Source: an uncultured Candidatus Poseidoniales archaeon (GTDB lineage Archaea > Thermoplasmatota > Poseidoniia > Poseidoniales > Thalassarchaeaceae). From it: a stretch of 64,000 bases of DNA. The translations under genes and the position numbers were made by a program. The notes under the pieces were generated by a model. It was not told where the DNA came from and did no database searches. It worked only from the letters and a program-made list of their open reading frames with translations. Positions 1 through 64,000 of the stretch are shown here, piece by piece. How positions within the stretch are numbered: the first letter of the stretch is position 1; every line of letters begins with the position of its first letter. The DNA lies in assembly GCA_963934015.1 (NCBI GenBank), contig CAWVWT010000002.1, positions 11,657-75,656 of the forward strand, given 5' to 3'.

Positions 1-411
1 CCCAATTCACAATTTAGATTCCCTATTTGGATGGTACCGTTGACAGCAGCACCTTGGTGGTTCTACTCACCTCTCATCCGCCTCGGCCTCCCGTATCTCA
101 AATGGCGTTTGAAGGAACCAAAGCAGTATATCCGCTACAAACGAACATTGACTCAAGCCCACCTACTTCGATTGAAGAGAAGTGTACAAGCCAACCGACG
201 CTATGATTTACCGACAAATCTAGGTCGGATTTATGCCCATGTCGCCATTTGTATCGCTGCTTCCGATACGTTGCATACAGGAACCGATTCGCATGGTATT
301 GCCGATGCCTTACCAAACGGCAGTTTGGTTGAGGTGCCTAGCAATCAGTACGCACACGAAGCTGATGTCATCGCCGATATCGCGGCATGGGAAGCCTCTA
401 GTATCCAGTGA
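1..411 (+). CDS. C-terminal part of probable alpha/beta-hydrolase (5' truncated)
   Basis: Frame is open from base 1. 'ICIAASDTLH...VEVPSNQYAHE' resembles the Asp/His end of an alpha/beta hydrolase; the nucleophile motif is not in the window. Confidence 0.45.
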   Translation, partial: PNSQFRFPIWMVPLTAAPWWFYSPLIRLGLPYLKWRLKEPKQYIRYKRTLTQAHLLRLKRSVQANRRYDLPTNLGRIYAHVAICIAASDTLHTGTDSHGIADALPNGSLVEVPSNQYAHEADVIADIAAWEASSIQ

Positions 412-442
412 TGCTAATAATTGAATCCGCATCGGCTCCACC

Positions 443-1168
443 ATGAATGCCACCCTCATGCTCTTGGTCGTTTCCATAATCATCGTCCTCGTAATACTTC
501 TAATATGGATTTACAGCACATACAACCGCCTAGTTGATCTTGAGGAAGAGACCAAAAATCAGTGGCAAAATCTTGAAACACAAATTGCTGTTAAAGATCA
601 GAAAATTGGGATGGTAGAGGAATCAGATCTCGTACAGGTTGGACTGGAGAGCCACATCTATGACAAGATTGTCGAGGCGCGGAAAATGTTTGCTGAAGCC
701 AAGAGTACTGGAAATCGTTCTGCTTTGGGTCAAGCTTCTGGTATGATGGATTCCCTCATGCCCCAGGCACTTGCTTTTGCTGAATCTAACCCCCAACTGA
801 CCTCGCACCACGTCTTGGTCGAAGGCCTCCAACAAGGAGTATATGCTATCTCAAAAATGGCCAGTGAAGTTGAAGAATATAACCAGAGCTCCAAGAATTA
901 CAATACATACGCCCGAATGTTCCCAGCAATTCTTGTTGCCAAAATGATGGGATTCCTTCCTGCTGATTACTTTGACGAGTACACCCGAGAAGAGGTCAGT
1001 TCTATGTTTCGTCGTCGAGCCTCATTGGGTAGCTTTGTCGAGTCCAAGTCTGAAGCCGATGTTAGGACGGAGGAACTCCAAGATGAGCTACAAGCCATTG
1101 AAGCCGAAGCAGAACTGCTTGAGGCTAAAGCACGTCTTGCAGAACTCAAGGAATCATTAGGTGAGTAA
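443..1168 (+). CDS. lemA: LemA family membrane protein with C-terminal coiled-coil extension
   Basis: N-terminal TM, then YNRLV..., AESNPQL, YNTYARMFPAILVAKMMGF (LemA signature). Confidence 0.85.
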   Translation: MNATLMLLVVSIIIVLVILLIWIYSTYNRLVDLEEETKNQWQNLETQIAVKDQKIGMVEESDLVQVGLESHIYDKIVEARKMFAEAKSTGNRSALGQASGMMDSLMPQALAFAESNPQLTSHHVLVEGLQQGVYAISKMASEVEEYNQSSKNYNTYARMFPAILVAKMMGFLPADYFDEYTREEVSSMFRRRASLGSFVESKSEADVRTEELQDELQAIEAEAELLEAKARLAELKESLGE

Positions 1169-1172
1169 GTAA

Positions 1173-2726
1173 TTAGCCAGACATGGCGACCATCACCAGG
1201 CCTGCCATAATCAGCATGAAGAGTGCTCCTAAGCGACTCAGCGACGAAGTTTTAGGTTTCAACACTGAGAATTCAGTTCCTTTACGGAGTTTAGCAGTCC
1301 TACGAACAGCATCCTCACCAACCGCAATCAGTGTATGGTGGACACGCGAAGCATTTTGCGAAACCATCCCTTTTGGAATATCATCGAATGGCCTTGATTT
1401 GATACGTGCCATCAAATACACTGGGTCACCCAACCGCAAGGCCCACAGTGCCCATTCATGCTTTCGAACATCTCTGCCTTGATAGAGAGGATTTCCGCCA
1501 GCCCCCTCCGGTCTTGAATCCCGAGACCAAATTACTTGACCCATATCTGAGTTCTCAAACGACTCAATGTCGACAATGATTCCACCAGTTCCATCGTGGA
1601 GCATGAAATCCCTCCGGTCACTGTCGCTACGGACAAACTTCCAATTGCAGACTTCTCTTGTTTTCCAAGATTTAGTCTGATCATCATAGTATCGTTCAAT
1701 ATGACATTCATACACTCGGTAATTCCACGACCAAGCAACCAGGTCATCAAACGTCCAACTGGGGTCGCGGTAACCATCCACATGAACCAAATCCAAGGGC
1801 AGGAATGTGGCTGGGCGAACCTGGCCAACTAGTTCGGTGTGCCCGGCATCGACGTACTTGACAATCGACGTAATCGTATCCCATGCTTCAATCACACCCT
1901 TGTTCCACCATTGCGCGATAATGGCTGAAATTGCACCAAAAACGATGAGTGCCATGGCTAACGGTGCAGCCCCTTCTCGTTCCTCGCTGGGGAATCCTAG
2001 GAACAATCCCATAACGAAGCAAACAGCAAACGCATGCCAGAAAAGCCGGGCTGTAACCATCGGTGGTGTCGCATTGAACAATTTCCTGTATTGATTATGG
2101 CGAGGGTGTTCGGAAAAAATCAGTTCTTGTGCATCTTTATTTTCACCCCGACCTAATAACTTCTGCATATAATTTGACGCCTCAATCTCACTATCGAATC
2201 GCTGCGCCTCATCACCACCACATTCACCACATTGTCCACCTGCAACTTTTCCTTTTCCTCCACAGCCTTCACAATCAGACTCTTCGCCATCATAGTAGAC
2301 AGCCCATTGCTTGCCAATTTTCTTAAAACTGATTTCGGGGCCATCCATTTCAAATCGTGCTAGAGGGTCAGGCAACCATTGTTTGAATTTCTCATTCCAT
2401 TCAGGTCGTTCTAGATGCCATTGGGCTGGGTGCATAGGTGGAAATGGTTCCACTGACCATTGGTCAGATGCACCTGGAACAAAATCTGACATCATAATCG
2501 CGAATGGATTGGGGCTGGCAAAACCCATGATGAGTAGGCCAATAATGACCAATGGAAATCCATCCACATCCATCATAGCCAAACTTGAGGTGAGGCCATA
2601 TCCCATGCTTAGGAATCCTAAGCCCCAGAAAACCCACGACCAGATTGATTGAGGCCATGTCCAGCAAAATATCCTGGGGAGAAGGGGTTCCTCATCACCC
2701 TCAGCAAAGGGACCTTCGTCGCTCAT
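1173..2726 (-). CDS. Multi-pass membrane protein with GIDE-like (E3-ligase-family) domain and inserted CxxC-CxxC
   Basis: TM helices; GHTELVGQV, FMLHDGTGGIIVD, LRLGDPVYLM resemble the GIDE domain; CEGCGGKG...CGECGG insert; adjacent to lemA. Confidence 0.6.
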   Translation of the reverse strand: MSDEGPFAEGDEEPLLPRIFCWTWPQSIWSWVFWGLGFLSMGYGLTSSLAMMDVDGFPLVIIGLLIMGFASPNPFAIMMSDFVPGASDQWSVEPFPPMHPAQWHLERPEWNEKFKQWLPDPLARFEMDGPEISFKKIGKQWAVYYDGEESDCEGCGGKGKVAGGQCGECGGDEAQRFDSEIEASNYMQKLLGRGENKDAQELIFSEHPRHNQYRKLFNATPPMVTARLFWHAFAVCFVMGLFLGFPSEEREGAAPLAMALIVFGAISAIIAQWWNKGVIEAWDTITSIVKYVDAGHTELVGQVRPATFLPLDLVHVDGYRDPSWTFDDLVAWSWNYRVYECHIERYYDDQTKSWKTREVCNWKFVRSDSDRRDFMLHDGTGGIIVDIESFENSDMGQVIWSRDSRPEGAGGNPLYQGRDVRKHEWALWALRLGDPVYLMARIKSRPFDDIPKGMVSQNASRVHHTLIAVGEDAVRRTAKLRKGTEFSVLKPKTSSLSRLGALFMLIMAGLVMVAMSG

Positions 2727-2761
2727 GGGACTGCGAAATAGAGCCAATCCTTGAACGTCAC

Positions 2762-3841
2762 CTATGGTGATAGTTCAAATTCATCATCATCGCTGGTGAA
2801 TGGGTCATCCCATTCCCCGGAAACTTCACTCGTTCTAAAGTGCCCATACAATCGCTCAATCGTCCCATATGGCCACTCTCCACGCTGTGCATCATATCGG
2901 CGAATGAGATCTGGGCCATTGCCACCATGGAACCAGATGGGTACATCCAAGCGTCGGAACAGACCTTCGGTGAATCCCCCGAATGCATGAAGGCGGGGCA
3001 CACCATACAAATCTGCAATCCAATCGTAATCTTGGCCGCCATCTTCACCCTGTTGCTGGGGTTCACACGCTTCGATAATCAGGTCAATCATTCGATTGAA
3101 AGCCGCATCATTACCCCCCTCGTCGATTTCCATCTCAATTTCAGATAGAATGCCCAGTGGGTCAATTTCACCAGACAAGTGCTGGAGCCAAACCATGTGT
3201 GACAGTGCTTTGAATGCGCCTTCATCCATCGCAGCTTGTTCCCACAGGGCCCAAGGGCCCCGAGACCCATCAAGAGGCTGTGGCAGAATTCCATACCGTA
3301 GGAATGCTTCCCGCAAACCCCCTAAACGTGTCGGGTCACGGGCAACATGTGCATTTGCAAGTGTTTCTTCAATCGCAAACCACCATTGCGGTTCGTTTCT
3401 TGAATCGTGTAATTTTTCACAACATTCGCGATGGTGAGCACGCAAATCCGGTAGTGGTTGACCTGCTGCATGCAAGCGCATCATGTGTAGGCTGACTTGC
3501 GCATCTACACAATGGTGGAAAAAGCAATGGTCAAATCCAAAGATGAACGCAAGGTCAAGTGACAGGGTCGGTGCATTTACCACCCCATCACCCTCCATTG
3601 CAGTGGCAATTACGGCAGCCCACTCGACCAAAGCATCCGCATTGACATGAATCCCCCAATCTGGGTCAACCTCTGGAGAATCGGTCCCTGTGCGCAATAA
3701 ATCGCGATACCAGAACATCGCAAGGGCCTCGTCGTTTTCCCCTCCAACTTCACTGCCAGGTGAAGGATTACGTTCAGGTCGCTCCAAGTCGGCAAGGCCA
3801 CCGCCAGGGGAATCCATTTGGCGCACGAAGTTGCGCTGCAT
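2762..3841 (-). CDS. Hypothetical protein, zincin-like (HCFFH ... EETLANAH)
   Basis: Long ORF between GIDE-like gene and rqc2; start uncertain. Confidence 0.6.
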   Translation of the reverse strand: MQRNFVRQMDSPGGGLADLERPERNPSPGSEVGGENDEALAMFWYRDLLRTGTDSPEVDPDWGIHVNADALVEWAAVIATAMEGDGVVNAPTLSLDLAFIFGFDHCFFHHCVDAQVSLHMMRLHAAGQPLPDLRAHHRECCEKLHDSRNEPQWWFAIEETLANAHVARDPTRLGGLREAFLRYGILPQPLDGSRGPWALWEQAAMDEGAFKALSHMVWLQHLSGEIDPLGILSEIEMEIDEGGNDAAFNRMIDLIIEACEPQQQGEDGGQDYDWIADLYGVPRLHAFGGFTEGLFRRLDVPIWFHGGNGPDLIRRYDAQRGEWPYGTIERLYGHFRTSEVSGEWDDPFTSDDDEFELSP

Positions 3842-3904
3842 GCCGTATGTGATAAGCGATTGGCTCAAGAAGAGGCAGGGTTCGGCTTGACATGAGGGCG
3901 AACC

Positions 3905-6010
3905 ATGCGTGACCAGATGTCTTCATTCGATATCGCCCGAATGGCCCTAGACATCAATGCCCTTGCGGGGGCTCGATGCAGGAAGATGTATCAGCCTCAT
4001 TACGAACAAGTTGTATTGCGTCTAAATCCGAAAGAGGTTGCTAAATGTGACCTTGTCATCGTTCGCGGACAACGTGTTTACTTCAGTCAACGAGATCGTC
4101 CAATGCCCACTCACCCACCACAATTTGCGATGCTACTTCGAAAACACCTGGCAAATGCTCGCCTCATGGGTGCGAAACAATTGGGGTTTGACCGAATCAT
4201 TGTGCTGGAATTTGACACCAAGGATGGGCGTCGAGATTTGGTGATTGAAATGTTCCGCAATGGAAATGTCATATTGTTAGATCAAGACGGCATCATCATA
4301 CAACCCTTGACGCACGTGACGTATGAGACACGCACTATCAAGCGCGGTGAAGCTTATGTTGCCCCACCCGAACCAATGGATCCACGTACTTGGACCGAAT
4401 CGGAATTGCAAGCAGTGCTTCAAGAATCTGATCGTGACCTTGTACACACATTGGCTGGAAAGATGAGCTTGGGTAGTGCTTATGCCCGTACTCTTTGCGT
4501 ATTGGCGGGCTTAGAACCAACTCAAAGTGCTGCTGAAATTCAAGGGGTGGGTGAACTCTACCAAGTATTTCAGAACATGATTGAGCAAATCGGGGATTCA
4601 GGGGCTATCGCTAGGGTCGATGAATTGTTTGAACCCTCTACCAATCCGTTAGAACTCGATGCCCAAATGGAAGAACATTGCCTTGAAGTTGGACCTGTAC
4701 AATTATCAGAACATGTCCAATCTATGGGGTTTGCCTCTTTATCCCAAGCAATCGATGCATGGAAAGGCGGATATGATTCGAGTGCACTAGCTCGCAGAGA
4801 AGCAGAGAAACTCGCTGAAGTTACTGCACCAGGACAGGCTGACTCTGAAGGGGAAAAATTGGCACGGCGCGAAGGTCAACAAGCGGCTGCGGTTGGTAAG
4901 TTGGCTGCAAAAGGTGCGAAACAACAAGACGTGGGGAAATCGATTCAAGCGAATTGGGCACATGTCGAGTCCCTTCTCAATCAAATGATACAATCCATTG
5001 ATGAAATCGGTTGGGATGAAACGCGTTCAGCCATCAAGAAAATTGATTGGGTCGTATCTGCAGACCCTGCGTCTCGAACTATACAAGCCAAGTTGCCTGA
5101 TGAGAATGGTGAACCTGGTCAGACTGTGGAATTGCAAATTGATCAGACTGTTCACCAGAATGCACAACGATATTTTGCCAAAGGGCGAAAGGATAAGCAA
5201 CGAGCAGAAGGTGCAAAAAGTGCTCTTGCAGACACTCAGAAACGCCAGAAGAAGGTCGACAAAAAACGAGTCAAAGATGAGGCGGCTGGACGTGTGAGTA
5301 TCATCAAGCGAACCAAGAAATTCTGGTTCGAGCGAAACCGTTGGACAATGTTGTCCAGTGGGCAACTGCTCGTCGGAGGGCGAGATGCCAAAGGCAATGA
5401 CCAACTTGTCAAGAAGCACCTCAGTCCCGCAGACCTGTATTTCCATGCTGATTTGCACGGTGCTCCATCTTGCACACTCAAACTGAAAGAAGGATTTGAA
5501 GAGGACCCCAATCCCAATCCATTGCTTCCCGAAGGAGTTCCGTCGTTACGTCTCACCCAATCGCTTGATATTTCTGAGCACCCTGAAGATGCACTTCCAG
5601 GGGCTGCGCAAATGGCTGTTTGCTGGTCACGTGCATGGGGTAGTGGAGGTGCAGCTGCAACTGCATTCCATGCCAGGCAGGGCCAGGTCAGCAAAACTAC
5701 CGAATCGGGTGAATCTCTTGGAAGAGGTGCCTTTGTGGTCCGAGGCAATCGACATTGGTACAAAGACCTCAGTATGAAAATCACACTTGGAATGGTGGCA
5801 ATCAATGGAATTCCATTGCCAATCGTCGGTACACACGATGTGATCAGCAATGTTTGCCAGCGATGGATTCGGTTGACACCGGGTACTCAGAAGAAGGAAC
5901 AGATTGCTACCAAGATTGCCAAGGCAACCGGTTTACTCCAGGACGATGTCTTGTCAGCATTGCCACCTGGAAATTTGTCTCTTGGTGAAAATCAAGGTAT
6001 CCTAGAATGA
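3905..6010 (+). CDS. rqcH: Ribosome quality-control protein Rqc2/RqcH (NFACT/NEMF family)
   Basis: MSSFDI start, FAMLLRKHL, GFDRII, NAQRYF, NFACT-R GGRDAKGND/FHADLHGAP, GAFVVRG. Confidence 0.92.
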   Translation: MRDQMSSFDIARMALDINALAGARCRKMYQPHYEQVVLRLNPKEVAKCDLVIVRGQRVYFSQRDRPMPTHPPQFAMLLRKHLANARLMGAKQLGFDRIIVLEFDTKDGRRDLVIEMFRNGNVILLDQDGIIIQPLTHVTYETRTIKRGEAYVAPPEPMDPRTWTESELQAVLQESDRDLVHTLAGKMSLGSAYARTLCVLAGLEPTQSAAEIQGVGELYQVFQNMIEQIGDSGAIARVDELFEPSTNPLELDAQMEEHCLEVGPVQLSEHVQSMGFASLSQAIDAWKGGYDSSALARREAEKLAEVTAPGQADSEGEKLARREGQQAAAVGKLAAKGAKQQDVGKSIQANWAHVESLLNQMIQSIDEIGWDETRSAIKKIDWVVSADPASRTIQAKLPDENGEPGQTVELQIDQTVHQNAQRYFAKGRKDKQRAEGAKSALADTQKRQKKVDKKRVKDEAAGRVSIIKRTKKFWFERNRWTMLSSGQLLVGGRDAKGNDQLVKKHLSPADLYFHADLHGAPSCTLKLKEGFEEDPNPNPLLPEGVPSLRLTQSLDISEHPEDALPGAAQMAVCWSRAWGSGGAAATAFHARQGQVSKTTESGESLGRGAFVVRGNRHWYKDLSMKITLGMVAINGIPLPIVGTHDVISNVCQRWIRLTPGTQKKEQIATKIAKATGLLQDDVLSALPPGNLSLGENQGILE

Positions 6011-6025
6011 GTGTGCCACTACCTC

Positions 6026-8815
6026 TCACCCGAGGAGATCATCGATGTTCGGTAGGTCCGGGGTTGGTGTGGTCACCGGTTGAACAGGAGCGGGTGCAAC
6101 TGCTGGTTGTACTGGTGATTGTTGTGCCAGCCATTGACTTCCGTAGTGATTCCACTGTTCCATGGTCCAGCCAAGTGGTAGACCGTTAGCAGGTACAGGT
6201 GGTCCACTTGTCACGACCGGTTCAGGAGCAACTACTTCCGGCATGCTCGGTATGTCCACTACTGGCGCGGTATTTGCGAATAGGTCCCGCTCAAATTCAG
6301 CCATCGCCCGGTCGCGACCATCGCCTTTTTTCCTGGAATTGGACCGAATGGCCAAGATTGCAGCGACAACGCCTACGTTAAACAGAAGCAGCATAGCAAT
6401 CATGGCAATCGAACCCGTATCCATCTCAAATCCGGCATCTTGTTCTCCCGCAGTATCCGTTTGATCAGAATCTGTGTTTTGATTAGTCTGATCAGTTTGG
6501 TTTTCAACAGGTTCAGTAGTGCTCTCAATAGGGGGGAAGTAAACGGTCATGACCGTATCCTTCCACATTCCCTCGATACTAACTCGAGCATTCAATTCTG
6601 CTGACTCACCAATCAAATTTGTGTAATCAGCGTAATAGGTTCCATTTAGTGCACTTGTGCTTTCTGAAATGGTAGTGTCTCCATCTTGTAAAATCCAAGT
6701 CATCTGACAATTACTTTCACATGTGATATTGACTGAAATATTGGCTGTACGTGTATCACTATCTGGTGCTTCAGACAAGCTCAATTCAATCGACAGCAGT
6801 GGGCACCCATTGAGTGACCCCCATACCTCCGGACATCCATCAACCGAATCTTTCCGACCATCGTCATCGGTATCACGTTGGTTCGCAGCACAACCACCGT
6901 CATCGGTTTCAGCCAGCCATTGTGTGTCTGGACAGAGATCAACATCATCGTTGACCCCATCCTCGTCAGTATCACGCTGCCCTGGGCCACACCCCATATC
7001 TGTGACATCCTCTTCACCCGGGGGGGTATTAGGACAGGCATCTTCGTAATTGTAAATTCCATCACCGTCATCATCGAGTTGTGATCCAGAGCAACCCAAT
7101 TCGTTCACCAGTTCCTCTCGAGGTGTTCGAGGGCAAGCATCCAAATCATCTGAGACACCATCTTCATCAGTATCTAACTGGTTGTCGGCACATCCGTCCC
7201 CATCGATATCTTCACCCTGGTCGGTTTGAGGGCAGTCATCCTCAGCATCTACCACGCCATCAGAATCACTGTCAATTTCCCATGAGGAGCAGCCAACGCT
7301 GTTAACAGTCCAACCCGGCTGCGTATCTGGGCATTGATCAATATCATCCATGACCCCATCTTGGTCAGTATCATTTTGGTTGTCCGCACATCCCACATTA
7401 TCAACACTCAATCCAGCATCTGTATTTGGGCAGCCATCCTCATCATCGATGACACCATCTTCATCTGTGTCAAGTGGTGGAATTTCACAACCATCAGTGT
7501 CAACTTGGATACCGGGTATCGTGTGGGGGCAATTGTCCATTGAATCAGCCACATTGTCTCCATCGTAGTCGGGAATACCTACAACTTGCTGCACGAACAA
7601 TGATATTGCTTTGTGCGTGGTTTCAGTTGGGTGTAAGTCATCGAAGAAGATATACTCTTCAACATTGGGTGCGATGGGATCATTGCTATCACATAGGGCC
7701 CCAGAGTGGTCACAAGCTGCATGAGTTGTGTTGGTGATGCCAAAATGTTCACCCGACCAAAACAACATTTCAAAGCCTTCCCAAACTGGAATCATGTGTG
7801 TAGTGACGCCATATGTACTCGCCAAATTTGCTGCCATTGTATGCATCCCTGAGTTGAAGTCAGCAACACGCTGCCCTAGAGCCTGGTTGTCTTCAGCAGA
7901 ATTACCGCTTGCACTCGGTGTTTTTTCAAGTGCTGGTAGTTCAAAGAAGATGAATTCTTGGCCACCATCTGCGATTAGTTGCTCTGCATGATTTTCTAAG
8001 TTAGTGACAAGCACCTGCGAGTTCGTTTCACCGTAGTTTAGCAGATCATTGCCGCCGCCCCAGATGGCGACAGCATCACCTGCGCCCAAATTAAAATTAT
8101 TATCCCATTCATCAACTTGGAGTCCAATGTTATCAATTGTCCAAAATGTCTTACCGTCACCGGTTGCAGCACCACCAAATGCACGATTGTTACCGCTGCC
8201 ACTACCCCGGCCTGCGGCATTGGTGTTGCCGAGCCAATCTTGTGTATAGTCGGCCCAATTGTTGCCATCTGAATACCGACCTTGCCAATACGGTGGGCTT
8301 TCGGGGGTTCCGAACGCACTGTATGAATTCCCAGAATCGGATAAACTATCACCGAAAACGAATAAATCTGTATATTGGGGGGACATGGATTTCCAGAATA
8401 CGGAAAATGGTGCCATTGCGGATACATCAGTCCACCCACTGGATGAGTTCAACCCAATTTCAAGAATATACATCATCGATGCATTGGAGACGTGGTGTTC
8501 ACTGAGTTCAATCTGCATTGCGCTTTGGTCGGCAAAGAACGGAATAACTCCTGCACTCACAATCGTTGCAGGTCCCAATAAACTCGAATCATTTGTCCCA
8601 TGTACCATCCAGTGGAGATCATAATTGTGTCCTAGTGTTAACCCCCAAAGTCCAATGGTTGCTTCCACAGGCTCATCAGAAGCGAATGTTTTCTCTTCAA
8701 ATAAAATTGAACCCCCCTCCAATCCGCGTGCTTCTCCAGTTCCAAGTGGAAGGGAAATCGACCAAGAAACAGTCAGGAGTGTGATGGCCAAAAGAAGAAC
8801 AAATCGCCGGCCCAT
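6026..8815 (-). CDS. Membrane-anchored SGNH/GDSL lipase-esterase with TSP3-like Ca-binding repeats
   Basis: Signal peptide; FGDSLSDSGN, GGND, FFDDLHPT blocks; DxDxDGVxDxxDxCP repeats; C-terminal TM and Trp-rich tail. Confidence 0.88.
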   Translation of the reverse strand: MGRRFVLLLAITLLTVSWSISLPLGTGEARGLEGGSILFEEKTFASDEPVEATIGLWGLTLGHNYDLHWMVHGTNDSSLLGPATIVSAGVIPFFADQSAMQIELSEHHVSNASMMYILEIGLNSSSGWTDVSAMAPFSVFWKSMSPQYTDLFVFGDSLSDSGNSYSAFGTPESPPYWQGRYSDGNNWADYTQDWLGNTNAAGRGSGSGNNRAFGGAATGDGKTFWTIDNIGLQVDEWDNNFNLGAGDAVAIWGGGNDLLNYGETNSQVLVTNLENHAEQLIADGGQEFIFFELPALEKTPSASGNSAEDNQALGQRVADFNSGMHTMAANLASTYGVTTHMIPVWEGFEMLFWSGEHFGITNTTHAACDHSGALCDSNDPIAPNVEEYIFFDDLHPTETTHKAISLFVQQVVGIPDYDGDNVADSMDNCPHTIPGIQVDTDGCEIPPLDTDEDGVIDDEDGCPNTDAGLSVDNVGCADNQNDTDQDGVMDDIDQCPDTQPGWTVNSVGCSSWEIDSDSDGVVDAEDDCPQTDQGEDIDGDGCADNQLDTDEDGVSDDLDACPRTPREELVNELGCSGSQLDDDGDGIYNYEDACPNTPPGEEDVTDMGCGPGQRDTDEDGVNDDVDLCPDTQWLAETDDGGCAANQRDTDDDGRKDSVDGCPEVWGSLNGCPLLSIELSLSEAPDSDTRTANISVNITCESNCQMTWILQDGDTTISESTSALNGTYYADYTNLIGESAELNARVSIEGMWKDTVMTVYFPPIESTTEPVENQTDQTNQNTDSDQTDTAGEQDAGFEMDTGSIAMIAMLLLFNVGVVAAILAIRSNSRKKGDGRDRAMAEFERDLFANTAPVVDIPSMPEVVAPEPVVTSGPPVPANGLPLGWTMEQWNHYGSQWLAQQSPVQPAVAPAPVQPVTTPTPDLPNIDDLLG

Positions 8816-8888
8816 GTCTGATTGCAGTGGCTACATAGAATTGAACTTTACGACAGCGCCTACAACGCATGCGCATGTCAGGGGATTC

Positions 8889-11800
8889 CTAATCAAGAAT
8901 AGCATCCAATGTAGGGCTATTCGCAACAACGACATCAATGTCGAGATCTTGGTATTCGCCTTTACCAGTAATCGAGAACATCAGGGTGTGCCAACCGACC
9001 AGCATGGCAGGTAGGAGAATTGAACTGGTCAACAAGGCAAATGTGATGAGCATCATCATCAACAGGAAGAAATTTCTCAATCCTGGGATGTCAACCAAGA
9101 GACCAGCACTCAATCCAGCACACGTTGTCGCTGTGGTCTCAAATATGGTTTGTCCAGTTCTGGAAACTGTTTTTACAATTCCAGCAGGGGTCTCTTTCTC
9201 TTCGCGAATCCGATCAATGATGTGAATCGAATCATCGACACCAATACCGAATACAATGGTTGAGACCATTGCGGTGAATACGTTCACGTTCACATCGCCG
9301 CTATACATCAGCAACGGTTGCCACAAAACAACAACTCCTACCGCCGTCATTGTGAAGAATGCGAGTCTGAATGAGCGGAACAAAATTGCCATTACAACGA
9401 GCAGGACAAACATGGTCATTATCGTGGCATCTTTTTGCGCATCATGCACCCCCTTATTTATGTCCAAAGAAAGCGGTAAACCACCTGTCAATTCACTGAC
9501 TTCAACCTGTGGAAGGGAAGGGAATCCAACAGCGAGTAAACCATCGATTTCATCTCGCAACGCACCCGCATCTCTGAGATTGATGTAAGGTTGATTTACA
9601 TACACCAGAGTTTGGGTTTCGCCACCGTCGAATTCACTCACCTCATTCATCAACATCGAGCGAACTTCGACGGATAGTGTATCAAAAGCAACATCCACCA
9701 TTTGTGGTTGGCTGGAGCCCAAGTAGGGTAAACATTCGGGGTGCAAAATGTCACTAAAGTCGGGATCTTTGGTAATATTCCAACACTCATCGTGTAGGAT
9801 TTCCCACAGACTTTGTGGCTGGACGCCAGGAATTCCCAAATCAACATGTACAGCCCTGAGAATTGTGACCAAACTCACCGTTGTGGTTTCAGGCACATCA
9901 TCGATTTGGTTTTCCATGGCCGAAATGGAATCGAGTACATCGAGATCTCTTATCGGAGCATCGTTTTCCCCCGTATGATCTGTTGCATCAACGATGAACA
10001 TGTTCGTTTGCCCACCTTCAAACACTCGGCTATATTCTGCCAGTGTTTGGTAAGACTCAAGGCCAGGTGGGACTTCGTCCGAAGAACCTGTAATGTCGTC
10101 ACCCATTGTATCGGCCATCAATAGTACACCCACTCCACTAACCGCAAAGGCCACAAGAATGACTGCCCACCATCCGACGACAGGAATCTTTCCGATTTTT
10201 TTCCATGCCTTATCAGCGGTTTCCAATCCACGCTTTCGATATCGTAGGACCCAACCTAGTACAGGTACCATAATCATCGAGAAGAAGAATGTGCAGATAA
10301 TTCCAAGGACGAGAGTCAAGCCTACAGTTCGCATTGGCTTGATGGGAACAAGGAATGGCCAAGCCAGTACACTAAATCCAACGATGGTAGTTAGTGCTGA
10401 AAGGAAAATCGCATTTCCAGTAGTCATTACAGCATCCACAGTGGCATTGAGGTATACATCGGGGTCCCATGGGTCGATCTCTTCTGAGTGCAACCCTTCA
10501 CGCTGATTCCTCCATGCTTCTTCAGCAGCTTGTTCCAACCGTTCATTCCGTCCTTCCTCGATACGATTGATGAGATGTAATGCATAGTCGACCCCAAGTC
10601 CAATCAGAATAGGGCCAGCAGCGATAATCATCGGGGTTAATTCGATATCTGCCATCACGGTAATGCCAAAGGTCACGGCCAAACTCATGATGATAGGTGT
10701 GCCACAGATGATCAGAACTTTTGGATTACGATGTAAAATGAACATGGTGATAGCTACGAATGCGAGCGACCAAGGTAGCATGTATTCGAGTTGTTCGTAA
10801 ACCGCCTCTGAAACATCATGCAGCACAGGGGTTAGGCCAGTGATGGTAATTGCACGTCGTACACCATTGTCCGGAGTTCGCCATTCGCTCTCACCAGTTT
10901 CATCATTTTCATACCACATTGGTGATAATTTTTCCTCAAACCCCTTCGCACATAATGGACATTTTAGGTAATGTTCAGCTGAACCAAAGCGATAATCAAT
11001 ATCACCTGCTACAGATGATGGGTGAATGAGCCTTGCCGCATATTCAAGGAAGGCCTTGTGATCTTTGAGCACGCTCCCCGGCTCCCCTTTTGGATCGTCG
11101 CGTGGATCAATTTGAGTATCGGCCATGTCAAAGCGAATTCCCATGACGACCACAGCAGTGTCCCAAATTCCATCCGCATTTGTATCACGGACGAATGAAT
11201 CCATCAGGCTGCCAGCATTTTCGACCATTTCATTGACAGTACCTTGGTCTGATGGGATGCTGTACCCATCGTTTACACTGGTACTGGAAACAGGGCAATT
11301 TTCAAGATTGAATCCGACAACACCATGTTCTTCCATTGCACAAGTAAATCGCGCACGACTACTGTTTGCTTCCTTGATAATTTGTGCAGGAGATAGTATC
11401 CAAACGACACCATCCTTGCGGCCCCTGTCGTTTTTATCCCAATCCAGACCGCGATCATAGTTGGAGGGGTCACTCACATCATCCCCTTCAAGATAAGATA
11501 ACTGATTCAGGATGTCGACGCTGGTCACATTGTACTCACAATCGTCAATTTCTTCACAAGTTCCCCGAGTTGCTCCATCAATTGCATTATCTGTATGAAT
11601 GTAGAGCATCACGATGTCGGTCGACCAGCCTTCACGAACTTCAAGCAGTAATTCCTTGGATTCTGCACCATCTGGGAGATACACTTCGACATCGCCATTG
11701 ATTTGGTGTTGGAAATCAATCGAATATTGGCCAATAAAACCAGTGACAAGTAACAGGATGACAATGACGGCACCAGGGGATTTGTGTAGAGATCCGTAAA

Positions 11801-11969
11801 ATCCTCGCACTGGCTTTTCGACAGCATCGTGGACAAATTCCCCTGCTGAATCCATTTTGTCGGAAAGTCCGACCCACATCAGCCGTAAACGGGTGAAGGC
11901 TGACTCACCATCATCATCCGGCAGAACCGGTTCTGATGGATCATAACCGCCAGATTTGGGGTCGCTCAT
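8889..11969 (-). CDS. MMPL/RND superfamily transporter
   Basis: Two TM blocks with GLGVDYALH and GIGVDDSIH motifs, two large external loops. Confidence 0.9.
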   Translation of the reverse strand: MSDPKSGGYDPSEPVLPDDDGESAFTRLRLMWVGLSDKMDSAGEFVHDAVEKPVRGFYGSLHKSPGAVIVILLLVTGFIGQYSIDFQHQINGDVEVYLPDGAESKELLLEVREGWSTDIVMLYIHTDNAIDGATRGTCEEIDDCEYNVTSVDILNQLSYLEGDDVSDPSNYDRGLDWDKNDRGRKDGVVWILSPAQIIKEANSSRARFTCAMEEHGVVGFNLENCPVSSTSVNDGYSIPSDQGTVNEMVENAGSLMDSFVRDTNADGIWDTAVVVMGIRFDMADTQIDPRDDPKGEPGSVLKDHKAFLEYAARLIHPSSVAGDIDYRFGSAEHYLKCPLCAKGFEEKLSPMWYENDETGESEWRTPDNGVRRAITITGLTPVLHDVSEAVYEQLEYMLPWSLAFVAITMFILHRNPKVLIICGTPIIMSLAVTFGITVMADIELTPMIIAAGPILIGLGVDYALHLINRIEEGRNERLEQAAEEAWRNQREGLHSEEIDPWDPDVYLNATVDAVMTTGNAIFLSALTTIVGFSVLAWPFLVPIKPMRTVGLTLVLGIICTFFFSMIMVPVLGWVLRYRKRGLETADKAWKKIGKIPVVGWWAVILVAFAVSGVGVLLMADTMGDDITGSSDEVPPGLESYQTLAEYSRVFEGGQTNMFIVDATDHTGENDAPIRDLDVLDSISAMENQIDDVPETTTVSLVTILRAVHVDLGIPGVQPQSLWEILHDECWNITKDPDFSDILHPECLPYLGSSQPQMVDVAFDTLSVEVRSMLMNEVSEFDGGETQTLVYVNQPYINLRDAGALRDEIDGLLAVGFPSLPQVEVSELTGGLPLSLDINKGVHDAQKDATIMTMFVLLVVMAILFRSFRLAFFTMTAVGVVVLWQPLLMYSGDVNVNVFTAMVSTIVFGIGVDDSIHIIDRIREEKETPAGIVKTVSRTGQTIFETTATTCAGLSAGLLVDIPGLRNFFLLMMMLITFALLTSSILLPAMLVGWHTLMFSITGKGEYQDLDIDVVVANSPTLDAILD

Positions 11970-12043
11970 CGCTCCACCGAATCGTCATTTCATATTGAAG
12001 GGCTCGGATGGAAGAGGTCCTTATAGGACCTCTTGGTTCTTTA

Positions 12044-13009
12044 TCAGTCAAGGCCGAACTCTTGAATCAGCAGACGCCGCATCAGTCGGCGAGCTCCATG
12101 AAGCACGAGTGCTGCAAAGCAAAGTGAAGTACCAAGCATACCAATCCAAGCGGCAGTGAGTCCTGGTCCAACTGAAAGCGAAATCGTTCCATCGGTTAAC
12201 CCCTCGACTTCGTTGAGGCCTCTCATCCCGATGGCAGCACCAGTTGCTAGTAATGAAATCCCTGGCAAGCCAAAGAAGAGGAGTGGTTTTTTTTGTGAGA
12301 GCGAAATGAGGGCGAAACTCAGAACCGTAAATCCATGGGAAAGTGCTGTGTATCGGCTCCCCTTTGGGACATCATAACGAATTTTAGTTGGTACTTCCCC
12401 CACTCGGAGTTGCAGGTCGTCGCAAGCATTGAGTATTTCAAGACAAGATTCCATCCCGTCATGGTCGAAGTTTAGGCGTTCTAGGGCTTTGGGTCCAAAT
12501 GCTCTGAAACCACTTTGTGTATCCTTGATGTTGAGGTCACTTGAAAGATTGGAAGCCGCAGTGATGACTTTGATTCCAAGTGCGCGATATGTTGGCATAC
12601 TATCTGCTCCACCTCCTTTGACAAATCGGGATCCGATGACAACATCAGCATCGTCCGCTAAAATAGGTGCGAGTAAGGCAGGTATGTCACTCGCATCGTG
12701 TTGCCCATCACTATCTAAGATGACAAGTGCTTTTGCACGTCGTTCTTGAGCGGTGTTAAAGATGGTCTTGAGGGCTCCACCGTAACCTCGATTGGCACGG
12801 TGATGGTGAACCGTTGCCCCCAAAGTGCGGGCAATTCGCGATGAAGCATCTGAAGAACCGTCATCAACACAGAGGACTTCATCGACTTGTGATTGGCATG
12901 AAAGTACAACACTTCCGATAGTTTCCTCCTCATTGAAAACAGGCATTGCGGCCATGATAGGTCCATCCCAAACAATGGGTTTGACAACCTCTTCAGGCAT
13001 ACCTTCCAT
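12044..13009 (-). CDS. Glycosyltransferase family 2 (polyprenol-phosphate glycosyltransferase-like)
   Basis: PVFNEE, VDDGSSD, NRGYG, DSDGQH, DTQSGFRA, two C-terminal TMs. Confidence 0.9.
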   Translation of the reverse strand: MEGMPEEVVKPIVWDGPIMAAMPVFNEEETIGSVVLSCQSQVDEVLCVDDGSSDASSRIARTLGATVHHHRANRGYGGALKTIFNTAQERRAKALVILDSDGQHDASDIPALLAPILADDADVVIGSRFVKGGGADSMPTYRALGIKVITAASNLSSDLNIKDTQSGFRAFGPKALERLNFDHDGMESCLEILNACDDLQLRVGEVPTKIRYDVPKGSRYTALSHGFTVLSFALISLSQKKPLLFFGLPGISLLATGAAIGMRGLNEVEGLTDGTISLSVGPGLTAAWIGMLGTSLCFAALVLHGARRLMRRLLIQEFGLD

Positions 13010-13194
13010 GGACAATGGGCCCTTGAGTCCGCATTTCAACACTTCCCTTTCAGAACCGTCCAGAGGGTGTAAACGGCTAGTGCCGCCGGGGGCGGTTGAA
13101 ACTGATTCATTCCGCTAGGCGGGGGAGAAATGAATGAAAACAACTTGTTCTTGAGAACGTGAGATTGAAGAACAACTCCCCTGTCGCCAGTAGC

Positions 13195-14133
13195 ATGGAT
13201 GTCCTTGTGACCGGCGGTGCTGGCTTCATTGGTTCGCACCTTGTTGACCGCTTAGTTGCCCGTGGGGACAATGTTACAGTCTTCGACAACATGAGTAGCG
13301 GCCGCCAAGAATTCCTGGCGCACCATGGTAAATCGATTCATTTCATTGAAGATGACCTTCTCGACCTCAATGCAGTCAAGGATGCAATGACAGGTATTGA
13401 TTTCGTTTTCCATCTGGCGGCAAACCCAGATATCCGTTTGGGGACCCGGGTCACAGATACTGACCTCAAGCAAGGAACTGTAGCAACGTACAACGTTTTA
13501 GAAGCAATGCGCTGTGCAGGCGTGAAAAATATCGCATTTTCTAGCAGTAGTGTAGTCTATGGCGAGGCGTCCGAAATGCCGACCCCAGAATCATACGGTC
13601 CTTTGTTCCCCATCAGTTTGTATGGGGCTAGCAAATTAGGGTCAGAAGCGCTAATCACCAGTTGGGTTGGCACCTTTGGGCTCAAAGCTTGGTTGTTCCG
13701 CTTCGCGAACATCGTGGGCGCGCGCGGTACGCATGGTGTAATATTCGACTTCATTCACAAATTGAAGGCTGATCCAAATCGCCTTGAAGTGCTTGGAAAT
13801 GGTCGTCAGGAGAAGTCATACATGGAAGTCCTAGATTGTGCACGCGCAATGGTTCATCTAACCGAAACGGCAAATGAACAAGTCAATTGTTTCAATCTGG
13901 GAACTCACGACACCTGTAGTGTGCGCCGAATCGCTGAAATTGTTATCGAGGAAACAGGATTTGAGAATGTCAGTATCGAATATACCGGTGGCGACCGCGG
14001 ATGGGCGGGGGACGTTCCGAAAACGATGCTTGACCCTGGTGCACTTTTTTCCACAGGATTTGAACCTAATTTCAATTCTGAAACCGCTATACGCCACACC
14101 GCTTTCACACTCATACAGGAGATTGGATTGTAA
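13195..14133 (+). CDS. NAD-dependent epimerase/dehydratase (UDP-glucose 4-epimerase-like)
   Basis: TGGAGFIGSH, SSSSVVYG, YGASK. Confidence 0.92.
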   Translation: MDVLVTGGAGFIGSHLVDRLVARGDNVTVFDNMSSGRQEFLAHHGKSIHFIEDDLLDLNAVKDAMTGIDFVFHLAANPDIRLGTRVTDTDLKQGTVATYNVLEAMRCAGVKNIAFSSSSVVYGEASEMPTPESYGPLFPISLYGASKLGSEALITSWVGTFGLKAWLFRFANIVGARGTHGVIFDFIHKLKADPNRLEVLGNGRQEKSYMEVLDCARAMVHLTETANEQVNCFNLGTHDTCSVRRIAEIVIEETGFENVSIEYTGGDRGWAGDVPKTMLDPGALFSTGFEPNFNSETAIRHTAFTLIQEIGL

Positions 14134-14825
14134 TGCAACAAACACGACGTAACATGAATTCGCTAGTTGACGATGAGAACGCTGATGCACGAATCAGTTC
14201 ATTTTTTTCTATTTCTGCTATTTTGACCGTTGTCGGTGTAATCATTTGGACATTGGCACCACCCCCTGACATTGGTCCTGCAGAAGGTCAACTTGCCCCC
14301 GACATTGTCGGCGAAGCTCATTCCAATGGTGCTTGGGAAGAGTTCAGGTTGTACGATTACATTAATCATTCATGGACGAAAGGCGAATCCGGTCAACTCA
14401 TTTTCTTGCAATTCATGGATACCGATTGCCCACATTGTTGGTCAGATGCACCGAAAATGGATGACCTCTACACCAACTACGGTTCCAATGGTGCTGTAGC
14501 ATTTGTCACAATTTCAGCTGGCATGCTCAGTTCGGACCATAGCCGGGGGGAAATCGTCGCTTTCCAAGAGAAGGGCGACCGTGATGGATGTTATCACGAC
14601 GAGCGTAACTGCCAAAATCGAGATGGTGGAGTACACGATTGGCCCTATGTTGATGACCTCAGCATGAGGGTATTCAAGGATTATGATATTCCAGGTGTAC
14701 CCTTCCATCTTTTGTTATCACCTGATGGCACAGTTATATGGAACAGTGGGATGCATGGCGAGGACCAAGATCCCTTGAGAGAACCCGCTAGCGCAATTCA
14801 GTACCACCTGACGGAGAGTGTTTGA
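14133..14825 (+). CDS. Membrane-anchored thioredoxin-fold (TlpA/redoxin-like) protein, CPHC
   Basis: N-terminal TM, FMDTDCPHC, cis-Pro motif GVPF. Confidence 0.8.
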   Translation: MQQTRRNMNSLVDDENADARISSFFSISAILTVVGVIIWTLAPPPDIGPAEGQLAPDIVGEAHSNGAWEEFRLYDYINHSWTKGESGQLIFLQFMDTDCPHCWSDAPKMDDLYTNYGSNGAVAFVTISAGMLSSDHSRGEIVAFQEKGDRDGCYHDERNCQNRDGGVHDWPYVDDLSMRVFKDYDIPGVPFHLLLSPDGTVIWNSGMHGEDQDPLREPASAIQYHLTESV

Positions 14826-15458
14826 ATGGATCCAGTAATGGTGGAGTATGGCCCACTGGCTGTTTTCCTTTCCATCATGGCGATTGGTTGTTTGATTGCG
14901 AGCAATCAGAAAATATCACAATTCGAAGAAATGGGACAAATGCGACGTCGTTTGCTCGGATTATTTGTCATTGAGATGGGTGGTTTGGCGGCCAGTGCTT
15001 GGACGTTGATGATCCACAATCAAATGGTGACAGGTGGCTCGGAATTCTGTGCTGCCGAGGGTATTGTTCAATGCGGTTCTGTCATTGGAGACCCAATTTA
15101 TTCGGAATTTTTCGGAGTGCCATGGGGCGTCATCGGAATCGGGGCATTCTCAGTTTTAGGTTGGCTTACTCTTTCCATGTTCTTGGAAATGAAAGCGGAC
15201 TGGGCCAAGTCATACGCTGACTATGCATGGTGGTTGAGCATACCGAGTGTCCCAGGAATTGCGTGGCTGGTTCTCGTCGAACTCTTTCTTGTCGAGGGAG
15301 CACCACATATCTGCCCGTATTGCACAAGTGTTCACATTGCTCTCATCGCATGCATGTACATTCTCTACACGATTCGAAATGAACGTGATGAGGGCACATG
15401 GGAAGTGACGGCACAGTTGTCTAAAGCTGAACTTCTCGCCAAGGCGCGCAAGAAGTAA
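14826..15458 (+). CDS. Vitamin K epoxide reductase (VKOR) family protein
   Basis: Loop Cys pair (FC...QCGSV), SEFFGVP, CPYC in TM. Confidence 0.9.
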   Translation: MDPVMVEYGPLAVFLSIMAIGCLIASNQKISQFEEMGQMRRRLLGLFVIEMGGLAASAWTLMIHNQMVTGGSEFCAAEGIVQCGSVIGDPIYSEFFGVPWGVIGIGAFSVLGWLTLSMFLEMKADWAKSYADYAWWLSIPSVPGIAWLVLVELFLVEGAPHICPYCTSVHIALIACMYILYTIRNERDEGTWEVTAQLSKAELLAKARKK

Positions 15459-15749
15459 TCAGGGTTGGTATGTGCCACCAATTTCGAAGAGTGCGACATC
15501 TGTCCGCATATCGACTGGTTCCATTCGGATTACAGTAACGTCAAGGCGGGTCTCTGACGCATAGTGCGCGCGCAAGATATCATACAATCTACCCTGAACA
15601 TCTGCCATTTTCGCACCACGCAGAATGGTCACCATGCGGATCGGATTATCCTCCGGAAGCTCGACGATGTACTCGACAAGCCATTCTCGATCTACTTGAG
15701 CGTCCCCTAGACGCTCTTCTTCTCTCTCTTCAGGGATGTACGCCATCAT
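15459..15749 (-). CDS. Hypothetical protein
   Basis: 96-aa ATG ORF filling the gap between flanking genes. Confidence 0.6.
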   Translation of the reverse strand: MMAYIPEEREEERLGDAQVDREWLVEYIVELPEDNPIRMVTILRGAKMADVQGRLYDILRAHYASETRLDVTVIRMEPVDMRTDVALFEIGGTYQP

Positions 15750-15831
15750 AGTAATAGTTGCACTGGCAGACTATGAATGCTTCGCAGTATATCGTTTGAA
15801 CAAAATAACGAGGGTATGATATAGGACTACT

Positions 15832-16755
15832 TCATTGGACTGTGACTCGGCGCGTGACAATACTCGAACCCACAAGCGCCCCTACAAGTAATAATAGCGC
15901 GAAACCACCTCTATTTTCCGCTTTTCGGAGTAATTCCTCGTTTGAGATTCCAATTACCCCCCGAACCTCCTTATTTACTTCGATAACCGTCACAAAACCA
16001 TCTATGTCCCCCCATGTTTCCAAAATGAACACTGGTATACCCTCTTCACTGTACAGATTGCCATTGGAAATTACCCAACCCGATTCACCTTCAAACGAAT
16101 CCAAGACCGTTCCATTTGGAGTGAATGTAATCATCTGTGTGGCAACATCGTGGTGGATGTTGATTCCGTTATTGGCGATTTCATTGGTCATTTCAAGTGT
16201 CTCTAATCGGAATACGGTTATCTTCGCATTTTCTGGTAATTCTTCATCGAAGTGCAAGTAGAGTTTCTGTATATCATCGTGGGGCTGATTATGCCAGGTA
16301 TCCCACCATGCTTGCATTCCAATCCAATGCGCCCGATTTCCTTCGGCAGAGCGCAACTCATTTTCAAGAAGTGATTGACTGACTGAACCTTCCAGTGTGC
16401 CTTGTCCATCGAACCAGAATGTTGGCAAAGACAGAGAGTGGTCAGCCTGTTTGAGTGCCACTCGTTTGGTGGTAAGTGCACTACCGAATGGGTCATGATC
16501 ATCGGGGTGCAAGGCAACACGAACAACTCGACTTGAGTGGTCAGCGACAAATTCAGAAATCCAAGGGTCTACAGTTGCACATGTGTCACACCAAGTTGCT
16601 GTGTATTGTTCCAGCAGTATTGCGTGCCCCCCATTTGCCTCTCGCGATTCATCTGGGGCACGCATATCTGCACTTACAAAAGGTAGCAGAATGAGTATGA
16701 TGAGGGCCGTCGCCATCCCCTTCTGCATATCCCAAGCGTCTGAGTCGGGTCTCAT
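15832..16755 (-). CDS. Exported thioredoxin-like (Omp28-like) protein with C-terminal TM
   Basis: Signal peptide; LLEQYTATWCDTC; LPTFWFDG; C-terminal hydrophobic helix + RR. Confidence 0.72.
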   Translation of the reverse strand: MRPDSDAWDMQKGMATALIILILLPFVSADMRAPDESREANGGHAILLEQYTATWCDTCATVDPWISEFVADHSSRVVRVALHPDDHDPFGSALTTKRVALKQADHSLSLPTFWFDGQGTLEGSVSQSLLENELRSAEGNRAHWIGMQAWWDTWHNQPHDDIQKLYLHFDEELPENAKITVFRLETLEMTNEIANNGINIHHDVATQMITFTPNGTVLDSFEGESGWVISNGNLYSEEGIPVFILETWGDIDGFVTVIEVNKEVRGVIGISNEELLRKAENRGGFALLLLVGALVGSSIVTRRVTVQ

Positions 16756-16795
16756 TTACATATCCCGGGCTCAGCCCCGGCAGTGAGGGTGTGCA

Positions 16796-17593
16796 ATGAG
16801 CAAGCGTTGGTTTCAAGCGCATCAGCGCGATACATGGCGTCGTCAAGCCAGATCAAAGGGCTACCGAACCCGTTCAGCTTTCAAACTGAAACAGATTCAA
16901 GAAAAATTCCTGTTGATACGTGAAGGTGATTTGATTCTCGATGTCGGCTCCCATCCAGGTGGCTGGACACAAGTTGCAGTCGAAGAAACAGGTCCGAATG
17001 GACTTGTAATCGGCATTGACCTACTGGCCAGCGCCCCCGTCGAAGGTGCTCAAATGGTGCTGGGAGATGTGACTGATCCAAACTGTCAGGAAAGTATTCT
17101 TGATTTGTTACATGAGGGGTTGAAAGTCGATGGGACGAACCTGCACCCTGTAGCCGATGATGAAACACGCATGTTCAACACCATCGTGTCTGATATTTCG
17201 CCACGTTTGACTGGACAATACGATCGAGACCAAGCCATTTCCCTCGAATTGGTCGCGATGGTGTTTGATTTCACATTGCCATTACTCGCCCCAGGTGGTG
17301 CCTTTGTCACGAAAATTTTCCAAGGTACGGGAATCGAAGGGATTGTCAATGCTGCCAAGCAGCGATTTTCCAGAGTCCAGAGATTCTCGCCTGAGGCATC
17401 CCGAAGCTCCTCATCGGAAGTATTCCTTGTGTGTAGGAACAAACTTCCTCACCCCAAAAAAGGTTCCCGTGGAACATCAATCACACAGGAATTAGATATT
17501 CACCTTGAATCAGAAGGCATCATTCAGCAGAAAGATTCGGGGCCAAGGGATAGCGTGAAGAGTGGTTTCCGGCGTATTCCCAAGAAAGAGTGA
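16796..17593 (+). CDS. rlmE: 23S rRNA (uridine-2'-O)-methyltransferase RlmE/FtsJ
   Basis: GYRTRSAFKL, DVGSHPGGW, SDISP, KIFQG, SRSSSSEVF. Confidence 0.93.
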   Translation: MSKRWFQAHQRDTWRRQARSKGYRTRSAFKLKQIQEKFLLIREGDLILDVGSHPGGWTQVAVEETGPNGLVIGIDLLASAPVEGAQMVLGDVTDPNCQESILDLLHEGLKVDGTNLHPVADDETRMFNTIVSDISPRLTGQYDRDQAISLELVAMVFDFTLPLLAPGGAFVTKIFQGTGIEGIVNAAKQRFSRVQRFSPEASRSSSSEVFLVCRNKLPHPKKGSRGTSITQELDIHLESEGIIQQKDSGPRDSVKSGFRRIPKKE

Positions 17594-17660
17594 AACATTG
17601 CCTTCCAACGACCGGATTGAGACCGGGTATGGAAGGCATCAAATCCAAACCCCTCCTCGC

Positions 17661-20444
17661 ATGGTCATGACTAACAAATTGGCGAGCGTTCTTCTGCTGA
17701 CCATTCTGTTGTTCTGTTTATTGCCCCCCGTCGAAGCATCGGAAGAAACGGCAGCAGTCCCTCAGTTTGGGATTGGTTTCGATGAAGTAGTGATTGCAGA
17801 CTCGTCCGACGCGCTTTCCGACCCCCGGGACCTTGAGTTCCACCCTGGTCGAGCGAACGAACTTTGGATTGCAAATCGGGCCACTGATAGCATTACCATT
17901 GTACAAAATACTGGGCTCGAATCCCAAACATCACAAAACCGGCAAGATTCTAATAAAAACCACTTCCTTGAAGAAGTAAGTGCGATTGCATTTGGGTCAT
18001 ATCATTCAGAGTTTGATTGGCAATGGGGGTCCGCTCAAGAAACGCGGAACACATTCTGTGGCCAAGGTGCTCCGAACAATTTCATGGGGCCTACACTCTG
18101 GCCATCTTCTTTGAGCCATTTTGCAATGGAAAATCAGAACAACGGAAACGGTCTTCTCGGTAGCCACATCGATATGAACCATGAATCTCCTGATGGAATG
18201 GGCATTGCTCATGATTCGGGTAATGCATATTGGTACAATGACGGCTACTATGGTGAACTGGTCTACTACGACTTCCAAATTGACCATGACACTGGCGAGG
18301 ATGACCACTCAGATGGTATTGTTCGCCGCTACACGGACATCCAGCTCACCCGGGCTATCGGAATCCCCGGCCACATGGTTCTCGACAAGGACTCCGGGAT
18401 TCTCTACATCGCAGACGCAGGAGCGAACCGAGTATTGTGGGTCAATACCGACGATACAACCTACAACACTCAGAATATCATGGGTGATTCATCTAGGATG
18501 GAGCCCTTGGCCGAGTACTCCAGCATCACGGGGGTCGAGTGGGGTGTTCTCTCCTCTGGGTTGAGCCGACCTTCTGGAATCGCAATTGATGGTGACCGAC
18601 TATTTGTCTCCCTTAACGGCAATGATCGTATCGTGGCGTATGATTTGTCGACAGATGGTAAAAGTGCGACAGAGGCAGCCAGCGTTCAGACTTCAGCCGT
18701 ATCCATCATGGGTCTTGAGATTGGACCTGATGGGCACCTATACTACGTGGACAATGGCCGAGATCAAGTTATCCGAATGGATCCATACAACGACGGAGAC
18801 GGTGATGGGGTGAAGGATGAGGATGACAACTGTCCTTCGATACCGAACTATGATCAGGCGAATCACGATGGTGACAACGTGGGTGATGTTTGTGATGAAG
18901 ATGATGACGATGATGGTATTCTCGACTTGTTTGACGACTGTGCATTTGGCGATATTGCCTGGATTTCGTCTCTAGCAACGGATCACGATACGGACGGTTG
19001 TGCTGACGTTTCCGAGGATTCCGATGATGATAATGATGGTGTGTCTGATATCGATGACCGCTGCGCTAAGGGCGACCTTACTTGGATATCAACATCGCTC
19101 ACCGACTACGATTTTGATGGATGCAGGGACGCGGGCGAGGATTTCGATGATGACAATGACCTCATCTGCGATGCCGATGGCTGGGATGGGGTTTGCACTC
19201 CATCATCAGCTGGAATCGATCTATGCCCGACAAGTCCCCACTCCTTCTTCTCTATCCCATCCAACGATGCAGATCGAGATGGTTGCGAGGACGCTGGTGA
19301 AGACAGTGACGACGATAACGACGGTTTTGCAGATTCTACCGACGATTGCCCAACGATTTCCGGAACAAGTAATTCGGGCACTCTAATCGGTTGCACGGAT
19401 TGGGATGGGGATGGTTATGCTGACACAGTCGATGTATTCCCGGTGGAACCAACCCAGTGGTCTGATACGGATGGGGATGGCTTTGGTGATGAGGACGAGG
19501 GCCATCTAGGTGACCATTGTTCAGATGTCGGCGGCACTTCCACCGAAGACCGTCGCGGCTGCCCGGATTCTGATGGCGACGGGTGGTCCGACCCGAGCAT
19601 CCCATTCTGGACGACTTCGTCTGGCGCGGACGCCCTCCCGACGGATCATACCCAGCACCTCGATCGCGACGAGGACGGCTACGGTGATGCTGAGACGGGG
19701 TACCAACCCGATGCCTGCCCTGATGTTGCAGGCACCTCGACTGCGGATGTGTTCGGCTGTTTGGACTCCGATGGTGATGGATGGTCCGATGTAGGCGATG
19801 CACTCCCTGATAATCCGACCCAGCATGTTGACAACGACATGGACGGATACGGGGAATCTCCCACTGGTGATTTCCCAGATGGCTGCCCTGGACTTTTCGG
19901 CCTCTCAACCGAGCAACGCCTCGGTTGCCCTGACGCAGATGGCGATGGCTGGGACGACGGCCTCGATGCCTTCGCATTTGACTCACGCTTTTGGTCAGAT
20001 AGTGATGGCGATGGGCACCCCGATCAACTCGGCACAAATATGTCGGACGATTGTCTTGAAGAAGCTGGCGAGTCCTTCGAAGATCGTATTGGTTGCCCGG
20101 ATTCGGACAAGGACGGTTGGTCTGATGACGCTGATGCCTTCCCCATGGATGCTTCGCGTCATCTTGTCGTAACTGGGCCTTCATTACTACTGATATTGGG
20201 TACCGTCGGTGTGATTCTCGTTGGTTCGATCCTCGGCATGCTAGTCGTAATTATCCGCCGGCGAAATTCGAATCCAACGACCACTTTACTCAATCCCGTG
20301 ACACCGGCGGCTATCGCCCCCCCTGTGCTGGCTGTATCCCCCGTTGCCCCGACAGCACTCCCTCTGCCGCCAGAGGGTTTACCACCTGGTTGGACAATGG
20401 ATCAGTGGGCATGGTATGGAGAGGATTACCTCAGAAATCGCTAA
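17661..20444 (+). CDS. Surface protein: NHL-like beta-propeller + TSP3-like repeats + TM + Trp-rich tail
   Basis: Signal peptide; PRDLEF, PDGMGIA, LYIADAG, RPSGIAI blades; many DxDGDGxxD repeats; C-terminal TM followed by RRR. Confidence 0.85.
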   Translation: MVMTNKLASVLLLTILLFCLLPPVEASEETAAVPQFGIGFDEVVIADSSDALSDPRDLEFHPGRANELWIANRATDSITIVQNTGLESQTSQNRQDSNKNHFLEEVSAIAFGSYHSEFDWQWGSAQETRNTFCGQGAPNNFMGPTLWPSSLSHFAMENQNNGNGLLGSHIDMNHESPDGMGIAHDSGNAYWYNDGYYGELVYYDFQIDHDTGEDDHSDGIVRRYTDIQLTRAIGIPGHMVLDKDSGILYIADAGANRVLWVNTDDTTYNTQNIMGDSSRMEPLAEYSSITGVEWGVLSSGLSRPSGIAIDGDRLFVSLNGNDRIVAYDLSTDGKSATEAASVQTSAVSIMGLEIGPDGHLYYVDNGRDQVIRMDPYNDGDGDGVKDEDDNCPSIPNYDQANHDGDNVGDVCDEDDDDDGILDLFDDCAFGDIAWISSLATDHDTDGCADVSEDSDDDNDGVSDIDDRCAKGDLTWISTSLTDYDFDGCRDAGEDFDDDNDLICDADGWDGVCTPSSAGIDLCPTSPHSFFSIPSNDADRDGCEDAGEDSDDDNDGFADSTDDCPTISGTSNSGTLIGCTDWDGDGYADTVDVFPVEPTQWSDTDGDGFGDEDEGHLGDHCSDVGGTSTEDRRGCPDSDGDGWSDPSIPFWTTSSGADALPTDHTQHLDRDEDGYGDAETGYQPDACPDVAGTSTADVFGCLDSDGDGWSDVGDALPDNPTQHVDNDMDGYGESPTGDFPDGCPGLFGLSTEQRLGCPDADGDGWDDGLDAFAFDSRFWSDSDGDGHPDQLGTNMSDDCLEEAGESFEDRIGCPDSDKDGWSDDADAFPMDASRHLVVTGPSLLLILGTVGVILVGSILGMLVVIIRRRNSNPTTTLLNPVTPAAIAPPVLAVSPVAPTALPLPPEGLPPGWTMDQWAWYGEDYLRNR

Positions 20445-20555
20445 TGCAGTCGTCATAGATTCCTAAAATGGATACACATTCACTTTCAGTTACCCCCCTG
20501 CGCAATGATAGTGGACCCGGCGCGTCCATCTAGGTTGTCGGAAAGAGTTGAAACA

Positions 20556-20972
20556 ATGTCTGTCAGTATGATTGAAAACCAAAGTACGCCAATAATTCGA
20601 AACCCCCACAGTCCCCGCGAAAGCATCCAGCGCCAAGTCGGGATGCAACAGGTCCTGAATCGGCCTAAGATAACCCCGAGTACACGCGTAGAAGATCTGA
20701 TTCCCAATCGTCCTATTGGACGGATTGAATTACTCGTATTGCGCCGGTACCCGCGAAGAACTGTGATGTCTAAGAGGTGGACCGGTTCGATGGCCGTTGC
20801 TTGTGGCCGAGATGAAACTGGATTGGTAGGCCTAGTATTGTGGGGTGATCAAGTCGGTCGAGTTCGGGCTGGTAACATCATCACAATTCAAGGTGGCTGG
20901 TGCCGATATAGTCAAGGACAGAAAATCATATCTACGGGCCGTAAGGGAAGATTAACCATCTTAGAAGCCTGA
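20556..20972 (+). CDS. Single OB-fold protein, RPA/SSB-like
   Basis: DETGLVGLVLWGDQ...GNIITIQGGW...GRKGRL OB-fold signature. Confidence 0.8.
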   Translation: MSVSMIENQSTPIIRNPHSPRESIQRQVGMQQVLNRPKITPSTRVEDLIPNRPIGRIELLVLRRYPRRTVMSKRWTGSMAVACGRDETGLVGLVLWGDQVGRVRAGNIITIQGGWCRYSQGQKIISTGRKGRLTILEA

Positions 20973-21042
20973 TACTCCTCCCGGTGTACTTCGGTCAACC
21001 ATATTAAGGAGAAGTCAGTGGCCGGCTCGCTGAGGGACTCTA

Positions 21043-21210
21043 ATGCAGAAGCGCGCAACTACATGCTCCGCCTCTGGCGTACCGTTGACGGACGCCAAGA
21101 GCACCTCATTCCCTTGCCCAACTTGCGGCGAACCAATTGGTCGTTCCGAGCGATGTAGAAATCAGGCAGTGACCTATATCTGCCCTGGTTGTGGTTTTCA
21201 AGGGCCTTGA
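21043..21210 (+). CDS. Small zinc-finger protein, HVO_2753/DUF1610 family (55 aa, absent from ORF track)
   Basis: Manual translation MQKRATTCSASGVPLTDAKSTSFPCPTCGEPIGRSERCRNQAVTYICPGCGFQGP; this family is typically upstream of aEF-1beta. Confidence 0.9.
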   Translation: MQKRATTCSASGVPLTDAKSTSFPCPTCGEPIGRSERCRNQAVTYICPGCGFQGP

Positions 21211-21225
21211 ATGGAGGATTTTCTT

Positions 21226-21498
21226 ATGGGTGAAGTTGCAGTCAAATACAAGGTCATGTGCGACCCGAATGTCGACAATGCAAATGCAGATGAAATTGCA
21301 GCTGCTATGAGTTCCATGCACAGTGAAGTTGGTGTTGTCCAAATGGTCGAAACTAAACCTCTCGCTTTTGGTCTAAAATTCGTCGAAGCCCACTGTGTAA
21401 TTCAGGAAGGCGATGGCACTGTCGATACCTTTGAAAACGCCATTCGAGGAATTGTCGGTGTTGGCGAAGTCGAAGTTCTAGAAATCGGTCGGCTCTGA
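21226..21498 (+). CDS. ef1b: Translation elongation factor aEF-1beta
   Basis: MGEVAVKYKVM...KPLAFGLK...VGEVEV; GGAGG upstream of ATG. Confidence 0.93.
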   Translation: MGEVAVKYKVMCDPNVDNANADEIAAAMSSMHSEVGVVQMVETKPLAFGLKFVEAHCVIQEGDGTVDTFENAIRGIVGVGEVEVLEIGRL

Positions 21499-21504
21499 AT
21501 TGCC

Positions 21505-22902
21505 TCAATACTGAGTCAATGGAGCCCGCATAAATTCACGCATCAGAATTGTTGCGTATGTTCCACTGGGTAAAGAGAAACGCAAACGTAAACTGCACCC
21601 CTCTGGATGCCAAACTTCCCCTTCCCGTGGGCCTTCTGCGAAGCGGTTCCCCAAGCCCTCTAATTCAACATCGCCTGCTTCCTCAACGCTAAACTCACTG
21701 AATGAAATTGTCAATGCGCGTCTGCTTCCCTTTGATGTTAACCTTGGAATGCCTGAAACCTGCCAATCCTCATTGGTGAGATTCATTTCCGCAAGTACCT
21801 GTTTCTCGATTTCTCCCGGCTGTGAATTTGAGTATTCACTTTCTCCACCGGGTAGTGCTGCTGTTACTGCCAAACGGCCTTGTTTGCAATTTCGTGTAAT
21901 TCGTGGTAAAATTTCTGAATCGACTTCAACTAACTTTGCCATATCTATTTTTCCATTGTCTTTGATCAATCCTACAACATCCCCCTCAATGGGCTCTGAT
22001 AGTGTCAATCCTGCTTGTAATCTTGCAGCGATAATTCGATTGAATGCTTCTGATTGAAGACTATGCACCATCATCAATTGCAAATTGTTAGGGAGTTTAC
22101 GAAATGCTCCAACCCAATCCTCAGGTTTTCTGGACAAATGTCGTAAAATATCACGTTCGAATCCAAGATGCTTTGGGATTACTTCTAGGCACTTCTCCAC
22201 ATCAGAAGTATCCCTCCACATTTTTCGAAACGTGTCCACTTCTGATTGCTGATATATCCCCGCCATCCCTAGATATGCATCAACTGCACCCTTCCAATCA
22301 TCGGTGATAACTGCGCGACCAACCACTGGTGTCACTGGACGCGTAGCACCAAACCGCTGTGGTCCAATCCAATTCGGGAATTTCCCACAACCCAACCTCG
22401 ATTCCATATTTTCGAAAATGGAATTGACTCTGGCAATCGCATCTTTAGCCTCCAGTGGGGTCCCATCAGAATTTGCACATCCTCGGACTGTAATTGTGAA
22501 CCGATTGGCACTGTGATCACCAAATCCAAGTTTCTGGTGACTCCGGCCCAATATTTCTATGTCAACATCAGGCATATCGATTGCGGCGACTTTGTTTTGT
22601 GGGGCATCGATGACCAGTAGTTGTGTCGTAATCGCACGCTTATCCTTCGTTCCACTAAACCAAATTCTATTCTTTGACATACCTAAATTCCTAGCTAATT
22701 TACCGACAAATCGATTTGTTTCCCAATTGGTCAAAGTTACCCTGACAACCGTAAATCGACCCTTTCCCTCAAGAGCGGGAGTTCGCCCTACTTCCTCTAC
22801 TCGAAAATCTTCAAATCTGGACTTGAGCAACCCCCCAATCCCATCGCCACTACAGGAATAACCAGTCAACCCACAGGCTGCCGCGATGCTCGCGGGTGTC
22901 AT
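21505..22902 (-). CDS. truD: tRNA pseudouridine(13) synthase TruD/Pus7
   Basis: EDFRVEE, GTKDKRAITTQ, NRFTI, GPQRFG, FSLPSGTYAT. Confidence 0.95.
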   Translation of the reverse strand: MTPASIAAACGLTGYSCSGDGIGGLLKSRFEDFRVEEVGRTPALEGKGRFTVVRVTLTNWETNRFVGKLARNLGMSKNRIWFSGTKDKRAITTQLLVIDAPQNKVAAIDMPDVDIEILGRSHQKLGFGDHSANRFTITVRGCANSDGTPLEAKDAIARVNSIFENMESRLGCGKFPNWIGPQRFGATRPVTPVVGRAVITDDWKGAVDAYLGMAGIYQQSEVDTFRKMWRDTSDVEKCLEVIPKHLGFERDILRHLSRKPEDWVGAFRKLPNNLQLMMVHSLQSEAFNRIIAARLQAGLTLSEPIEGDVVGLIKDNGKIDMAKLVEVDSEILPRITRNCKQGRLAVTAALPGGESEYSNSQPGEIEKQVLAEMNLTNEDWQVSGIPRLTSKGSRRALTISFSEFSVEEAGDVELEGLGNRFAEGPREGEVWHPEGCSLRLRFSLPSGTYATILMREFMRAPLTQY

Positions 22903-22912
22903 TCAAATCCCT

Positions 22913-23173
22913 TCAGGGTAGTGTTAAGCCATCGAATTCCTTTGCGATGTCCTTGCAAAGTCCTTTCAAAACTTTCGCAGGCTTCTTACCTTTTTTACAC
23001 CTGAGATAAAACTCAGGTTCATCCAATTCGGGATGCCCTACGAAATAGTTTGCATACTCTACATCGTTGCTATCATTCAGTCGTGATCGGAATAACTGCA
23101 GAGCGGTATGACTCTCTTCTGTGATACGGATGCGCAGTTCGCTCCCCTCATTCAATAGTACCTTAATCGCCAT
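22913..23173 (-). CDS. rpoL: DNA-directed RNA polymerase subunit Rpo11 (L)
   Basis: EESHT...VEYANYFVGHPE. Confidence 0.85.
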   Translation of the reverse strand: MAIKVLLNEGSELRIRITEESHTALQLFRSRLNDSNDVEYANYFVGHPELDEPEFYLRCKKGKKPAKVLKGLCKDIAKEFDGLTLP

Positions 23174-23320
23174 GTTGACCAGCCCGCCGACCCAGCCCAC
23201 CCTTTTGAGCCTTGTTTAAGCAACCACCCACTGTGTGGGCGTGAATATGAGCGAGTGAATATCATTCCAGTGAGCATTTGCCGCCTTCTTGCTTATCAAT
23301 TGAATTATGCTCGCCACCCC

Positions 23321-25915
23321 ATGGGTGGTGTGGAATCAACCGAACACACCCTCGTTTCTGGGGACACTTTTGAGAGGGCATCCGTCCCGATTCTTGTCTG
23401 TTCCCTTATTTTGACAATTGCTTTGGGCGCGCAATTATTCCCTATGCCGGTATTCGATACCGATTTGTCATCCTTCACGCCAGAAACTTCGGCTGAGCAA
23501 GCAGAAAATCGTATGGACGTGTATTTTCCTGCTGAAAGCCGCCCATTGTTCATCCATGTGACAACTGATGATGACACCAATGTATTGAGTATGGAGAATT
23601 TACATTTACAACAACTCGCTTTGGATGAAGTCATGAATCGTTCACATTCATCCAACGATTACATTGAGTCAGTCATCGCTGCACCTCAGGTTATCCAATA
23701 TGCAATTGATGAATCGGATGCTGAAAATACAACATTGAACGATTACACCACTTGGTCCTCATTGCTCGATGCTGTTCTCGATCAAGGTACGAAATGCCAA
23801 GACGCCCTTGGTGATGACCGGGCGCTTGCAGCCGGGGCATTCATCCAGGACAGTTTGATCCATCAGGACTTAGATTACTCCGCAACTTGTGATTACCTGT
23901 CTACAATGTCCACCGATCCATCCAATGCCACTGGAAATGCAACCCCATCAGCATCAAGTACGCTTTGGGTCATCATGATTGACCCTGAACTGGACGACAC
24001 AGCGCGTCAGGTTCAACAAGATTTCATCAGAACTCAACTCAATGATTTTTCAAGCAACACAGATCTACATTTTCATTCCACAAGTCTTGATTTGATGAGC
24101 CACGACATCAACAAGAGCACAATCAGTGAATTGGTGATGCTGATGTCAGGAGCGGTCTGTATCGTTGTCTTGCTACTCGCCCTCGCTTTCCGCTCTGTAC
24201 GTGGTGTTGCCTTCCCATTGGTTGGTCTTTCTGCTGCCCTTGTGTGGACCTATGGGGGTATGGCGCTGGCTGGTATTCAATTTTCGATACTTGAAGTTGC
24301 TGTTGCCCCAGTGGTTCTTGGACTTGGAATCGATTACAGTATCCATCTGCAGCGGCGTTACAATACCTTCCGCGCTGAAGGGGAGCCGGCTAGTTTAGCC
24401 TGGCTCAAGGGTTTTGAAACTCTAAAGGTCGCATTGACTTTGGCAGTTATCACAACGATGGCTGCCTTCGTGGCGAATATCGCGTCCCCACTTCCACCAT
24501 TGCGCAATTTCGGCTTCAGCCTCGCCTTTGGTGTATTTTGTGCTTTCATCTCATCGACACTTTTGGTTGGTGCCTTACACGTTGTGATGGAGAGAGAATC
24601 TGCCGCATATGCAAAACATGCTGAGTGGATGCGATTTGGTAATTTCAGCCAATACATGGTTGGCTTCCAGAAGCTGCATCAAGCAAAAGTCATCGGTATC
24701 GTTGCCCTGTTAACGATTGGGTCAGTGATTTTCGCTGCTGCTAAACTGGAAACTGAATTTGATCTAACAGATTTCCTCAACGAGGATATGGATGTTATGG
24801 AGGGCCGTGATGAGCTCTATTCCTCATACGATGCTGCAGGCTGGAAGCCAATTTACATCCTGATTGAACCGAGTGATGATTCAACATCAGTCGCTGACGA
24901 ATCTTCATTCTTGGTTGCACATCGCTTGTTGGACAATTGGCTTGAATCTACCAAAGGAGTTGTTTCTCCGCATTCAACAGGTGGGAATATTCACCCAGCC
25001 TATGATGGCCCTTACCCCATCTTGCTTGAAGCAGTCGAAGGAGATCCGAGTTTTGGTGCGACATACAATTTGGCCATAGACGGTGAATTGGAAACAACTG
25101 AAGGATACGCAGGAGGTGATATAGCCGCCGCGTTGAAATCACTCAGCACAAATACCTCAGTCGCTGACCCGTTGACTGGTGAAAGTTGGTCCGAACGTGT
25201 GAGCAAAGTGGTTGCATTCAACACAGATGACAATAGTATCCGATACATTCGCATGGAAGTTCTCATAGAAGTCAAGACAAGTAGTGAGAGTTCTGCTGTA
25301 CTATCTGCACTTCGAAACACAATTGAGTCCTTTGCTGAGTTACCTGGTTTAGATGGAGCAAACGTCCACATTACAGGTGACAGTGTTAGCCTTGAAGCCG
25401 TTCTAGATGGCCTCACCGAATCTCAGTTACAATCGACTCTCATCAGTTTGGCTGTTTGTTTCACAGTATTGTTGGCACTTACACGAAGAATTGGTACCGC
25501 ACTCATCATTGTATTGCCTGTTGGAATTGCAGCGACTTGGGTCGTTGGAGCCATGGCGGTACTAAATCTCAATTGGAACGTTATGACCGTCATGGTCACC
25601 GCATTGACAATCGGTTTGGGAATTGACTACTCTATACACGTTTGGCGGCGCTTTGAAGCGATGAAAATTCAGGAAGGAAATGTTTGGGATGGTGTGAAAG
25701 AGATGTATGCCTCAACTGGCGTCGCTCTACTTTTATCGGCAGGGACAACAATTTGTGGGTTCACAACCCTGCTCTTCTCACAGATGCCGGTAGTCCAAGA
25801 TTTCGGTATTGTAACTGCGATTACAGTTTTCTTCTCATTGATTCTCGCATTGGTATTGCTACCTGTGTTTTTGGTATTGGATTCACAATCAAAAAATGGT
25901 TCATCTCTCAACTAA
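23321..25915 (+). CDS. MMPL/RND superfamily transporter
   Basis: GLGIDYSIH twice; two-fold TM repeat. Confidence 0.9.
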   Translation: MGGVESTEHTLVSGDTFERASVPILVCSLILTIALGAQLFPMPVFDTDLSSFTPETSAEQAENRMDVYFPAESRPLFIHVTTDDDTNVLSMENLHLQQLALDEVMNRSHSSNDYIESVIAAPQVIQYAIDESDAENTTLNDYTTWSSLLDAVLDQGTKCQDALGDDRALAAGAFIQDSLIHQDLDYSATCDYLSTMSTDPSNATGNATPSASSTLWVIMIDPELDDTARQVQQDFIRTQLNDFSSNTDLHFHSTSLDLMSHDINKSTISELVMLMSGAVCIVVLLLALAFRSVRGVAFPLVGLSAALVWTYGGMALAGIQFSILEVAVAPVVLGLGIDYSIHLQRRYNTFRAEGEPASLAWLKGFETLKVALTLAVITTMAAFVANIASPLPPLRNFGFSLAFGVFCAFISSTLLVGALHVVMERESAAYAKHAEWMRFGNFSQYMVGFQKLHQAKVIGIVALLTIGSVIFAAAKLETEFDLTDFLNEDMDVMEGRDELYSSYDAAGWKPIYILIEPSDDSTSVADESSFLVAHRLLDNWLESTKGVVSPHSTGGNIHPAYDGPYPILLEAVEGDPSFGATYNLAIDGELETTEGYAGGDIAAALKSLSTNTSVADPLTGESWSERVSKVVAFNTDDNSIRYIRMEVLIEVKTSSESSAVLSALRNTIESFAELPGLDGANVHITGDSVSLEAVLDGLTESQLQSTLISLAVCFTVLLALTRRIGTALIIVLPVGIAATWVVGAMAVLNLNWNVMTVMVTALTIGLGIDYSIHVWRRFEAMKIQEGNVWDGVKEMYASTGVALLLSAGTTICGFTTLLFSQMPVVQDFGIVTAITVFFSLILALVLLPVFLVLDSQSKNGSSLN

Positions 25916-26481
25916 GACGTAATCGTCCGGATGAATGCCTGCATTGGTAATTGCTGCTCCCGTGCAACTAGCAATAGAGTCATCCACAATGTAACGGGGC
26001 CGAGTGCTCTACGTTTCCTCTGAGCCCGCCGCATGACCTCTTTCCGGTCCAACCCTGAAGCGCTCGCGATTTGGTCCAAGAGAGTAGTAATGCGTGTTGA
26101 TGCTGGATCAATGGGTAGAGATTCTGCGATATTTTCCATAGGGGGTGGAGTGTCTAAAGATTCGGTCACAGTGGTGGTCGGGACCCCCTTGGGAAGGTGA
26201 GGTGGGTTCTCAAGTAATCTCATTGTAGGCAACCATCCAAATGGGACATTTACGGCTAAAATTTCTATTCCGGGCTGCATCCCTTCTGTTGATTCTTCAA
26301 GCCACCCCGTATTGACAAGATTATCGCGAATACGTGTGGCTGTTTCCATGTCAAACCAACCTAAATCAAAGGCCCAAATTCTACAAACAGTCTCTCTGTC
26401 AATCGGTTCACTGTTGTGATTTTTCCATGTTTGCGCCAATAAGATCGCAATATCGGGCGCAATATCCTCCGATGCCACCAT
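25912..26481 (-). CDS. DUF2240 family protein
   Basis: AFDLGWF...GWL...VNVPFGWLP pattern. Confidence 0.7.
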   Translation of the reverse strand: MVASEDIAPDIAILLAQTWKNHNSEPIDRETVCRIWAFDLGWFDMETATRIRDNLVNTGWLEESTEGMQPGIEILAVNVPFGWLPTMRLLENPPHLPKGVPTTTVTESLDTPPPMENIAESLPIDPASTRITTLLDQIASASGLDRKEVMRRAQRKRRALGPVTLWMTLLLVAREQQLPMQAFIRTITS

Positions 26482-26610
26482 GTTATCTTGCTATTCGTAC
26501 CCTCCACGGTTCTTCATCGTCGTGGGCCAAAGGTCATGCACTAGTGACCGCTGCGCGCCCTCAAACCGACGGCTTTGAAGAGGTCGGGGTGTACCCTGTG
26601 TGGTGATTGC

Positions 26611-27879
26611 ATGAGAGACTATATTGCACGAGATCCCAAAACAGGCAAGCCATTGCATACGGGAAAAAGACGGCGGAAACACATCGATTTAGCATACAAA
26701 CCTCAAGAGGGGGCGTGGGATTCTATCCCACTCGATAGAATCCTCCCTCTCGCGAGTGGCGATATTGATCTACACGCCGTTTATTGGCGTGATAAAGAGA
26801 AGTTGATGCGCCAACCTGACGCGATTAGGGCATTGCCCCGGATACGCGGCCGAGACCAATTAGAAGCACACGCTGCACTCGAAGCCGCATTGAGTTCTCT
26901 CGACACACGATTGCGAATTGCAGGATTGGCCAGTTTACCATATTGTGCGTTGTTACATACTGAAAATTTGTTCGAGCACCTTCGCGAACTCCTCGATGAT
27001 GTCGACAGCGATGTTCAGGTGGCAGCACAGAAGTGCCTCATCGCCGTTGCACCCGTATTCCCTTCGGCCACTGAGGAAACCATGCGTCGTGAATTGAGAT
27101 TAGAAGAAAAAGCCCGAAGAAATTCTGCATTTGAGGCACTCAAACAGGTTGCGGGTTCATGGCCCGAAGTTGCCGAACTCCACATCGACGAATTAATTCG
27201 TGAAGAAGATAGCGAACTTCGCGGTATGGCGGCCGCGCTGCTATCACGTCTGGCTAAGCACAAGTCGGCCACTCTGTGGGACTTGATTGGCTGGTGCTTA
27301 CAAGATGAGTCTGTCATTGTCAGGCGGCACGCCGCTCGTGCCTTATTGCCACTCGCTACTCACGCCCCAAAAATTACTCAAATTGCTTTAGAGATGGCAT
27401 TTTTCGATGACGATGAGAAGGTGCGAAACTCAGCATTGAAAGCCTCGAAGAAGCTCGATCCAAGTTCCTTTAGAATGCAGCGATTAATTACTGATGGAAC
27501 ACGTCATTCTGATCGTAACATCCGCATATCTTGCATCAAGATGCTACCTATCATCATGGTAGATGCAGAGGTGAGAATTCAAGCATCAGAATTACTTGAG
27601 CAGGAAACAGACGCCCAAATACGTACTTTATTGCAAGAATTGATGATTGATGATTCACTCGAGGGAACTGAAGCCGAGAAAAATGCCTACCTGGCACCTG
27701 CTGAAAAGGTCGAAATGGATGAAGGTTCTATGGCAAATCTACCACCTACTACATTGGAATCTACCACGAAAGACGAACCCAAGAAATCACTCAATACCCC
27801 CGATATGATTCGAAGGCCAAGCCAAGATGAAATCTTCTACGGGGACGATTTTGACGACGGTACCGATGACCTCGTTTGA
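26611..27879 (+). CDS. HEAT-repeat (alpha-solenoid) protein
   Basis: Repeats LLDDVDSDVQVAA, LQDESVIVRRHAA, DDDEKVRNSAL; GGTGA upstream of ATG; acidic tail. Confidence 0.8.
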   Translation: MRDYIARDPKTGKPLHTGKRRRKHIDLAYKPQEGAWDSIPLDRILPLASGDIDLHAVYWRDKEKLMRQPDAIRALPRIRGRDQLEAHAALEAALSSLDTRLRIAGLASLPYCALLHTENLFEHLRELLDDVDSDVQVAAQKCLIAVAPVFPSATEETMRRELRLEEKARRNSAFEALKQVAGSWPEVAELHIDELIREEDSELRGMAAALLSRLAKHKSATLWDLIGWCLQDESVIVRRHAARALLPLATHAPKITQIALEMAFFDDDEKVRNSALKASKKLDPSSFRMQRLITDGTRHSDRNIRISCIKMLPIIMVDAEVRIQASELLEQETDAQIRTLLQELMIDDSLEGTEAEKNAYLAPAEKVEMDEGSMANLPPTTLESTTKDEPKKSLNTPDMIRRPSQDEIFYGDDFDDGTDDLV

Positions 27880-27952
27880 CTCTAATATCTCCCCGTAGGG
27901 GAGGCGGCACGGTTAAAGAGGGGCGGAAAGTCGCCGACGCCGAGGAATCTGC

Positions 27953-28168
27953 ATGAGCGCCGAAGAGTTCGATACAAAGCGTGCGCAGTTCAGCAATCTT
28001 TGGGATGGCATTACGCCCAAAGGGGTCAACCGCACCAAGGCCCTCAAATTCCGTCAATACATCCGTGAGCATGTCCGCCAAAAAAGAGTGCCACTAACTC
28101 GAACAAACTGTGAGAAGTATTGGATGGGTGAATTACAGAAGGAAATGCGCGACGCGGAGACCTTCTGA
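27953..28168 (+). CDS. Small basic hypothetical protein
   Basis: 71-aa ATG ORF after TTAAAG promoter-like element, 14 nt upstream of the helicase. Confidence 0.7.
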   Translation: MSAEEFDTKRAQFSNLWDGITPKGVNRTKALKFRQYIREHVRQKRVPLTRTNCEKYWMGELQKEMRDAETF

Positions 28169-28182
28169 ACGGGCTGACACAG

Positions 28183-29610
28183 ATGTCTGCTACCAATGCA
28201 CTTTCGACCGTCCGATTTTCGGATTGGGACCTTTCACCAGATGTGGCCGCCGCAATTTCTTCCAAAGGTTGGGAATTTGCTACACCTATTCAGGCTGAGG
28301 CCATACCTCTGGCCCGCTCTGGAACAGATATTGTTGGGCAAGCCCGCACGGGTTCGGGGAAAACTGTTGCATTTGGAATACCAATCATCGAAAATTGTGA
28401 GCCTACCGGCCAAACACAGGCATTGGTTCTTTGCCCGACCCGGGAATTGGCAACCCAAGTTAGTGAGGAAATGCAGTGGTTACAGGGTGGTAAAGGCCTC
28501 AATTTCGCTACTGTTTATGGTGGTACTGACATCGATAAACAAGCCAAGGTATTGGATGCTGGATGCGATATCATCGTCGGTACACCTGGGCGCGTCATCG
28601 ATATGAGCAAACGTGGGCACATCAAATTAGACAGTATCACACATTTCGCTCTTGACGAAGCAGATCGGATGCTCGATATGGGTTTCTTTCCTGACATCCT
28701 ATGGTGCCTTGAGCGTCTGACAAACAGGCAGCAAACCCTTCTGTTTTCCGCTACATTTCCACAAGAAATCCTTGAAGCTGCAAATGAATTCATTTCTGAT
28801 GCGGAGCATGTCATGAGTGACGATTTAGATGTTGAAGTCCCGGAAATCGACCAATTCATGGTTCGAATCGGGCGTGCAAACAAACTCTGGGTACTAGGGC
28901 GCCTAATGGTACGCCTCACGAAGGAAGATCAAGTCCTCATCTTCTCCAACACCAAGCGGATGGTCGACCTCCTCGTCGAACGGTTGGATCGCCATCGCTT
29001 CCCAGCCACCGGATTGCATGGAGACATGGCGCAAAACAAGCGTGAACGAATCATCTCTGATTTCCGTGATGGAAAGACCCAAGTTGTCGTCGCAACTGAT
29101 GTTGCAGCCAGAGGGTTGGATGTAGATGGTGTTACACTTGTCATTAATTATGACATTCCTGCAGATTCAGAATCTTATGTACACCGCATCGGACGTACCG
29201 GTCGAATGGGTCGGAAAGGTGAGGCGTGGTCGTTCGTATCTGGCGAAGATGGGCCTAATATGACCAAAATCATCTCGACTTGGAATATGGTTGTCAAGGA
29301 GGTCTCGGCTCCAGAACTCCCAGAAGGGGTCGATCGAGATCCTGTGCGCAAGCAAATGGATTGGGGGGAAAGTGCGGATGTATTCGGAATGGTTCCCATT
29401 CGATTATCCACCAGTGAGACATCCAAACTGGCCATACACAATTTTGTGATTGAACAAGCTAGGCTACCTGATTTGGCAATCGGGCAAATCCAAACTGATG
29501 GTACACAAGCAGTCGTTGAGATTCACAGAGAGAAGGCCCAACACGCACTAGATGCTCTCAAAGGGAAATCGATGAATGGTGCCAATGTCGATGTGCAAAT
29601 CGCAGATTGA
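28183..29610 (+). CDS. DEAD-box RNA helicase with C-terminal DbpA-like RNA-binding domain
   Basis: Q motif, ARTGSGKT, PTRELA, DEAD, SAT, ARGLD, HRIGRTGR. Confidence 0.95.
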   Translation: MSATNALSTVRFSDWDLSPDVAAAISSKGWEFATPIQAEAIPLARSGTDIVGQARTGSGKTVAFGIPIIENCEPTGQTQALVLCPTRELATQVSEEMQWLQGGKGLNFATVYGGTDIDKQAKVLDAGCDIIVGTPGRVIDMSKRGHIKLDSITHFALDEADRMLDMGFFPDILWCLERLTNRQQTLLFSATFPQEILEAANEFISDAEHVMSDDLDVEVPEIDQFMVRIGRANKLWVLGRLMVRLTKEDQVLIFSNTKRMVDLLVERLDRHRFPATGLHGDMAQNKRERIISDFRDGKTQVVVATDVAARGLDVDGVTLVINYDIPADSESYVHRIGRTGRMGRKGEAWSFVSGEDGPNMTKIISTWNMVVKEVSAPELPEGVDRDPVRKQMDWGESADVFGMVPIRLSTSETSKLAIHNFVIEQARLPDLAIGQIQTDGTQAVVEIHREKAQHALDALKGKSMNGANVDVQIAD

Positions 29611-30570
29611 CTATTCTTCACCATCCCCTGTACTCAGTGGTTCTATTTTGAGGATGGCCATACCGCTGATAATTCCAGAAAATAACCACAATCGTACAGA
29701 ACGATCCCACGCATTTGGCCAAATTTCCGCCGCATCCGTGCGGCATTCAGCCCCCTCACATTCTTCTGAAATAGTCTTAAAATGCAAATTTTCATCTTTC
29801 ATTGTCACTTCATGGGTTGCCCAAATCGCAATAAGTGCACATATAATCAGGGTTACAATGGATGCTGTAGGCAGTGTTTCGCGGATTTTGATTTGCTTTA
29901 GTTTAGGGATGTCGGATAGAGCCGGATTGGCTTTGGTATTACGAACCCCATTCCGTTCTAACTGGATGTACCAAATGATCCAAAATAGTACAAGCAATAT
30001 CAGAAAACCTTGACGGAAAATGAATTCGTGCATTTCATTCATCTGTGCTTCACCATACTTCATTCCGATGGGGTAGAGGGCAACCAATCGAAGAAAATTT
30101 AGGAATTGAACAATAAATACCATCCCAATCAAAGAGCGGTTACGAATCCTTCTATCAACACCGGGTGTCAACAGCATTAGTACGCCAAGGAACATTATTT
30201 CATGAACCCCTGCACATTCTGCATCAATGTACAAAGGTATTTCTCCATTATAGAATCCTGAGCCAATCAGATTGACGCCAGTCCAAGATTGAGATGGGCC
30301 ATGGAATACCAATTCGGCAGAACCAGGCCAGAGTAGATTGGAAACCCCTGTCCATAACCATGCCAAGAAAACTTGTAACGGTTCTAGACTTGCATCTGGT
30401 TCAGTGGCCCACCAATATATGATCTCGACAAATACCAATGCGAGAGGAATGCGTAGATACCCATAGGCCATTTCACCTACTTCAGACCAAGACAAGTCGT
30501 CCTTTGGTCGACTCTTCTGATTCGCTCGCACATCCCCTCCAGCACCGGTTCCCGCTTCAATCCCTCTCAT
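29611..30570 (-). CDS. Archaeosortase/exosortase family membrane transpeptidase
   Basis: IDAECAG (Cys), LNFLR (Arg), MHEF (His) in a multi-TM protein. Confidence 0.82.
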   Translation of the reverse strand: MRGIEAGTGAGGDVRANQKSRPKDDLSWSEVGEMAYGYLRIPLALVFVEIIYWWATEPDASLEPLQVFLAWLWTGVSNLLWPGSAELVFHGPSQSWTGVNLIGSGFYNGEIPLYIDAECAGVHEIMFLGVLMLLTPGVDRRIRNRSLIGMVFIVQFLNFLRLVALYPIGMKYGEAQMNEMHEFIFRQGFLILLVLFWIIWYIQLERNGVRNTKANPALSDIPKLKQIKIRETLPTASIVTLIICALIAIWATHEVTMKDENLHFKTISEECEGAECRTDAAEIWPNAWDRSVRLWLFSGIISGMAILKIEPLSTGDGEE

Positions 30571-30616
30571 GGATACCCCCGTCGCATTGAAGAAAGGAGA
30601 GCACCCGTCGCAGATT

Positions 30617-30862
30617 ATGGCACATGAGGACGCCAACGTCACTCTCGACGTACTCGGTTTCTACTGTCCCGTACCTGTCCATGAAACGAAACGTGTGCTG
30701 GCAACAATGTCTTTGGGTGACATAATTCTCGTGATGGCAGATGATCCTGAAACCAAAATGGATATACCCGCACTCTTGAATAGAAGTGGTGATACACTGC
30801 TGAGTGTAGAGGAAGAGGCGGGAGAGTACCATTACCGAATTCGCAAGGAGGCCCACATATGA
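30617..30862 (+). CDS. tusA: TusA/SirA-like sulfur carrier
   Basis: LDVLGFYCPVP, ADDPET. Confidence 0.88.
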   Translation: MAHEDANVTLDVLGFYCPVPVHETKRVLATMSLGDIILVMADDPETKMDIPALLNRSGDTLLSVEEEAGEYHYRIRKEAHI

Positions 30863-31482
30863 CCCCAATAGTCGAGAAAAACGATGTCCCGGCAGATGCG
30901 CGATTGCCCACAGCCCACGGCGAGTTTCGAATCCGTGTTTTTCACGACAAAAAAACCGGTTTTGATCACGTCGCTTTAACACTGGGGGATATGAATGGTC
31001 CGGACTCAGTCTTGGTTCGCTTACATTCAGAATGCTTAACTGGTGATGCATTCAGTTCAGCAAGATGCGATTGTGGTCCACAACTTGGCGCTGCGCTTCA
31101 GGCCATTCAAGAGCACGGGTGGGGCTGCCTTCTGTATTTACGTCAAGAGGGTCGCGGTATTGGCTTACACGCGAAAATTCAAGCTTATAATTTGCAGGAC
31201 AAAGGTGCCGATACATTGGATGCGAATCTAATGCTCGGCCATCCAATCGACGCACGCGATTATCGAATCGCAGCCGACATGCTTCGAGCGGTTGGAATTA
31301 GTGATGTTTGCCTTCTTACCAATAATCTGGACAAAGTTAGTGCGCTACAGGATTTGGGTATCATAGTCACCGAACGAATGCCATTGGTTGTTGGAATCAA
31401 TGAGGAAAACCGTGCATATTTGGAAACCAAGGCTACCAGAATGGGCCATGAAATCTCGCAGCATGAGCTTGGAATTGAGTAA
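30859..31482 (+). CDS. ribA: GTP cyclohydrolase II
   Basis: RLHSECLTGD, RCDCG, QEGRGIGL, LLTNN. Confidence 0.95.
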   Translation: MTPIVEKNDVPADARLPTAHGEFRIRVFHDKKTGFDHVALTLGDMNGPDSVLVRLHSECLTGDAFSSARCDCGPQLGAALQAIQEHGWGCLLYLRQEGRGIGLHAKIQAYNLQDKGADTLDANLMLGHPIDARDYRIAADMLRAVGISDVCLLTNNLDKVSALQDLGIIVTERMPLVVGINEENRAYLETKATRMGHEISQHELGIE

Positions 31483-31558
31483 TGGGGCCGCGACCGGGAG
31501 TTGAACCCGGGGTGGCAGAGCCACAATCTACCGTCCTAACCACTAGACCACCGCAGCC
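31483..31558 (-). tRNA. tRNA-His (GUG), encoded G-1 and CCA
   Basis: Reverse complement GGCTGCGG...GTAGA-TTGTGGC-TCTGC...GGGTTCAACTCCCGGTCGCGGCCCCA folds as a cloverleaf. Confidence 0.95.
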
Positions 31559-31676
31559 ACGATGTAAAACGGCGACCTGCGCACGGTATTTCAAGCAAGC
31601 GCAGGGCGCCGCTACACATACACGCATGCACTCGTGCAGGCGAGGGATTCAAGGGGCTGCTCGGCAGCGCAGGTCT

Positions 31677-34148
31677 ATGCACACCCGTAACCTCTCGGTT
31701 TTGCTGGTTCTCATTCTCACCCTTTCGACCATGCCTATGGCTGTCAATGGTGATACAGTCATCCGTTCCGAAGTGGTGGACTTGTTACCAGCAGGCACCT
31801 TCGACAATGCCTCTGAATGGGATTTATCCACCAACAAGGCGTACAGCACTGATTCTGCCGAACATTCTGCATCAATGATCGCAGATGGCCGCCTGTCATT
31901 CACACACAATCGGCCAGTCAACTACAACGAAATTGCAGCGTGGGCCTCAGTTTCACCTTCGGGTGACAATCTATCCATCGGCTACCCAGATTGTTTCAAG
32001 CCAATATCTGACCCGGTTTGTGACAATGATTCCGATGGGGATTCCGATGGCGGTTTTTCTTGGACCAAAGGGCCTATTATCGAGCTTTCTGGTTTTGATT
32101 TGAGTGCGGGGTCTAACTATGAAATTGCAAATGTCTCACTATCTGTCGCATTCCGAGTCCCCGCCTCACTACAGCAAGATAGTGTACGCATTATTGTTGA
32201 ATCTGGAGGAACACAGCATTTGATTAAAACATATGCTCACACGATGGGTGAAGTGAATCACATGAATTACAATGCAATGGTGTACTCATTGGATGGTATC
32301 CAATCTTGGACTTGGGCCGAATTGTCGAGCCTCACAATCATGCTTGATTACGTTTCAGTTGGTGAATTTGATGATACGGAATTGCAAGTGGATGCAGCGG
32401 GCTTAATTGTAAAGCATTTGCAACCTTGGGGGACTTTTGAATTGGCCCAGGCCTCACATTCGGTTTTGTTTGAAGAATTCCCAATAATCGAAATCAATCT
32501 AACAACGGGATCATTTGATGGATTATCATTGTCCCCTTGCGGTTTGGAAAATACAGGTCAAAATTCAGGTACTTGGGTAACATCACCGTTAGCACTTCCA
32601 CATGGACAGGCTTGGGGACGCTTCCATCCTGATCTGTCAGGTAATGCCAGTTGGCATTATTCTACATCAGAAAATGGTGAGGGGTGGTCCACAGTGATGC
32701 CAATATCTGCTGGTGAAATAATTCAAACAATAGCACCTCATCTTCGTTTTCATGGCACTCTAATCGATGGGTGTATCGAGGGCCTAACGGTCGATATCAA
32801 CAATCCGATGCTGACAATTCAAGGTGAAATTATTGGAGATGTGCATTCGATGGTGCCTGGGTTTGCCACGTTAAGGATTGCTATGAATGGGGAAGAAGTC
32901 GCCTCACACGACATCATGTCTAACAACTCAACATTTCACTTAATGGCTGCAGTGGGCCATCTCCTGTCACCTGGTGGCGGCGTTATTGAAGTGGGACTAT
33001 CGGCACGCTTCCATTGGTCTAGCAACGGAAGCTCAGAAGACATCATCATTCAGGTTGAAACAATGAGTATCAGTGGGGGTTTCCTAATCGAGTGGGATCG
33101 TGACCCAGTATGTGATGGACAAAATGACCAAATCTTCGATGAAGATGGGGGTGGGCGTTTGCTTGACTTCATTTACACATGTGCGGACGACATCACCCCA
33201 AATACCGACCTTGTTGTCACCGTGTCGAGTGCGGATACATCAATCCTGGATGCTAACTTCATAAATGGTCAGGTTCGACTTCAGCCTATCGCCGACGCCC
33301 ATGGCGAAACTACCGTAACTATTACTGTCAAGGATGAACGCCAGAATACTTGGGTAGATGAAATTGCAGTGATTATCACTGCTGTTGACGATTCACCAGA
33401 GATGGTATCGATTCCAGTTGAGCTGACCGTGGAAATCGATGAACCCATGTCCATCCCATTTGCATATTGGGACCGTGACACACCTTCCAATTTGTTGAAT
33501 ATTGAAATTACACCGGAGTGGGCTGTATTCTCAGCGGGTCAAATCACATTTAATCCAACCACAGTTGGGTCCCACTCCGTCATTATTTCAGTTACTGATG
33601 AGACAACAGAAATCAATCAAAGTGTCACAGTTATCGCTACAAAGCAGGCCGATGTTTGGGTGCAAAGCATTGACATCATCGATCAAAATACGGGGGAATC
33701 TTCGATTACCGAAGGCAATGATATTTCGATTGATGTTTTCGTTCGAAACAGTGGGCATATTGTAGCACAACCTGTTACAGTACGTTGTTCGATTGACGGC
33801 CAAACGATTGGCACGCCACAAATCGCAATGATTGCCCCAGGCGGACTGGAAACAGCATCCTGCAATGAGTGGAATCGGTTGGACATTAAATCCGGAGAGG
33901 TTACTTTGGAGATTGAGATTGATTGGACGGGTGAAGTTGATGAAACAAACGAAGTGAACAACTTGTGGTCGACAATCATCACGGTCCAAGATCGAAACGA
34001 ATCTCCAGGCGATTCTGATAATGGGCTGCAAACAGACTCAATTCTCAATGAATACAATTCATTCCTGTGGATCAGTGTCACTGTACTCGGCCTGTTTGCC
34101 ATATTGGTATTCATTTATGGGCCAAATCAAATTCGGAAGATTGAGTAG
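31677..34148 (+). CDS. Surface protein with cadherin/Ig-like and CARDB domains, C-terminal TM
   Basis: Signal peptide; ADAHGETTVTITVKD; ADVWV...VRNSG...VDETNEVNN (CARDB); TM. Confidence 0.8.
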   Translation: MHTRNLSVLLVLILTLSTMPMAVNGDTVIRSEVVDLLPAGTFDNASEWDLSTNKAYSTDSAEHSASMIADGRLSFTHNRPVNYNEIAAWASVSPSGDNLSIGYPDCFKPISDPVCDNDSDGDSDGGFSWTKGPIIELSGFDLSAGSNYEIANVSLSVAFRVPASLQQDSVRIIVESGGTQHLIKTYAHTMGEVNHMNYNAMVYSLDGIQSWTWAELSSLTIMLDYVSVGEFDDTELQVDAAGLIVKHLQPWGTFELAQASHSVLFEEFPIIEINLTTGSFDGLSLSPCGLENTGQNSGTWVTSPLALPHGQAWGRFHPDLSGNASWHYSTSENGEGWSTVMPISAGEIIQTIAPHLRFHGTLIDGCIEGLTVDINNPMLTIQGEIIGDVHSMVPGFATLRIAMNGEEVASHDIMSNNSTFHLMAAVGHLLSPGGGVIEVGLSARFHWSSNGSSEDIIIQVETMSISGGFLIEWDRDPVCDGQNDQIFDEDGGGRLLDFIYTCADDITPNTDLVVTVSSADTSILDANFINGQVRLQPIADAHGETTVTITVKDERQNTWVDEIAVIITAVDDSPEMVSIPVELTVEIDEPMSIPFAYWDRDTPSNLLNIEITPEWAVFSAGQITFNPTTVGSHSVIISVTDETTEINQSVTVIATKQADVWVQSIDIIDQNTGESSITEGNDISIDVFVRNSGHIVAQPVTVRCSIDGQTIGTPQIAMIAPGGLETASCNEWNRLDIKSGEVTLEIEIDWTGEVDETNEVNNLWSTIITVQDRNESPGDSDNGLQTDSILNEYNSFLWISVTVLGLFAILVFIYGPNQIRKIE

Positions 34149-34289
34149 TGGTTTAACCGACAAAAAAACCCCATGTGGGCCGATAATGCGATATTCACCC
34201 TGAATGGTTATACAGGGTAGTCGCTTCTACGGGCTGTTCCCACAATGATTGGTGCTCCAATCAGGGGGTGGGTACAGGGGTGGAAACAC

Positions 34290-34355
34290 ATGGCGAAACT
34301 AAAGATTCGGCTCGAAACAGAGACGTGGATTTTTGAGGAATTTGAACAGGCATAA
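34290..34355 (+). CDS. Putative micro-ORF MAKLKIRLETETWIFEEFEQA
   Basis: ATG 6 nt after GGGGTGG in a 220-nt intergenic gap; in-frame upstream ATG at 34245. Confidence 0.35.
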   Translation: MAKLKIRLETETWIFEEFEQA

Positions 34356-34368
34356 TCGTTCAATCGAA

Positions 34369-35337
34369 TCAATCGGAAGGAGATTTCTTTTTCCATGCGC
34401 GAGGGTATACCTCGGGTGGTAGGAAGACTGAATCTGGGCGAGCAACCTCGCCTTCATTCATTTCACCAACCATTTCCGATCTCGTTAGCATAGATGCCAA
34501 AGCCACCAATTCACCTTTCATTGTCATCAATCGCACCATATCCCCGCGCTCCAAGTGATTGGCGATGGATACGATACCTGGCCGCATCAAGGGTGCTCCG
34601 TGCGCAATAGCGCCCGCAGCCCCATCTTTGATGATAACCTCGGGGAGTTCATTTACCAGTGATTCAATGGGTGAAAGAATCCTACGCAGTGCAACCTCTT
34701 CCCCCTTTTCCCTCCAAAGCCAAAAAGCATCTTTCAAATCTTGAAGTGATATTGATTGTGGTTCCGTGAATCTACCAGATTGTGTTCTCCTGAGTTCTTT
34801 CAATTCGACAGGGTGTCCAAGGAGCAACCCCAAATCACGAGCCAATGTACGGATGTATGTTCCTGCTTCACAGGTAATCTCAACCGCAGCATCTCGCCCG
34901 TCGACATCGATCAGGCGAGATTTCAGTCGACGACTTCGGACCTGAATCTTCACTGCGGAAATTTCAGGAGGGACATTGTACACTTGTCCTGATAATTGTG
35001 TTATTGCACGGCCAAGCGCATCCGCATCAAAGTCACGAGAACCCCGCAATATACCAACGTAAGTCTTGTCATGGCTGAGAACTTTCTTGGTTAGGCGCAT
35101 CGTACGGCCCGCGAGAAGGACAAGCACACCTGTGGCAAATGGATCTAATGTACCGCCGTGACCGAGCTTTTCAACTCCGATGATATCTCTAGCCCATGCC
35201 GAAACCTGATGGCTATTGGGCCCAGCTGGTTTGTCAATCACAATCATCCCCGCTTCTAGCAACTCTTCTATGGTTCGATCGAAAGGTTTGCAACCGTGAG
35301 CAGGCGATGTTTTTGCATCTGAATCTAATAAAATCAA
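34369..35337 (-). CDS. cbf5: H/ACA pseudouridine synthase Cbf5 (TruB family) with PUA domain
   Basis: DKPAGPNSHQV, GHGGTLDP, CEAGTYIR, ELRRT; TTG start overlaps the cmk stop, GGAGG upstream. Confidence 0.93.
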   Translation of the reverse strand: MILLDSDAKTSPAHGCKPFDRTIEELLEAGMIVIDKPAGPNSHQVSAWARDIIGVEKLGHGGTLDPFATGVLVLLAGRTMRLTKKVLSHDKTYVGILRGSRDFDADALGRAITQLSGQVYNVPPEISAVKIQVRSRRLKSRLIDVDGRDAAVEITCEAGTYIRTLARDLGLLLGHPVELKELRRTQSGRFTEPQSISLQDLKDAFWLWREKGEEVALRRILSPIESLVNELPEVIIKDGAAGAIAHGAPLMRPGIVSIANHLERGDMVRLMTMKGELVALASMLTRSEMVGEMNEGEVARPDSVFLPPEVYPRAWKKKSPSD

Positions 35338-35876
35338 TTGAACTCCTCCAAATGTTGTAGTACGCGAGTTAGAACTTCTTCGGCAGCCAGGGCATCTGAG
35401 TCGATGACGCATGTGTAGGGTTCATGAGAGTTAATGTCAATATCATAAAACTGAGAATAGCGACCCCCGTCATATTTCATCCTCTCGCGAATAAGATTCA
35501 ATTGTTCATCAATCGATCCTCCTTCACGGTTGACAACCCGTCCAGCACGAACACGCTCACTGACATCAATCCAAACTCTCGGGCAGCGTAGTTTGTTCTT
35601 GTAAGCCCACCAACCAGCCAATCGACTTTCAACAATTTCAGGGCTATCATCGGATAACATGGTTTCGGCCAAAAGCCTGTCCAATGATTGGTCAACAGAG
35701 TCATCTTCCATACAGTGTAGCCCGAATTCCTCTAGGGATAGGCCACGTTCTTCAGCCATGTCACGGAATACTTGCCCTCCGTTGAGTTTCTGCCAGTTAA
35801 GAGTTTTACAAATTCCATTAACAAGCGTACTGGTTCCTGAACCAGGATGGCCACTGATAGTCACTTTCGCACTCAC
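35334..35876 (-). CDS. cmk: Archaeal cytidylate kinase
   Basis: ISGHPGSGTST, GQVFR, ESRLAGW. Confidence 0.9.
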   Translation of the reverse strand: MSAKVTISGHPGSGTSTLVNGICKTLNWQKLNGGQVFRDMAEERGLSLEEFGLHCMEDDSVDQSLDRLLAETMLSDDSPEIVESRLAGWWAYKNKLRCPRVWIDVSERVRAGRVVNREGGSIDEQLNLIRERMKYDGGRYSQFYDIDINSHEPYTCVIDSDALAAEEVLTRVLQHLEEFN

Positions 35877-35877
35877 T

Positions 35878-36792
35878 TCATCGCCTCCATTCATCAAGGC
35901 AAACCGGGCATCGATTACGTCCGGAGTCCGTCCGGACGACATCCTCACCGCCACATGATCGGCAGGTCAAACCCTCCAAAATACGGCCATAGCCATGCGT
36001 GCGTGTTTTCTCAACTTCCTGTACGGTTCCGATAGTCTCTGCAGCACCACGATGGCGCCGTTGGCTGCGTTGTGTTCTTCGGTTGCTTTGTTTCTTCGTT
36101 TTCTTTTCTTTGAGAAGAACGAGTAGAGGCTCTTCCAATTTTTCTCCAGATACAACCAGGGGGTGGCTACGGTAGCGAAATAATTTGATGTGGCGATCGA
36201 GAATTCTCCCGAGAGGGGCACTTAGGGTAATGTAGGCAAGAATCCAGGCGGGGAAGAGAAGAATTCTGCCATTGAAACCCCACTGTGGATTCCATGGTAA
36301 ACTAACGTAATCAACTCGAAACCCTTCAACCATCACATACATCCAACTGAAAATGCCAATCACGAAAATCATCGTGAACATCATAGGTTTCATCATCCCC
36401 ATTTGCAATTTTGTAGTTTCAGGCATCAGATGCATTTGCATCTTCTGAATCTTCTCCAACCGCACATGATCTCTAGAGAGGCGTGCTTCATTCATCAACT
36501 TCCGTAACTGCTTGTTGCGATGATTGAGATGTGCTTGCATCATGGGGTCCATGAACAGAGACCTGAACACGGTGTTAACAAACATGATTGAGGAACCGAC
36601 GATAAGCACAGTTGGAACGAAATAGAGGTCATGGAACGGCAGGGTTGGTTCAAGTACACTTCCTGCGAGGTTTGCCATTGATAGGCGCAGGCTCTCACTC
36701 ATGAGGAAGAATGACATGCCGATTAGTAGGATGATTGGCATGAACAATTGGCCGAGCGGCATCTCGGGTTGATCGGGAATCTCTTCTGCCAC
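35878..36792 (-). CDS. DUF106 / EMC3-TMCO1 (Oxa1-superfamily) membrane protein with C-terminal zinc ribbon
   Basis: TM, coiled coil, MMKPMMFT, WILAY; upstream of cmk as is usual in archaea; CRSC..CPVC tail. Confidence 0.82.
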   Translation of the reverse strand: MAEEIPDQPEMPLGQLFMPIILLIGMSFFLMSESLRLSMANLAGSVLEPTLPFHDLYFVPTVLIVGSSIMFVNTVFRSLFMDPMMQAHLNHRNKQLRKLMNEARLSRDHVRLEKIQKMQMHLMPETTKLQMGMMKPMMFTMIFVIGIFSWMYVMVEGFRVDYVSLPWNPQWGFNGRILLFPAWILAYITLSAPLGRILDRHIKLFRYRSHPLVVSGEKLEEPLLVLLKEKKTKKQSNRRTQRSQRRHRGAAETIGTVQEVEKTRTHGYGRILEGLTCRSCGGEDVVRTDSGRNRCPVCLDEWRR

Positions 36793-36894
36793 GCTACAGT
36801 GCCGTTGAGGGCGTGCCATCAACCCTTCGGGTTGAAACCGTGTGATAATACGAGATAGGGGAAGACTTCAATTTGTGAACGTGTATACGCCCAC

Positions 36895-37659
36895 GTGGAC
36901 TCTCCAGAGCAGGCCTTGCGTGATGCGCACGCCGCGGAGGTTGAGGGTGACCTATTTCTTGCTGAATCAATCCTTCGTGCAGCTAGCAAGAGGTGGCGCA
37001 GGGAACCTGAATTCAAAATGCGGCACGGCAAGGTGTTGCGCAGCATTGGGAGTGAGCGAAAAGCGTTGAAAGTTTACCGGGCGGTAATCAAGGCCCACCC
37101 GCATCGCGCTGATGCTGCAATCGCTGCTGCTGAGACGGCTACATCACTCAACAAAAATCGGTTGGCTGAATCACTCTGGGCGCGTGCCTTGTCCGTTGGT
37201 GCTCCGACAGATGTTGCAACCGTCGGCCTGTGTAGGGTAATTTGGATCAGGGGGCGCAAGGAGGAGTCTTGGGAACGCGCTCGGAGCTCTTTCGTACACG
37301 GGGGTAATTCTAGCAGATTGTTGCATGATTTCCTCAGAGAGTGTTCCCCCGTAATTGGTACACCTGTACCCGAAATCGATGTACTGGAAGCAGGTGATTT
37401 GAAAGACGAATTCTCACCCATTGAATCACGGCGTGAATTGACGATGGAACCAGCTACGTTTGCGACAGATTCCGTTGAAGCCATGGCTGGGATATCTGCG
37501 GCAGATTTGGTGGTGTCCTCGAATGAGGGAATCAAAGAACTGCTGGATGGGAATCCTGAGAAACATCAAATTGATATGAGTAAAATGGACAAGGATTCCA
37601 CTGGCAAGGAATCCCGACCCGATGTCGAGATCCCTGATGATTTATTCGATTTTGATTGA
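36895..37659 (+). CDS. TPR-repeat protein with acidic tail
   Basis: Ala-rich helical repeats (ALKVYRAVIKAHP, AESLWARALSVG). Confidence 0.7.
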   Translation: MDSPEQALRDAHAAEVEGDLFLAESILRAASKRWRREPEFKMRHGKVLRSIGSERKALKVYRAVIKAHPHRADAAIAAAETATSLNKNRLAESLWARALSVGAPTDVATVGLCRVIWIRGRKEESWERARSSFVHGGNSSRLLHDFLRECSPVIGTPVPEIDVLEAGDLKDEFSPIESRRELTMEPATFATDSVEAMAGISAADLVVSSNEGIKELLDGNPEKHQIDMSKMDKDSTGKESRPDVEIPDDLFDFD

Positions 37660-40485
37660 TTAGAATGTAAACGCGCATACTGGGCATTGCGTCATTCCTG
37701 CAGCAACTTCGGCATTGCAAATCGTGCAGGATCTGACCTCAGATGAATCGCTTTCTGTTGGAGCAGTTGCTCCGGTGAGTTTTGCCAATGCAGCATCCAT
37801 TTCGTCATCCGTATCTGCACCACCTCCCACATCAGCCTCCTCGACATCTTCGACTTCTTCAACAGCCACCTCGACATCTTCGACTTCTTCAACAGTCTCC
37901 TCCTCGACATCTTCGAGTTCTTCAACAGTCTCCTCCTCGACATCTTCGAGTTCTTCAACAGTCTCCTCTTCGACATCTTCAACAACTTCAGGTTTGGCTA
38001 TTGGGATTGCTTCAGGTGGTGCCTCATCTTCAATTTCAGCACCGACATCAATGCCGTGAATTTCTTGTGCATCACTAACCTTGAACCCTGTTTCTGCATC
38101 TCCCTTGAATTCGTAAGTGACTTCGATTCGCTCTCCACGAGATACAGTTCCAATATTCCACGACATTTTCTTCCCATCAGTTGTGGCTTCTTCGACCATG
38201 TCACACTTGACAATGCCACCACCTGACGATGTAACCTTCCACTCGAGCAATTCAAATGCTCCGGGCATGATATCATGGATGACGACATCCTCAAGCGCAG
38301 AGTCGGCACGATTGTTGAACATGATCATCGCTTCGTAACGGCCAGCACCGCCAGCAGGGAAAACTTCCTTTCCTGAGTCATAATTCACCTTTCGATGAGT
38401 CACTCTAACGGCTGGTACAACATTGAGACCACGGGTGGCAACAGGTCCAAAGCGTTCTGAACTGAAATCAATTCGTGCTGGTGCTGCAACAACATCGTTT
38501 GCAGGGCTTGGGTCAGGGGCAGACAATGGGTATGTGATACACATCTTGTGACCTGGTGCCAACCCAATAGGGCCTTTCGTTCCAATGGTGATTAACATCG
38601 TGTGTCCAGGTCCATCTGGGGATGTACGATTCTCTTCGAGTGAAATACCATCTTTGAGTTCGATTCTGAACTGATCTTTAATCAGTTCGTTACCATCAAT
38701 ACTGGCCTTGACACTATCCGCATCTGGAGCAGTGAAAATACCTGGGATGTCATCGGTAATTCGAAGTAAATTGATTGTGGCGGAGCCTGTGTTTTCAATA
38801 TCCATAGTCGCCATCAATTCTGTCTGTCGATAGTGGCGCAATACATCGATGGAGTATGACTTCTCTATGGCGGCTTCGAGCACCTCAATAGTGAGTGGTT
38901 GCAATGTAACAGTTCCTTCGGTTGATTGACTCACTCTTGGTAGGACTGTATAGAGCAATTCTTGGCTGAATGTTGGCTTTTCTGTTGAGTGTACGACCTT
39001 GACATCACTTTCCCAACGACCATCGGGGAGAACATCGTCTTCAACATCATCAATTTCAAACAAATGCGCATCAACATCCGTTTGGCTGACTGTTAATTTG
39101 GTCAAATCAACTGTAAACGAAGAACGGTTTTCAAAGACAGCCTGACAACGGTAGTTGTCTGGGCGTTCATCTTCATCGACGACCATGTAAGAGAATCCGC
39201 GACAATGAGCATCGACTTCATTGAAATTTATCCCTGAAAGTGTTGCATCAGCAGTGTATGTCGCAGTTGCATGACCTGCATCGATGGCACCCACAGCTTC
39301 TGCTGTTACTGCTGTAGGAATCGACAGTGTACAACTTTCCCCAGCGGCAAGTCGTCCAACTGACCATGTCACAGTATCGCCCTGCTTATCGTAGCCATCG
39401 CCTTCGCTGACTTGAATTTCAATCGGGAATGTGCGTGTGACCACAATTCCATCCAGTTGAACAGGGCCCATGTTCTCGACTTCTAGTTCTAGCTCGATAT
39501 CCTGTGCATCTCCGCTTCGTTCAACAGAAAGACTTCGCTCTTGGTTGCGTGATGGATTGGTGTCAATTCGCTCACGAACGCAGAGCATACGCGGCCCTTC
39601 GACACTGTAGTTAACACTCTGGTCAGCTTCAGCTTCTAATTCAGAGAAGGGTAAATCAGAACCTATATCGGAGAAATCGGTGTTGCTTAGAACAACATCG
39701 ATATCCCACAGGCGATCTTTGTTACTGGGGTTCTTCAGTGTGAGAATTCCTTTCACTGCCTGCTTGACCATTTCACCGCTCGGTGTTAGAATCACATCTT
39801 CTGTTTCTGCAAGTGTTCCAACCAATTTGTGGCCAGGAATACCATCGACATCGGAAGTGCTCCGAATCTTACCACCCGCAAGGGCAGGGTCGGTTTCAGA
39901 AATCCCTTCCGAGGAATCATCGCCATCTGACTCATCTTCAGTAGCAGGGGCCAATAGATCGAGTCCAGGTGGTGCTGAAGGCACATCCTCTTCGACCTCA
40001 ACATCCACAGGTGGTTCGGGTGGAGCGAGTAAGTCAAGACCTGGGGGCATTGGGGGTTCAGATGGAGCCAGCAAGTCGAGACCCGGAGGCATTGGGGGTT
40101 CAGATGGAGCCAGCAAGTCGAGACCCGGAGGCATTGGGGGTTCGGATACTTCTGGTGACGCTTCCGAAATTTCTTCATCCATGTCACTCAATAGGTCCAT
40201 TGGGTCACCGAGATCATCCATCTCTAGTTCTTCTGGTGGCGCCGGTGGTGCTTCCGGTGGTGCAGGTGGTGCTTCCGGTGGTGCAGGTGGCGCTTCCGGT
40301 GGTGCAGGTGGTGCTTCCGGTGGTGCAGGTGGTACCAAACCCGGTGGAGCCGGTGGTTCTAGTCCAGGCGGTGCTTCCGGTGGTACCAAACCCGGTGGGG
40401 CTGGCGGTACCAAACCCGGTGGAGCCGGTGGTTCTAGTCCAGGTGGGGCTGGTGGTATGTTTGCATCATCGTGTTCGTCACTCAT
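37660..40485 (-). CDS. Large cytoplasmic protein: Pro-rich N-terminus, beta-sandwich core, acidic repeats, C-terminal zinc ribbon
   Basis: 941-aa ORF with no signal peptide or TM; CTIC..CPVC end. Confidence 0.85.
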   Translation of the reverse strand: MSDEHDDANIPPAPPGLEPPAPPGLVPPAPPGLVPPEAPPGLEPPAPPGLVPPAPPEAPPAPPEAPPAPPEAPPAPPEAPPAPPEELEMDDLGDPMDLLSDMDEEISEASPEVSEPPMPPGLDLLAPSEPPMPPGLDLLAPSEPPMPPGLDLLAPPEPPVDVEVEEDVPSAPPGLDLLAPATEDESDGDDSSEGISETDPALAGGKIRSTSDVDGIPGHKLVGTLAETEDVILTPSGEMVKQAVKGILTLKNPSNKDRLWDIDVVLSNTDFSDIGSDLPFSELEAEADQSVNYSVEGPRMLCVRERIDTNPSRNQERSLSVERSGDAQDIELELEVENMGPVQLDGIVVTRTFPIEIQVSEGDGYDKQGDTVTWSVGRLAAGESCTLSIPTAVTAEAVGAIDAGHATATYTADATLSGINFNEVDAHCRGFSYMVVDEDERPDNYRCQAVFENRSSFTVDLTKLTVSQTDVDAHLFEIDDVEDDVLPDGRWESDVKVVHSTEKPTFSQELLYTVLPRVSQSTEGTVTLQPLTIEVLEAAIEKSYSIDVLRHYRQTELMATMDIENTGSATINLLRITDDIPGIFTAPDADSVKASIDGNELIKDQFRIELKDGISLEENRTSPDGPGHTMLITIGTKGPIGLAPGHKMCITYPLSAPDPSPANDVVAAPARIDFSSERFGPVATRGLNVVPAVRVTHRKVNYDSGKEVFPAGGAGRYEAMIMFNNRADSALEDVVIHDIMPGAFELLEWKVTSSGGGIVKCDMVEEATTDGKKMSWNIGTVSRGERIEVTYEFKGDAETGFKVSDAQEIHGIDVGAEIEDEAPPEAIPIAKPEVVEDVEEETVEELEDVEEETVEELEDVEEETVEEVEDVEVAVEEVEDVEEADVGGGADTDDEMDAALAKLTGATAPTESDSSEVRSCTICNAEVAAGMTQCPVCAFTF
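37836..37987 (-). repeat. Intragenic 33-nt tandem repeat encoding EDVEEETVEE(L/V)
   Basis: ctcctcgacatcttcgagttcttcaacagt units repeated. Confidence 0.9.
40018..40145 (-). repeat. Intragenic 42-nt tandem repeat x3 encoding EPPMPPGLDLLAP(S/P)
   Basis: ggcattgggggttcagatggagccagcaagtcgagacccgga repeated. Confidence 0.9.
40234..40456 (-). repeat. Intragenic 21/24-nt tandem repeats encoding PPEAPPA and PPAPPGL(E/V)
   Basis: gcttccggtggtgcaggtggt and accaaacccggtgg units. Confidence 0.9.
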
Positions 40486-40627
40486 TCCAATTCCTCAGTC
40501 CCACGCGTGGGTTAGCGCTGTGACGATGTTGGATGTCGTATAACCATTGTTGAGCAGCATATTGCCCGGTCCATAGGACCGTGGCAGTGTCGGAGGGTTG
40601 ATGAACCACTGTTGATGGCCCACCACT

Positions 40628-41446
40628 GTGAGTGTAAGCGATAGTAGCACACCCCCAGTTCTATTCGTTGTCGGTACTGCCGGCGCAGGCAAGAGCACGC
40701 TCGTAACTGCATTCCAACGCTGGACACGTTTTCTTGAGGTGGAATGTCTTACGATTAATCTAGATCCTGGGGCGGAGCGAGTCCACTATGACCCTGAATT
40801 CGATGTCCGTGATTTGATATCTCTACACGAAGTTATGGAAGAGTATGATCTTGGGCCCAATGGTGCCCAAATCTTGGCGGCTGATCTCGTTGCAGCCCAG
40901 TCGTATGATATCCAAGACGAGCTAGCGGGCCTTTCCGGGGACTTACTGGTGATTGATACACCCGGGCAAGTTGAATTGTTCGCTTTTAGAGAAGCCAGTT
41001 CACACATGGTCGAGGTGCTAGGGCAGGGGCAGGCTGCTCTGATATTCCTATTTGATCCAATGCTATCCCAATCTGCATCAGGATTTGTTTCTCAAATGCT
41101 TCTTTCAAATATTGTGCATTTTAGATTGGGTTTACCAACAGCAAATTTCCTTTCTAAGGCCGATTTGTTATCGCCGGAAGATTTGGACCGCGTTCTTGGA
41201 TGGGGTGAAGATTTGGATCAACTTGAAGCCGCCCTTTTCGAAGAAGCAGGGGGTCAAAGAACAGAATTTGCAATTGGTCAACTTAGGATGATGCAAAATG
41301 CACAAATTCAACCAGGTCTTATTCCGTTGTCAAGCGAGCAAGAGGAAGGTCTTGCCGATATCCTGTCATTCGCGCAAAACATTTTCGGCGGCATGGCTGA
41401 TACTCGTGATGGGTTCGCCGGTGACATTGAAGATGAGCGTAATTGA
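40628..41446 (+). CDS. GPN-loop GTPase
   Basis: GTAGAGKST, NLDPG, LGPNGA, DTPGQVELF, SKAD. Confidence 0.95.
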   Translation: MSVSDSSTPPVLFVVGTAGAGKSTLVTAFQRWTRFLEVECLTINLDPGAERVHYDPEFDVRDLISLHEVMEEYDLGPNGAQILAADLVAAQSYDIQDELAGLSGDLLVIDTPGQVELFAFREASSHMVEVLGQGQAALIFLFDPMLSQSASGFVSQMLLSNIVHFRLGLPTANFLSKADLLSPEDLDRVLGWGEDLDQLEAALFEEAGGQRTEFAIGQLRMMQNAQIQPGLIPLSSEQEEGLADILSFAQNIFGGMADTRDGFAGDIEDERN

Positions 41447-41454
41447 GGGATTTG

Positions 41455-42408
41455 ATGGATGATGTTCAACACCTCCTATCCATCGATGATTTAGGTGATG
41501 ATTTCCGCAGCATTCTGGAATGGGCCATCCGATTCAAACAAGATCCTGAACCAGATTACGATTTCAAACCACTCGATGAACTTAGTATTGGCTGCATCTA
41601 TGAAAAACCCAGCACGAGAACGCGTGTTTCTTTTGAAGTTGGAATTCATAAATTGGGTGGACAACCACTGACATTACTCAAGGGCGACATTCAAATGGGG
41701 AAATCGGAATCAATTGCAGATACAGGTACAGTACTTTCGCGGTTTCTGGATGGAATTACTTACCGATGTTTTGGCCATGACATGGTCAGTACACTTTCTA
41801 AGAATTCTTCAATTCCTGTAATCAATGCACTTTCAGACAAGCACCACCCCTGCCAAGCAGCAGCAGATTTGATGACCATCATGGAACGAAACCCAACTCT
41901 AGAGGGTGAACGTGTTGCGTGGGTCGGTGATGGTAACAATGTACTCCATGATTTGATGCTAGGCTGTGCAATGCTAGGTGTCGATTGCACTTGGGCTGTG
42001 CCTGTCGGTTACGAACCCTCGGAAGATGTTGTCGAACGTGCGAATAAGATATCTCTAGAAACAGGGGCGCGAATGGTTCAAACGAATAATCCTGTAGATG
42101 CCTGTAAGAATGCAACCATCATTTACACTGACGTTTTCATCAGCATGGGTGAGGAACATCTTTCTGACAAAGTGGATGCATTTGAAGGGTTTCAAGTCAA
42201 CGAAAATTTAGTCTCAAATGCAACTGCAGAATATGGATTCATGCACTGTTTGCCAGCCCACCGGGGTGATGAGGTAACCGATGGGGTCATGGACAGCGCA
42301 AACAGTATCGTATTCGATCAGGCTGAAAATCGAATGTGGGCGCAGATGGCGATTCTCACTTACTTTTGCAATCCAGCTGCGTTCCAAGCCTACAATGAAT
42401 TGTATTAG
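41455..42408 (+). CDS. argF: Ornithine carbamoyltransferase
   Basis: STRTRVSF, HPCQ, GDGNNV, SMG, HCLP, QAENR. Confidence 0.93.
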   Translation: MDDVQHLLSIDDLGDDFRSILEWAIRFKQDPEPDYDFKPLDELSIGCIYEKPSTRTRVSFEVGIHKLGGQPLTLLKGDIQMGKSESIADTGTVLSRFLDGITYRCFGHDMVSTLSKNSSIPVINALSDKHHPCQAAADLMTIMERNPTLEGERVAWVGDGNNVLHDLMLGCAMLGVDCTWAVPVGYEPSEDVVERANKISLETGARMVQTNNPVDACKNATIIYTDVFISMGEEHLSDKVDAFEGFQVNENLVSNATAEYGFMHCLPAHRGDEVTDGVMDSANSIVFDQAENRMWAQMAILTYFCNPAAFQAYNELY

Positions 42409-43295
42409 GCTGAAATTAGAACAGTAGCCAAAAATCCAGCAAGGCCCAAAAGCATGGCCAATCTCAGACTCTTCTGTGCCACATGGTCTTCCCCTCTATA
42501 GAGGCGGGGTTTAACCGAAACTAGCACAATCATTGCTGGTGTTTGTAAGACAAGTAGCCCCAATGGCAACAATCCCCTTGCATAAGGTGCCACCAGTGGA
42601 ATAAGTGATGCAAGTACCAACAATTGAGCAATAGATCGCGCTCGCTCAGCCCCAATCTGTTTGGGTAAAGTATCACGATCGGCATCTCCACTTTCATCTT
42701 CAATATCCTTGACAATTTCTCGGGCGGCATTGACAAGCATTGCAACCAAAGCAACAATCCAAACCAATGGTGTCAATATGCCATTTACAGCAGCAGCCCC
42801 AAACACAATAACAATTCCAACGAGTAATGAGATTGCAAGGTTTCCAGAAAGTCCCTTGTGCTTTAACATGAAAGATGCAGGTACTACCATCTCATAGTGA
42901 AACATCAATAGAAATGCAATAAACCATATCCCTATACTTGGCAACCACGATACCAAGTGTTCTGAATAGAGGGCTGCAACAGTCATTGCAGCAAGTAATG
43001 CAATGATTGACAACAGGAATGCCGCACGGCCCACAGCCTTGGCCTGAATTAGTGTCAAAGAGCCGTTGGGAATCGGCCTTCCGGGGTGATTGAGGATATC
43101 CGACTCATGGTCTTGGACATCATTAAACGCATTCCATGCTGCCATGAATGTGGCTACACAAATGGCATGGAGCAATACGAGAATCAATTCAACCTGAGTG
43201 AATGTAGTTGTGACCATGAGGGCGCCAACCGCTACAGTTGATGCGCCTACGATGACATTTCCACCACGGATCAGGTGCCATACAGGGTGACCCAT
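42405..43295 (-). CDS. Digeranylgeranylglyceryl phosphate synthase (UbiA prenyltransferase)
   Basis: NDVQDHESDILNHPGRPIPNG, REIVKDIEDESGD. Confidence 0.85.
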   Translation of the reverse strand: MGHPVWHLIRGGNVIVGASTVAVGALMVTTTFTQVELILVLLHAICVATFMAAWNAFNDVQDHESDILNHPGRPIPNGSLTLIQAKAVGRAAFLLSIIALLAAMTVAALYSEHLVSWLPSIGIWFIAFLLMFHYEMVVPASFMLKHKGLSGNLAISLLVGIVIVFGAAAVNGILTPLVWIVALVAMLVNAAREIVKDIEDESGDADRDTLPKQIGAERARSIAQLLVLASLIPLVAPYARGLLPLGLLVLQTPAMIVLVSVKPRLYRGEDHVAQKSLRLAMLLGLAGFLATVLISA

Positions 43296-43327
43296 GCAAT
43301 TGGCGCCGTGCAGGCATCACTTGATGC

Positions 43328-43600
43328 CTACGCTGTGACCTTCGACGGACCCCGATCACTGTGATTCCGGCCCGAAAGAGCCCACACGCAGACACTGTAT
43401 CGTGCCCCGCGGAAGAAATCGCGGATGCTACCGACTTTCTCGAAGCGGATATCCTTAGCCAATATATTTCCAACCTGGTTCATCGTCGCCCCCCAACTGA
43501 ATCGTTCATTCAGGTGATCGAATACCTCTACTGTGTTTGCACGTCCACGTTCACCTAGAAACAGATGAACTTCTTCTCGAAGTCGTTTGGTGCGACTCAA
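43328..43600 (-). CDS. DUF3860-like small winged-helix protein
   Basis: TVEVFDHLNERFSWGATMNQVGNILAKD...VCVWAL; TTG start with GGAGG upstream. Confidence 0.75.
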   Translation of the reverse strand: MSRTKRLREEVHLFLGERGRANTVEVFDHLNERFSWGATMNQVGNILAKDIRFEKVGSIRDFFRGARYSVCVWALSGRNHSDRGPSKVTA

Positions 43601-43791
43601 GCCATCGCCTCCTGACTTCGCTGGTGGATGTGGGTCCAGGGTCTCGGGCGGGTAAGTGGCTGCCAGCTTCCATTCTCATGATTGCCGCTGGCGTGAACCA
43701 GGGCCCCATCCTTCGGGCTACGGGGTCTACGTGACGCCACGAGTGTGGCGAACGAGACCGTCTCGGTTTGCTGCAATATTTTGGTTTGCAT
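43597..43791 (-). CDS. Putative 64-aa leader ORF coupled to the DUF3860-like gene
   Basis: ATG at 43791; its TGA overlaps the TTG start of the next gene (TTGA). Confidence 0.35.
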   Translation of the reverse strand: MQTKILQQTETVSFATLVASRRPRSPKDGALVHASGNHENGSWQPLTRPRPWTHIHQRSQEAMA

Positions 43792-43967
43792 GGAAGCGAC
43801 CAACGTGGGACTGCCTATGAAGAAAAGTAGGTGACTGGTAATGAATATGAAAGTGTAGATGCCACGCAGTCGACGGTTTTTCAGATTCATTAATTTGTGA
43901 AACTGAAAGTCTCAGAGTATGGTCGTGGCGTTCCGTTGATATACGGGCTATCAATCGCCCGCCATAC

Positions 43968-44040
43968 GCTCGTATGGTGTAGCGGCCCATCATGGTGGAC
44001 TCTCAATCCATCGACCCGGATTCGAATTCCGGTACGAGCA
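43968..44040 (+). tRNA. tRNA-Glu (CUC), CCA not encoded
   Basis: GCTCGTA/TACGAGC acceptor stem; GTGGA-CTCTCAA-TCCAT anticodon arm; CCGGATTCGAATTCCGG T arm. Confidence 0.95.
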
Positions 44041-44100
44041 TCTAAATTCTAATTTTCTTATCACGGGCAATTTGATGAGTGATGCACCGCTCGCGAGAGC

Positions 44101-45312
44101 ATGGACGACTGGCGCACATTCGACATTGCGAATCCAACTGAAGAGCATGCAATGATCCGGGAGATGGTTCGAGACTTTGTGCGCGAAGAGGTCGAACCAC
44201 AAGCACTTGAACACGATCGAGAGGAAAAATTCAACCTAGATTTGTTTAGAAAGCTTGGTGAATATGGTTTGTTGGGCATTACCATTTCTGACGAATACGG
44301 TGGTGCTGGAATGGATGCAACTGCAGCGGCGATTGTCAATGAAGAATTGTCATATTCCGACCCTGGATTTTGCCTTGCATATCTCGCGCATGCTCAACTG
44401 ACAGTCAATAACCTTGCAATCAATGGATCTGATGAGCAAAAGGCACGTTTTCTGCCAGGTCTTTGCTCAGGTGATTTGGTTGGCTGTATGGCAATGTCAG
44501 AACCTGATTATGGGACGGATGCCCTCGGAATGACAACATCTGCAACACTTCAAGAAGATGGGAATTGGTGTATTAATGGCCGAAAAATGTGGATTACCAA
44601 TGGGGTGATTGATGATGTGGGTACCCCTGCTGATATTGTCTGGTTATACGCGAGAACGGGCACAGATGCACGAGGCCGACCTGAGATTTCCACATTCATA
44701 GTTGAACGAGGTATGCCGGGCTACAAAAGTGGCCAGAAAATCATGGATAAACTCGGTATGCGCGCTTCAAACACAGCTGAACTGGTCTTCGAAGACTGTA
44801 TCGTCCCCAGTTCGAATTTGGTTGGGGAAACTGGTAATTCAATCCAACACATGATGAGGAATTTAGAAATCGAAAGAGTGGCATTGGCTGCGCAGGCGGT
44901 TGGAATCTCTCGTCGGTGCCTTGCCGCCATGTCGAGATATGCCGGTGAACGCGAGGCTTTTGGGAAACCTATCCGTGAATTTGGCCAGATGCAACGGCAC
45001 ATTGGTGAATCGTGGGCAGAATATCGGGCGATGCGTGCGTATGTGTACGAAACTTGTCGGGTGATGGATCTCGAAACTGGGGGGCAGAGGCTTGATTCTG
45101 ACGGAGTCAAATTATTTGCGACAACTGCGGCCAAGAATATCGCTGATCGGGCCATACAGGTAATGGGTGGCTACGGTTATGTTGGAGAATATGTTGTCGA
45201 GCGATTGTGGCGTGATTCAAAATTACTTGAAATCGGTGGAGGTACACTTGAGAGCCATCAGAAGAATATCACACGAGATTTGGCCAAGAACCCTGAACCA
45301 ATCGAGGAATAA
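44101..45312 (+). CDS. Acyl-CoA dehydrogenase (isovaleryl-CoA dehydrogenase-like)
   Basis: AMSEPDYGTD, KMWITNG, KLGMRASNT, GGYGY, EIGGGT. Confidence 0.92.
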   Translation: MDDWRTFDIANPTEEHAMIREMVRDFVREEVEPQALEHDREEKFNLDLFRKLGEYGLLGITISDEYGGAGMDATAAAIVNEELSYSDPGFCLAYLAHAQLTVNNLAINGSDEQKARFLPGLCSGDLVGCMAMSEPDYGTDALGMTTSATLQEDGNWCINGRKMWITNGVIDDVGTPADIVWLYARTGTDARGRPEISTFIVERGMPGYKSGQKIMDKLGMRASNTAELVFEDCIVPSSNLVGETGNSIQHMMRNLEIERVALAAQAVGISRRCLAAMSRYAGEREAFGKPIREFGQMQRHIGESWAEYRAMRAYVYETCRVMDLETGGQRLDSDGVKLFATTAAKNIADRAIQVMGGYGYVGEYVVERLWRDSKLLEIGGGTLESHQKNITRDLAKNPEPIEE

Positions 45313-45764
45313 TGATGGCATCGAGAGCGGCACTCATAGAGGCGTTTGGACTGAAAGATGTCACACGTGCAGGGTGGGTTCGTGCAGGCGTAGAGAATCC
45401 CGAATCGGTAGCAGCCCACTCATGGGGGATGGCCTTACTGGCAACACAACTTTGCCCCGTTGACCTGAATCTACAGAGAGTATTGGAATTGTGTATCCTC
45501 CATGACCTCGCAGAGGTTCGCGTTGGTGATATCACACCACATGACGGAATCAGTCCCGCTGAAAAACATCGTATGGAAACTGAGGCCATAGGGGAAATGG
45601 GGGTCGATGCTATGGAAATCTTTGCCGAGTATGCGGCACAGGAGACACCAGAATCTCAATTTGTACGGTACCTCGATAAATTTGATATGGCACTGCAGGC
45701 CGAAATATATGAGTCGCAAAACCTCGATCTAACTGAGTTCAAGAAAGCGGTTGAAGAGTGGTAG
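45312..45764 (+). CDS. HD-domain phosphohydrolase (YfbR/HDDC2-like)
   Basis: RAGW, ESVAAHS, HDLAE, GDITP, DKFD. Confidence 0.9.
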   Translation: MMASRAALIEAFGLKDVTRAGWVRAGVENPESVAAHSWGMALLATQLCPVDLNLQRVLELCILHDLAEVRVGDITPHDGISPAEKHRMETEAIGEMGVDAMEIFAEYAAQETPESQFVRYLDKFDMALQAEIYESQNLDLTEFKKAVEEW

Positions 45765-45834
45765 TCCCGGGAGGATTCGAACCTCCGTCCCCGGGATCAA
45801 AACCCGAGATGATGGACCGCTACACAACGGGACT
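45759..45834 (-). tRNA. tRNA-Gln (UUG), CCA encoded
   Basis: Reverse complement AGTCCCG...TCGGG-TTTTGAT-CCCGG...GGAGGTTCGAATCCTCCCGGGACTACCA. Confidence 0.95.
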
Positions 45835-45924
45835 CCAACCCCGCGGGGGGGCCTATGACTATTGAACGGTACGACTGAGCAGGGACGCGAAAGGTCAAGC
45901 GACGATGGCCTACCTCGCGGCGCT

Positions 45925-48900
45925 ATGCGCCGCGGAACACTCTCAATGAGTATGGTGATTCTGTTCGTTTTGAGCAGTTTTTCACCACTGATTGATATTG
46001 CGAAACCAGAGCATAGCGCAGTACAGGAAACCATAGTTTCGACTACTGAGGTCCAGTTTCCAATTTCCACTGCCTTTTCCCCCGGTGTTGAGTTCTGGTT
46101 ACAACAGGAGATTGCAAAACCGATGGTGCTAACACGTGACTTACAGGCGCTTCACCAGTGGCAAAGTGACCGTGGGTTGTTACCTAGCCAGGCATCCGGC
46201 GAATTTCTCCCCGCGCCCCCATCAAGTGGTGTAGTCGAGCACCGCCGGGTCACAATGCCAGGGTACCTCGTGCCCAAGTTGGCAGGCGTTGAAGGCGTAT
46301 TCGCGGTGTATGATGACAGTACTGGACCCGAACCGGTTGGTGCCTTGCCTGGTGGCCCGACCACTGTCAAGAGTGGCCAAATTCATGGGGCAACAGATGC
46401 GTGGGAGCGTGGTTACAACGGTTCAGGTGTTAGAGTTGCAGTTGCCGATTCAGGCATCGATTTTGCACACCCTGATCTGAATGGGACACAAGCGATTCTT
46501 GATGACGCAACATCTCCTTACGATGGGTGGGGTATTATGCATGACCCCATATCCTTGGTTCGTTGGCAACGCGATGGTTTGGCTTATCCAAGCGCTGGAA
46601 ACTCGTGGTGGGTTGAAACTACGAATCTCGATGTCGACACTGACAATGATTCAATACTTGATGCACAAGGATGGAATATTTCAGGGATAGATCAGTCCAT
46701 CTCTGGAAACTACCATTTTGGGTTGCATTCTGATTCGAAGTTAATCGAACGTGCGGGAGGTGATGTCATCATACTCGTCGTTGATACCCAAGTTGCAGGC
46801 ATATACGATACTGTATTCATCGACATCGATAGAGATGGTGATTTTGGTGATGAGAGTCCTGTAAACAAGGAAAATCCAACCTATGGGCGAGATACGAACT
46901 CTGATGGGCTTTGGGATCAAAGTGCTGGGTTGCTATGGTGGATTTCTGACGGTATAAATGGCGTACCCTATGGTGATATTTACGCCGCTAGAAATGGCTA
47001 CCAAAATCGTATTGCAGACGCCGGTGATTTGATTCTCTTGATGCTGAATGATGCATCCGAAGCTGGTGGTAATCATGGAACTCTGTGCGCTTCTGCCGTT
47101 GCTGCTCAGGGCACGATTGGTAATGGGGTTGTGTTGGGCATGGCTCCCGGAGCAGATTTGATTGCAGTCTCAAATCTGTATGCTGGAGGCTCTTGGCTAG
47201 ATTCGTTCCGGTTTATTGCAGAAGGATATGATGGTAATGCAACCACATCACATGATCAAGGTCAAATTGGGTCTTTCTCATTTGGAAATTCAGGTGCTCA
47301 CGATGATGGTGCTGACTACTGGTCACTCTACCTTGATTGGTTGACGCGAGTCCATTCTCCTGAAACAACATACTTTGTTGCTGTTGGCAATGGTGGACAT
47401 GGCTACGGGACGACAGCATCTCCGGGTGGAGCACACGGCGTAATATCGGTCGGTGCTTTTTCTTCGAAAGGTAGTACATGGGGTGAATCCGCCTCATGGT
47501 CGAATAGAGGGCCGAATTCTGTCAGCCGTTTGGATCCAGACATCGTTGCGGTCGGCTGGTCTGCAACCGGTGATAAAACATTGAATGAGGTAACAAATGC
47601 AAACAATGCACACACTACTTGGGGTGGCACATCACTCGCCACCCCGGTAGCGGCTGGGCTGGCAGCAATCATCTACCAAGCATGGCTAAACAATACTGGC
47701 GCTTGGCCCGATTCGCAAAGTTTCAGAGATCTCGTGATGTCGACTGCTGATGACCGAGGCTACGATCCACTCGTGCAAGGTGGTGGTTGGATGAATGCCA
47801 GCCGAGCAGTCGCAGCACTAGAGGGGGATGATGGCTCACTATTGGTGAGTCCTGCAGCATGGATGACTGGTCAGAACGAAGGTTCACACCGCGATGGGAA
47901 TCTCAATTACATCTTGCCAGGGCAGAATCAGACAATGCAACTTTCATTGTCGAATCCAGGCAGTATACCGGTAGATGTTTCTCTCACCCCTTCCGAACTC
48001 ATACCCGTAGCAGGTCGGCATATGGTTTGGAACAGTACAGATAGTGGAAATAACACAACTTGGGACGGCCATCAGAGCCGACCTGATTGGGCATTCCCAA
48101 TCCATATTGCTGGAGATGCAAACCTGTCCCTACCCCCGTCTGCTACATTGATACGTGCGCGAGCCGTTATGGAGGGTGAAGGTTTTGATGGTAATCAGGA
48201 TTTTCAATCTGAAAATCGCCTCCACCTCCGTATTTATCGTTGGATAGATAGTGATGGAGATGGAAATTGGACCAGTGACTTTGACAATGATAGTTATGTT
48301 GACGATGGAGATTGGACCGAATCAAACGAATTGGCAATGATTACAGAGCATGTGTATGAGTCCGGGCAGGTCGAAGTTCGTGTTGGCAATCCACACGATT
48401 GGGAAGGGGATGGTCTCATCGTAGCGCTCTGGCGTCAATTTGTGCGGGACCCAAACAAAGACCCGCTCCGCATTGAATTCGATTGGACCGCATTTGGTCC
48501 AGCCAACGACTCATGGATTTCAGCCCCTGCTAATCTCACAATCGCTCCAGGTAATACCACGCAAGTCAATGTGACCATCGATGTCCCTGCGAACACGCGA
48601 GGCGGTCTCAAGCAGCATGGGTTACGCATTCATGCAACGACAAACAACACAACTCGAGACTGGACTTGGCCTGTGATTACCAATGTCGGTTTCAATGGAC
48701 CATTTTCTATTACCCCTACTCTCATTGATGGGAATGTTAGCAACCAGACACTCTATGATGAAACATGGTTGCAAGGTGCGCAGCGGTGGGGATGGAGGGC
48801 CGAATCTGGTGATTGGAAATTTTTGACGATGGATTGGCCCACTTCTCTATCTGGAAACGGTTCTATCCTCGTCGATGTTGATTGGCCAGATAACGCCTAT

Positions 48901-51900
48901 ACAGACGTAGATGTTCATTGGATGAGTGAAGCAGATCACCCCTTCTATCTTGATGACCCTACTGCTTATGGGCCAAGAACAGTGGTAATGGAAACTGGTT
49001 CCGTCGGGCAGCACCAAGGCAGTGGAAAATACGCTTACTACACCAATGGTGGCGGGAGTAGAGAAATTATCGTGGCCGATGATACACCTGGAACCAAACA
49101 GATGCTTCTGCATTCGGCGATGCATGGGGTCAACACAAATGACAATCCATTGAACATCAGTGTTGGTTACATTTCTCCATTAGATGCGGGATTGTCAACT
49201 AGTCTTTCTGATTGGACTCAGATGAGTGGTGTATCAAGCCATCGAATTGGCTCTACAGTCACATTAGATGTGGCTTCAATCAACGCGCATGGATTCACGA
49301 TACCGGAATATTTGTCGAGTGAGGTTGCTTACCAAGATGACCCGGGGGATATCACATCCTCTTCCTATATTCAAGAATTCTCTGCAGGCTTAAATGAATT
49401 AATTGAGGTTGAGATTGGATGTCACCAATCTGGAATTGACCTGGATATGTATCTCTACAGGGACAAAAATAGCAATGGTGTTTTGGATTGGGGGAACGAA
49501 CAGGTTGGCAGTTCAGGTAATTTTAACTGTGACGAATCGATTGCTTATGGTGGTGGACAAGCAGATACTTACTGGGTCGTCGTTCATGGTTATGATTTAC
49601 GCGCATCCAATACAACATTCTGGTTACGGTGGTCGGAAATTGGTGGTGCAGACCTTGGGATTGCAGATTATACATCCTTGAATCCTCCTCAAATTAGCAG
49701 TAACTACACCAATGGTTCTAATGCTCTTGGCGGCTTGATGCCCGAGAGTGTAATCGAACTGAATTTGACCTGGAATCGCCCCCGCAGTGCTGGCATATGG
49801 GAGGGGTTTGTTGATCTCACATTGACGAGTGGAGGTTTGATCAGGTTGCCCTATAGTTTCACTTTAACCGATCCCGTTCCAGAGGTTGCATTCTCTATAC
49901 CTAACGGCACGCGGACAAATCAATCAATTGCAATATCGATGAATGCGCATGATCGAGGGACAGGATTCAATGTTAGTGGACTGAATTTCGATTCTGGTGG
50001 TCAAATCGCTGGAGTATTGCCAAATGCGTCAACGTTCGAAACAATATCCATTGATGGGACTCAACACAATGATACACTCGATTTATGGCAGCATTGGAAT
50101 TCAAACCGAGCATACAGCGACGGGGACCACTATGCCACGGTGAATAACACGTTATCGTTGGAGGCAGAATCTGCGATGAATACTATGGCTGGTAATGGAC
50201 CAGACTGGTCTTTGGCCAATTCGGAATTAAACTTTTCAGGTTCTGGTTACATGACATCGGTAGCAGATGGGTTTGATTCAGGTAATATCTCATCAGGTTC
50301 AAGACTTTCATGGGATGTTGAATTTGCTACAATAGGCACATATTGGGTTTGGATGCGAATGCAGCAACATGGCGAATCATCTGATTCAATTCACATCGGC
50401 CTTGATGGTACAGCCCAGTCGGTTGCACAAGGTGGAATGGGTACAAATGCAAGTGGATGGGTTTGGGCCAATGCCTATGCGAATCAATCGATGAACTTGC
50501 GGGTATTCCTCAATGTTTCTTCTCCCGGCCGTCATACAGTTGATGTTTGGATTAAGGAATCAGGGGTTGATTTCGATCGTCTTGAATTGACCACATCACA
50601 GGTTTGGCTTCCTCCCACAGTTCAGCCAGCAAATTACTCACCAGCATCTGGACGATGGAATGATTTAACACTCCGATCTGCATGGTTGAATTGGACTCTC
50701 CCCAGTGATAATCAGTGGCATGATTATGCAGCAGATGCACTGGATTTGACCGATCGCATCGACCAAGCTAACCTGCGAATTGAGCACGATGATATTGCCC
50801 CCCCCATCGCAATCCATAATTGGCGAATGTTTACCAATCAGGCGCAATTATCTGACACTTGGGTGATGACTGACCCTGAGGCAAATTTTTGGTTGAATGG
50901 GACTGAATTACCAGTCAATGAAGAAGGTCGAGTGGACTTGAACTTAGAACTTCAGCCAACCATTTGGGGTCGTACGATATTCGACCCAGCGACACCTGAA
51001 CATTGGGACACAACCACTTGGCAATGGCACGAGATCAATGATTTCGTGTTCACCTCAAGAGATCCTGCAGGGAACTGGAATTCCGCCAACGCCAGCATGG
51101 TGTTTGACCCTTGGGCACCTGACAATTCGGGGCCAACGCCGCAATTATCCTTTGATTTCATCAGTGTTCCCGAATGGGGTGATGTTGACGTATCTGTCCA
51201 GTCAACACAACCCTACAGTTTCAATGTAGGTGAATTGTCAATTTCAAGATTGTTTGATGGCAGAGAAATTTGCCTTAGCATCTTATCATCTAGTGGATTT
51301 GAAATGGAACAACAATGTCAAATTGACAACGCCCCCCCTTGGGGCGAAGCACCTTACTCCAATCGCCCGATAATGGAAGAAAACCAATTTGTGATTAATT
51401 TCACAGATTGGGCTGATGATTTGTATGAATTGCGATTAATCGTAACAGATTGGGCAAACAATACAGGAATACATAACACTACGATTCTTATTGATCGCAC
51501 TGCACCTGCTATTGGCATAGCATCCCCCACAGATGAACAGATACTCTTAGACCACCATCTTGAGATTGCATGGAATGTTAGTGAACGGAGTTATCAGTGG
51601 GTGGAAATCAATGGTGAAAATATATGGTCAGTGGGACAATTTCAAAATGGTAGTCAGAACTTACTTATTGAACTTGGGCGAACTGGGAACCACACAATCT
51701 GTATCTATGCGTGGGATGATACTGCGATGGAAGGGTTCATTGGGCCCAATTTGGCTGAGAGCTGTGTTGAGGTGACTCTGCCTGAACAGACCTATTGGCC
51801 CTTACTTGGTGCACCATGGAATGATACTCATGTAAGCACCCCGAGGGTCTGGGTGGAACTGACACTGGGCCCCGACCAATTTTACGATTGGTGGCACGAT

Positions 51901-52872
51901 GGCATGAACGGATCTCTTTACGTTGTCGAAAATGGTAATGTTAGTATCCCCATCGACCTTCATGCCGGTGAAAACCATCTCATATTCCATCTTGAGGCAT
52001 TAGAGAAAATCTTCGTCTACGAGCTAATCGTTACACTCGATCAAGCCCCCCCTGAATTGACTGTGATTTCACCCGATTATGGCTATGCAACATACCGAAA
52101 TATAGCAATTATTGAGGGTGAATGTGAATACGGTTTAACCGTATATATCAATATCAGTGGACTCATTAGTCAGGGGGAGTGTATTGTGGATGGTTCTTTC
52201 GAAATCGAAGCCAACTTACCACTGATGGAAGGGATTTGGGAAATGGCCACATACCAAACCGATTTAGCTGGAAATAAGTTCACTGATATCAGACAAATCA
52301 TCACTGACAAAACGGCCCCTAATGCCAATCTGGTTTGGAATCAAACAGAATGTGATCGCCAGCCGACAGCACCGGCGTGGGGTGTGCCAAACCTAGCAGA
52401 TTGCCGGGTCGCAGTTGATTTGTCAATCCTGAGTGATGATGTTGTTACCTGGTCAATCGTATTGCAAAATGGGGATATTGATGTATTTTCAGAATCAGGT
52501 GTTGGGGCTGATTTCGATGGTATGCAACCCCGTTCTTTCTCAGGTGCTGGGGAAACCGGTGTATGGTCGGTCACTGTTGAACTCACAGACGCTGCAGGCA
52601 ATAGACAACGATTTCAAATCGCCACAAATTTAGATGCCCCCGAAGCGACGATTGGAGAGCAGTTGAAGACTCCCGGGTCGATCGAAAATTTAGTCGCAAT
52701 TGGAATCGCAAGCTTGTTGCTGTTTGTCTTACAGATGATGCGTAATCGAAAATCGGTGGAGCGTGACCACTGGGATGCGATTGCGTTATCGGAAATTGTA
52801 GCTGCGGATTCGATGTTTGAAGACGACACAGTCGTCTCAGACGAGGAAGCGACAATATCAAACACTGAGTGA
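45925..52872 (+). CDS. Very large membrane-anchored S8 (subtilisin/pyrolysin-like) serine protease
   Basis: VADSGID, NHGTLCAS, GTSLATP triad; PPC-like DLDMYLY; CBM-like and Ig-like domains; C-terminal TM. Confidence 0.92.
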   Translation: MRRGTLSMSMVILFVLSSFSPLIDIAKPEHSAVQETIVSTTEVQFPISTAFSPGVEFWLQQEIAKPMVLTRDLQALHQWQSDRGLLPSQASGEFLPAPPSSGVVEHRRVTMPGYLVPKLAGVEGVFAVYDDSTGPEPVGALPGGPTTVKSGQIHGATDAWERGYNGSGVRVAVADSGIDFAHPDLNGTQAILDDATSPYDGWGIMHDPISLVRWQRDGLAYPSAGNSWWVETTNLDVDTDNDSILDAQGWNISGIDQSISGNYHFGLHSDSKLIERAGGDVIILVVDTQVAGIYDTVFIDIDRDGDFGDESPVNKENPTYGRDTNSDGLWDQSAGLLWWISDGINGVPYGDIYAARNGYQNRIADAGDLILLMLNDASEAGGNHGTLCASAVAAQGTIGNGVVLGMAPGADLIAVSNLYAGGSWLDSFRFIAEGYDGNATTSHDQGQIGSFSFGNSGAHDDGADYWSLYLDWLTRVHSPETTYFVAVGNGGHGYGTTASPGGAHGVISVGAFSSKGSTWGESASWSNRGPNSVSRLDPDIVAVGWSATGDKTLNEVTNANNAHTTWGGTSLATPVAAGLAAIIYQAWLNNTGAWPDSQSFRDLVMSTADDRGYDPLVQGGGWMNASRAVAALEGDDGSLLVSPAAWMTGQNEGSHRDGNLNYILPGQNQTMQLSLSNPGSIPVDVSLTPSELIPVAGRHMVWNSTDSGNNTTWDGHQSRPDWAFPIHIAGDANLSLPPSATLIRARAVMEGEGFDGNQDFQSENRLHLRIYRWIDSDGDGNWTSDFDNDSYVDDGDWTESNELAMITEHVYESGQVEVRVGNPHDWEGDGLIVALWRQFVRDPNKDPLRIEFDWTAFGPANDSWISAPANLTIAPGNTTQVNVTIDVPANTRGGLKQHGLRIHATTNNTTRDWTWPVITNVGFNGPFSITPTLIDGNVSNQTLYDETWLQGAQRWGWRAESGDWKFLTMDWPTSLSGNGSILVDVDWPDNAYTDVDVHWMSEADHPFYLDDPTAYGPRTVVMETGSVGQHQGSGKYAYYTNGGGSREIIVADDTPGTKQMLLHSAMHGVNTNDNPLNISVGYISPLDAGLSTSLSDWTQMSGVSSHRIGSTVTLDVASINAHGFTIPEYLSSEVAYQDDPGDITSSSYIQEFSAGLNELIEVEIGCHQSGIDLDMYLYRDKNSNGVLDWGNEQVGSSGNFNCDESIAYGGGQADTYWVVVHGYDLRASNTTFWLRWSEIGGADLGIADYTSLNPPQISSNYTNGSNALGGLMPESVIELNLTWNRPRSAGIWEGFVDLTLTSGGLIRLPYSFTLTDPVPEVAFSIPNGTRTNQSIAISMNAHDRGTGFNVSGLNFDSGGQIAGVLPNASTFETISIDGTQHNDTLDLWQHWNSNRAYSDGDHYATVNNTLSLEAESAMNTMAGNGPDWSLANSELNFSGSGYMTSVADGFDSGNISSGSRLSWDVEFATIGTYWVWMRMQQHGESSDSIHIGLDGTAQSVAQGGMGTNASGWVWANAYANQSMNLRVFLNVSSPGRHTVDVWIKESGVDFDRLELTTSQVWLPPTVQPANYSPASGRWNDLTLRSAWLNWTLPSDNQWHDYAADALDLTDRIDQANLRIEHDDIAPPIAIHNWRMFTNQAQLSDTWVMTDPEANFWLNGTELPVNEEGRVDLNLELQPTIWGRTIFDPATPEHWDTTTWQWHEINDFVFTSRDPAGNWNSANASMVFDPWAPDNSGPTPQLSFDFISVPEWGDVDVSVQSTQPYSFNVGELSISRLFDGREICLSILSSSGFEMEQQCQIDNAPPWGEAPYSNRPIMEENQFVINFTDWADDLYELRLIVTDWANNTGIHNTTILIDRTAPAIGIASPTDEQILLDHHLEIAWNVSERSYQWVEINGENIWSVGQFQNGSQNLLIELGRTGNHTICIYAWDDTAMEGFIGPNLAESCVEVTLPEQTYWPLLGAPWNDTHVSTPRVWVELTLGPDQFYDWWHDGMNGSLYVVENGNVSIPIDLHAGENHLIFHLEALEKIFVYELIVTLDQAPPELTVISPDYGYATYRNIAIIEGECEYGLTVYINISGLISQGECIVDGSFEIEANLPLMEGIWEMATYQTDLAGNKFTDIRQIITDKTAPNANLVWNQTECDRQPTAPAWGVPNLADCRVAVDLSILSDDVVTWSIVLQNGDIDVFSESGVGADFDGMQPRSFSGAGETGVWSVTVELTDAAGNRQRFQIATNLDAPEATIGEQLKTPGSIENLVAIGIASLLLFVLQMMRNRKSVERDHWDAIALSEIVAADSMFEDDTVVSDEEATISNTE

Positions 52873-52876
52873 CAGT

Positions 52877-55800
52877 GTGCGGATTGTGAATTCCAAGCGC
52901 CACATCTCAATATTCTTGGCGTTTTTGATGGTTTCTTATATTTTCACATGGACTCCTTCTGTCACAGCTACAGATGGCGATAACGATGGTTTCGACGACT
53001 CAGTGGATGACTGCCCATTCGCAGCAGGCAATTCCACCACAACCAAACTAGGTTGTCCAGACACAGATGGCGATGGTACCCCTGATATCATCCAGGGAAC
53101 GGTTTCCGATTTCAACGGTGCAAACTATGCAAAAACAGTTTCCACATCCAGTTCGCGAAGTTCGATGTCACGCACTCTCGCAGTTGCCCCCAATGGGATG
53201 CTGGTGGCTGGTGCTGATGGTGGTGATGCGGTCATATTACTCGATGCAGCTGGTAATGAAATCAAAACATTACTGACTATACAATCCAATCCCCGTGATT
53301 TAGATTTCACACCAAATGGGACCTTGCTCGTAGTTTCTGCATATGAAGCGAATAACAATGCATCTGTGCATGTATTTACTATCGATTGGGCGACACAGAG
53401 TGCCACACTTCTGATTGATTTATCAGCCAACCACGATGATGACACTTATGCCGCTCGCTTCAGCCCGGATGGAAGTTTGCTCCATGTAGGTGGCAAAGAT
53501 CAAAATGTCACAACCTATTTTGTTTCAAACTGGACCATTGCGCATATTGCTCAAGTTGGTGACGATGTGTATACCATCAAGACAAGCCCTGACGGCCGTT
53601 TTATGGCCTTCACGCACGGTGAAGAAATGAGCGTACACTGGTCGTCAAATGGTACACAGGTATACAATCGTCACAACAATTCAGGTTACACATTGGGGTT
53701 GGATTGGAGTCCTGATGGCAATTGGATTGTCACAGGGAGTTCAGATAACACCATCCGCATCTACCATGCTGGGAATGGAACGTTGATGAAGAATATCTCA
53801 TACAGTTCTGATGTTAATGAGATTGCATTCAATCACGCGGGCACACATCTTGTGATTGCAACCAGTGATAACGACCCCACCTGGATTATTCGCGTATCTG
53901 ATTGGACTGTTGAGGCCGAATTCGGTGATTTCGGCGGAGGTAGTGGTCAAGGGTCGTCTGGTAGACGCGGTGCACGCGATGTCGTTTGGTCATTAGATGA
54001 AACCAAGATCTACTTCGGCGCTAGATACTACGGCCGAATCTACACCTACTATTCCACAGATGCATATGCATGGCTTGGTGGTGATGTGACTGGGGAATTG
54101 CTCGGGTCACGGTTCTTTGAATATGCAGATTCACACAGTGACTATATTCCAATGCACTTCAACAGTTCTACGATTCAAACGACTAATTCCCTGTGCAATG
54201 GTGTCAATCCGAAAGGTGATGCGCCTTTGATTGGAGCATCATCGAGTACTGCTGCCGAGAGATTTACGACGACTTTGGCGAATTATTCAGTCAGTGGTAT
54301 GCGCGATTGCGATTCTACCAATGCCCGCTTAATCGAAGTACCAATAGCGCGAATGCCTGCATCACTAATGGTTGATCCGAATACTGCAACCCACGAATGC
54401 TTGAACATGACTGGTGGTCTCTCGATGGGCCAGGTGCGATGGATTTTGTCCGATGCATCACAATCTACACTTTCTTCTTCTGGAATTCACCCCGCAGTAG
54501 TTTGGAATTCAATTGTACCCAATGACGACGGAGATGGGGAGCCTGAATGGAGGGATTTACATTCATCTTGTCCGAATGAACCAATCCATATCTATCACCG
54601 GTGGGAAAACCGATCGATTCCACAGATGATATCAGCATTGATGTTCTGTGACCATTGCAGTTTTCCTGAGGACTGGTTTACTGGTGAAAATACCCCCTCC
54701 GGGCGTGCGCGTTATGTTCTTGAGACGCGCGAAGAAATTATCACAGGTGCCTCAAACAATGACGATGTTATTGGAATTACTGAATTAAGGGCAGCAGTTC
54801 AGTACAATACAACCTACCATATTCCAATGTTTGACAATTGGACGCACGGGGCAGCAGATGCACTTTCTAATGGAAATACAGCGATTCTTCCTTCGGTGGA
54901 AAATAGTACGACAGGGGTCTGGCCATTTCAGGACGACTACCGCCTCGTCATACGTGAAGACGAATTGGATATTCTACGCCCATTTTTAGCTTGGATGCTG
55001 AGTGAGGAAGGTCAAGATAACTTTGATGAAATTGGTTTTGTACGAATGGATCCATTATCCCGCGTACATGCAGGTGATCGTATCGGAGTCAATCTGCGCC
55101 ATCTATTGCCAGATGATGATGGCGATGGAATTTGGAATGGCGATGATAACTGCTCAAATACAACACCTGGCCTCTCCGTTGATGCATCGGGTTGCGCACA
55201 AAATCAACTTGACGACGATGGCGATGGACTTGTCAATACAGAGGATGATTGCCCAAATTCTGCAGGCACAAGCACTCAACCCACCTTTGGTTGCCTTGAT
55301 ACAGATGGTGATAGTTGGGCCGATACGGCTGATGCTTTCCCAACTGAATCCACACAGTGGAATGATACGGACGGGGATGGATTTGGGGATGAACCTACAG
55401 GATACCAAGCTGATGTATGCGTATTGGAATACGGTTTATCTGATCAAGACCGATTTGGTTGCGCAGATACCGACGGGGATGGTTGGTCAGATTTGAATGA
55501 CATGTTCCCTGGTAATCCTTCGCAGTGGGTCGATGCAGATGGTGATGGCATTGGTGACAATTACACATGGGGTAATGTAATCAACGAAATCAGAGTATCT
55601 GAGTATGGAGATGCATTCCCCTCAGATATTACGCAACACAAAGACCGAGACGGGGATGGTTTTGGCGACAATCCAGATGGATTTCTTGCTGATGATTGCC
55701 CTGACGAGGCGGGTACATCGAATATGAATGGTCGAATTGGTTGCCTCGATTCTGATGGAGATGGTTGGGCAGATGTTGATGATGCCTTCCCCAATGAGCC

Positions 55801-56818
55801 CAGTCAGCATTCGGATATTGATGGAGATGGCTATGGGGATAGTTTATCTGGAAATTTGGGCGATAATTGCCAAGAAACTCCTCCCGATGAAATCACCTTT
55901 GTCGACAATCTAGGTTGTGCACCATCTGAGCGAGATACGGATTATGACGGTATTAGCGATGCCGACGATCACTGCCTAAATACACCTGAAACAGAAGTAT
56001 TGGATGTTGACGCTAATGGGTGTTCAGCAAGTGAGCGTGATACTGATGGTGACGGTGCCATTGATTCGGTCGATCAATATCCCGATGATCCAACTCAAAC
56101 CGTCGACACCGATGGCGACGGATTTGGTAACAATCCCGATGGAACTGATGGTGATGATTGCCCCAATGAAGAGGGGACATCAACTGGTAATCTAGGCGGG
56201 TGTATGGATTCGGATGGAGATGGTTGGGCCGACGTCGAAGACATTGTACCGAATATTAACACACAATGGAATGATACTGATGGCGATGGGTATTACGACA
56301 ACTATGCAAACAGTCTTTGGACCGATGATGAAATGCGTAGTGACCAATCGTGGCCAGGTCAATTGGTGCCCGGTGCTCGGACTCCTGATCGTTGCCCACT
56401 TCATGCATACTCCCTGCAGAATTTAGAGAATCCAGGTTGTCCTGCAGACATGTATCCAGCTGGTGAAGATTGGAGTGATAACTCATCAAACACTCCTTAC
56501 GTCACACCCGATTCAAGTGGAGGTTTGAGTACGACAGTATGGATTTTGATTGCAGCCTTGGTGATTTTAGTAATTGCAATTGGAGGTGGGATGAGTTTGG
56601 TGCTGAAGAAACCCAAAACGAAATCTAAAAAGCGCTCTATGGACCATTCAAATGCCGAACCCAGCATTAAATCTGAAATCGAACCTGAAGTAGAACTCTC
56701 TCCTGAGGATGATCCAAATTACAAGGTGGACGAAAACGGATGTGAATGGTGGTACGATGAAGGCGCTTGGTGGTACCGCACAGCAGAGATGGAAGAGTGG
56801 ACTGAATACGACGGCTAG
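52877..56818 (+). CDS. Surface protein: WD40 propeller + PstS-like binding domain + TSP3-like repeats + TM
   Basis: Signal peptide; FSPDG/WSPDG..GSSDNTIRIY blades; FLAWMLSEEGQ..IGFV; DxDGDG repeats; start approximate. Confidence 0.85.
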   Translation: MRIVNSKRHISIFLAFLMVSYIFTWTPSVTATDGDNDGFDDSVDDCPFAAGNSTTTKLGCPDTDGDGTPDIIQGTVSDFNGANYAKTVSTSSSRSSMSRTLAVAPNGMLVAGADGGDAVILLDAAGNEIKTLLTIQSNPRDLDFTPNGTLLVVSAYEANNNASVHVFTIDWATQSATLLIDLSANHDDDTYAARFSPDGSLLHVGGKDQNVTTYFVSNWTIAHIAQVGDDVYTIKTSPDGRFMAFTHGEEMSVHWSSNGTQVYNRHNNSGYTLGLDWSPDGNWIVTGSSDNTIRIYHAGNGTLMKNISYSSDVNEIAFNHAGTHLVIATSDNDPTWIIRVSDWTVEAEFGDFGGGSGQGSSGRRGARDVVWSLDETKIYFGARYYGRIYTYYSTDAYAWLGGDVTGELLGSRFFEYADSHSDYIPMHFNSSTIQTTNSLCNGVNPKGDAPLIGASSSTAAERFTTTLANYSVSGMRDCDSTNARLIEVPIARMPASLMVDPNTATHECLNMTGGLSMGQVRWILSDASQSTLSSSGIHPAVVWNSIVPNDDGDGEPEWRDLHSSCPNEPIHIYHRWENRSIPQMISALMFCDHCSFPEDWFTGENTPSGRARYVLETREEIITGASNNDDVIGITELRAAVQYNTTYHIPMFDNWTHGAADALSNGNTAILPSVENSTTGVWPFQDDYRLVIREDELDILRPFLAWMLSEEGQDNFDEIGFVRMDPLSRVHAGDRIGVNLRHLLPDDDGDGIWNGDDNCSNTTPGLSVDASGCAQNQLDDDGDGLVNTEDDCPNSAGTSTQPTFGCLDTDGDSWADTADAFPTESTQWNDTDGDGFGDEPTGYQADVCVLEYGLSDQDRFGCADTDGDGWSDLNDMFPGNPSQWVDADGDGIGDNYTWGNVINEIRVSEYGDAFPSDITQHKDRDGDGFGDNPDGFLADDCPDEAGTSNMNGRIGCLDSDGDGWADVDDAFPNEPSQHSDIDGDGYGDSLSGNLGDNCQETPPDEITFVDNLGCAPSERDTDYDGISDADDHCLNTPETEVLDVDANGCSASERDTDGDGAIDSVDQYPDDPTQTVDTDGDGFGNNPDGTDGDDCPNEEGTSTGNLGGCMDSDGDGWADVEDIVPNINTQWNDTDGDGYYDNYANSLWTDDEMRSDQSWPGQLVPGARTPDRCPLHAYSLQNLENPGCPADMYPAGEDWSDNSSNTPYVTPDSSGGLSTTVWILIAALVILVIAIGGGMSLVLKKPKTKSKKRSMDHSNAEPSIKSEIEPEVELSPEDDPNYKVDENGCEWWYDEGAWWYRTAEMEEWTEYDG

Positions 56819-56865
56819 CACCACCCCCCGAAGGGGTAATCAATCGAGGCTGGTTCCAGACTAGC

Positions 56866-57714
56866 ATGAGCATCGAGAAAATTGCCGTTCTCGGCGCTGG
56901 ACAGATGGGAAACGGTATCACACAGGTTGCTGCTTGTGCAGGGTATAGTGTGACGATGATTGATATTCAGCAGGATTATGTTGACAATGGCTTGGCCAAT
57001 ATTTCAAAATCGTTATCGAAATTAGTTTCGAAAGAGCGTATGACGCAAGATGCAGCAGATGCTGCACTTTCACGCATTTCTATTTCAGTCGATAGGAATT
57101 CGGCTTCTGATGCCGATCTCGTGGTCGAGGCCATACCTGAAATTCCTGATTTAAAGTTCTCAACATTTGCTGAGTTAGATACAATTTGTAAACCAGATGC
57201 GATTTTAGCGAGCAATACGAGCAGTATCAGCATCAATGACATCGCGGCATCAACCTCGCGGCCAAACAAGGTCATAGGGATGCATTTCATGAACCCTGTA
57301 CCAATCATGAAATTAGTAGAAATAATCAATGGTTCCGAAACCGAAGAAGCCGTTACCGAGGCGGTCATAGAGGCGAGTGAAAAGATGGGGAAAACAGCGC
57401 TATGCTGCAATGATTCACCCGGTTTTGTATCGAATCGAATTCTCTGCCCCATGATCAATGAAGCAATCCTAACTCTGCAGGATGGAGTCGCTGAACCAGA
57501 TGCAATTGATGGAATAATGAAGTTGGGGATGAACCATCCAATTGGGCCGTTGGCTTTGGCGGATTTAATTGGAAATGACACAGTTCTCCATATCATGAAC
57601 GTACTACATCAGGGCTTAGGCAATGACAAGTATGCACCGGCACCTTTGCTTATTGAGATGGTGGAACAGGGGAAATTGGGCCGAAAATCTGGTGAAGGTT
57701 TTTATTCGTATTAA
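56866..57714 (+). CDS. hbd: 3-hydroxybutyryl-CoA (3-hydroxyacyl-CoA) dehydrogenase
   Basis: GAGQMGNGI, SNTSS, HFMNPVP, PGFVSNR, GRKSGEGFY. Confidence 0.92.
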   Translation: MSIEKIAVLGAGQMGNGITQVAACAGYSVTMIDIQQDYVDNGLANISKSLSKLVSKERMTQDAADAALSRISISVDRNSASDADLVVEAIPEIPDLKFSTFAELDTICKPDAILASNTSSISINDIAASTSRPNKVIGMHFMNPVPIMKLVEIINGSETEEAVTEAVIEASEKMGKTALCCNDSPGFVSNRILCPMINEAILTLQDGVAEPDAIDGIMKLGMNHPIGPLALADLIGNDTVLHIMNVLHQGLGNDKYAPAPLLIEMVEQGKLGRKSGEGFYSY

Positions 57715-57814
57715 TCGACCCTCGCCTAATAGAGCACCCATCCATAGCGGTAGATTCTGACCAAAGGTAACCGAACCCTGATAAGTCGAGACCGGTGGAA
57801 GCGGATTGATACCC

Positions 57815-58201
57815 ATGCCTGGTACTACACGAGTAGAAGTTCGAACACTGAAAGTGGGCCGCTATGTCGCACTTGAAGAAAATGCGTACAAAATTCTCGG
57901 TATGACCAAACGCAAGCCAGGTAAGCACGGTGCTGCTAAAGCTCGACTTGAACTTGAAGATATTTTCACCAAACAAAAGAAGAGCCATGTGGCACCCGTT
58001 ACAGACACCATCAACGTACCATTGATCGAAAAAGGCTCAGCTATCATTACCCACATTGAGGGCGCCGAAGTTCATGCCATGGACAACAAAACATACGAGA
58101 CCCTTATCCTTCCTCTGGAACCAGGGCTGACGCTTGCAGGTGGCTCTGAAATCCTTTGGATGGAAGCCATGGGACGCTACAAGATTATTCGGGACCACTG
58201 A
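57815..58201 (+). CDS. eif5a: Translation factor aIF5A
   Basis: KPGKHGAAK hypusine motif; MDNKTYET. Confidence 0.95.
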   Translation: MPGTTRVEVRTLKVGRYVALEENAYKILGMTKRKPGKHGAAKARLELEDIFTKQKKSHVAPVTDTINVPLIEKGSAIITHIEGAEVHAMDNKTYETLILPLEPGLTLAGGSEILWMEAMGRYKIIRDH

Positions 58202-58223
58202 TTCGTCCAGCCTGGGGATTAAT

Positions 58224-58718
58224 CTGGTTACGACATCTGAATCTATCTCGGTTTCGATTGCTGAGTTCAAAGACTTCTCCGAAATTGAGCCCACTTGGTG
58301 GCGCTTGCTTAGCCATCAACAAGAATTGGACTATCGAGGTTCTGTGGACGAATTACGAAGCGAAATCAATTGTGAGCGTGTCCACCGATTCCTCGAGTCT
58401 CGTATCCGTCAAGGGAGAATGCTTGTTGCAAGGTATAATGGGGATTTGGTGGGAATCTGTACATTTTCACCCGATGGATTCATCCTTGACGCAGCGACCC
58501 AGATATGGGATGTTGCTGATGTTTGGGTCGAGCCACATGCACGTCGTCGCGGGATTGCCACTGCCCTTGTTCGTCAATGTGAGCACGAATGCAGAATGCG
58601 TGGTGCAGATGAAGTTAGATTGACTGTATATGCATTGAACGATGGCGCATTGGGGTTGTACCAAAGTCTAGGCTACGATGTATCTTCATATACACTTTCA
58701 CGCAACCTCAACCCATAG
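58224..58718 (+). CDS. GNAT family N-acetyltransferase (start uncertain)
   Basis: VWVEPHARRRGIATAL, NDGALGLYQSLGY. Confidence 0.85.
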   Translation: MVTTSESISVSIAEFKDFSEIEPTWWRLLSHQQELDYRGSVDELRSEINCERVHRFLESRIRQGRMLVARYNGDLVGICTFSPDGFILDAATQIWDVADVWVEPHARRRGIATALVRQCEHECRMRGADEVRLTVYALNDGALGLYQSLGYDVSSYTLSRNLNP

Positions 58719-58798
58719 GGTTGGCTACTTGGGTTTCCCCACAAACCTAAGACCCCTGCGCGATACCCACAGACCGCTCCATAGGAGCGGGTGTCGAA

Positions 58799-61108
58799 AT
58801 GTCGGGTGTTCGAAAGTCCGCATATCGACAACCTGTGACTGCCAAAGGGTTGGCGGCAATCGAATCCGGAACACTTACTTGGCTCGATGAAGATATGTAC
58901 AACAATCTGAATACCGGATTACTTGAGCAATACTTCGAAGAAAAAAATCTGAAGGAATCATTTGAGATTAGCCATTGGTCACTTGAAAAAATCCTCATTG
59001 GGATCCTCATTGGCTCAATCTTCAGTGGCGTCACAGCTTACATTGGATTGAAAATAGGGCTTGCTGTATCTGCGGCATGGTACGTCGCATATCTGCTTGG
59101 AATGGCATTGAAATGGTCACCTTCCGAAGTCAATATCTCGACAAGTGCGACGACTGGCGCGACTCACGCCTCTACAGGATTTATTTTCACATTCCCTGCT
59201 ATTTTCTTATTGTCATCGGAAATGAAAACTGAGTATCATGTGAATGGTGAACCACTTCTCTCAGGAATCGATGTATTTCAGCTGGCCTTCATCGGCATCG
59301 TTGCCAGTATGTTCGCTGGATTTCTGGGGGTAATGTATTTCATCATCTTCCGCCGGGTATGGTTGGTTGAAGACCCCCTTCCTATGCCTGGATTTGAGGC
59401 AACTTTGAAGATGCTAGATATTGCTGCAGATGTCAATACAGGAGCAGCAGAAGCAGCCAAAGAGAGTCTCCAGACAGTGGGTTTGTGGACGATTCTCACG
59501 ATGGGATTCATGTTCATCATCGATTACCCTCTATTCTGGAAGGAGCATCTGACAATTGCCGATAAGATTGCAGTGACTGCGTCTGGTGAATCTTGGGGGC
59601 TGGCATCCGTCTACTCAGAACGCTGGATTCACCAGCCCAGCGAATTGCAAGACGGCCATGCAGTTGCCAATGGGATTACTTTCTTTGATAAGGAAAATCC
59701 ATTTGCCTATACCTTCCTTGGGATTGAACTCAGTCCAACCCTTTTTGCAGTCGGCTGGTTCATGAGAATGCGTGTAGCCTTCCTTGTGAATCTTGGTTCG
59801 TTCGTGGCTTGGTTCTTCCTCATTCCATTGGTCGTGGCACTCAATGTCCCCGTATTCACCGGTATTGATTCCGCATCTGGCGCCCCTGTGTACACCCAGT
59901 TGCAAGAAATTGGTGGCCCAGTTCAATGGATTGCCTACAAGAGCATCATCCGCTTCATTGCCATTGGTGCGATTCTCGGTGGTGGTTTGATGGGTTTGCT
60001 GAAGATGGCCCCCTCATTCGTCTCAATTTTCGGTGACATTGCCAAAGCATTCGGAGGTGAACAAGGACAGGAGTACATCGAGGGAAAGGGTTGGTACGAA
60101 TGGCCATTACACCACATCCCTCTATTCATGATTTTGTCATTCTTCGCTATGATTCTGATTTTCTGGATGGGTGGATTTCCAGTTGCCGCGGCTGTGGTTT
60201 TCGCCTTGGTTCTGATTCTAACTACATTTTTGCTTGGTGCTATCGCAGTCCGAGTCATGGGTGAGACTGGAATCGAACCGGTTTCCGGAACTTCATTCAT
60301 CGTTCTGTTGATGTTACTTGGATTATTCCTTGGTTATGGTGACTTCTTTGGACTTGGAAAAGAAGAAGCGATTCTCATCGCATTGGTTGGGACTACTGTC
60401 TTCGGTAGTGCTATTTCCATGTCTGGTACTGTCGTTGCAGATTACAAGAACAGCCTATACATTGGGAATCGACCTTACCACATTTCTAAAGGCAATATCA
60501 TGGGTGTTGTTCCGGGCGCAATTCTGGGCGCTGGAATGGCTATTTTCCTATCGGATTTACTCGCAAATGGGCAGATTGATCTCTTGGCTCCACAAGCGAA
60601 TGCCTTTGCTGGTTTCACTGTGATGCTGGCTGAGGGCCAAGGAAACATCTCCGCACTTTTCCTTGGATTCCTATTGGGGGCATTCATCGAATGGGCCACA
60701 GGTATGGGCACCTCATTTGGTTTGGGCATGTATCTCCCAACTCCCTTTACCTTCCCGATGATGATTGGTGGCGCCGGTCGAGATTGGTGGCAAGCCAACC
60801 GCTTGGACCCAGTTATTGACGAGATTCGCGAACAAGAGGGTAGTTCTAATGCCGAAAAGAAGCGTGCGCTCATTCTGCTGACAACATTCATGATTGCTGC
60901 TGGCGCCCTCACTGGCGAGGCATTCTTTGGTGTCGAAGGTGCGATTCTAGCCGTTATCGATGAGCTGCCAGCCATTGTCAATCTCTTCGGGGATGCTTAT
61001 TGGATTGCCAGATTGATTGGCTTCACCCTCATCAACATCATCATCTTCGGTGGCATCTATTGGCTGTTCAAGCGCGCAGGTATCTTTGGCCGTACAGCCG
61101 AATCTTGA
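58799..61108 (+). CDS. OPT/YSL family oligopeptide transporter
   Basis: AYIGLKIG, GFIFTFPA, PVSG, APQA, GLGMYLP. Confidence 0.9.
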   Translation: MSGVRKSAYRQPVTAKGLAAIESGTLTWLDEDMYNNLNTGLLEQYFEEKNLKESFEISHWSLEKILIGILIGSIFSGVTAYIGLKIGLAVSAAWYVAYLLGMALKWSPSEVNISTSATTGATHASTGFIFTFPAIFLLSSEMKTEYHVNGEPLLSGIDVFQLAFIGIVASMFAGFLGVMYFIIFRRVWLVEDPLPMPGFEATLKMLDIAADVNTGAAEAAKESLQTVGLWTILTMGFMFIIDYPLFWKEHLTIADKIAVTASGESWGLASVYSERWIHQPSELQDGHAVANGITFFDKENPFAYTFLGIELSPTLFAVGWFMRMRVAFLVNLGSFVAWFFLIPLVVALNVPVFTGIDSASGAPVYTQLQEIGGPVQWIAYKSIIRFIAIGAILGGGLMGLLKMAPSFVSIFGDIAKAFGGEQGQEYIEGKGWYEWPLHHIPLFMILSFFAMILIFWMGGFPVAAAVVFALVLILTTFLLGAIAVRVMGETGIEPVSGTSFIVLLMLLGLFLGYGDFFGLGKEEAILIALVGTTVFGSAISMSGTVVADYKNSLYIGNRPYHISKGNIMGVVPGAILGAGMAIFLSDLLANGQIDLLAPQANAFAGFTVMLAEGQGNISALFLGFLLGAFIEWATGMGTSFGLGMYLPTPFTFPMMIGGAGRDWWQANRLDPVIDEIREQEGSSNAEKKRALILLTTFMIAAGALTGEAFFGVEGAILAVIDELPAIVNLFGDAYWIARLIGFTLINIIIFGGIYWLFKRAGIFGRTAES

Positions 61109-61117
61109 GGTGTCGAT

Positions 61118-62074
61118 TTGGAACATTCCCGGGCACCCCCGGTACATGCATGGGTAGTTCTTGGAATCGCTGTATTGGCGGTATCCAGTGCGGGTGCAGT
61201 ATTCATGTTAATGTCGGATGTGACACCATTGCTCCGTGCAGCATGGCGCTTACAAGCCACAGCAATTGTACTCCTACCATTCTTCATTTGGCAACTTCGA
61301 AATGAATCGTTTAATTGGGATCGAAATACCTTCTGGATTATCTTGGGGTCAGGAATTTGTCTTTGGATACACTTCGGTAGTTGGGTGTGGTCGTTGGATC
61401 ATACATCATTGGCTCACAGCCTACTTTTTGTTACCGCCCACCCCCTTATCATCGTCACCGGGATGGTAGCGCTACGGATGCAACTACATCGGTGGGAAAC
61501 TTCGGGCGCGTTAATCGGAGTGTTTGGGGGTATCCTCGCAGTCCAAGACGCGGGGTCTGGATCAGTGACCTTGCTAGGCGATGCAGCAGCATTTTTGGGT
61601 GCCATCGCCATCGTTGGATACCTTGCTGCAGGCCGTTACCTCCGGAGTCGGAGACAAATGCCCCTCTTCCTCTATGCCTTTCCTGTAACTGCTATTTGCG
61701 CCATATTGCTGACCATCCACGCCGTATTTGCAGAAAATGCTGCACTAAATTCGGCCATAGTCGATACCTCGGTATTCGGTTGGACTGATATGTCTTGGAT
61801 TCTACTTGTTGGATATCTGGCTCTAGGCCCCGGACTCGCCGGTCACACCGGCATTAATGCAAGTCTCAAATGGCTTCCACCATTGGTCATCTCTGTCTGT
61901 GTTGTTTTGGAACCTTTACTGGGTGGGCTACTCGGATGGATCCTAGGTGTTCAGGGGATTCCCAATCTTTGGACATGGGTGGGTGGTCCATTCATGCTTG
62001 TCGGTATGGTATTGACCATTGTGGGGACCAACCATAGATTAACTGAAGAACCAGTAAATGCCGCCGATAATTGA
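61118..62074 (+). CDS. DMT/EamA family transporter
   Basis: About 10 TMs, HFGSWVWSL, GHTGIN, LEPL. Confidence 0.88.
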   Translation: MEHSRAPPVHAWVVLGIAVLAVSSAGAVFMLMSDVTPLLRAAWRLQATAIVLLPFFIWQLRNESFNWDRNTFWIILGSGICLWIHFGSWVWSLDHTSLAHSLLFVTAHPLIIVTGMVALRMQLHRWETSGALIGVFGGILAVQDAGSGSVTLLGDAAAFLGAIAIVGYLAAGRYLRSRRQMPLFLYAFPVTAICAILLTIHAVFAENAALNSAIVDTSVFGWTDMSWILLVGYLALGPGLAGHTGINASLKWLPPLVISVCVVLEPLLGGLLGWILGVQGIPNLWTWVGGPFMLVGMVLTIVGTNHRLTEEPVNAADN

Positions 62075-62083
62075 GGGGATTTG

Positions 62084-63019
62084 ATGGCTTGGAGAGAACC
62101 ATTGTTTTTGACCAATGATGATGGTATTGGCGCTGCAGGGTTACATCGCTTAATCCAGATATTACATGAGAGGGGGCACCCTTTGGCGGTACTCGCTCCA
62201 GCACACCAGCAATCGGCCTCAGCTATGCGTTTATCTCTGAAAAGTAATCTTGAATTCACAGATCGAAATGACATGGTAAAAACCTTGAATCTAGATATAG
62301 ATGGACCACCGATCCAAATTTTCAGTTTAGACGGTACTCCATGTGATTGCACAATTGTTGCCATCGATCAGGGTTTCGAATCTTGGGCTCCTATGATTCG
62401 TCCACGCATGTGCATTTCGGGCATTAATTTCGGACCGAATATATCCATAGATGTCATTCATTCAGGTACGGTTTCTGCGGCCAGAGAAGCAGCCCTATAC
62501 GGGTTACCTGGAATCGCTCTCAGTCTGGGGACATACTTGCACGAGGATTTTTCGGTAGGAACTGAGGCGATTCTCGAACTCATCGATCGTGCTTTATTGG
62601 TTGCACATGAAGAACCGACAAATCTCATGCGTACCCGTGGAAGCAAGCATCAGCCTTGGGGTAATGCGGAAATGCCAATGGATGAACGTATCAGAGAGGC
62701 ATTCAGAAGTGGGGATATTATTCTCAATTTGAATACACCACATGAATGGAGTGGTGCTGTAGAAACTGTCCCATTGGGGGCGCGCTGGTATCATGGTGCA
62801 ACGAAATCGAGTGAGGGGAATCGAGGTTTCATCGTCGGTGCAGCATCAATTGAGGATGAACCACTTCCAAAAACAGATTGTTCAGGTTTGATGGCAGGCA
62901 ATGTCGTTATCTCACCGCTGGCAACATGGCCGCAAACACATCCATTGAATGTGCCGGATGCAATTTTGCATGCCGCTCTAACTGAGGATGAAGATGGGTT
63001 TCCCGCTTGGCTTGGTTAG
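62084..63019 (+). CDS. surE: 5'/3'-nucleotidase SurE
   Basis: LTNDDG, GTPCDC, SGINFGPN, HSGTVSAAREA. Confidence 0.93.
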   Translation: MAWREPLFLTNDDGIGAAGLHRLIQILHERGHPLAVLAPAHQQSASAMRLSLKSNLEFTDRNDMVKTLNLDIDGPPIQIFSLDGTPCDCTIVAIDQGFESWAPMIRPRMCISGINFGPNISIDVIHSGTVSAAREAALYGLPGIALSLGTYLHEDFSVGTEAILELIDRALLVAHEEPTNLMRTRGSKHQPWGNAEMPMDERIREAFRSGDIILNLNTPHEWSGAVETVPLGARWYHGATKSSEGNRGFIVGAASIEDEPLPKTDCSGLMAGNVVISPLATWPQTHPLNVPDAILHAALTEDEDGFPAWLG

Positions 63020-63609
63020 TTCGAATCCAAGTAGTGGTGTAGTATCGAAATGCACGCATGTCCTTGTAGCCAAGTAGTGCCGAGTGAAATCTTTTCAATC
63101 GATTGCATCGATTGCAGTTCTGATTCACTAAATGGTTTATCATCAGATAAAATGAATCCAATTGACTCAGCATTGTGGATTTCTGGATCGAATGGAACCC
63201 CGTCAGCATCTAGAGTGAAAATCCGCACACCTTCTCGTTTCCATTCTGTGATGGTTTGCTCAAGCCCCCCACCTGAATGCCATAATCCTGAATGTAATTC
63301 CACGAATTTCCCCATTGCCGGAACTGGTTCCTGTAGCGCTTTATTCACCTGTCCAGCAATGGCGCGTTCATCTGGATGCACACCACGTAATTGTGGCCCT
63401 TCAAACCACACACGGCGGGACGGACCAAGCCCCCCTAGCAAATGAAGGGTGATGTGTGTATTATCTCGAATTCCATGCGACTGGAATAGAGCTGTATTGA
63501 CTGCCCGGACCAGTACATCCATCCTTCCAGCAGAGCCCGCCAGATCATTCAGATTGATTTTACCTGAAGATTGGGCACGGTGACCGATGATTGCAAATCT
63601 GCGAACCAT
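63016..63609 (-). CDS. trmY: tRNA (pseudouridine54-N1)-methyltransferase TrmY
   Basis: LNDLAGSAGRMD, SHGIR, PDER, FILSD, ISLG..WL. Confidence 0.9.
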   Translation of the reverse strand: MVRRFAIIGHRAQSSGKINLNDLAGSAGRMDVLVRAVNTALFQSHGIRDNTHITLHLLGGLGPSRRVWFEGPQLRGVHPDERAIAGQVNKALQEPVPAMGKFVELHSGLWHSGGGLEQTITEWKREGVRIFTLDADGVPFDPEIHNAESIGFILSDDKPFSESELQSMQSIEKISLGTTWLQGHACISILHHYLDSN

Positions 63610-63613
63610 AATC

Positions 63614-64000
63614 TCACATCGGCATGTCCATGTCATCCATGTCGCCCATCATACCTTTCATTTGGCGCCTTAGCTTGCGGTTGCCTTTGATTCCTTTCAT
63701 CATCTTACGTGAACGATTCCATTGGGCGAGAAGTTCGCGTACATTCTTTTCTTTGACACCTGAACCACGCGCAACCCGGCGGATCCGATCTGCTTTCAAA
63801 ATCTGAGGCTCATTTTTTTCATCTTCAGTCATTGAATCCATAATGACGCGATAACGTTCTAGGTTGCCTTGCATTTCTTCCTTTTGCCGACGATCCATGG
63901 TCCCGAGGCCCCCAAAAAATGAGGTTGGGAGGTGCGAAACAATCTTGTCGATGGTGCCGATTTTCGACATCATTTCCATTTGCTTGTACATATCGTTGAG
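63614..64000 (-). CDS. srp54: Signal recognition particle protein SRP54, M domain (5' part outside window)
   Basis: IMDSMT..E, RIRRVARGSG, Met-rich C-terminus. Confidence 0.93.
   Translation of the reverse strand, partial: LNDMYKQMEMMSKIGTIDKIVSHLPTSFFGGLGTMDRRQKEEMQGNLERYRVIMDSMTEDEKNEPQILKADRIRRVARGSGVKEKNVRELLAQWNRSRKMMKGIKGNRKLRRQMKGMMGDMDDMDMPM

What the first reader, a model, noticed from the sequence alone, without database searches (positions are those of the whole stretch)
6127..20432. Shared cytoplasmic tail motif (GLPxGWTM[E/D]QWxxYG) on two unrelated surface proteins
Seen: after the C-terminal TM and a Pro/Val-rich linker, the GDSL lipase carries GPPVPANGLPLGWTMEQWNHYGSQWL (about 6127-6205, minus strand). 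The NHL-propeller protein carries LPLPPEGLPPGWTMDQWAWYGEDYL (about 20358-20432, plus strand). The heads are unrelated and the genes lie about 9 kb apart, yet the motif is nearly identical. It is not the PGF-CTERM/PEP-CTERM type, which lies before the TM. Inference: it is a portable intracellular mini-domain or address tag that docks surface enzymes on a common cytoplasmic partner for sorting, clustering, retrieval or signalling. I know of no characterised function for it.
Basis: partly seen in the sequence, partly recalled or inferred. Interest (0 to 1): 0.85.

Follow-up and report, generated by a model that had tools for sequence, protein, structure and literature searches.

The report
Shared cytoplasmic tail tag, Poseidoniales surface proteins
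A strictly conserved 26-residue tag sits at the inner end of a fixed set of membrane-anchored surface enzymes and adhesin-like proteins in every marine Group II archaeon examined, matches no described domain, and probably serves as a common docking handle inside the cell.

Summary
The motif is GPP[LVI]PxxGLPxGWTMEQWx[HYW]YGx[QE][YW]L, about 26 aa. It occurs 8 times in this genome, not 2. An HMM separates the 8 copies (E below 1e-12) from everything else (next hit E=1.4).

All 8 carriers have an N-terminal signal-like segment, one C-terminal TM, a Pro/Ala-rich Cys-free linker, then the motif 18-49 aa from the end.

It was found in every genome of the order searched: 41 of 41, and 105 of 105 in the class sample. 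It was absent from the sister order (0 of 45). Outside the order in the phylum sample there was 1 chance-level hit in 237. Named relatives are Ca. Poseidoniales MAGs.

Codons are scrambled between copies, so this is not a recent duplication. Six of the 8 carriers have motif-bearing orthologues in another family.

No match was found in Pfam, NCBIfam, PDB or papers.

The function is inferred, not shown: a portable cytoplasmic recognition module read by a common partner.

The parts
6026..8815 (-). Type I membrane protein, 929 aa. Layout: signal-like N-terminus, GDSL lipase, thrombospondin type-3 repeats, TM, cytoplasmic tail carrying the motif.
   Evidence: ORF. Pfam Lipase_GDSL 63 bits and TSP_3 63.2 bits. 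Hydrophobic segments at residues 6-24 and 803-821.
6353..6409 (-). Single C-terminal transmembrane helix, residues 803-821 (IAMIAMLLLFNVGVVAAIL).
   Evidence: Kyte-Doolittle 19-aa window score 2.69. It is followed by RSNSRKKGDGRDR.
6206..6352 (-). Variable cytoplasmic linker, residues 822-870.
   Evidence: Sequence. Across 99 carriers the linkers hold 0 Cys in 6,639 aa, are P/A/S/E/Q-rich, and are only 19-30% identical between orthologues.
6128..6205 (-). Tail motif copy 1: GPPVPANGLPLGWTMEQWNHYGSQWL, residues 871-896.
   Evidence: HMM hit at E 6.7e-16.
6029..6127 (-). Post-motif extension. It is Pro/Ala/Gln/Val-rich and ends in ...DLPNIDDLLG-COOH, a second acidic-hydrophobic terminal motif.
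   Evidence: In 32 of 99 carriers there is an extension of more than 25 aa, mostly ending ...LLDDLDL/F...ILDFDL or ...DDLDLDF.
17562..20444 (+). Type I membrane protein, 960 aa from the first GTG; the likely true start is the Met at about nt 17661-17667. Layout: signal-like segment, NHL-type beta-propeller, TSP3-like repeats, TM, short tail carrying the motif.
   Evidence: ORF. PknD sensor 1rwi at E 2.8e-7. TSP_3 24.9 bits, just under the cut-off of 25. Hydrophobic segments at residues 40-58 and 880-898.
20199..20255 (+). Single C-terminal transmembrane helix, residues 880-898 (GTVGVILVGSILGMLVVII).
   Evidence: Kyte-Doolittle score 2.59. It is followed by RRRNSN.
20256..20354 (+). Variable cytoplasmic linker, residues 899-931.
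   Evidence: It is 20.6% identical to the linker of its 63%-identical orthologue in G026.
20355..20432 (+). Tail motif copy 2: ALPLPPEGLPPGWTMDQWAWYGEDYL, residues 932-957, followed by RNR and the stop.
   Evidence: HMM hit at E 3.7e-14. It is 88% identical to the motif of the G026 orthologue.

Best explanation
The motif is a portable, roughly 26-residue cytoplasmic recognition module. Its consensus is GPP[LVI]PxxGLPxGWTMEQWx[HYW]YGx[QE][YW]L. It is found only in Ca. Poseidoniales (marine Group II archaea).

It sits at or near the C-terminus of a fixed, anciently established set of bitopic type I surface proteins: N-terminal signal peptide, large ectodomain, one TM. There are 1-11 carriers per genome and 8 in this one. 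A fast-evolving, Cys-free, Pro/Ala-rich tether of 30-150 aa joins it to the membrane.

Shown here: the anatomy, the in-cell orientation (indirectly), the order-wide and order-restricted distribution, protein-level purifying selection, and the absence of any described relative.

Inferred: the proline-rich half and the T-x-x-E/Q-capped aromatic half together form either one small fold or one long epitope. A single common cytoplasmic-side factor reads it. All carriers (lipase, subtilase, arylsulfotransferase-like, NHL and WD40-like propellers, PKD/CARDB proteins) are thereby tied to the same scaffold or site under the membrane. The outcome would be co-localisation or anchoring, possibly coupling to uptake or cortex. 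The partner is unknown.
For: **Exclusive, position-fixed occurrence**
- This genome has 8 of 8 copies 18-49 aa from the C-end, each 50-110 aa after the only non-N-terminal TM.
- In three other genomes, 13 of 14 copies are 30-152 aa after a TM; the 14th is a 47-aa contig-edge fragment.
- Of 80 named loci, 79 carry the regex motif, and all 79 have a TM 46-141 aa upstream and a stop 18-89 aa downstream.
- In the 150 best of 652 database representatives, the motif is 18-93 aa from the end in 150 of 150. None has a TM after it. A TM is seen upstream in 61; 87 of the other 89 have fewer than 140 residues upstream.

**Cytoplasmic side**
- Mean K+R is 1.69 in the 14 aa after the TM against 0.57 before it.
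- The linkers hold 0 Cys in 6,639 aa, against 1.14% in the ectodomains.
- N-x-S/T sequons run at 0.41 per 100 aa in the linkers against 1.06 in the ectodomains.
- Sister tails of the same architecture carry intracellular modules: SAP at 27.3 and 31.7 bits (cut-off 23.9), and a zinc finger at 36 bits.
- P0030 has an N-terminal TM followed by two motif copies.

**Specific recognition rather than bulk chemistry**
- 11 positions are 100% conserved and 8 more at 90% or above in the 150 best representatives, including Gly and Pro.
- In six orthologue pairs between two families the motif is 40-88% identical. The linker is 19-30% and the heads 30-63%.

**Ancient, selected at protein level**
- The 8 copies share the same codon at only 132 of 347 identical-residue degenerate positions. 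Nucleotide identity is 40-76%.
- 6 of 8 carriers have full-length motif-bearing orthologues in G026.

**Lineage signature**
- 41 of 41 relatives carry it.
- In the class sample, f1 is 40 of 40 and f3 65 of 65, against 0 of 43 and 0 of 2 in the other families.
- Outside the order in the phylum sample there is 1 hit in 237, at E 0.0077.
Against: No partner was found and no binding was tested.

G000 has no MIT domain at E 0.01 or better and no Pfam WW domain at E 0.1 or better. Other proline-binding families (SH3, GYF, EVH1, profilin) were not searched.

The positive-inside signal is modest. Only 50 of 99 carriers have more K+R after the TM than before it, and some tails begin with acidic runs.

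Strict conservation would fit self-association or a processing signal equally well.

The signal peptides and TMs come from a crude hydropathy window, not a trained predictor. The representative set is biased to the best-scoring 150 of 652 hits.
Confidence: 0.45

Rival explanations
1. Homotypic clustering tag. The modules bind one another through an aromatic zipper or dimer of mini-folds, so carriers co-cluster without any separate partner.
For: The motif is aromatic-rich and strictly conserved. One protein carries two tandem copies (P0030). Several different carriers per cell share one tag.
Against: Nothing tested. The dimer job (alignment A4, 2 copies) did not complete. Tandem copies fit bivalent binding to a partner equally well.
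Confidence: 0.15
2. Biogenesis or turnover signal. A cytoplasmic enzyme or chaperone recognises the motif for targeting or insertion of very large secretory proteins, for regulated proteolysis or tail release, or as a degron. The motif would not be a steady-state anchor.
For: The motif is restricted to large secreted bitopic proteins and sits near the C-terminus. Prokaryotic C-terminal tags are usually processing signals (recalled). The same window holds an exosortase/archaeosortase-family gene (TIGR04178, 37.1 bits against a cut-off of 23).
Against: About 68 other large type I proteins in the same genome do without it: 8 of 76 carry it. So it is not needed for export as such. Exosortase-type signals lie before and within the TM, not 30-150 aa after it (recalled). 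The carriers have no PGF-CTERM hit.
Confidence: 0.15
3. In-plane membrane anchor. The Trp/Tyr-rich segment folds back onto the inner leaflet as an interfacial helix.
For: The core has three to four aromatic residues, and Trp/Tyr favour membrane interfaces (recalled). The tether is always long enough to fold back.
Against: The helical hydrophobic moment is low: muH 0.25 and mean H 0.09 for the 14-aa core. No conserved basic residues are present. Conserved E/D, Q, T, Gly and Pro and near-100% residue identity are not what lipid-binding helices need. The conserved PP[LVI]PxxGLP half is left unexplained.
Confidence: 0.08
4. Not a functional unit: a chance resemblance, a low-complexity artefact, an assembly artefact or a recent duplication or gene conversion.
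For: None found.
Against: The HMM gap runs from E 1e-13 to E 1.4. Synonymous codons are scrambled. The distribution is order-wide. Contigs from two independent seawater metagenome studies cover window 6026-6962 with 3-4 differing letters and no indels.
Confidence: 0.01

Closest known systems
PGF-CTERM / PEP-CTERM / LPXTG-type C-terminal sorting signals (archaeosortase, exosortase, sortase substrates)
   Same: All are short portable C-terminal tags. They are shared by many otherwise different surface proteins of one lineage, occur in multiple copies per genome and are lineage-restricted.
   Different: Those signals are tripartite: signature motif, then TM, then a short basic stub at the extreme C-terminus, and they are cleaved (recalled). 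Here the motif lies 30-152 aa after the TM on the cytoplasmic side. It has no TIGR04126 or other sorting-domain hit. PGF-like endings occur on other proteins of the same genome.
Eukaryotic short linear motifs and mini-modules in disordered cytoplasmic tails of type I receptors and adhesins (adaptor-binding sorting signals; the acidic tail with sub-terminal Trp of apicomplexan TRAP/MIC2 adhesins) - recalled
   Same: The architecture matches: ectodomain with adhesive or TSP-type repeats, a single TM, and a disordered tail with an island of conservation near the C-terminus. That island is shared across unrelated ectodomains.
   Different: There is no sequence relationship. The organism is an archaeon with no known adaptor, clathrin or glideosome machinery. 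At 26 residues with about 19 near-invariant positions, the motif is longer and stricter than typical SLiMs.
WW domain and its PPLP/PPxY ligands
   Same: The motif holds an LPxGW string like the first WW strand and an upstream PP[LVI]P like a class II WW ligand (recalled consensus). Chance-level PDB hits to LPxGW-containing chains include a Salvador WW domain at E 4.4.
   Different: There is no Pfam WW hit on the tails at E up to 10 and none in the genome. The two Trp are 5 residues apart, not about 20-22. The Trp-rich tails of other proteins in the genome that look WW-like by eye also hit no WW model or structure.
PP-fold (pancreatic polypeptide) and Trp-cage miniproteins - recalled
   Same: A polyproline stretch, a Gly-containing turn and a short aromatic helix in fewer than 40 residues. 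This would explain why the Pro, Gly and aromatic positions are all conserved together.
   Different: This is purely a structural analogy. No fold could be computed because structure prediction was off, and there is no sequence similarity in the PDB.
Cytoplasmic ZnR/GYF modules of the Myxococcus gliding-motility protein GltJ (bacterial focal adhesions) - recalled
   Same: Small cytoplasmic modules on envelope-spanning proteins couple surface adhesion to a cytoplasmic machine. Zinc-ribbon tails occur on sister proteins in this genome.
   Different: The lineage, topology and motif all differ, and no homology was detected.

Membership tests
PGF-CTERM / exosortase-archaeosortase sorting signals | Match to the curated sorting-domain models (for example TIGR04126 PGF_CTERM) | tested here: not met
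   NCBIfam gave 0 hits at E up to 10 for 4 of 4 tails. The two full window proteins had no sorting-domain hit at E 0.01 or better. A different G000 protein (L135) gives PGF_CTERM at 18.1 bits, below the cut-off of 24.5.
PGF-CTERM / exosortase-archaeosortase sorting signals | Signature motif directly before the TM, and the TM followed only by a short basic stub at the extreme C-terminus (recalled definition) | tested here: not met
   The motif lies 30-152 aa after the TM. The tails are 62-158 aa long in G000.
WW domain (PF00397) | Pfam model match; two Trp about 20-22 residues apart in a three-stranded sheet (recalled) | tested here: not met
   No Pfam hit on the tails at E up to 10. PF00397 was not found in G000 at E 0.1 or better. 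The Trp residues are 5 apart.
Portable disordered-tail docking motif (SLiM-like); asks 'works like', not homology | An island of conservation inside a fast-evolving, compositionally biased region | tested here: met
   The motif is 40-88% identical against 19-30% for the linker in 6 orthologue pairs. Linker composition is P 13.6%, A 13.4%, S 9.1%, E 9.0%.
Portable disordered-tail docking motif (SLiM-like); asks 'works like', not homology | Occurs on proteins with different globular parts | tested here: met
   The heads are GDSL lipase, an NHL propeller, subtilase S8, an ASST-like protein, PKD/CARDB, WD40-like, and two with no Pfam hit. Some share a TSP3 stalk.
Portable disordered-tail docking motif (SLiM-like); asks 'works like', not homology | A defined binding partner | not testable with these tools
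   Complex prediction did not complete (7 tries). No partner candidate emerged. MIT and WW domains were not found in G000.
PP-fold / Trp-cage-like autonomous mini-fold | Polyproline II segment packed on an aromatic helix | not testable with these tools
The ESM Atlas holds no model. No PDB relative scored better than E 0.5.
Amphipathic in-plane membrane anchor | High helical hydrophobic moment with flanking basic residues | tested here: not met
   muH is 0.25 and mean H 0.09 (Eisenberg scale) for the 14-aa core. No K or R appears among the conserved positions.

The most novel reading that the evidence does not exclude
Poseidoniales may run a 'tail code'. In this genome at least 76 large type I surface proteins have cytoplasmic tails of 25 aa or more. 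Several interchangeable end-modules recur on those tails:
- this 26-aa tag;
- an EQLLxxGWTQEQI helix-loop-helix;
- Trp-rich hairpins;
- zinc ribbons;
- SAP domains;
- a terminal LLDDLDL-COOH.

Under this reading the tag is the address for one cortical scaffold. That scaffold would physically couple a fixed team of exo-hydrolases and adhesins to intracellular machinery. It would be an archaeal counterpart of adaptor-based receptor sorting or focal-adhesion-type coupling that arose independently of eukaryotes.
Probability: 0.15. Interest if true: 0.85.

Novelty: new variant of a known kind. Interest (0 to 1): 0.6.

Why it matters
Marine Group II archaea are the most abundant planktonic archaea in ocean surface waters and are uncultured (abstract of PMC6461757). 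Their cell biology is known only from genomes.

The tag marks a defined, conserved team of surface hydrolases and adhesin-like proteins, and it points to a common intracellular reader. That gives several practical handles:
- an HMM for annotating these proteins;
- a lineage marker;
- a bait peptide for finding the partner;
- a testable entry into how a possibly wall-less archaeon organises its surface enzymes.

The kind is also unusual for prokaryotes: a conserved post-TM cytoplasmic tail module on secreted bitopic proteins. Known prokaryotic C-terminal tags are cleaved sorting signals placed at the TM.

Tried and rejected
**Searches for a known relative (all negative)**
- Pfam and NCBIfam on the isolated tails gave nothing at E up to 10.
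- A PDB profile search gave chance-level hits only, best E 0.53.
- The ESM Atlas by features gave a best score of 0.76, to archaeal hypothetical fragments; that is below the level at which shuffled queries also hit.
- The search for homologous proteins with region 865-905 returned only the query itself, from 4 candidates, because the word filter is too strict for a 41-aa region.
- The viral contig scan found 17 pattern matches, none confirmed.

**Literature (all negative for this motif)**
- 'GWTMEQW', matched anywhere: 0 papers.
- 'Marine Group II' + 'cytoplasmic tail': 0 papers.
- Poseidoniales + C-terminal + transmembrane + motif: 4 papers, none on this by title or abstract.
- archaea + surface proteins + cytoplasmic tail + C-terminal motif: 2 papers, both on protists.
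- In PMC6461757 I read passages only. It mentions thrombospondin and flotillin genes as adhesion traits. The words 'transmembrane' and 'C-terminal' occur 0 times. Its supplementary tables could not be seen.

**Candidate partners or readers**
- The gene at 37660-40485 is DUF11, not HEAT/TPR.
- MIT (PF04212) and WW (PF00397) were not found in G000, which is 88.6% complete.
- I considered that Trp-rich 'WW-like' tails of other surface proteins bind the PP[LVI]P half. I dropped the idea for lack of support: those tails hit no WW model or structure.
- Flotillin, which Rinke et al. mention, was considered only as an idea and was not tested.

**Origin**
- The EQLLxxGWTQEQI tail motif shares the GW[TS]xEQ core but is patchier: 5 of 17 other Poseidoniales sampled and 0 of 103 outside the order. 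The class-A HMM does not detect it. No ancestor relationship is claimed.
- An orthologue of the NHL carrier was not found in 4 of 4 sister-order (f4) genomes searched with this query. Tails could therefore not be compared across orders.

**Expression**
- One 170-nt contig of an RNA library (X19) lies at 6568-6733, inside the gene but not on the motif. DNA carry-over cannot be excluded.

- Complex prediction returned no result of any kind, so it bears on nothing.
Full report
**1. Observation**

The two ORFs and both motif copies are exactly where the finding puts them.
- Window 6026-8815 (-) encodes 929 aa, with GPPVPANGLPLGWTMEQWNHYGSQWL at nt 6128-6205.
- Window 17562-20444 (+) encodes 960 aa, with ALPLPPEGLPPGWTMDQWAWYGEDYL at nt 20355-20432, four residues before the stop.

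The first protein is a GDSL lipase with thrombospondin type-3 repeats (Pfam 63 and 63.2 bits). The second has an N-terminal propeller. That propeller matches the PknD sensor domain (1rwi, E 2.8e-7) and the Pizza designs derived from it (E 2.5e-14). It also has TSP3-like repeats at 24.9 bits, just under the cut-off. That 1rwi is an NHL propeller is recalled.

Each protein has an N-terminal hydrophobic, signal-like segment and exactly one further hydrophobic helix. Basic residues follow that helix, and the motif comes after them.

One correction to the finding: the heads are not wholly unrelated. They share 33% identity over about 300 aa in the TSP3 stalk.

**2. It is a family of eight in this genome**

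The window is G000:C2:11657-75656. G000 is an assembly of 1.90 Mb in 59 contigs, 88.6% complete.

A regex for the core finds 8 six-frame ORFs, all with the motif 18-49 aa from the C-end. A 27-position HMM built from those 8 recovers them at E 6e-16 to 2e-13 among 16,549 ORFs of 50 aa or more. The next hit has E=1.4. The set is therefore sharply bounded.

All 8 have the same architecture. Their heads differ:
- GDSL lipase plus TSP3;
- NHL propeller plus TSP3;
- a weak WD40-like propeller;
- PKD plus CARDB;
- subtilase S8 plus CARDB (1,648 aa);
- arylsulfotransferase-like plus TSP3;
- two with no Pfam hit.

**3. Distribution**

With the 8-tail alignment (A1):
- 41 of 41 relatives in 3 families and 7 genera have 3-10 matches.
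- In a class sample of 151 genomes, the two large families of the order score 40 of 40 and 65 of 65. The other families of the class score 0 of 43 and 0 of 2.
- In a phylum sample of 301 genomes, the same two families score 21 of 21 and 42 of 42. Everything else scores 1 of 237, a single hit at E 0.0077, which is chance level.

A pattern-plus-tblastn scan of one genome per prokaryotic species matched more than 599 stretches, and 297 were confirmed. Of the best 80, 79 are MAGs titled Ca. Poseidoniales, Poseidoniaceae, Thalassarchaeaceae, Poseidonia, or generic Euryarchaeota, Methanobacteriota or Thermoplasmatota archaeon.

The remaining one is titled Verrucomicrobiales. Its ORF is 32% identical over 431 aa to G000's PKD carrier, so I read it as a mis-binned contig.

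G000's own carriers are closest to loci titled Thalassarchaeaceae or MGIIb, at 62-90% identity.

A profile search of 1.84 billion representative proteins gives only 652 hits at E 1e-3 or better, and 433 at 1e-10 or better. Viral contigs give none.

**4. Anatomy across the family**

In three other genomes, 13 of 14 copies lie 30-152 aa after a TM and 18-50 aa before the stop. The 14th is a contig-edge fragment.

Among the 80 named loci, 79 carry the regex motif. All 79 have a TM 46-141 aa upstream (median 74) and a stop 18-89 aa after the GW; in 71 of 79 the stop is within 60 aa.

Among the 150 best representatives:
- the motif is 18-93 aa from the end in 150 of 150 (median 21);
- none has a TM after it;
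- 61 show the upstream TM;
- 87 of the other 89 have fewer than 140 residues upstream, and I take them for fragments.

The conserved unit is longer than the finding stated. It is GPP[LVI]PxxGLPxGWTMEQWx[HYW]YGx[QE][YW]L. Eleven positions are at 100% and eight more at 90% or above in those 150 (this set is biased to the top scorers). The 22-tail alignment A2, which spans three families, keeps P, G, W, Q, W and G invariant.

About a third of carriers (32 of 99) continue for more than 25 aa. Most of these end in an acidic-hydrophobic terminus...LLDDLDL/F...ILDFDL or ...DDLDLDF. The window's lipase ends ...NIDDLLG.

**5. Which side of the membrane**

There is no direct test. The indirect evidence agrees on a cytoplasmic tail.
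- K+R after the TM averages 1.69 against 0.57 before it.
- The linker has 0 Cys in 6,639 aa, against 1.14% in the ectodomains.
- The linker has fewer N-x-S/T sequons, 0.41 against 1.06 per 100 aa.
- The heads are extracellular types: proteases, a lipase, and Ca-binding TSP3, PKD and CARDB domains.
- Tails of sister proteins with the same architecture carry intracellular modules. These are SAP at 27.3 and 31.7 bits (cut-off 23.9) and a zinc finger at 36 bits.
- One representative (P0030) is just an N-terminal TM followed by two motif copies.

The positive-inside signal is modest: only 50 of 99 carriers have more K+R after the TM than before it. Some tails start with acidic runs.

**6. Age and selection**

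The 8 copies are 40-76% identical at nucleotide level (mean 61%). They use the same codon at only 132 of 347 positions where the residue is identical and degenerate. This rules out recent duplication or gene conversion.

Six of the 8 carriers have full-length, motif-bearing orthologues in the complete genome G026, from another family. Their heads are 31-65% identical. In those six pairs the 25-aa motif is 40-88% identical, the linker 19-30% and of different length, and the TM 16-47%.

This is an island of purifying selection at the end of a free-running tether.

Contigs from two independent seawater studies cover the tail-coding DNA with 3-4 differing letters and no indels.

**7. What it is not**
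- It has no Pfam or NCBIfam hit at E up to 10.
- It has no PDB relative; the best E is 0.53, from chance LPxGW or QWxHxGxxYL strings.
- The ESM Atlas gives no lead.
- No paper was found. Passages of Rinke et al., PMC6461757, mention thrombospondin and flotillin genes but never tails. Supplements were closed.
- It is not a PGF-CTERM-type signal. The window itself holds an exosortase/archaeosortase-family gene at 29611-30642 (-) (TIGR04178, 37.1 bits against a cut-off of 23). Other G000 proteins end in PGF-like signals, one scoring PGF_CTERM at 18.1 bits, sub-threshold. The two systems therefore coexist and are distinct.
- It is not a WW domain.

**8. Context: a genome full of tailed surface proteins**

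I ran a crude census of 1,291 non-overlapping ORFs of 150 aa or more, using a hydropathy window only. It finds 122 ORFs with a signal-like N-terminus plus one late TM. Of these, 76 are at least 300 aa long with tails of 25 aa or more, and 8 of the 76 carry this motif.

Other tails end in recurrent modules:
- an EQLLxxGWTQEQI helix-loop-helix (5 in G000; found in 5 of 17 other Poseidoniales sampled and 0 of 103 outside);
- Trp-rich hairpin-like ends with no Pfam or PDB relative;
- zinc ribbons (7 by regex);
- SAP domains;
- acidic-hydrophobic termini (12 of 76, against 47 of 848 for all ORFs of 300 aa or more).

The motif is thus one module in a wider system of cytoplasmic tail ends.

**9. Mechanism (inferred)**

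Near-total conservation of Gly, Pro, Trp, Tyr, Gln and Glu over 26 residues points to one of two things: a specific fold or a long epitope read by a protein. The motif sits at the end of a variable tether and is found only next to the membrane.

T-x-x-E/Q directly after GW is a helix N-capping pattern (recalled). The upstream PP[LVI]PxxGLP could form a polyproline segment that packs on the aromatic helix, PP-fold or Trp-cage-like. Alternatively it could be a proline ligand.

I commit to a common cytoplasmic-side reader that ties the carriers to one site or scaffold, at confidence 0.45.

The rivals are:
- homotypic clustering (0.15);
- a biogenesis or turnover signal (0.15);
- an interfacial membrane helix (0.08), disfavoured by muH 0.25 and the absence of conserved basic residues;
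- an artefact (0.01).

No partner was found. MIT and WW domains were not found in G000.

**10. Verdict**

This is a real, sharply defined, order-wide and order-restricted, undescribed cytoplasmic tail module. I rate it a new variant of a known kind (portable C-terminal tags of surface proteins), with interest 0.6.

Noticed in passing
G000 genome-wide, e.g. C11:30662-37723(-), C26:5674-9123(-), C23:25299-29156(+), C8:27115-29856(-), C4:62030-64831(+): Many other large type I surface proteins have long cytoplasmic tails that end in known intracellular modules. These are SAP domains (27.3 and 31.7 bits, above the cut-off) and zinc ribbons or fingers (PF23145 at 36 bits; 7 tails by CxxC...CxxC regex). 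SAP domains on the cytoplasmic ends of giant surface proteins are unexpected.
   Followed up: partly
G000 C9:14596-14667(-), C10:37877-37948(-), C23:28866-28934(+), C1:23328-23396(-), C5:38653-38724(-): A second recurrent tail motif, xxTDEQLLxxGWTQEQIxxxR, shares the GW[TS]xEQ core with the finding's motif. It was found in 5 of 17 other Poseidoniales sampled and 0 of 103 other genomes of the phylum at E 1e-4 or better.
   Followed up: partly
window 6029-6058(-); G000 C14:31704-31740(-); loci L010, L042-L046, L051-L054 and others: A third signal sits at the extreme C-terminus: an acidic-hydrophobic ending (...LLDDLDL/F...ILDFDL...DDLDLDF...NIDDLLG). In 32 of 99 motif carriers a 30-70 aa Pro/Thr/Gln-rich spacer precedes it. 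Similar endings occur on tails that lack the motif: 12 of 76 tails, against 47 of 848 for all long ORFs.
   Followed up: partly
G000 C8:2726-5047(+), C10:56385-59096(-), C6:53292-56006(+), C1:105016-108582(-), C6:5770-7089(+), C1:89203-93861(+), C25:1337-5647(-), C3:31988-35290(-): Some tails end in a Trp-rich unit of about 30 aa, GxEWxxxPxxSGxWWYRxxxxxQWxxH, that looks like a small beta-hairpin or WW-like unit by eye. It has no Pfam hit at E up to 1 and no WW structure among the PDB profile hits.
   Followed up: partly
window 29611-30642 (-): A 343-aa ORF matches the exosortase/archaeosortase family signature TIGR04178 at 37.1 bits (cut-off 23). Several other G000 proteins end in PGF-like signals (...LPGF..., a TM, then a basic stub). 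One scores PGF_CTERM at 18.1 bits, sub-threshold.
   Followed up: partly
No HEAT or TPR hit appears at E 0.001 or better.
   Followed up: yes
L002 (G000 C8:13090-14235, -) and L129 (G026): The smallest motif carrier, 374-377 aa, has a conserved CGG[SA]CHG string near its N-terminus. This is a CX3CH pattern that could be a variant haem-binding site. It has no Pfam hit.
   Followed up: no
P0030 (database representative, 297 aa): This protein has only an N-terminal TM and a long acidic region that carries two copies of the motif, one of them divergent (PPNWTDEQWAYYGESWL). It has no ectodomain.
   Followed up: no
L043 (NZEQ01000049.1, titled Verrucomicrobiales bacterium MAG): This is the only non-archaeal title among the 80 best loci. 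Its ORF is a PKD-type motif carrier, 32% identical over 431 aa to G000's C14 protein, and it ends ...LLDDLDF. It is probably a mis-binned Poseidoniales contig.
   Followed up: partly
window 45862-56818 (+): Two further giant surface-type genes lie side by side. One is a 2,336-aa subtilase with GH115_C and glucodextranase-B domains. The other is a 1,333-aa WD40-propeller protein. Neither carries the motif.
   Followed up: no

Follow-up and report, generated by a model that had tools for sequence, protein, structure and literature searches.

The mu-homology domain (MHD) is the module by which eukaryotic vesicle coats recognise cargo, and the archaea of Marine Group II (MGII) are more abundant than any other planktonic archaea in the surface ocean. 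One MGII gene in the window, by which we mean the whole stretch of 64,000 nucleotides analysed, raises the question of whether its 941-residue product contains such a domain and, if so, whether the protein is an adaptor of the vesicle-coat type, as a sequence-only reading of the locus had suggested.

The open reading frame, the strings quoted from it and their positions were all found where that reading had placed them, including the acidic repeats and the zinc ribbon CTIC...CPVC (Table 1). ETEDVILTPSGEMVKQAVKGILTLK occupies residues 227–251 (nucleotides 39733–39807), DIELELEVEN residues 329–338, DGIVVTRTFP residues 345–354, TVTWSVGRLAAGESCTL residues 371–387 and MSWNIGTVSRGERIEV residues 774–789. 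From N- to C-terminus the protein is composed of a Pro-rich region, an all-β core, acidic repeats and a zinc ribbon; it is very acidic as a whole (pI 4.05), and its first 204 residues hold 65 prolines and not a single lysine or arginine. The reading's statement that the protein lacks a signal peptide and transmembrane segments was borne out by a hydropathy scan (used here in place of a signal-peptide predictor), in which the highest Kyte-Doolittle mean over 19 residues was 1.09 and no transmembrane or signal-like segment appeared, and a hydrophobic segment was likewise not found in 32 relatives.

Table 1. Features of the gene and its product, with positions in the window
Feature	Residues	Positions	Strand	Basis
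Whole gene, soluble acidic protein (P0001)	1–941	37660..40485	(-)	ATG start; stop codon 37660-37662
Pro-rich repeats PPAPPGL[EV] and PEAPPAP, within disordered N-terminus	~10–85	40231..40458	(-)	sequence; 21-nt and 24-nt tandem DNA repeats
Acidic linker with MDLL and four GLDLLAP	MDLL at 96; GLDLLAP at 121, 135, 149, 174	39946..40200	(-)	motif positions, enrichment, DNA repeats
Predicted MHD fold	~221–438	39172..39825	(-)	AF2, Foldseek, profile against PDB, Pfam
Ig-like β-sandwich 3, opening with the family-wide PDxWxCxxxFENxSxF	~440–529	38899..39168	(-)	DSSP of core model, consensus; approximate
Ig-like domain 4, long loops	~532–696	38398..38892	(-)	DSSP of core model, consensus; approximate boundaries
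Ig-like/DUF11-type domain 5, holding MSWNIGTVSRGERIEV	~702–794	38104..38382	(-)	TIGR01451, DUF11, DSSP
Acidic repeat tail	831–895	37801..37995	(-)	33-nt tandem repeat, 4.5 copies
Conserved short motif MDAALAKLTG	896–905	37771..37800	(-)	pattern MDxAL[AQ][KQ][IL]TG in 109/120 close homologues
Four-Cys zinc ribbon CxxC-x10-CxxC	920–937	37675..37728	(-)	sequence; 117/120 close homologues

A predicted mu-homology-domain fold followed by Ig-like domains

For the core (626 aa), AF2 gave a model with pLDDT 93.3 and pTM 0.77. When this model was compared with the PDB by Foldseek, only generic multi-Ig chains were retrieved (PrgB, antigen I/II, integrin alpha; TM 0.11–0.28); the whole-core search is therefore silent on the MHD question, and a domain-level search was needed. 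A separate model of residues 205–456 (pLDDT 95.8, pTM 0.84) gave 74 matches at E<=1e-3, and the 40 that were listed are all AP-1/2/3/4 mu chains, MHD crystal structures or COPI coat entries. These listed matches extend over 223–259 columns against MHDs of ~250 residues, with TM 0.50–0.65, identities of 8–16% and, in all rows but one, an rmsd of 3.8–6.5 Å; among them, 6bnt_A aligns over 232 columns (TM 0.62/0.63, rmsd 3.8) and 4ikn_A, a target of 249 residues, over 250 columns (E 4.1e-7). The AlphaFold and Foldseek check named in the sequence-only reading thus matched MHD chains at the level of the domain, where the predicted model is a two-lobed β-sandwich superposable on solved MHDs along its whole length.

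In MHD topology lobe B is inserted within lobe A, and the final strands go back to lobe A. DSSP assignment of the AF2 model, from which the approximate domain boundaries were taken, gives six strands (lobe A), seven strands (lobe B) and two more, an order that would fit the interleaved topology. From the near-full-length sequential Foldseek alignments we infer that the last two strands of the model (core positions 216–234) return to lobe A.

Profile searches pointed in the same direction. With a 74-member family profile, which includes the window's own sequence and matches its gene at E 1.2e-224, 26 of the 29 matches among PDB sequences (E<=10) were AP-2/3/4 mu or delta-COP and none was an Ig-repeat protein; the best match (E 3.4e-4) comprises two collinear stretches. 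The single 941-residue protein, used as a phmmer query against the PDB, gave nothing beyond low-complexity noise (E 0.57 or worse). HMMER reproduced both stretches of the mu2 likeness named in the earlier reading: the strand aligned as 'elvWkieeL' to mu2 'IVWKIKRMAG' stood at 15.4 bits, whereas the opening pattern E.E..L...G.V....V.G.L scored 4.8 bits alone and is not significant. Pfam Adap_comp_sub (PF00928) is touched by 34/66 family members at E<=1 (best 1.9e-10), and muHD (PF10291) by 2/66 (best E 0.067). Some Asgard members, such as the Promethearchaeota protein P0182 at 34.9 bits, pass the Adap_comp_sub cut-off of 31.6 bits, whereas the 941-residue protein stays below it with 13.0 bits over its whole length and 15.0 bits for residues 205–456.

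These matches have to be weighed against a simpler reading, in which the protein is a plain string of DUF11/Ig folds. An MHD's lobe B is an Ig-like sandwich in its own right, and the MHD likeness of the protein would for that reason be generic or convergent and uninformative on function or descent. DUF11 (PF01345) is the sole Pfam family above cut-off in the protein (45.3 bits against 24.6, in two stretches, best at 328–415) and is matched by 65/66 members; the Adap_comp_sub match (positions 118–197) falls on the same residues 328–415, which form lobe B, and the whole-core model, as noted, found multi-Ig chains only. Since the significant sequence match covers only this DUF11-like lobe (profile ~117–236), whole-domain homology to eukaryotic MHDs rests mainly on the predicted fold. 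We nevertheless regard a mere tandem-Ig protein as quite improbable: the first 252 core residues matched MHD-containing chains in all rows listed and no tandem-Ig PDB entries, with TM ~0.6 whether normalised on query or target; the PDB matches of the family profile are MHDs; its second stretch, although weak, is collinear with the start of the MHD; and an export signal is missing. DUF11 proteins are usually at the cell surface. The 941-residue protein resembles the DUF11/TIGR01451 surface-repeat proteins in its two DUF11 stretches and in a TIGR01451 match at residues 721–755 (E 6.7e-5, just below cut-off), but differs from them in having no signal peptide or anchor, in carrying a four-Cys zinc ribbon and in that one 'DUF11' unit would lie inside an MHD fold.

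The predicted structure therefore supports an MHD fold at residues ~221–438 only. An MHD-like core had been proposed for residues ~215–810; the remainder of that span is three Ig-like/DUF11-type domains, and the tandem DUF11/Ig alternative raised alongside it also holds for part of the protein. Opposite mu2 Phe174 and Asp176, which together with Trp421 and Arg423 we take to be the residues of the YxxPhi cargo (Tyr) pocket, the HMMER alignment places Val and Thr in unconserved profile columns, and the Trp421/Arg423 region lies outside the alignment; the comparison leans towards the absence of the pocket residues from this protein.

Family membership and distribution

The closest homologues (89–91% identity) are labelled Thalassarchaeaceae (MGII), in agreement with the earlier placement of the protein outside Asgard archaea. 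Family matches at E<=1e-3 comprise 492 representatives, many of them 590–750 aa long and collinear over core positions ~20–600 at 20–30% identity. Taxon labels are available for 7/30 representative clusters, of which five are Asgard (Njord-, Jord-, Thor- and two Prometh-archaeota), one is Korarchaeota and one Thalassarchaeaceae. A collinear core of ~580 aa and the common motifs NxS..R.W, FENxSxF and HxRR....GK identify the 941-residue protein as the MGII version of the archaeal MHD-plus-Ig family first listed for Asgard archaea. In the portions of Eme et al. 2023 (PMC10307638) drawn on here, the archaeal MHD figures solely as a candidate with a sparse distribution in Asgard archaea; the 'C-terminal domain of the mu subunit' candidates given there belong to the same family (~580-aa core collinear, 20–30% identity) and, like the 941-residue protein, are soluble and without a longin domain, whereas the host in the present case is a Thermoplasmatota (MGII) archaeon. 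No report of an MHD in non-Asgard archaea was found in the literature, supplements aside.

The survey of phylogenetic distribution that the earlier reading had called for revealed a near-universal gene: full-length matches occur in 19/21 and 40/42 genomes of two MGII families and in 23/24 genomes of a further Thermoplasmatota family (f18), with a single match in each listed MGII genome and in that of the window, although such counts come from related, non-independent genomes and overstate the support. A family listed for Asgard archaea is thus a near-universal single-copy gene in MGII and in one further Thermoplasmatota family, and the range of a domain that is counted among the eukaryotic signatures of Asgard archaea is wider, the domain being either older or laterally transferred, which bears on the reading of such lists. 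The family tree is unrooted and quick, with few named rows. Within the phylum of the Thorarchaeota genome the profile matched 168/201 genomes, and one protein (P0313) used as query recovered 52 related loci, most of them labelled Thorarchaeota and Promethearchaeota loci among them; a related-locus search with P0182 confirmed nothing, two family alignments offered no stretch of sufficient conservation for a locus scan, and a protein search with one family alignment returned only 8 proteins and is of little use for distribution.

Relative to the Asgard family, the Pro-rich/acidic-Leu N-terminus and the acidic tail stand out, as they were not seen in the distant relatives examined or in families f18 and f10. 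A few distant relatives bear their own C-terminal zinc ribbon; most of those examined, like the f18/f10 proteins examined, do not.

Disordered tails and repeated motifs

The N-terminal Pro/acidic region with four GLDLLAP and one MDLL is present as described from the sequence. The first 204 residues contain DLL five times, where shuffles gave 0.225, and a count of five was reached in 0/20,000 shuffles. These are repeated motifs of the clathrin-box/DLL type in a disordered region, although three of the GLDLLAP copies are not independent events because they sit inside a single 42-nt tandem DNA repeat (3.2 copies). At least three PPxPP within the first 260 residues were found in 78/120 close homologues. 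In a separate count, DLL occurs 181 times (12.0 expected) in 78 close homologues that have a long N-terminus, with at least one in 74/78, in genomes whose relatedness makes these counts, too, overstate the support. Conservation of LDLL, which the sequence-only reading had made a touchstone, therefore holds among close relatives, but the exact motif is lost across MGII, where other genera carry other repeated acidic Leu/Pro motifs in its place (DPL or ALLGG repeats in MGIIa). Among the 2,356 ORFs of 100 aa or more in the genome, a scan for proteins with two or more [GA]LDLL found no second DLL-repeat protein; the sole other protein with that many copies is a membrane protein in which the two are chance-like.

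The three close homologues without the C-terminal zinc ribbon include the two labelled partial. No Pfam match at E<=0.1 to SAP or EF-hand domains was found in the tails of MGIIa proteins. When the core (626 aa, with alignment) was paired with residues 85–200 of the N-terminus in a complex prediction, the score was 0.00 in both runs, which is uninformative either way.

Partner genes and gene neighbourhood

We compared the protein with the MHDs of AP-1 to AP-4 mu and COPI delta, to which it is related by the predicted two-lobed all-β fold and by a weak but specific profile similarity. Differing from them, it has no longin domain, the MHD being preceded instead by the 204-residue Pro/acidic low-complexity region, it carries three extra Ig-like domains after the MHD, and its aligned Tyr-pocket position is unconserved. 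Its genome, which is 88.6% complete, likewise gave no sign of large and small partner subunits or of a GTPase of the Arf type: there was no match to Clat_adaptor_s at E<=0.1 (a search that matched in no control genome), to Adaptin_N (a search that matched in only 3/14 control genomes) or to Arf at E<=1e-3. On the reading that we favour, the protein does not form part of an AP/COPI-like tetramer.

Clathrin-box/DLL motifs in eukaryotic accessory proteins recruit coat, and by analogy the protein could be a true membrane-cargo adaptor in which the MHD binds lipids or the tails that membrane proteins expose to the cytosol while the acidic Leu motifs recruit a coat or scaffold. The predicted MHD fold and the enriched repeated motifs in the disordered region directly before it would suit such a role, as would the gene for an EMC3/YidC-like insertase (a protein that itself carries a zinc ribbon and has a basic tail) that adjoins the MHD gene on the same strand in 7/8 MGII loci; this adjacency carries little weight, however, because the insertase belongs to a housekeeping block syntenic throughout MGII. 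Clathrin heavy chain (PF00637, E<=0.01) and Snf7 (ESCRT-III) add to the adaptin, sigma/longin and Arf families without a match in the 88.6%-complete genome, the Pfam scan of the protein detected no membrane-binding module, and the position aligned to mu2 Asp176 is the unconserved Thr. The vesicle-coat adaptor role put forward from the sequence thus lost its expected partners, and we consider a membrane-cargo adaptor unlikely.

The MGII gene block reads CARDB-Cbf5-CMP kinase-EMC3-like-(TPR-like 254 aa)-MHD-GPN-OTCase-UbiA, with GPN, OTCase and UbiA in 8/8 loci and the EMC3-like gene in seven of these, whereas seven f18/f10 loci share none of it and have PcrB, PfkB, an uncharacterised protein and NFACT as neighbours. 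We rejected gene neighbourhood as a functional clue, as these are housekeeping genes kept within MGII only and absent from the f18/f10 loci.

Rather than at a membrane, the protein could work in biogenesis or information processing (related to the ribosome, RNA or chromatin); its acidic tail would then bind basic proteins or imitate nucleic acid, and a nucleoprotein complex would be the docking site of its zinc ribbon. The very acidic tail and the zinc ribbon are compatible with this proposal, as are the conserved MGII neighbours Cbf5, cytidylate kinase and GPN-loop GTPase, NFACT as the divergent neighbour at two f18 loci and, as a lead only, one look-alike Atlas cluster (score 0.88) with a SAP domain in 23% of its members. 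Neighbours vary between lineages, however, no nucleic-acid-binding Pfam domain (E<=0.1) was found in the protein or in five MGIIa-type relatives, and tail and zinc ribbon cannot define the core function of the family because neither the f18/f10 proteins nor most of the distant relatives that were examined have them; we give the proposal little credence.

A proposed scaffold role

The explanation that we favour, and hold to be reasonably likely as a whole, is that the protein is an MGII member of the MHD-plus-Ig family, soluble and cytoplasmic, that works as a monomeric multivalent scaffold. Its folded core would consist of one MHD-fold module and three Ig-like/DUF11-type sandwiches, forming a rigid rod that may offer protein- or peptide-binding surfaces. 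To this core MGII would have added the ~200-residue disordered N-terminus with its Pro-rich repeats and acidic Leu motifs (here ΦDLL), the acidic repeat tail, MDAALAKLTG and the zinc ribbon; the floppy tails could recruit partners through multiple short linear motifs, and the ribbon may provide one further docking point. A multivalent cytoplasmic scaffold is probably what the protein is. A fold joined to disordered motif tails is an architecture typical of eukaryotic hub proteins, and in the MGII version the predicted MHD fold is accompanied by long disordered tails in which short motifs recur.

Among eukaryotic proteins, the muniscins FCHo/Syp1/SGIP1 and the stonins are monomeric MHD adaptors with a long disordered motif-repeat region before the MHD. 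By analogy, the 941-residue protein would resemble them in having such a region and in not being part of a tetramer, but it has neither an F-BAR nor another membrane module, its MHD is not C-terminal, and no known partner of DLL-type motifs was found in its genome. A bolder proposal, to which we assign only a slim chance, is that MGII archaea run short-motif sorting or scaffolding at the cytoplasmic face of the membrane, with the MHD protein as cargo or lipid adaptor and GLDLLAP, ADPLAPP or ALLGG, depending on genus, recruiting an assembly partner; on that view, endocytic-accessory logic of the eukaryotic kind would be present, or would have been picked up, beyond the lineage of Asgard archaea and eukaryotes. 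The repeated tail motifs make a search for partners by peptide pull-down straightforward.

Pieces of the gene were also found in contigs from two RNA-library runs of one sample, runs that were themselves found with the 941-residue gene, so that the contigs attest presence and are not proof of transcription. The flanks at 36800–37741 and 40568–41500 were without cover in these contigs, and two of the pieces agree with the gene without any difference.

Composition of the protein and fold of its core

The protein carrying the putative mu-homology domain (MHD) is soluble and very acidic (pI 4.05), and its first 204 residues contain 65 prolines and no lysine or arginine. The highest 19-residue mean in a Kyte-Doolittle hydropathy scan was 1.09 and therefore no membrane span or signal-like N-terminus was seen, in agreement with the sequence-only reading, which had noted no signal peptide or transmembrane segment; every string quoted in that reading was found where it had been placed, for example ETEDVILTPSGEMVKQAVKGILTLK at residues 227-251 (nt 39733-39807).

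Features of the window considered here, with coordinates in window positions
Feature	Position (nt)	Strand	Remark
MHD gene	37660-40485	-	Single ORF, 941 codons, ATG start (ORF reading)
EMC3/DUF106-type membrane insertase	35878-36822	-	
254-aa protein	36895-37659	+	Weakly TPR-like (E 0.007, below cut-off); convergent to MHD gene
888-aa CARDB-domain protein	31482-34148	+	Part of conserved Marine Group II block
2336-aa ORF	45862-52872	+	
Cbf5			Neighbour of MHD gene
Cytidylate-kinase-like protein			Neighbour of MHD gene
GPN-loop GTPase			Neighbour of MHD gene
Ornithine carbamoyltransferase			Neighbour of MHD gene
UbiA prenyltransferase			Neighbour of MHD gene

Scanned alone against Pfam, the protein matched DUF11 above cut-off (45.3 bits, residues 328-415) and, on the same stretch, Adap_comp_sub below threshold (13 bits versus a cut-off of 31.6), while phmmer with the single protein returned no useful match among PDB sequences. 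With the core (residues 205-830) as query, exhaustive searching of 1.84 billion representatives recovered 492 relatives at E <= 1e-3, many of them 590-750 aa long and aligning collinearly, at 20-30% identity, with core positions ~20-600. A family profile of 74 of these relatives matched 29 chains among PDB sequences at E <= 10, 26 of which are AP-2, AP-3 or AP-4 mu or delta-COP (top match AP-2 mu, E 3.4e-4), the remaining three being unrelated (E 0.7-2.1); the mu2-type alignments suggested in the sequence-only reading re-emerged in this comparison as two collinear stretches. When 66 members were scanned singly, DUF11 was matched by 65 and Adap_comp_sub by 34 at E <= 1 (best 1.9e-10), with one Promethearchaeota member exceeding the Adap_comp_sub cut-off at 34.9 bits. 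HEAT_2 occurs in three of the 66, and in P0237, a Thorarchaeota-labelled relative, a HEAT-repeat domain (HEAT_2, E 8.5e-15) is fused N-terminal to the MHD-Ig core.

AlphaFold2 with the family alignment predicted the 626-residue core as all beta (pLDDT 93.3, pTM 0.77). A structure search with the whole-core model gave only generic multi-Ig chains (TM 0.11-0.28), and residues 205-456 were therefore modelled separately (pLDDT 95.8, pTM 0.84). Foldseek matched this sub-model to 74 PDB entries at E <= 1e-3, and the best 40 of these were all AP-1/2/3/4 mu chains or COPI coat entries, with TM of 0.50-0.65 on both normalisations, rmsd mostly of 3.8-6.5 Å and 223-259 aligned columns, compared with ~250 residues for an MHD. 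The MHD plan comprises lobe A, an inserted lobe B and a return to lobe A, and the predicted strand order of six, then seven, then two fits this plan. Taken together, these results indicate that residues ~221-438 very probably take the MHD fold, and the Pfam DUF11 unit is in all likelihood its lobe B. Residues ~440-794 are predicted to form three more Ig-like sandwiches, the last of them DUF11/TIGR01451-like. Of the two possibilities raised in the sequence-only reading, the MHD-like core is retained for ~221-438 and gives way to the sandwiches in the remainder, and the simpler alternative of tandem DUF11/Ig folds describes that remainder.

Relation to coat adaptors

The protein combines an MHD-fold module and three Ig-like domains with flanking low-complexity tails, which carry repeated motifs and a four-Cys ribbon. 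We envisage a monomeric multivalent scaffold, in which proteins or peptides would dock on the folded rod, as on eukaryotic MHDs, and the tails would recruit multiple copies of a partner. The nearest eukaryotic architecture is presumably that of muniscins and stonins, monomeric adaptors whose MHD is accompanied by disordered regions rich in motifs, and by analogy the likeness would lie in an MHD and a motif-rich disordered region within a monomer.

A role as an AP/COPI medium subunit was rejected: the longin domain is absent, and Clat_adaptor_s, Adaptin_N, Arf (E <= 1e-3), Clathrin and Snf7 had no match in the window's genome (88.6% complete), the Clat_adaptor_s and Adaptin_N negatives being weak because in control genomes the former search matched none and the latter just 3 of 14. 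A YxxPhi-type pocket also seems unlikely, because in the profile alignment the position opposite mu2 Asp176, a residue with a role in that pocket, is Thr in this protein and unconserved.

Distribution and evolution

The nearest proteins have core identities of 89-91% and bear the labels Candidatus Thalassarchaeaceae or Poseidoniales, that is, Marine Group II (MGII), which bears out a host outside Asgard archaea. The homologue search scored 7997 candidates and gave 1022 matches at E <= 1e-3. A sample of 301 genomes from the window's phylum yielded full-length matches in 19 of the 21 other members of the window's own family, Thalassarchaeaceae, and in 40 of the 42 genomes representing the sister family in the same order. 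Further full-length matches fell in families f18 (23/24), f10 (1/2), f42 and f44 (once each), and none of the eight genomes from a third family in the same class had one; the other matches at E <= 1e-5 in this sample were short and covered DUF11 only. A single match was seen in the window's genome and in each of the MGII genomes listed. Of 201 genomes sampled from the phylum to which a Thorarchaeota chromosome belongs, 168 matched at E <= 1e-20, at one to five places each. A taxon name was attached to 7 of the 30 representative clusters looked up (Promethearchaeota twice; Njordarchaeia, Jordarchaeales, Thorarchaeota, 'Korarchaeota' and Thalassarchaeaceae once each), and Atlas look-alike clusters were exclusively archaeal (Thermoplasmatota, Promethearchaeota, Thorarchaeota).

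A quick, unrooted tree places all MGII sequences in a single clade (SH-aLRT 100), which is joined with support of 87 to the f18 clade and to a few rows without labels, and the same half of the tree also contains Thor- and Promethearchaeota-labelled rows. This topology would be compatible both with a single old acquisition from an Asgard lineage and with ancient presence followed by loss. A shorter, much more divergent version (687-689 aa, 29% identity), with the zinc ribbon and lacking the long N-terminus, is the only match in one Thalassarchaeaceae lineage (G063, a genome of genus g5 in the same family, and protein P0133), which hints at replacement or fast evolution.

As far as the accessible part of the literature goes, the archaeal MHD family itself is already known from Asgard archaea, where it is listed as a sparsely distributed candidate for the C-terminal domain of the mu subunit (Eme et al. 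2023, PMC10307638), and the MGII protein is a new version. In the publications searched, an MHD was not described from Thermoplasmatota or from any other archaea outside the Asgard group, and the family goes unmentioned in the passages seen of a paper devoted to archaeal families specific to single lineages.

N-terminal motifs and tails

DLL occurs five times in the protein, always within the N-terminal 204 residues, against a mean of 0.225 expected by shuffling, and a count of five was not attained in any of 20,000 shuffles. A single 42-nt tandem repeat of 3.2 copies accounts for three of the four GLDLLAP units, and the Pro-rich and acidic tracts of the gene are likewise tandem DNA repeats. 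The 78 homologues whose N-terminal region spans at least 120 residues are relatives of one another and not independent trials; 74 of them have at least one DLL, and the total is 181 versus 12.0 expected by shuffling. Among the 120 closest homologues, 117 have the zinc ribbon, 109 the MDxALxKxTG motif and 78 at least three PPxPP within the first 260 residues. Where the exact LDLL changes in other genera of the family, SALDAL, DALL or even DPF is found, and the four sister-family loci read carry six to eight ADPL[AM]PP (three loci) or four ALLGG (one). Because the exact motif varies among farther genera, the constant of the MGII N-terminus is a repeated acidic Leu/Pro motif and not LDLL itself, so that the LDLL repeats singled out earlier persist among closer homologues and are replaced farther out.

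The Pro-rich N-terminus, acidic tail and zinc ribbon are absent from the f18 and f10 proteins (frames of 662-712 aa) and from most of the distant relatives read; a few of the latter have their own zinc ribbon at the C-terminus. Relative to these proteins, the Pro-rich N-terminus and acidic tail look like MGII-specific additions.

In MGIIa-type orthologues (proteins P0121-P0123 and P0126, and locus L018) a ~50-residue segment within the C-terminal ~120 residues replaces MDAALAKLTG and contains a loop fitting DxDx[DN]xY[LI]xKxE, which resembles the consensus of an EF-hand calcium loop; Pfam gave no EF-hand match in this segment at E <= 0.1. The orthologue at locus L017 (genome G185, another genus of the family) has a disordered N-terminus without DLL that holds DDPFGAPPPADPFASAF, with two triplets of DPF, a motif bound by eukaryotic AP-2 appendages; the two may be chance. 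Long PPGPP/PPSGPP repeats occur in two other ORFs of the window's genome, both on the plus strand and running to or near contig ends (contig C49, from base 4484; contig C9, from base 56140); the MHD protein is not the only one in this genome to have such proline tracts.

Gene neighbourhood

The MHD gene is surrounded by ordinary housekeeping genes of archaea, and no conservation of the neighbourhood was found outside MGII. RNA-library contigs containing pieces of the MHD gene are evidence of presence only. The 254-aa protein, present in only two of eight MGII loci, has an acidic C-terminus ending in DDLFDFD. The insertase gene lies directly downstream of the MHD gene on the same strand in seven of the eight loci, and its product has a long basic C-terminal tail (KKTKKQSNRRTQRSQRRHR) with its own CxxC...CxxC zinc ribbon at the end.
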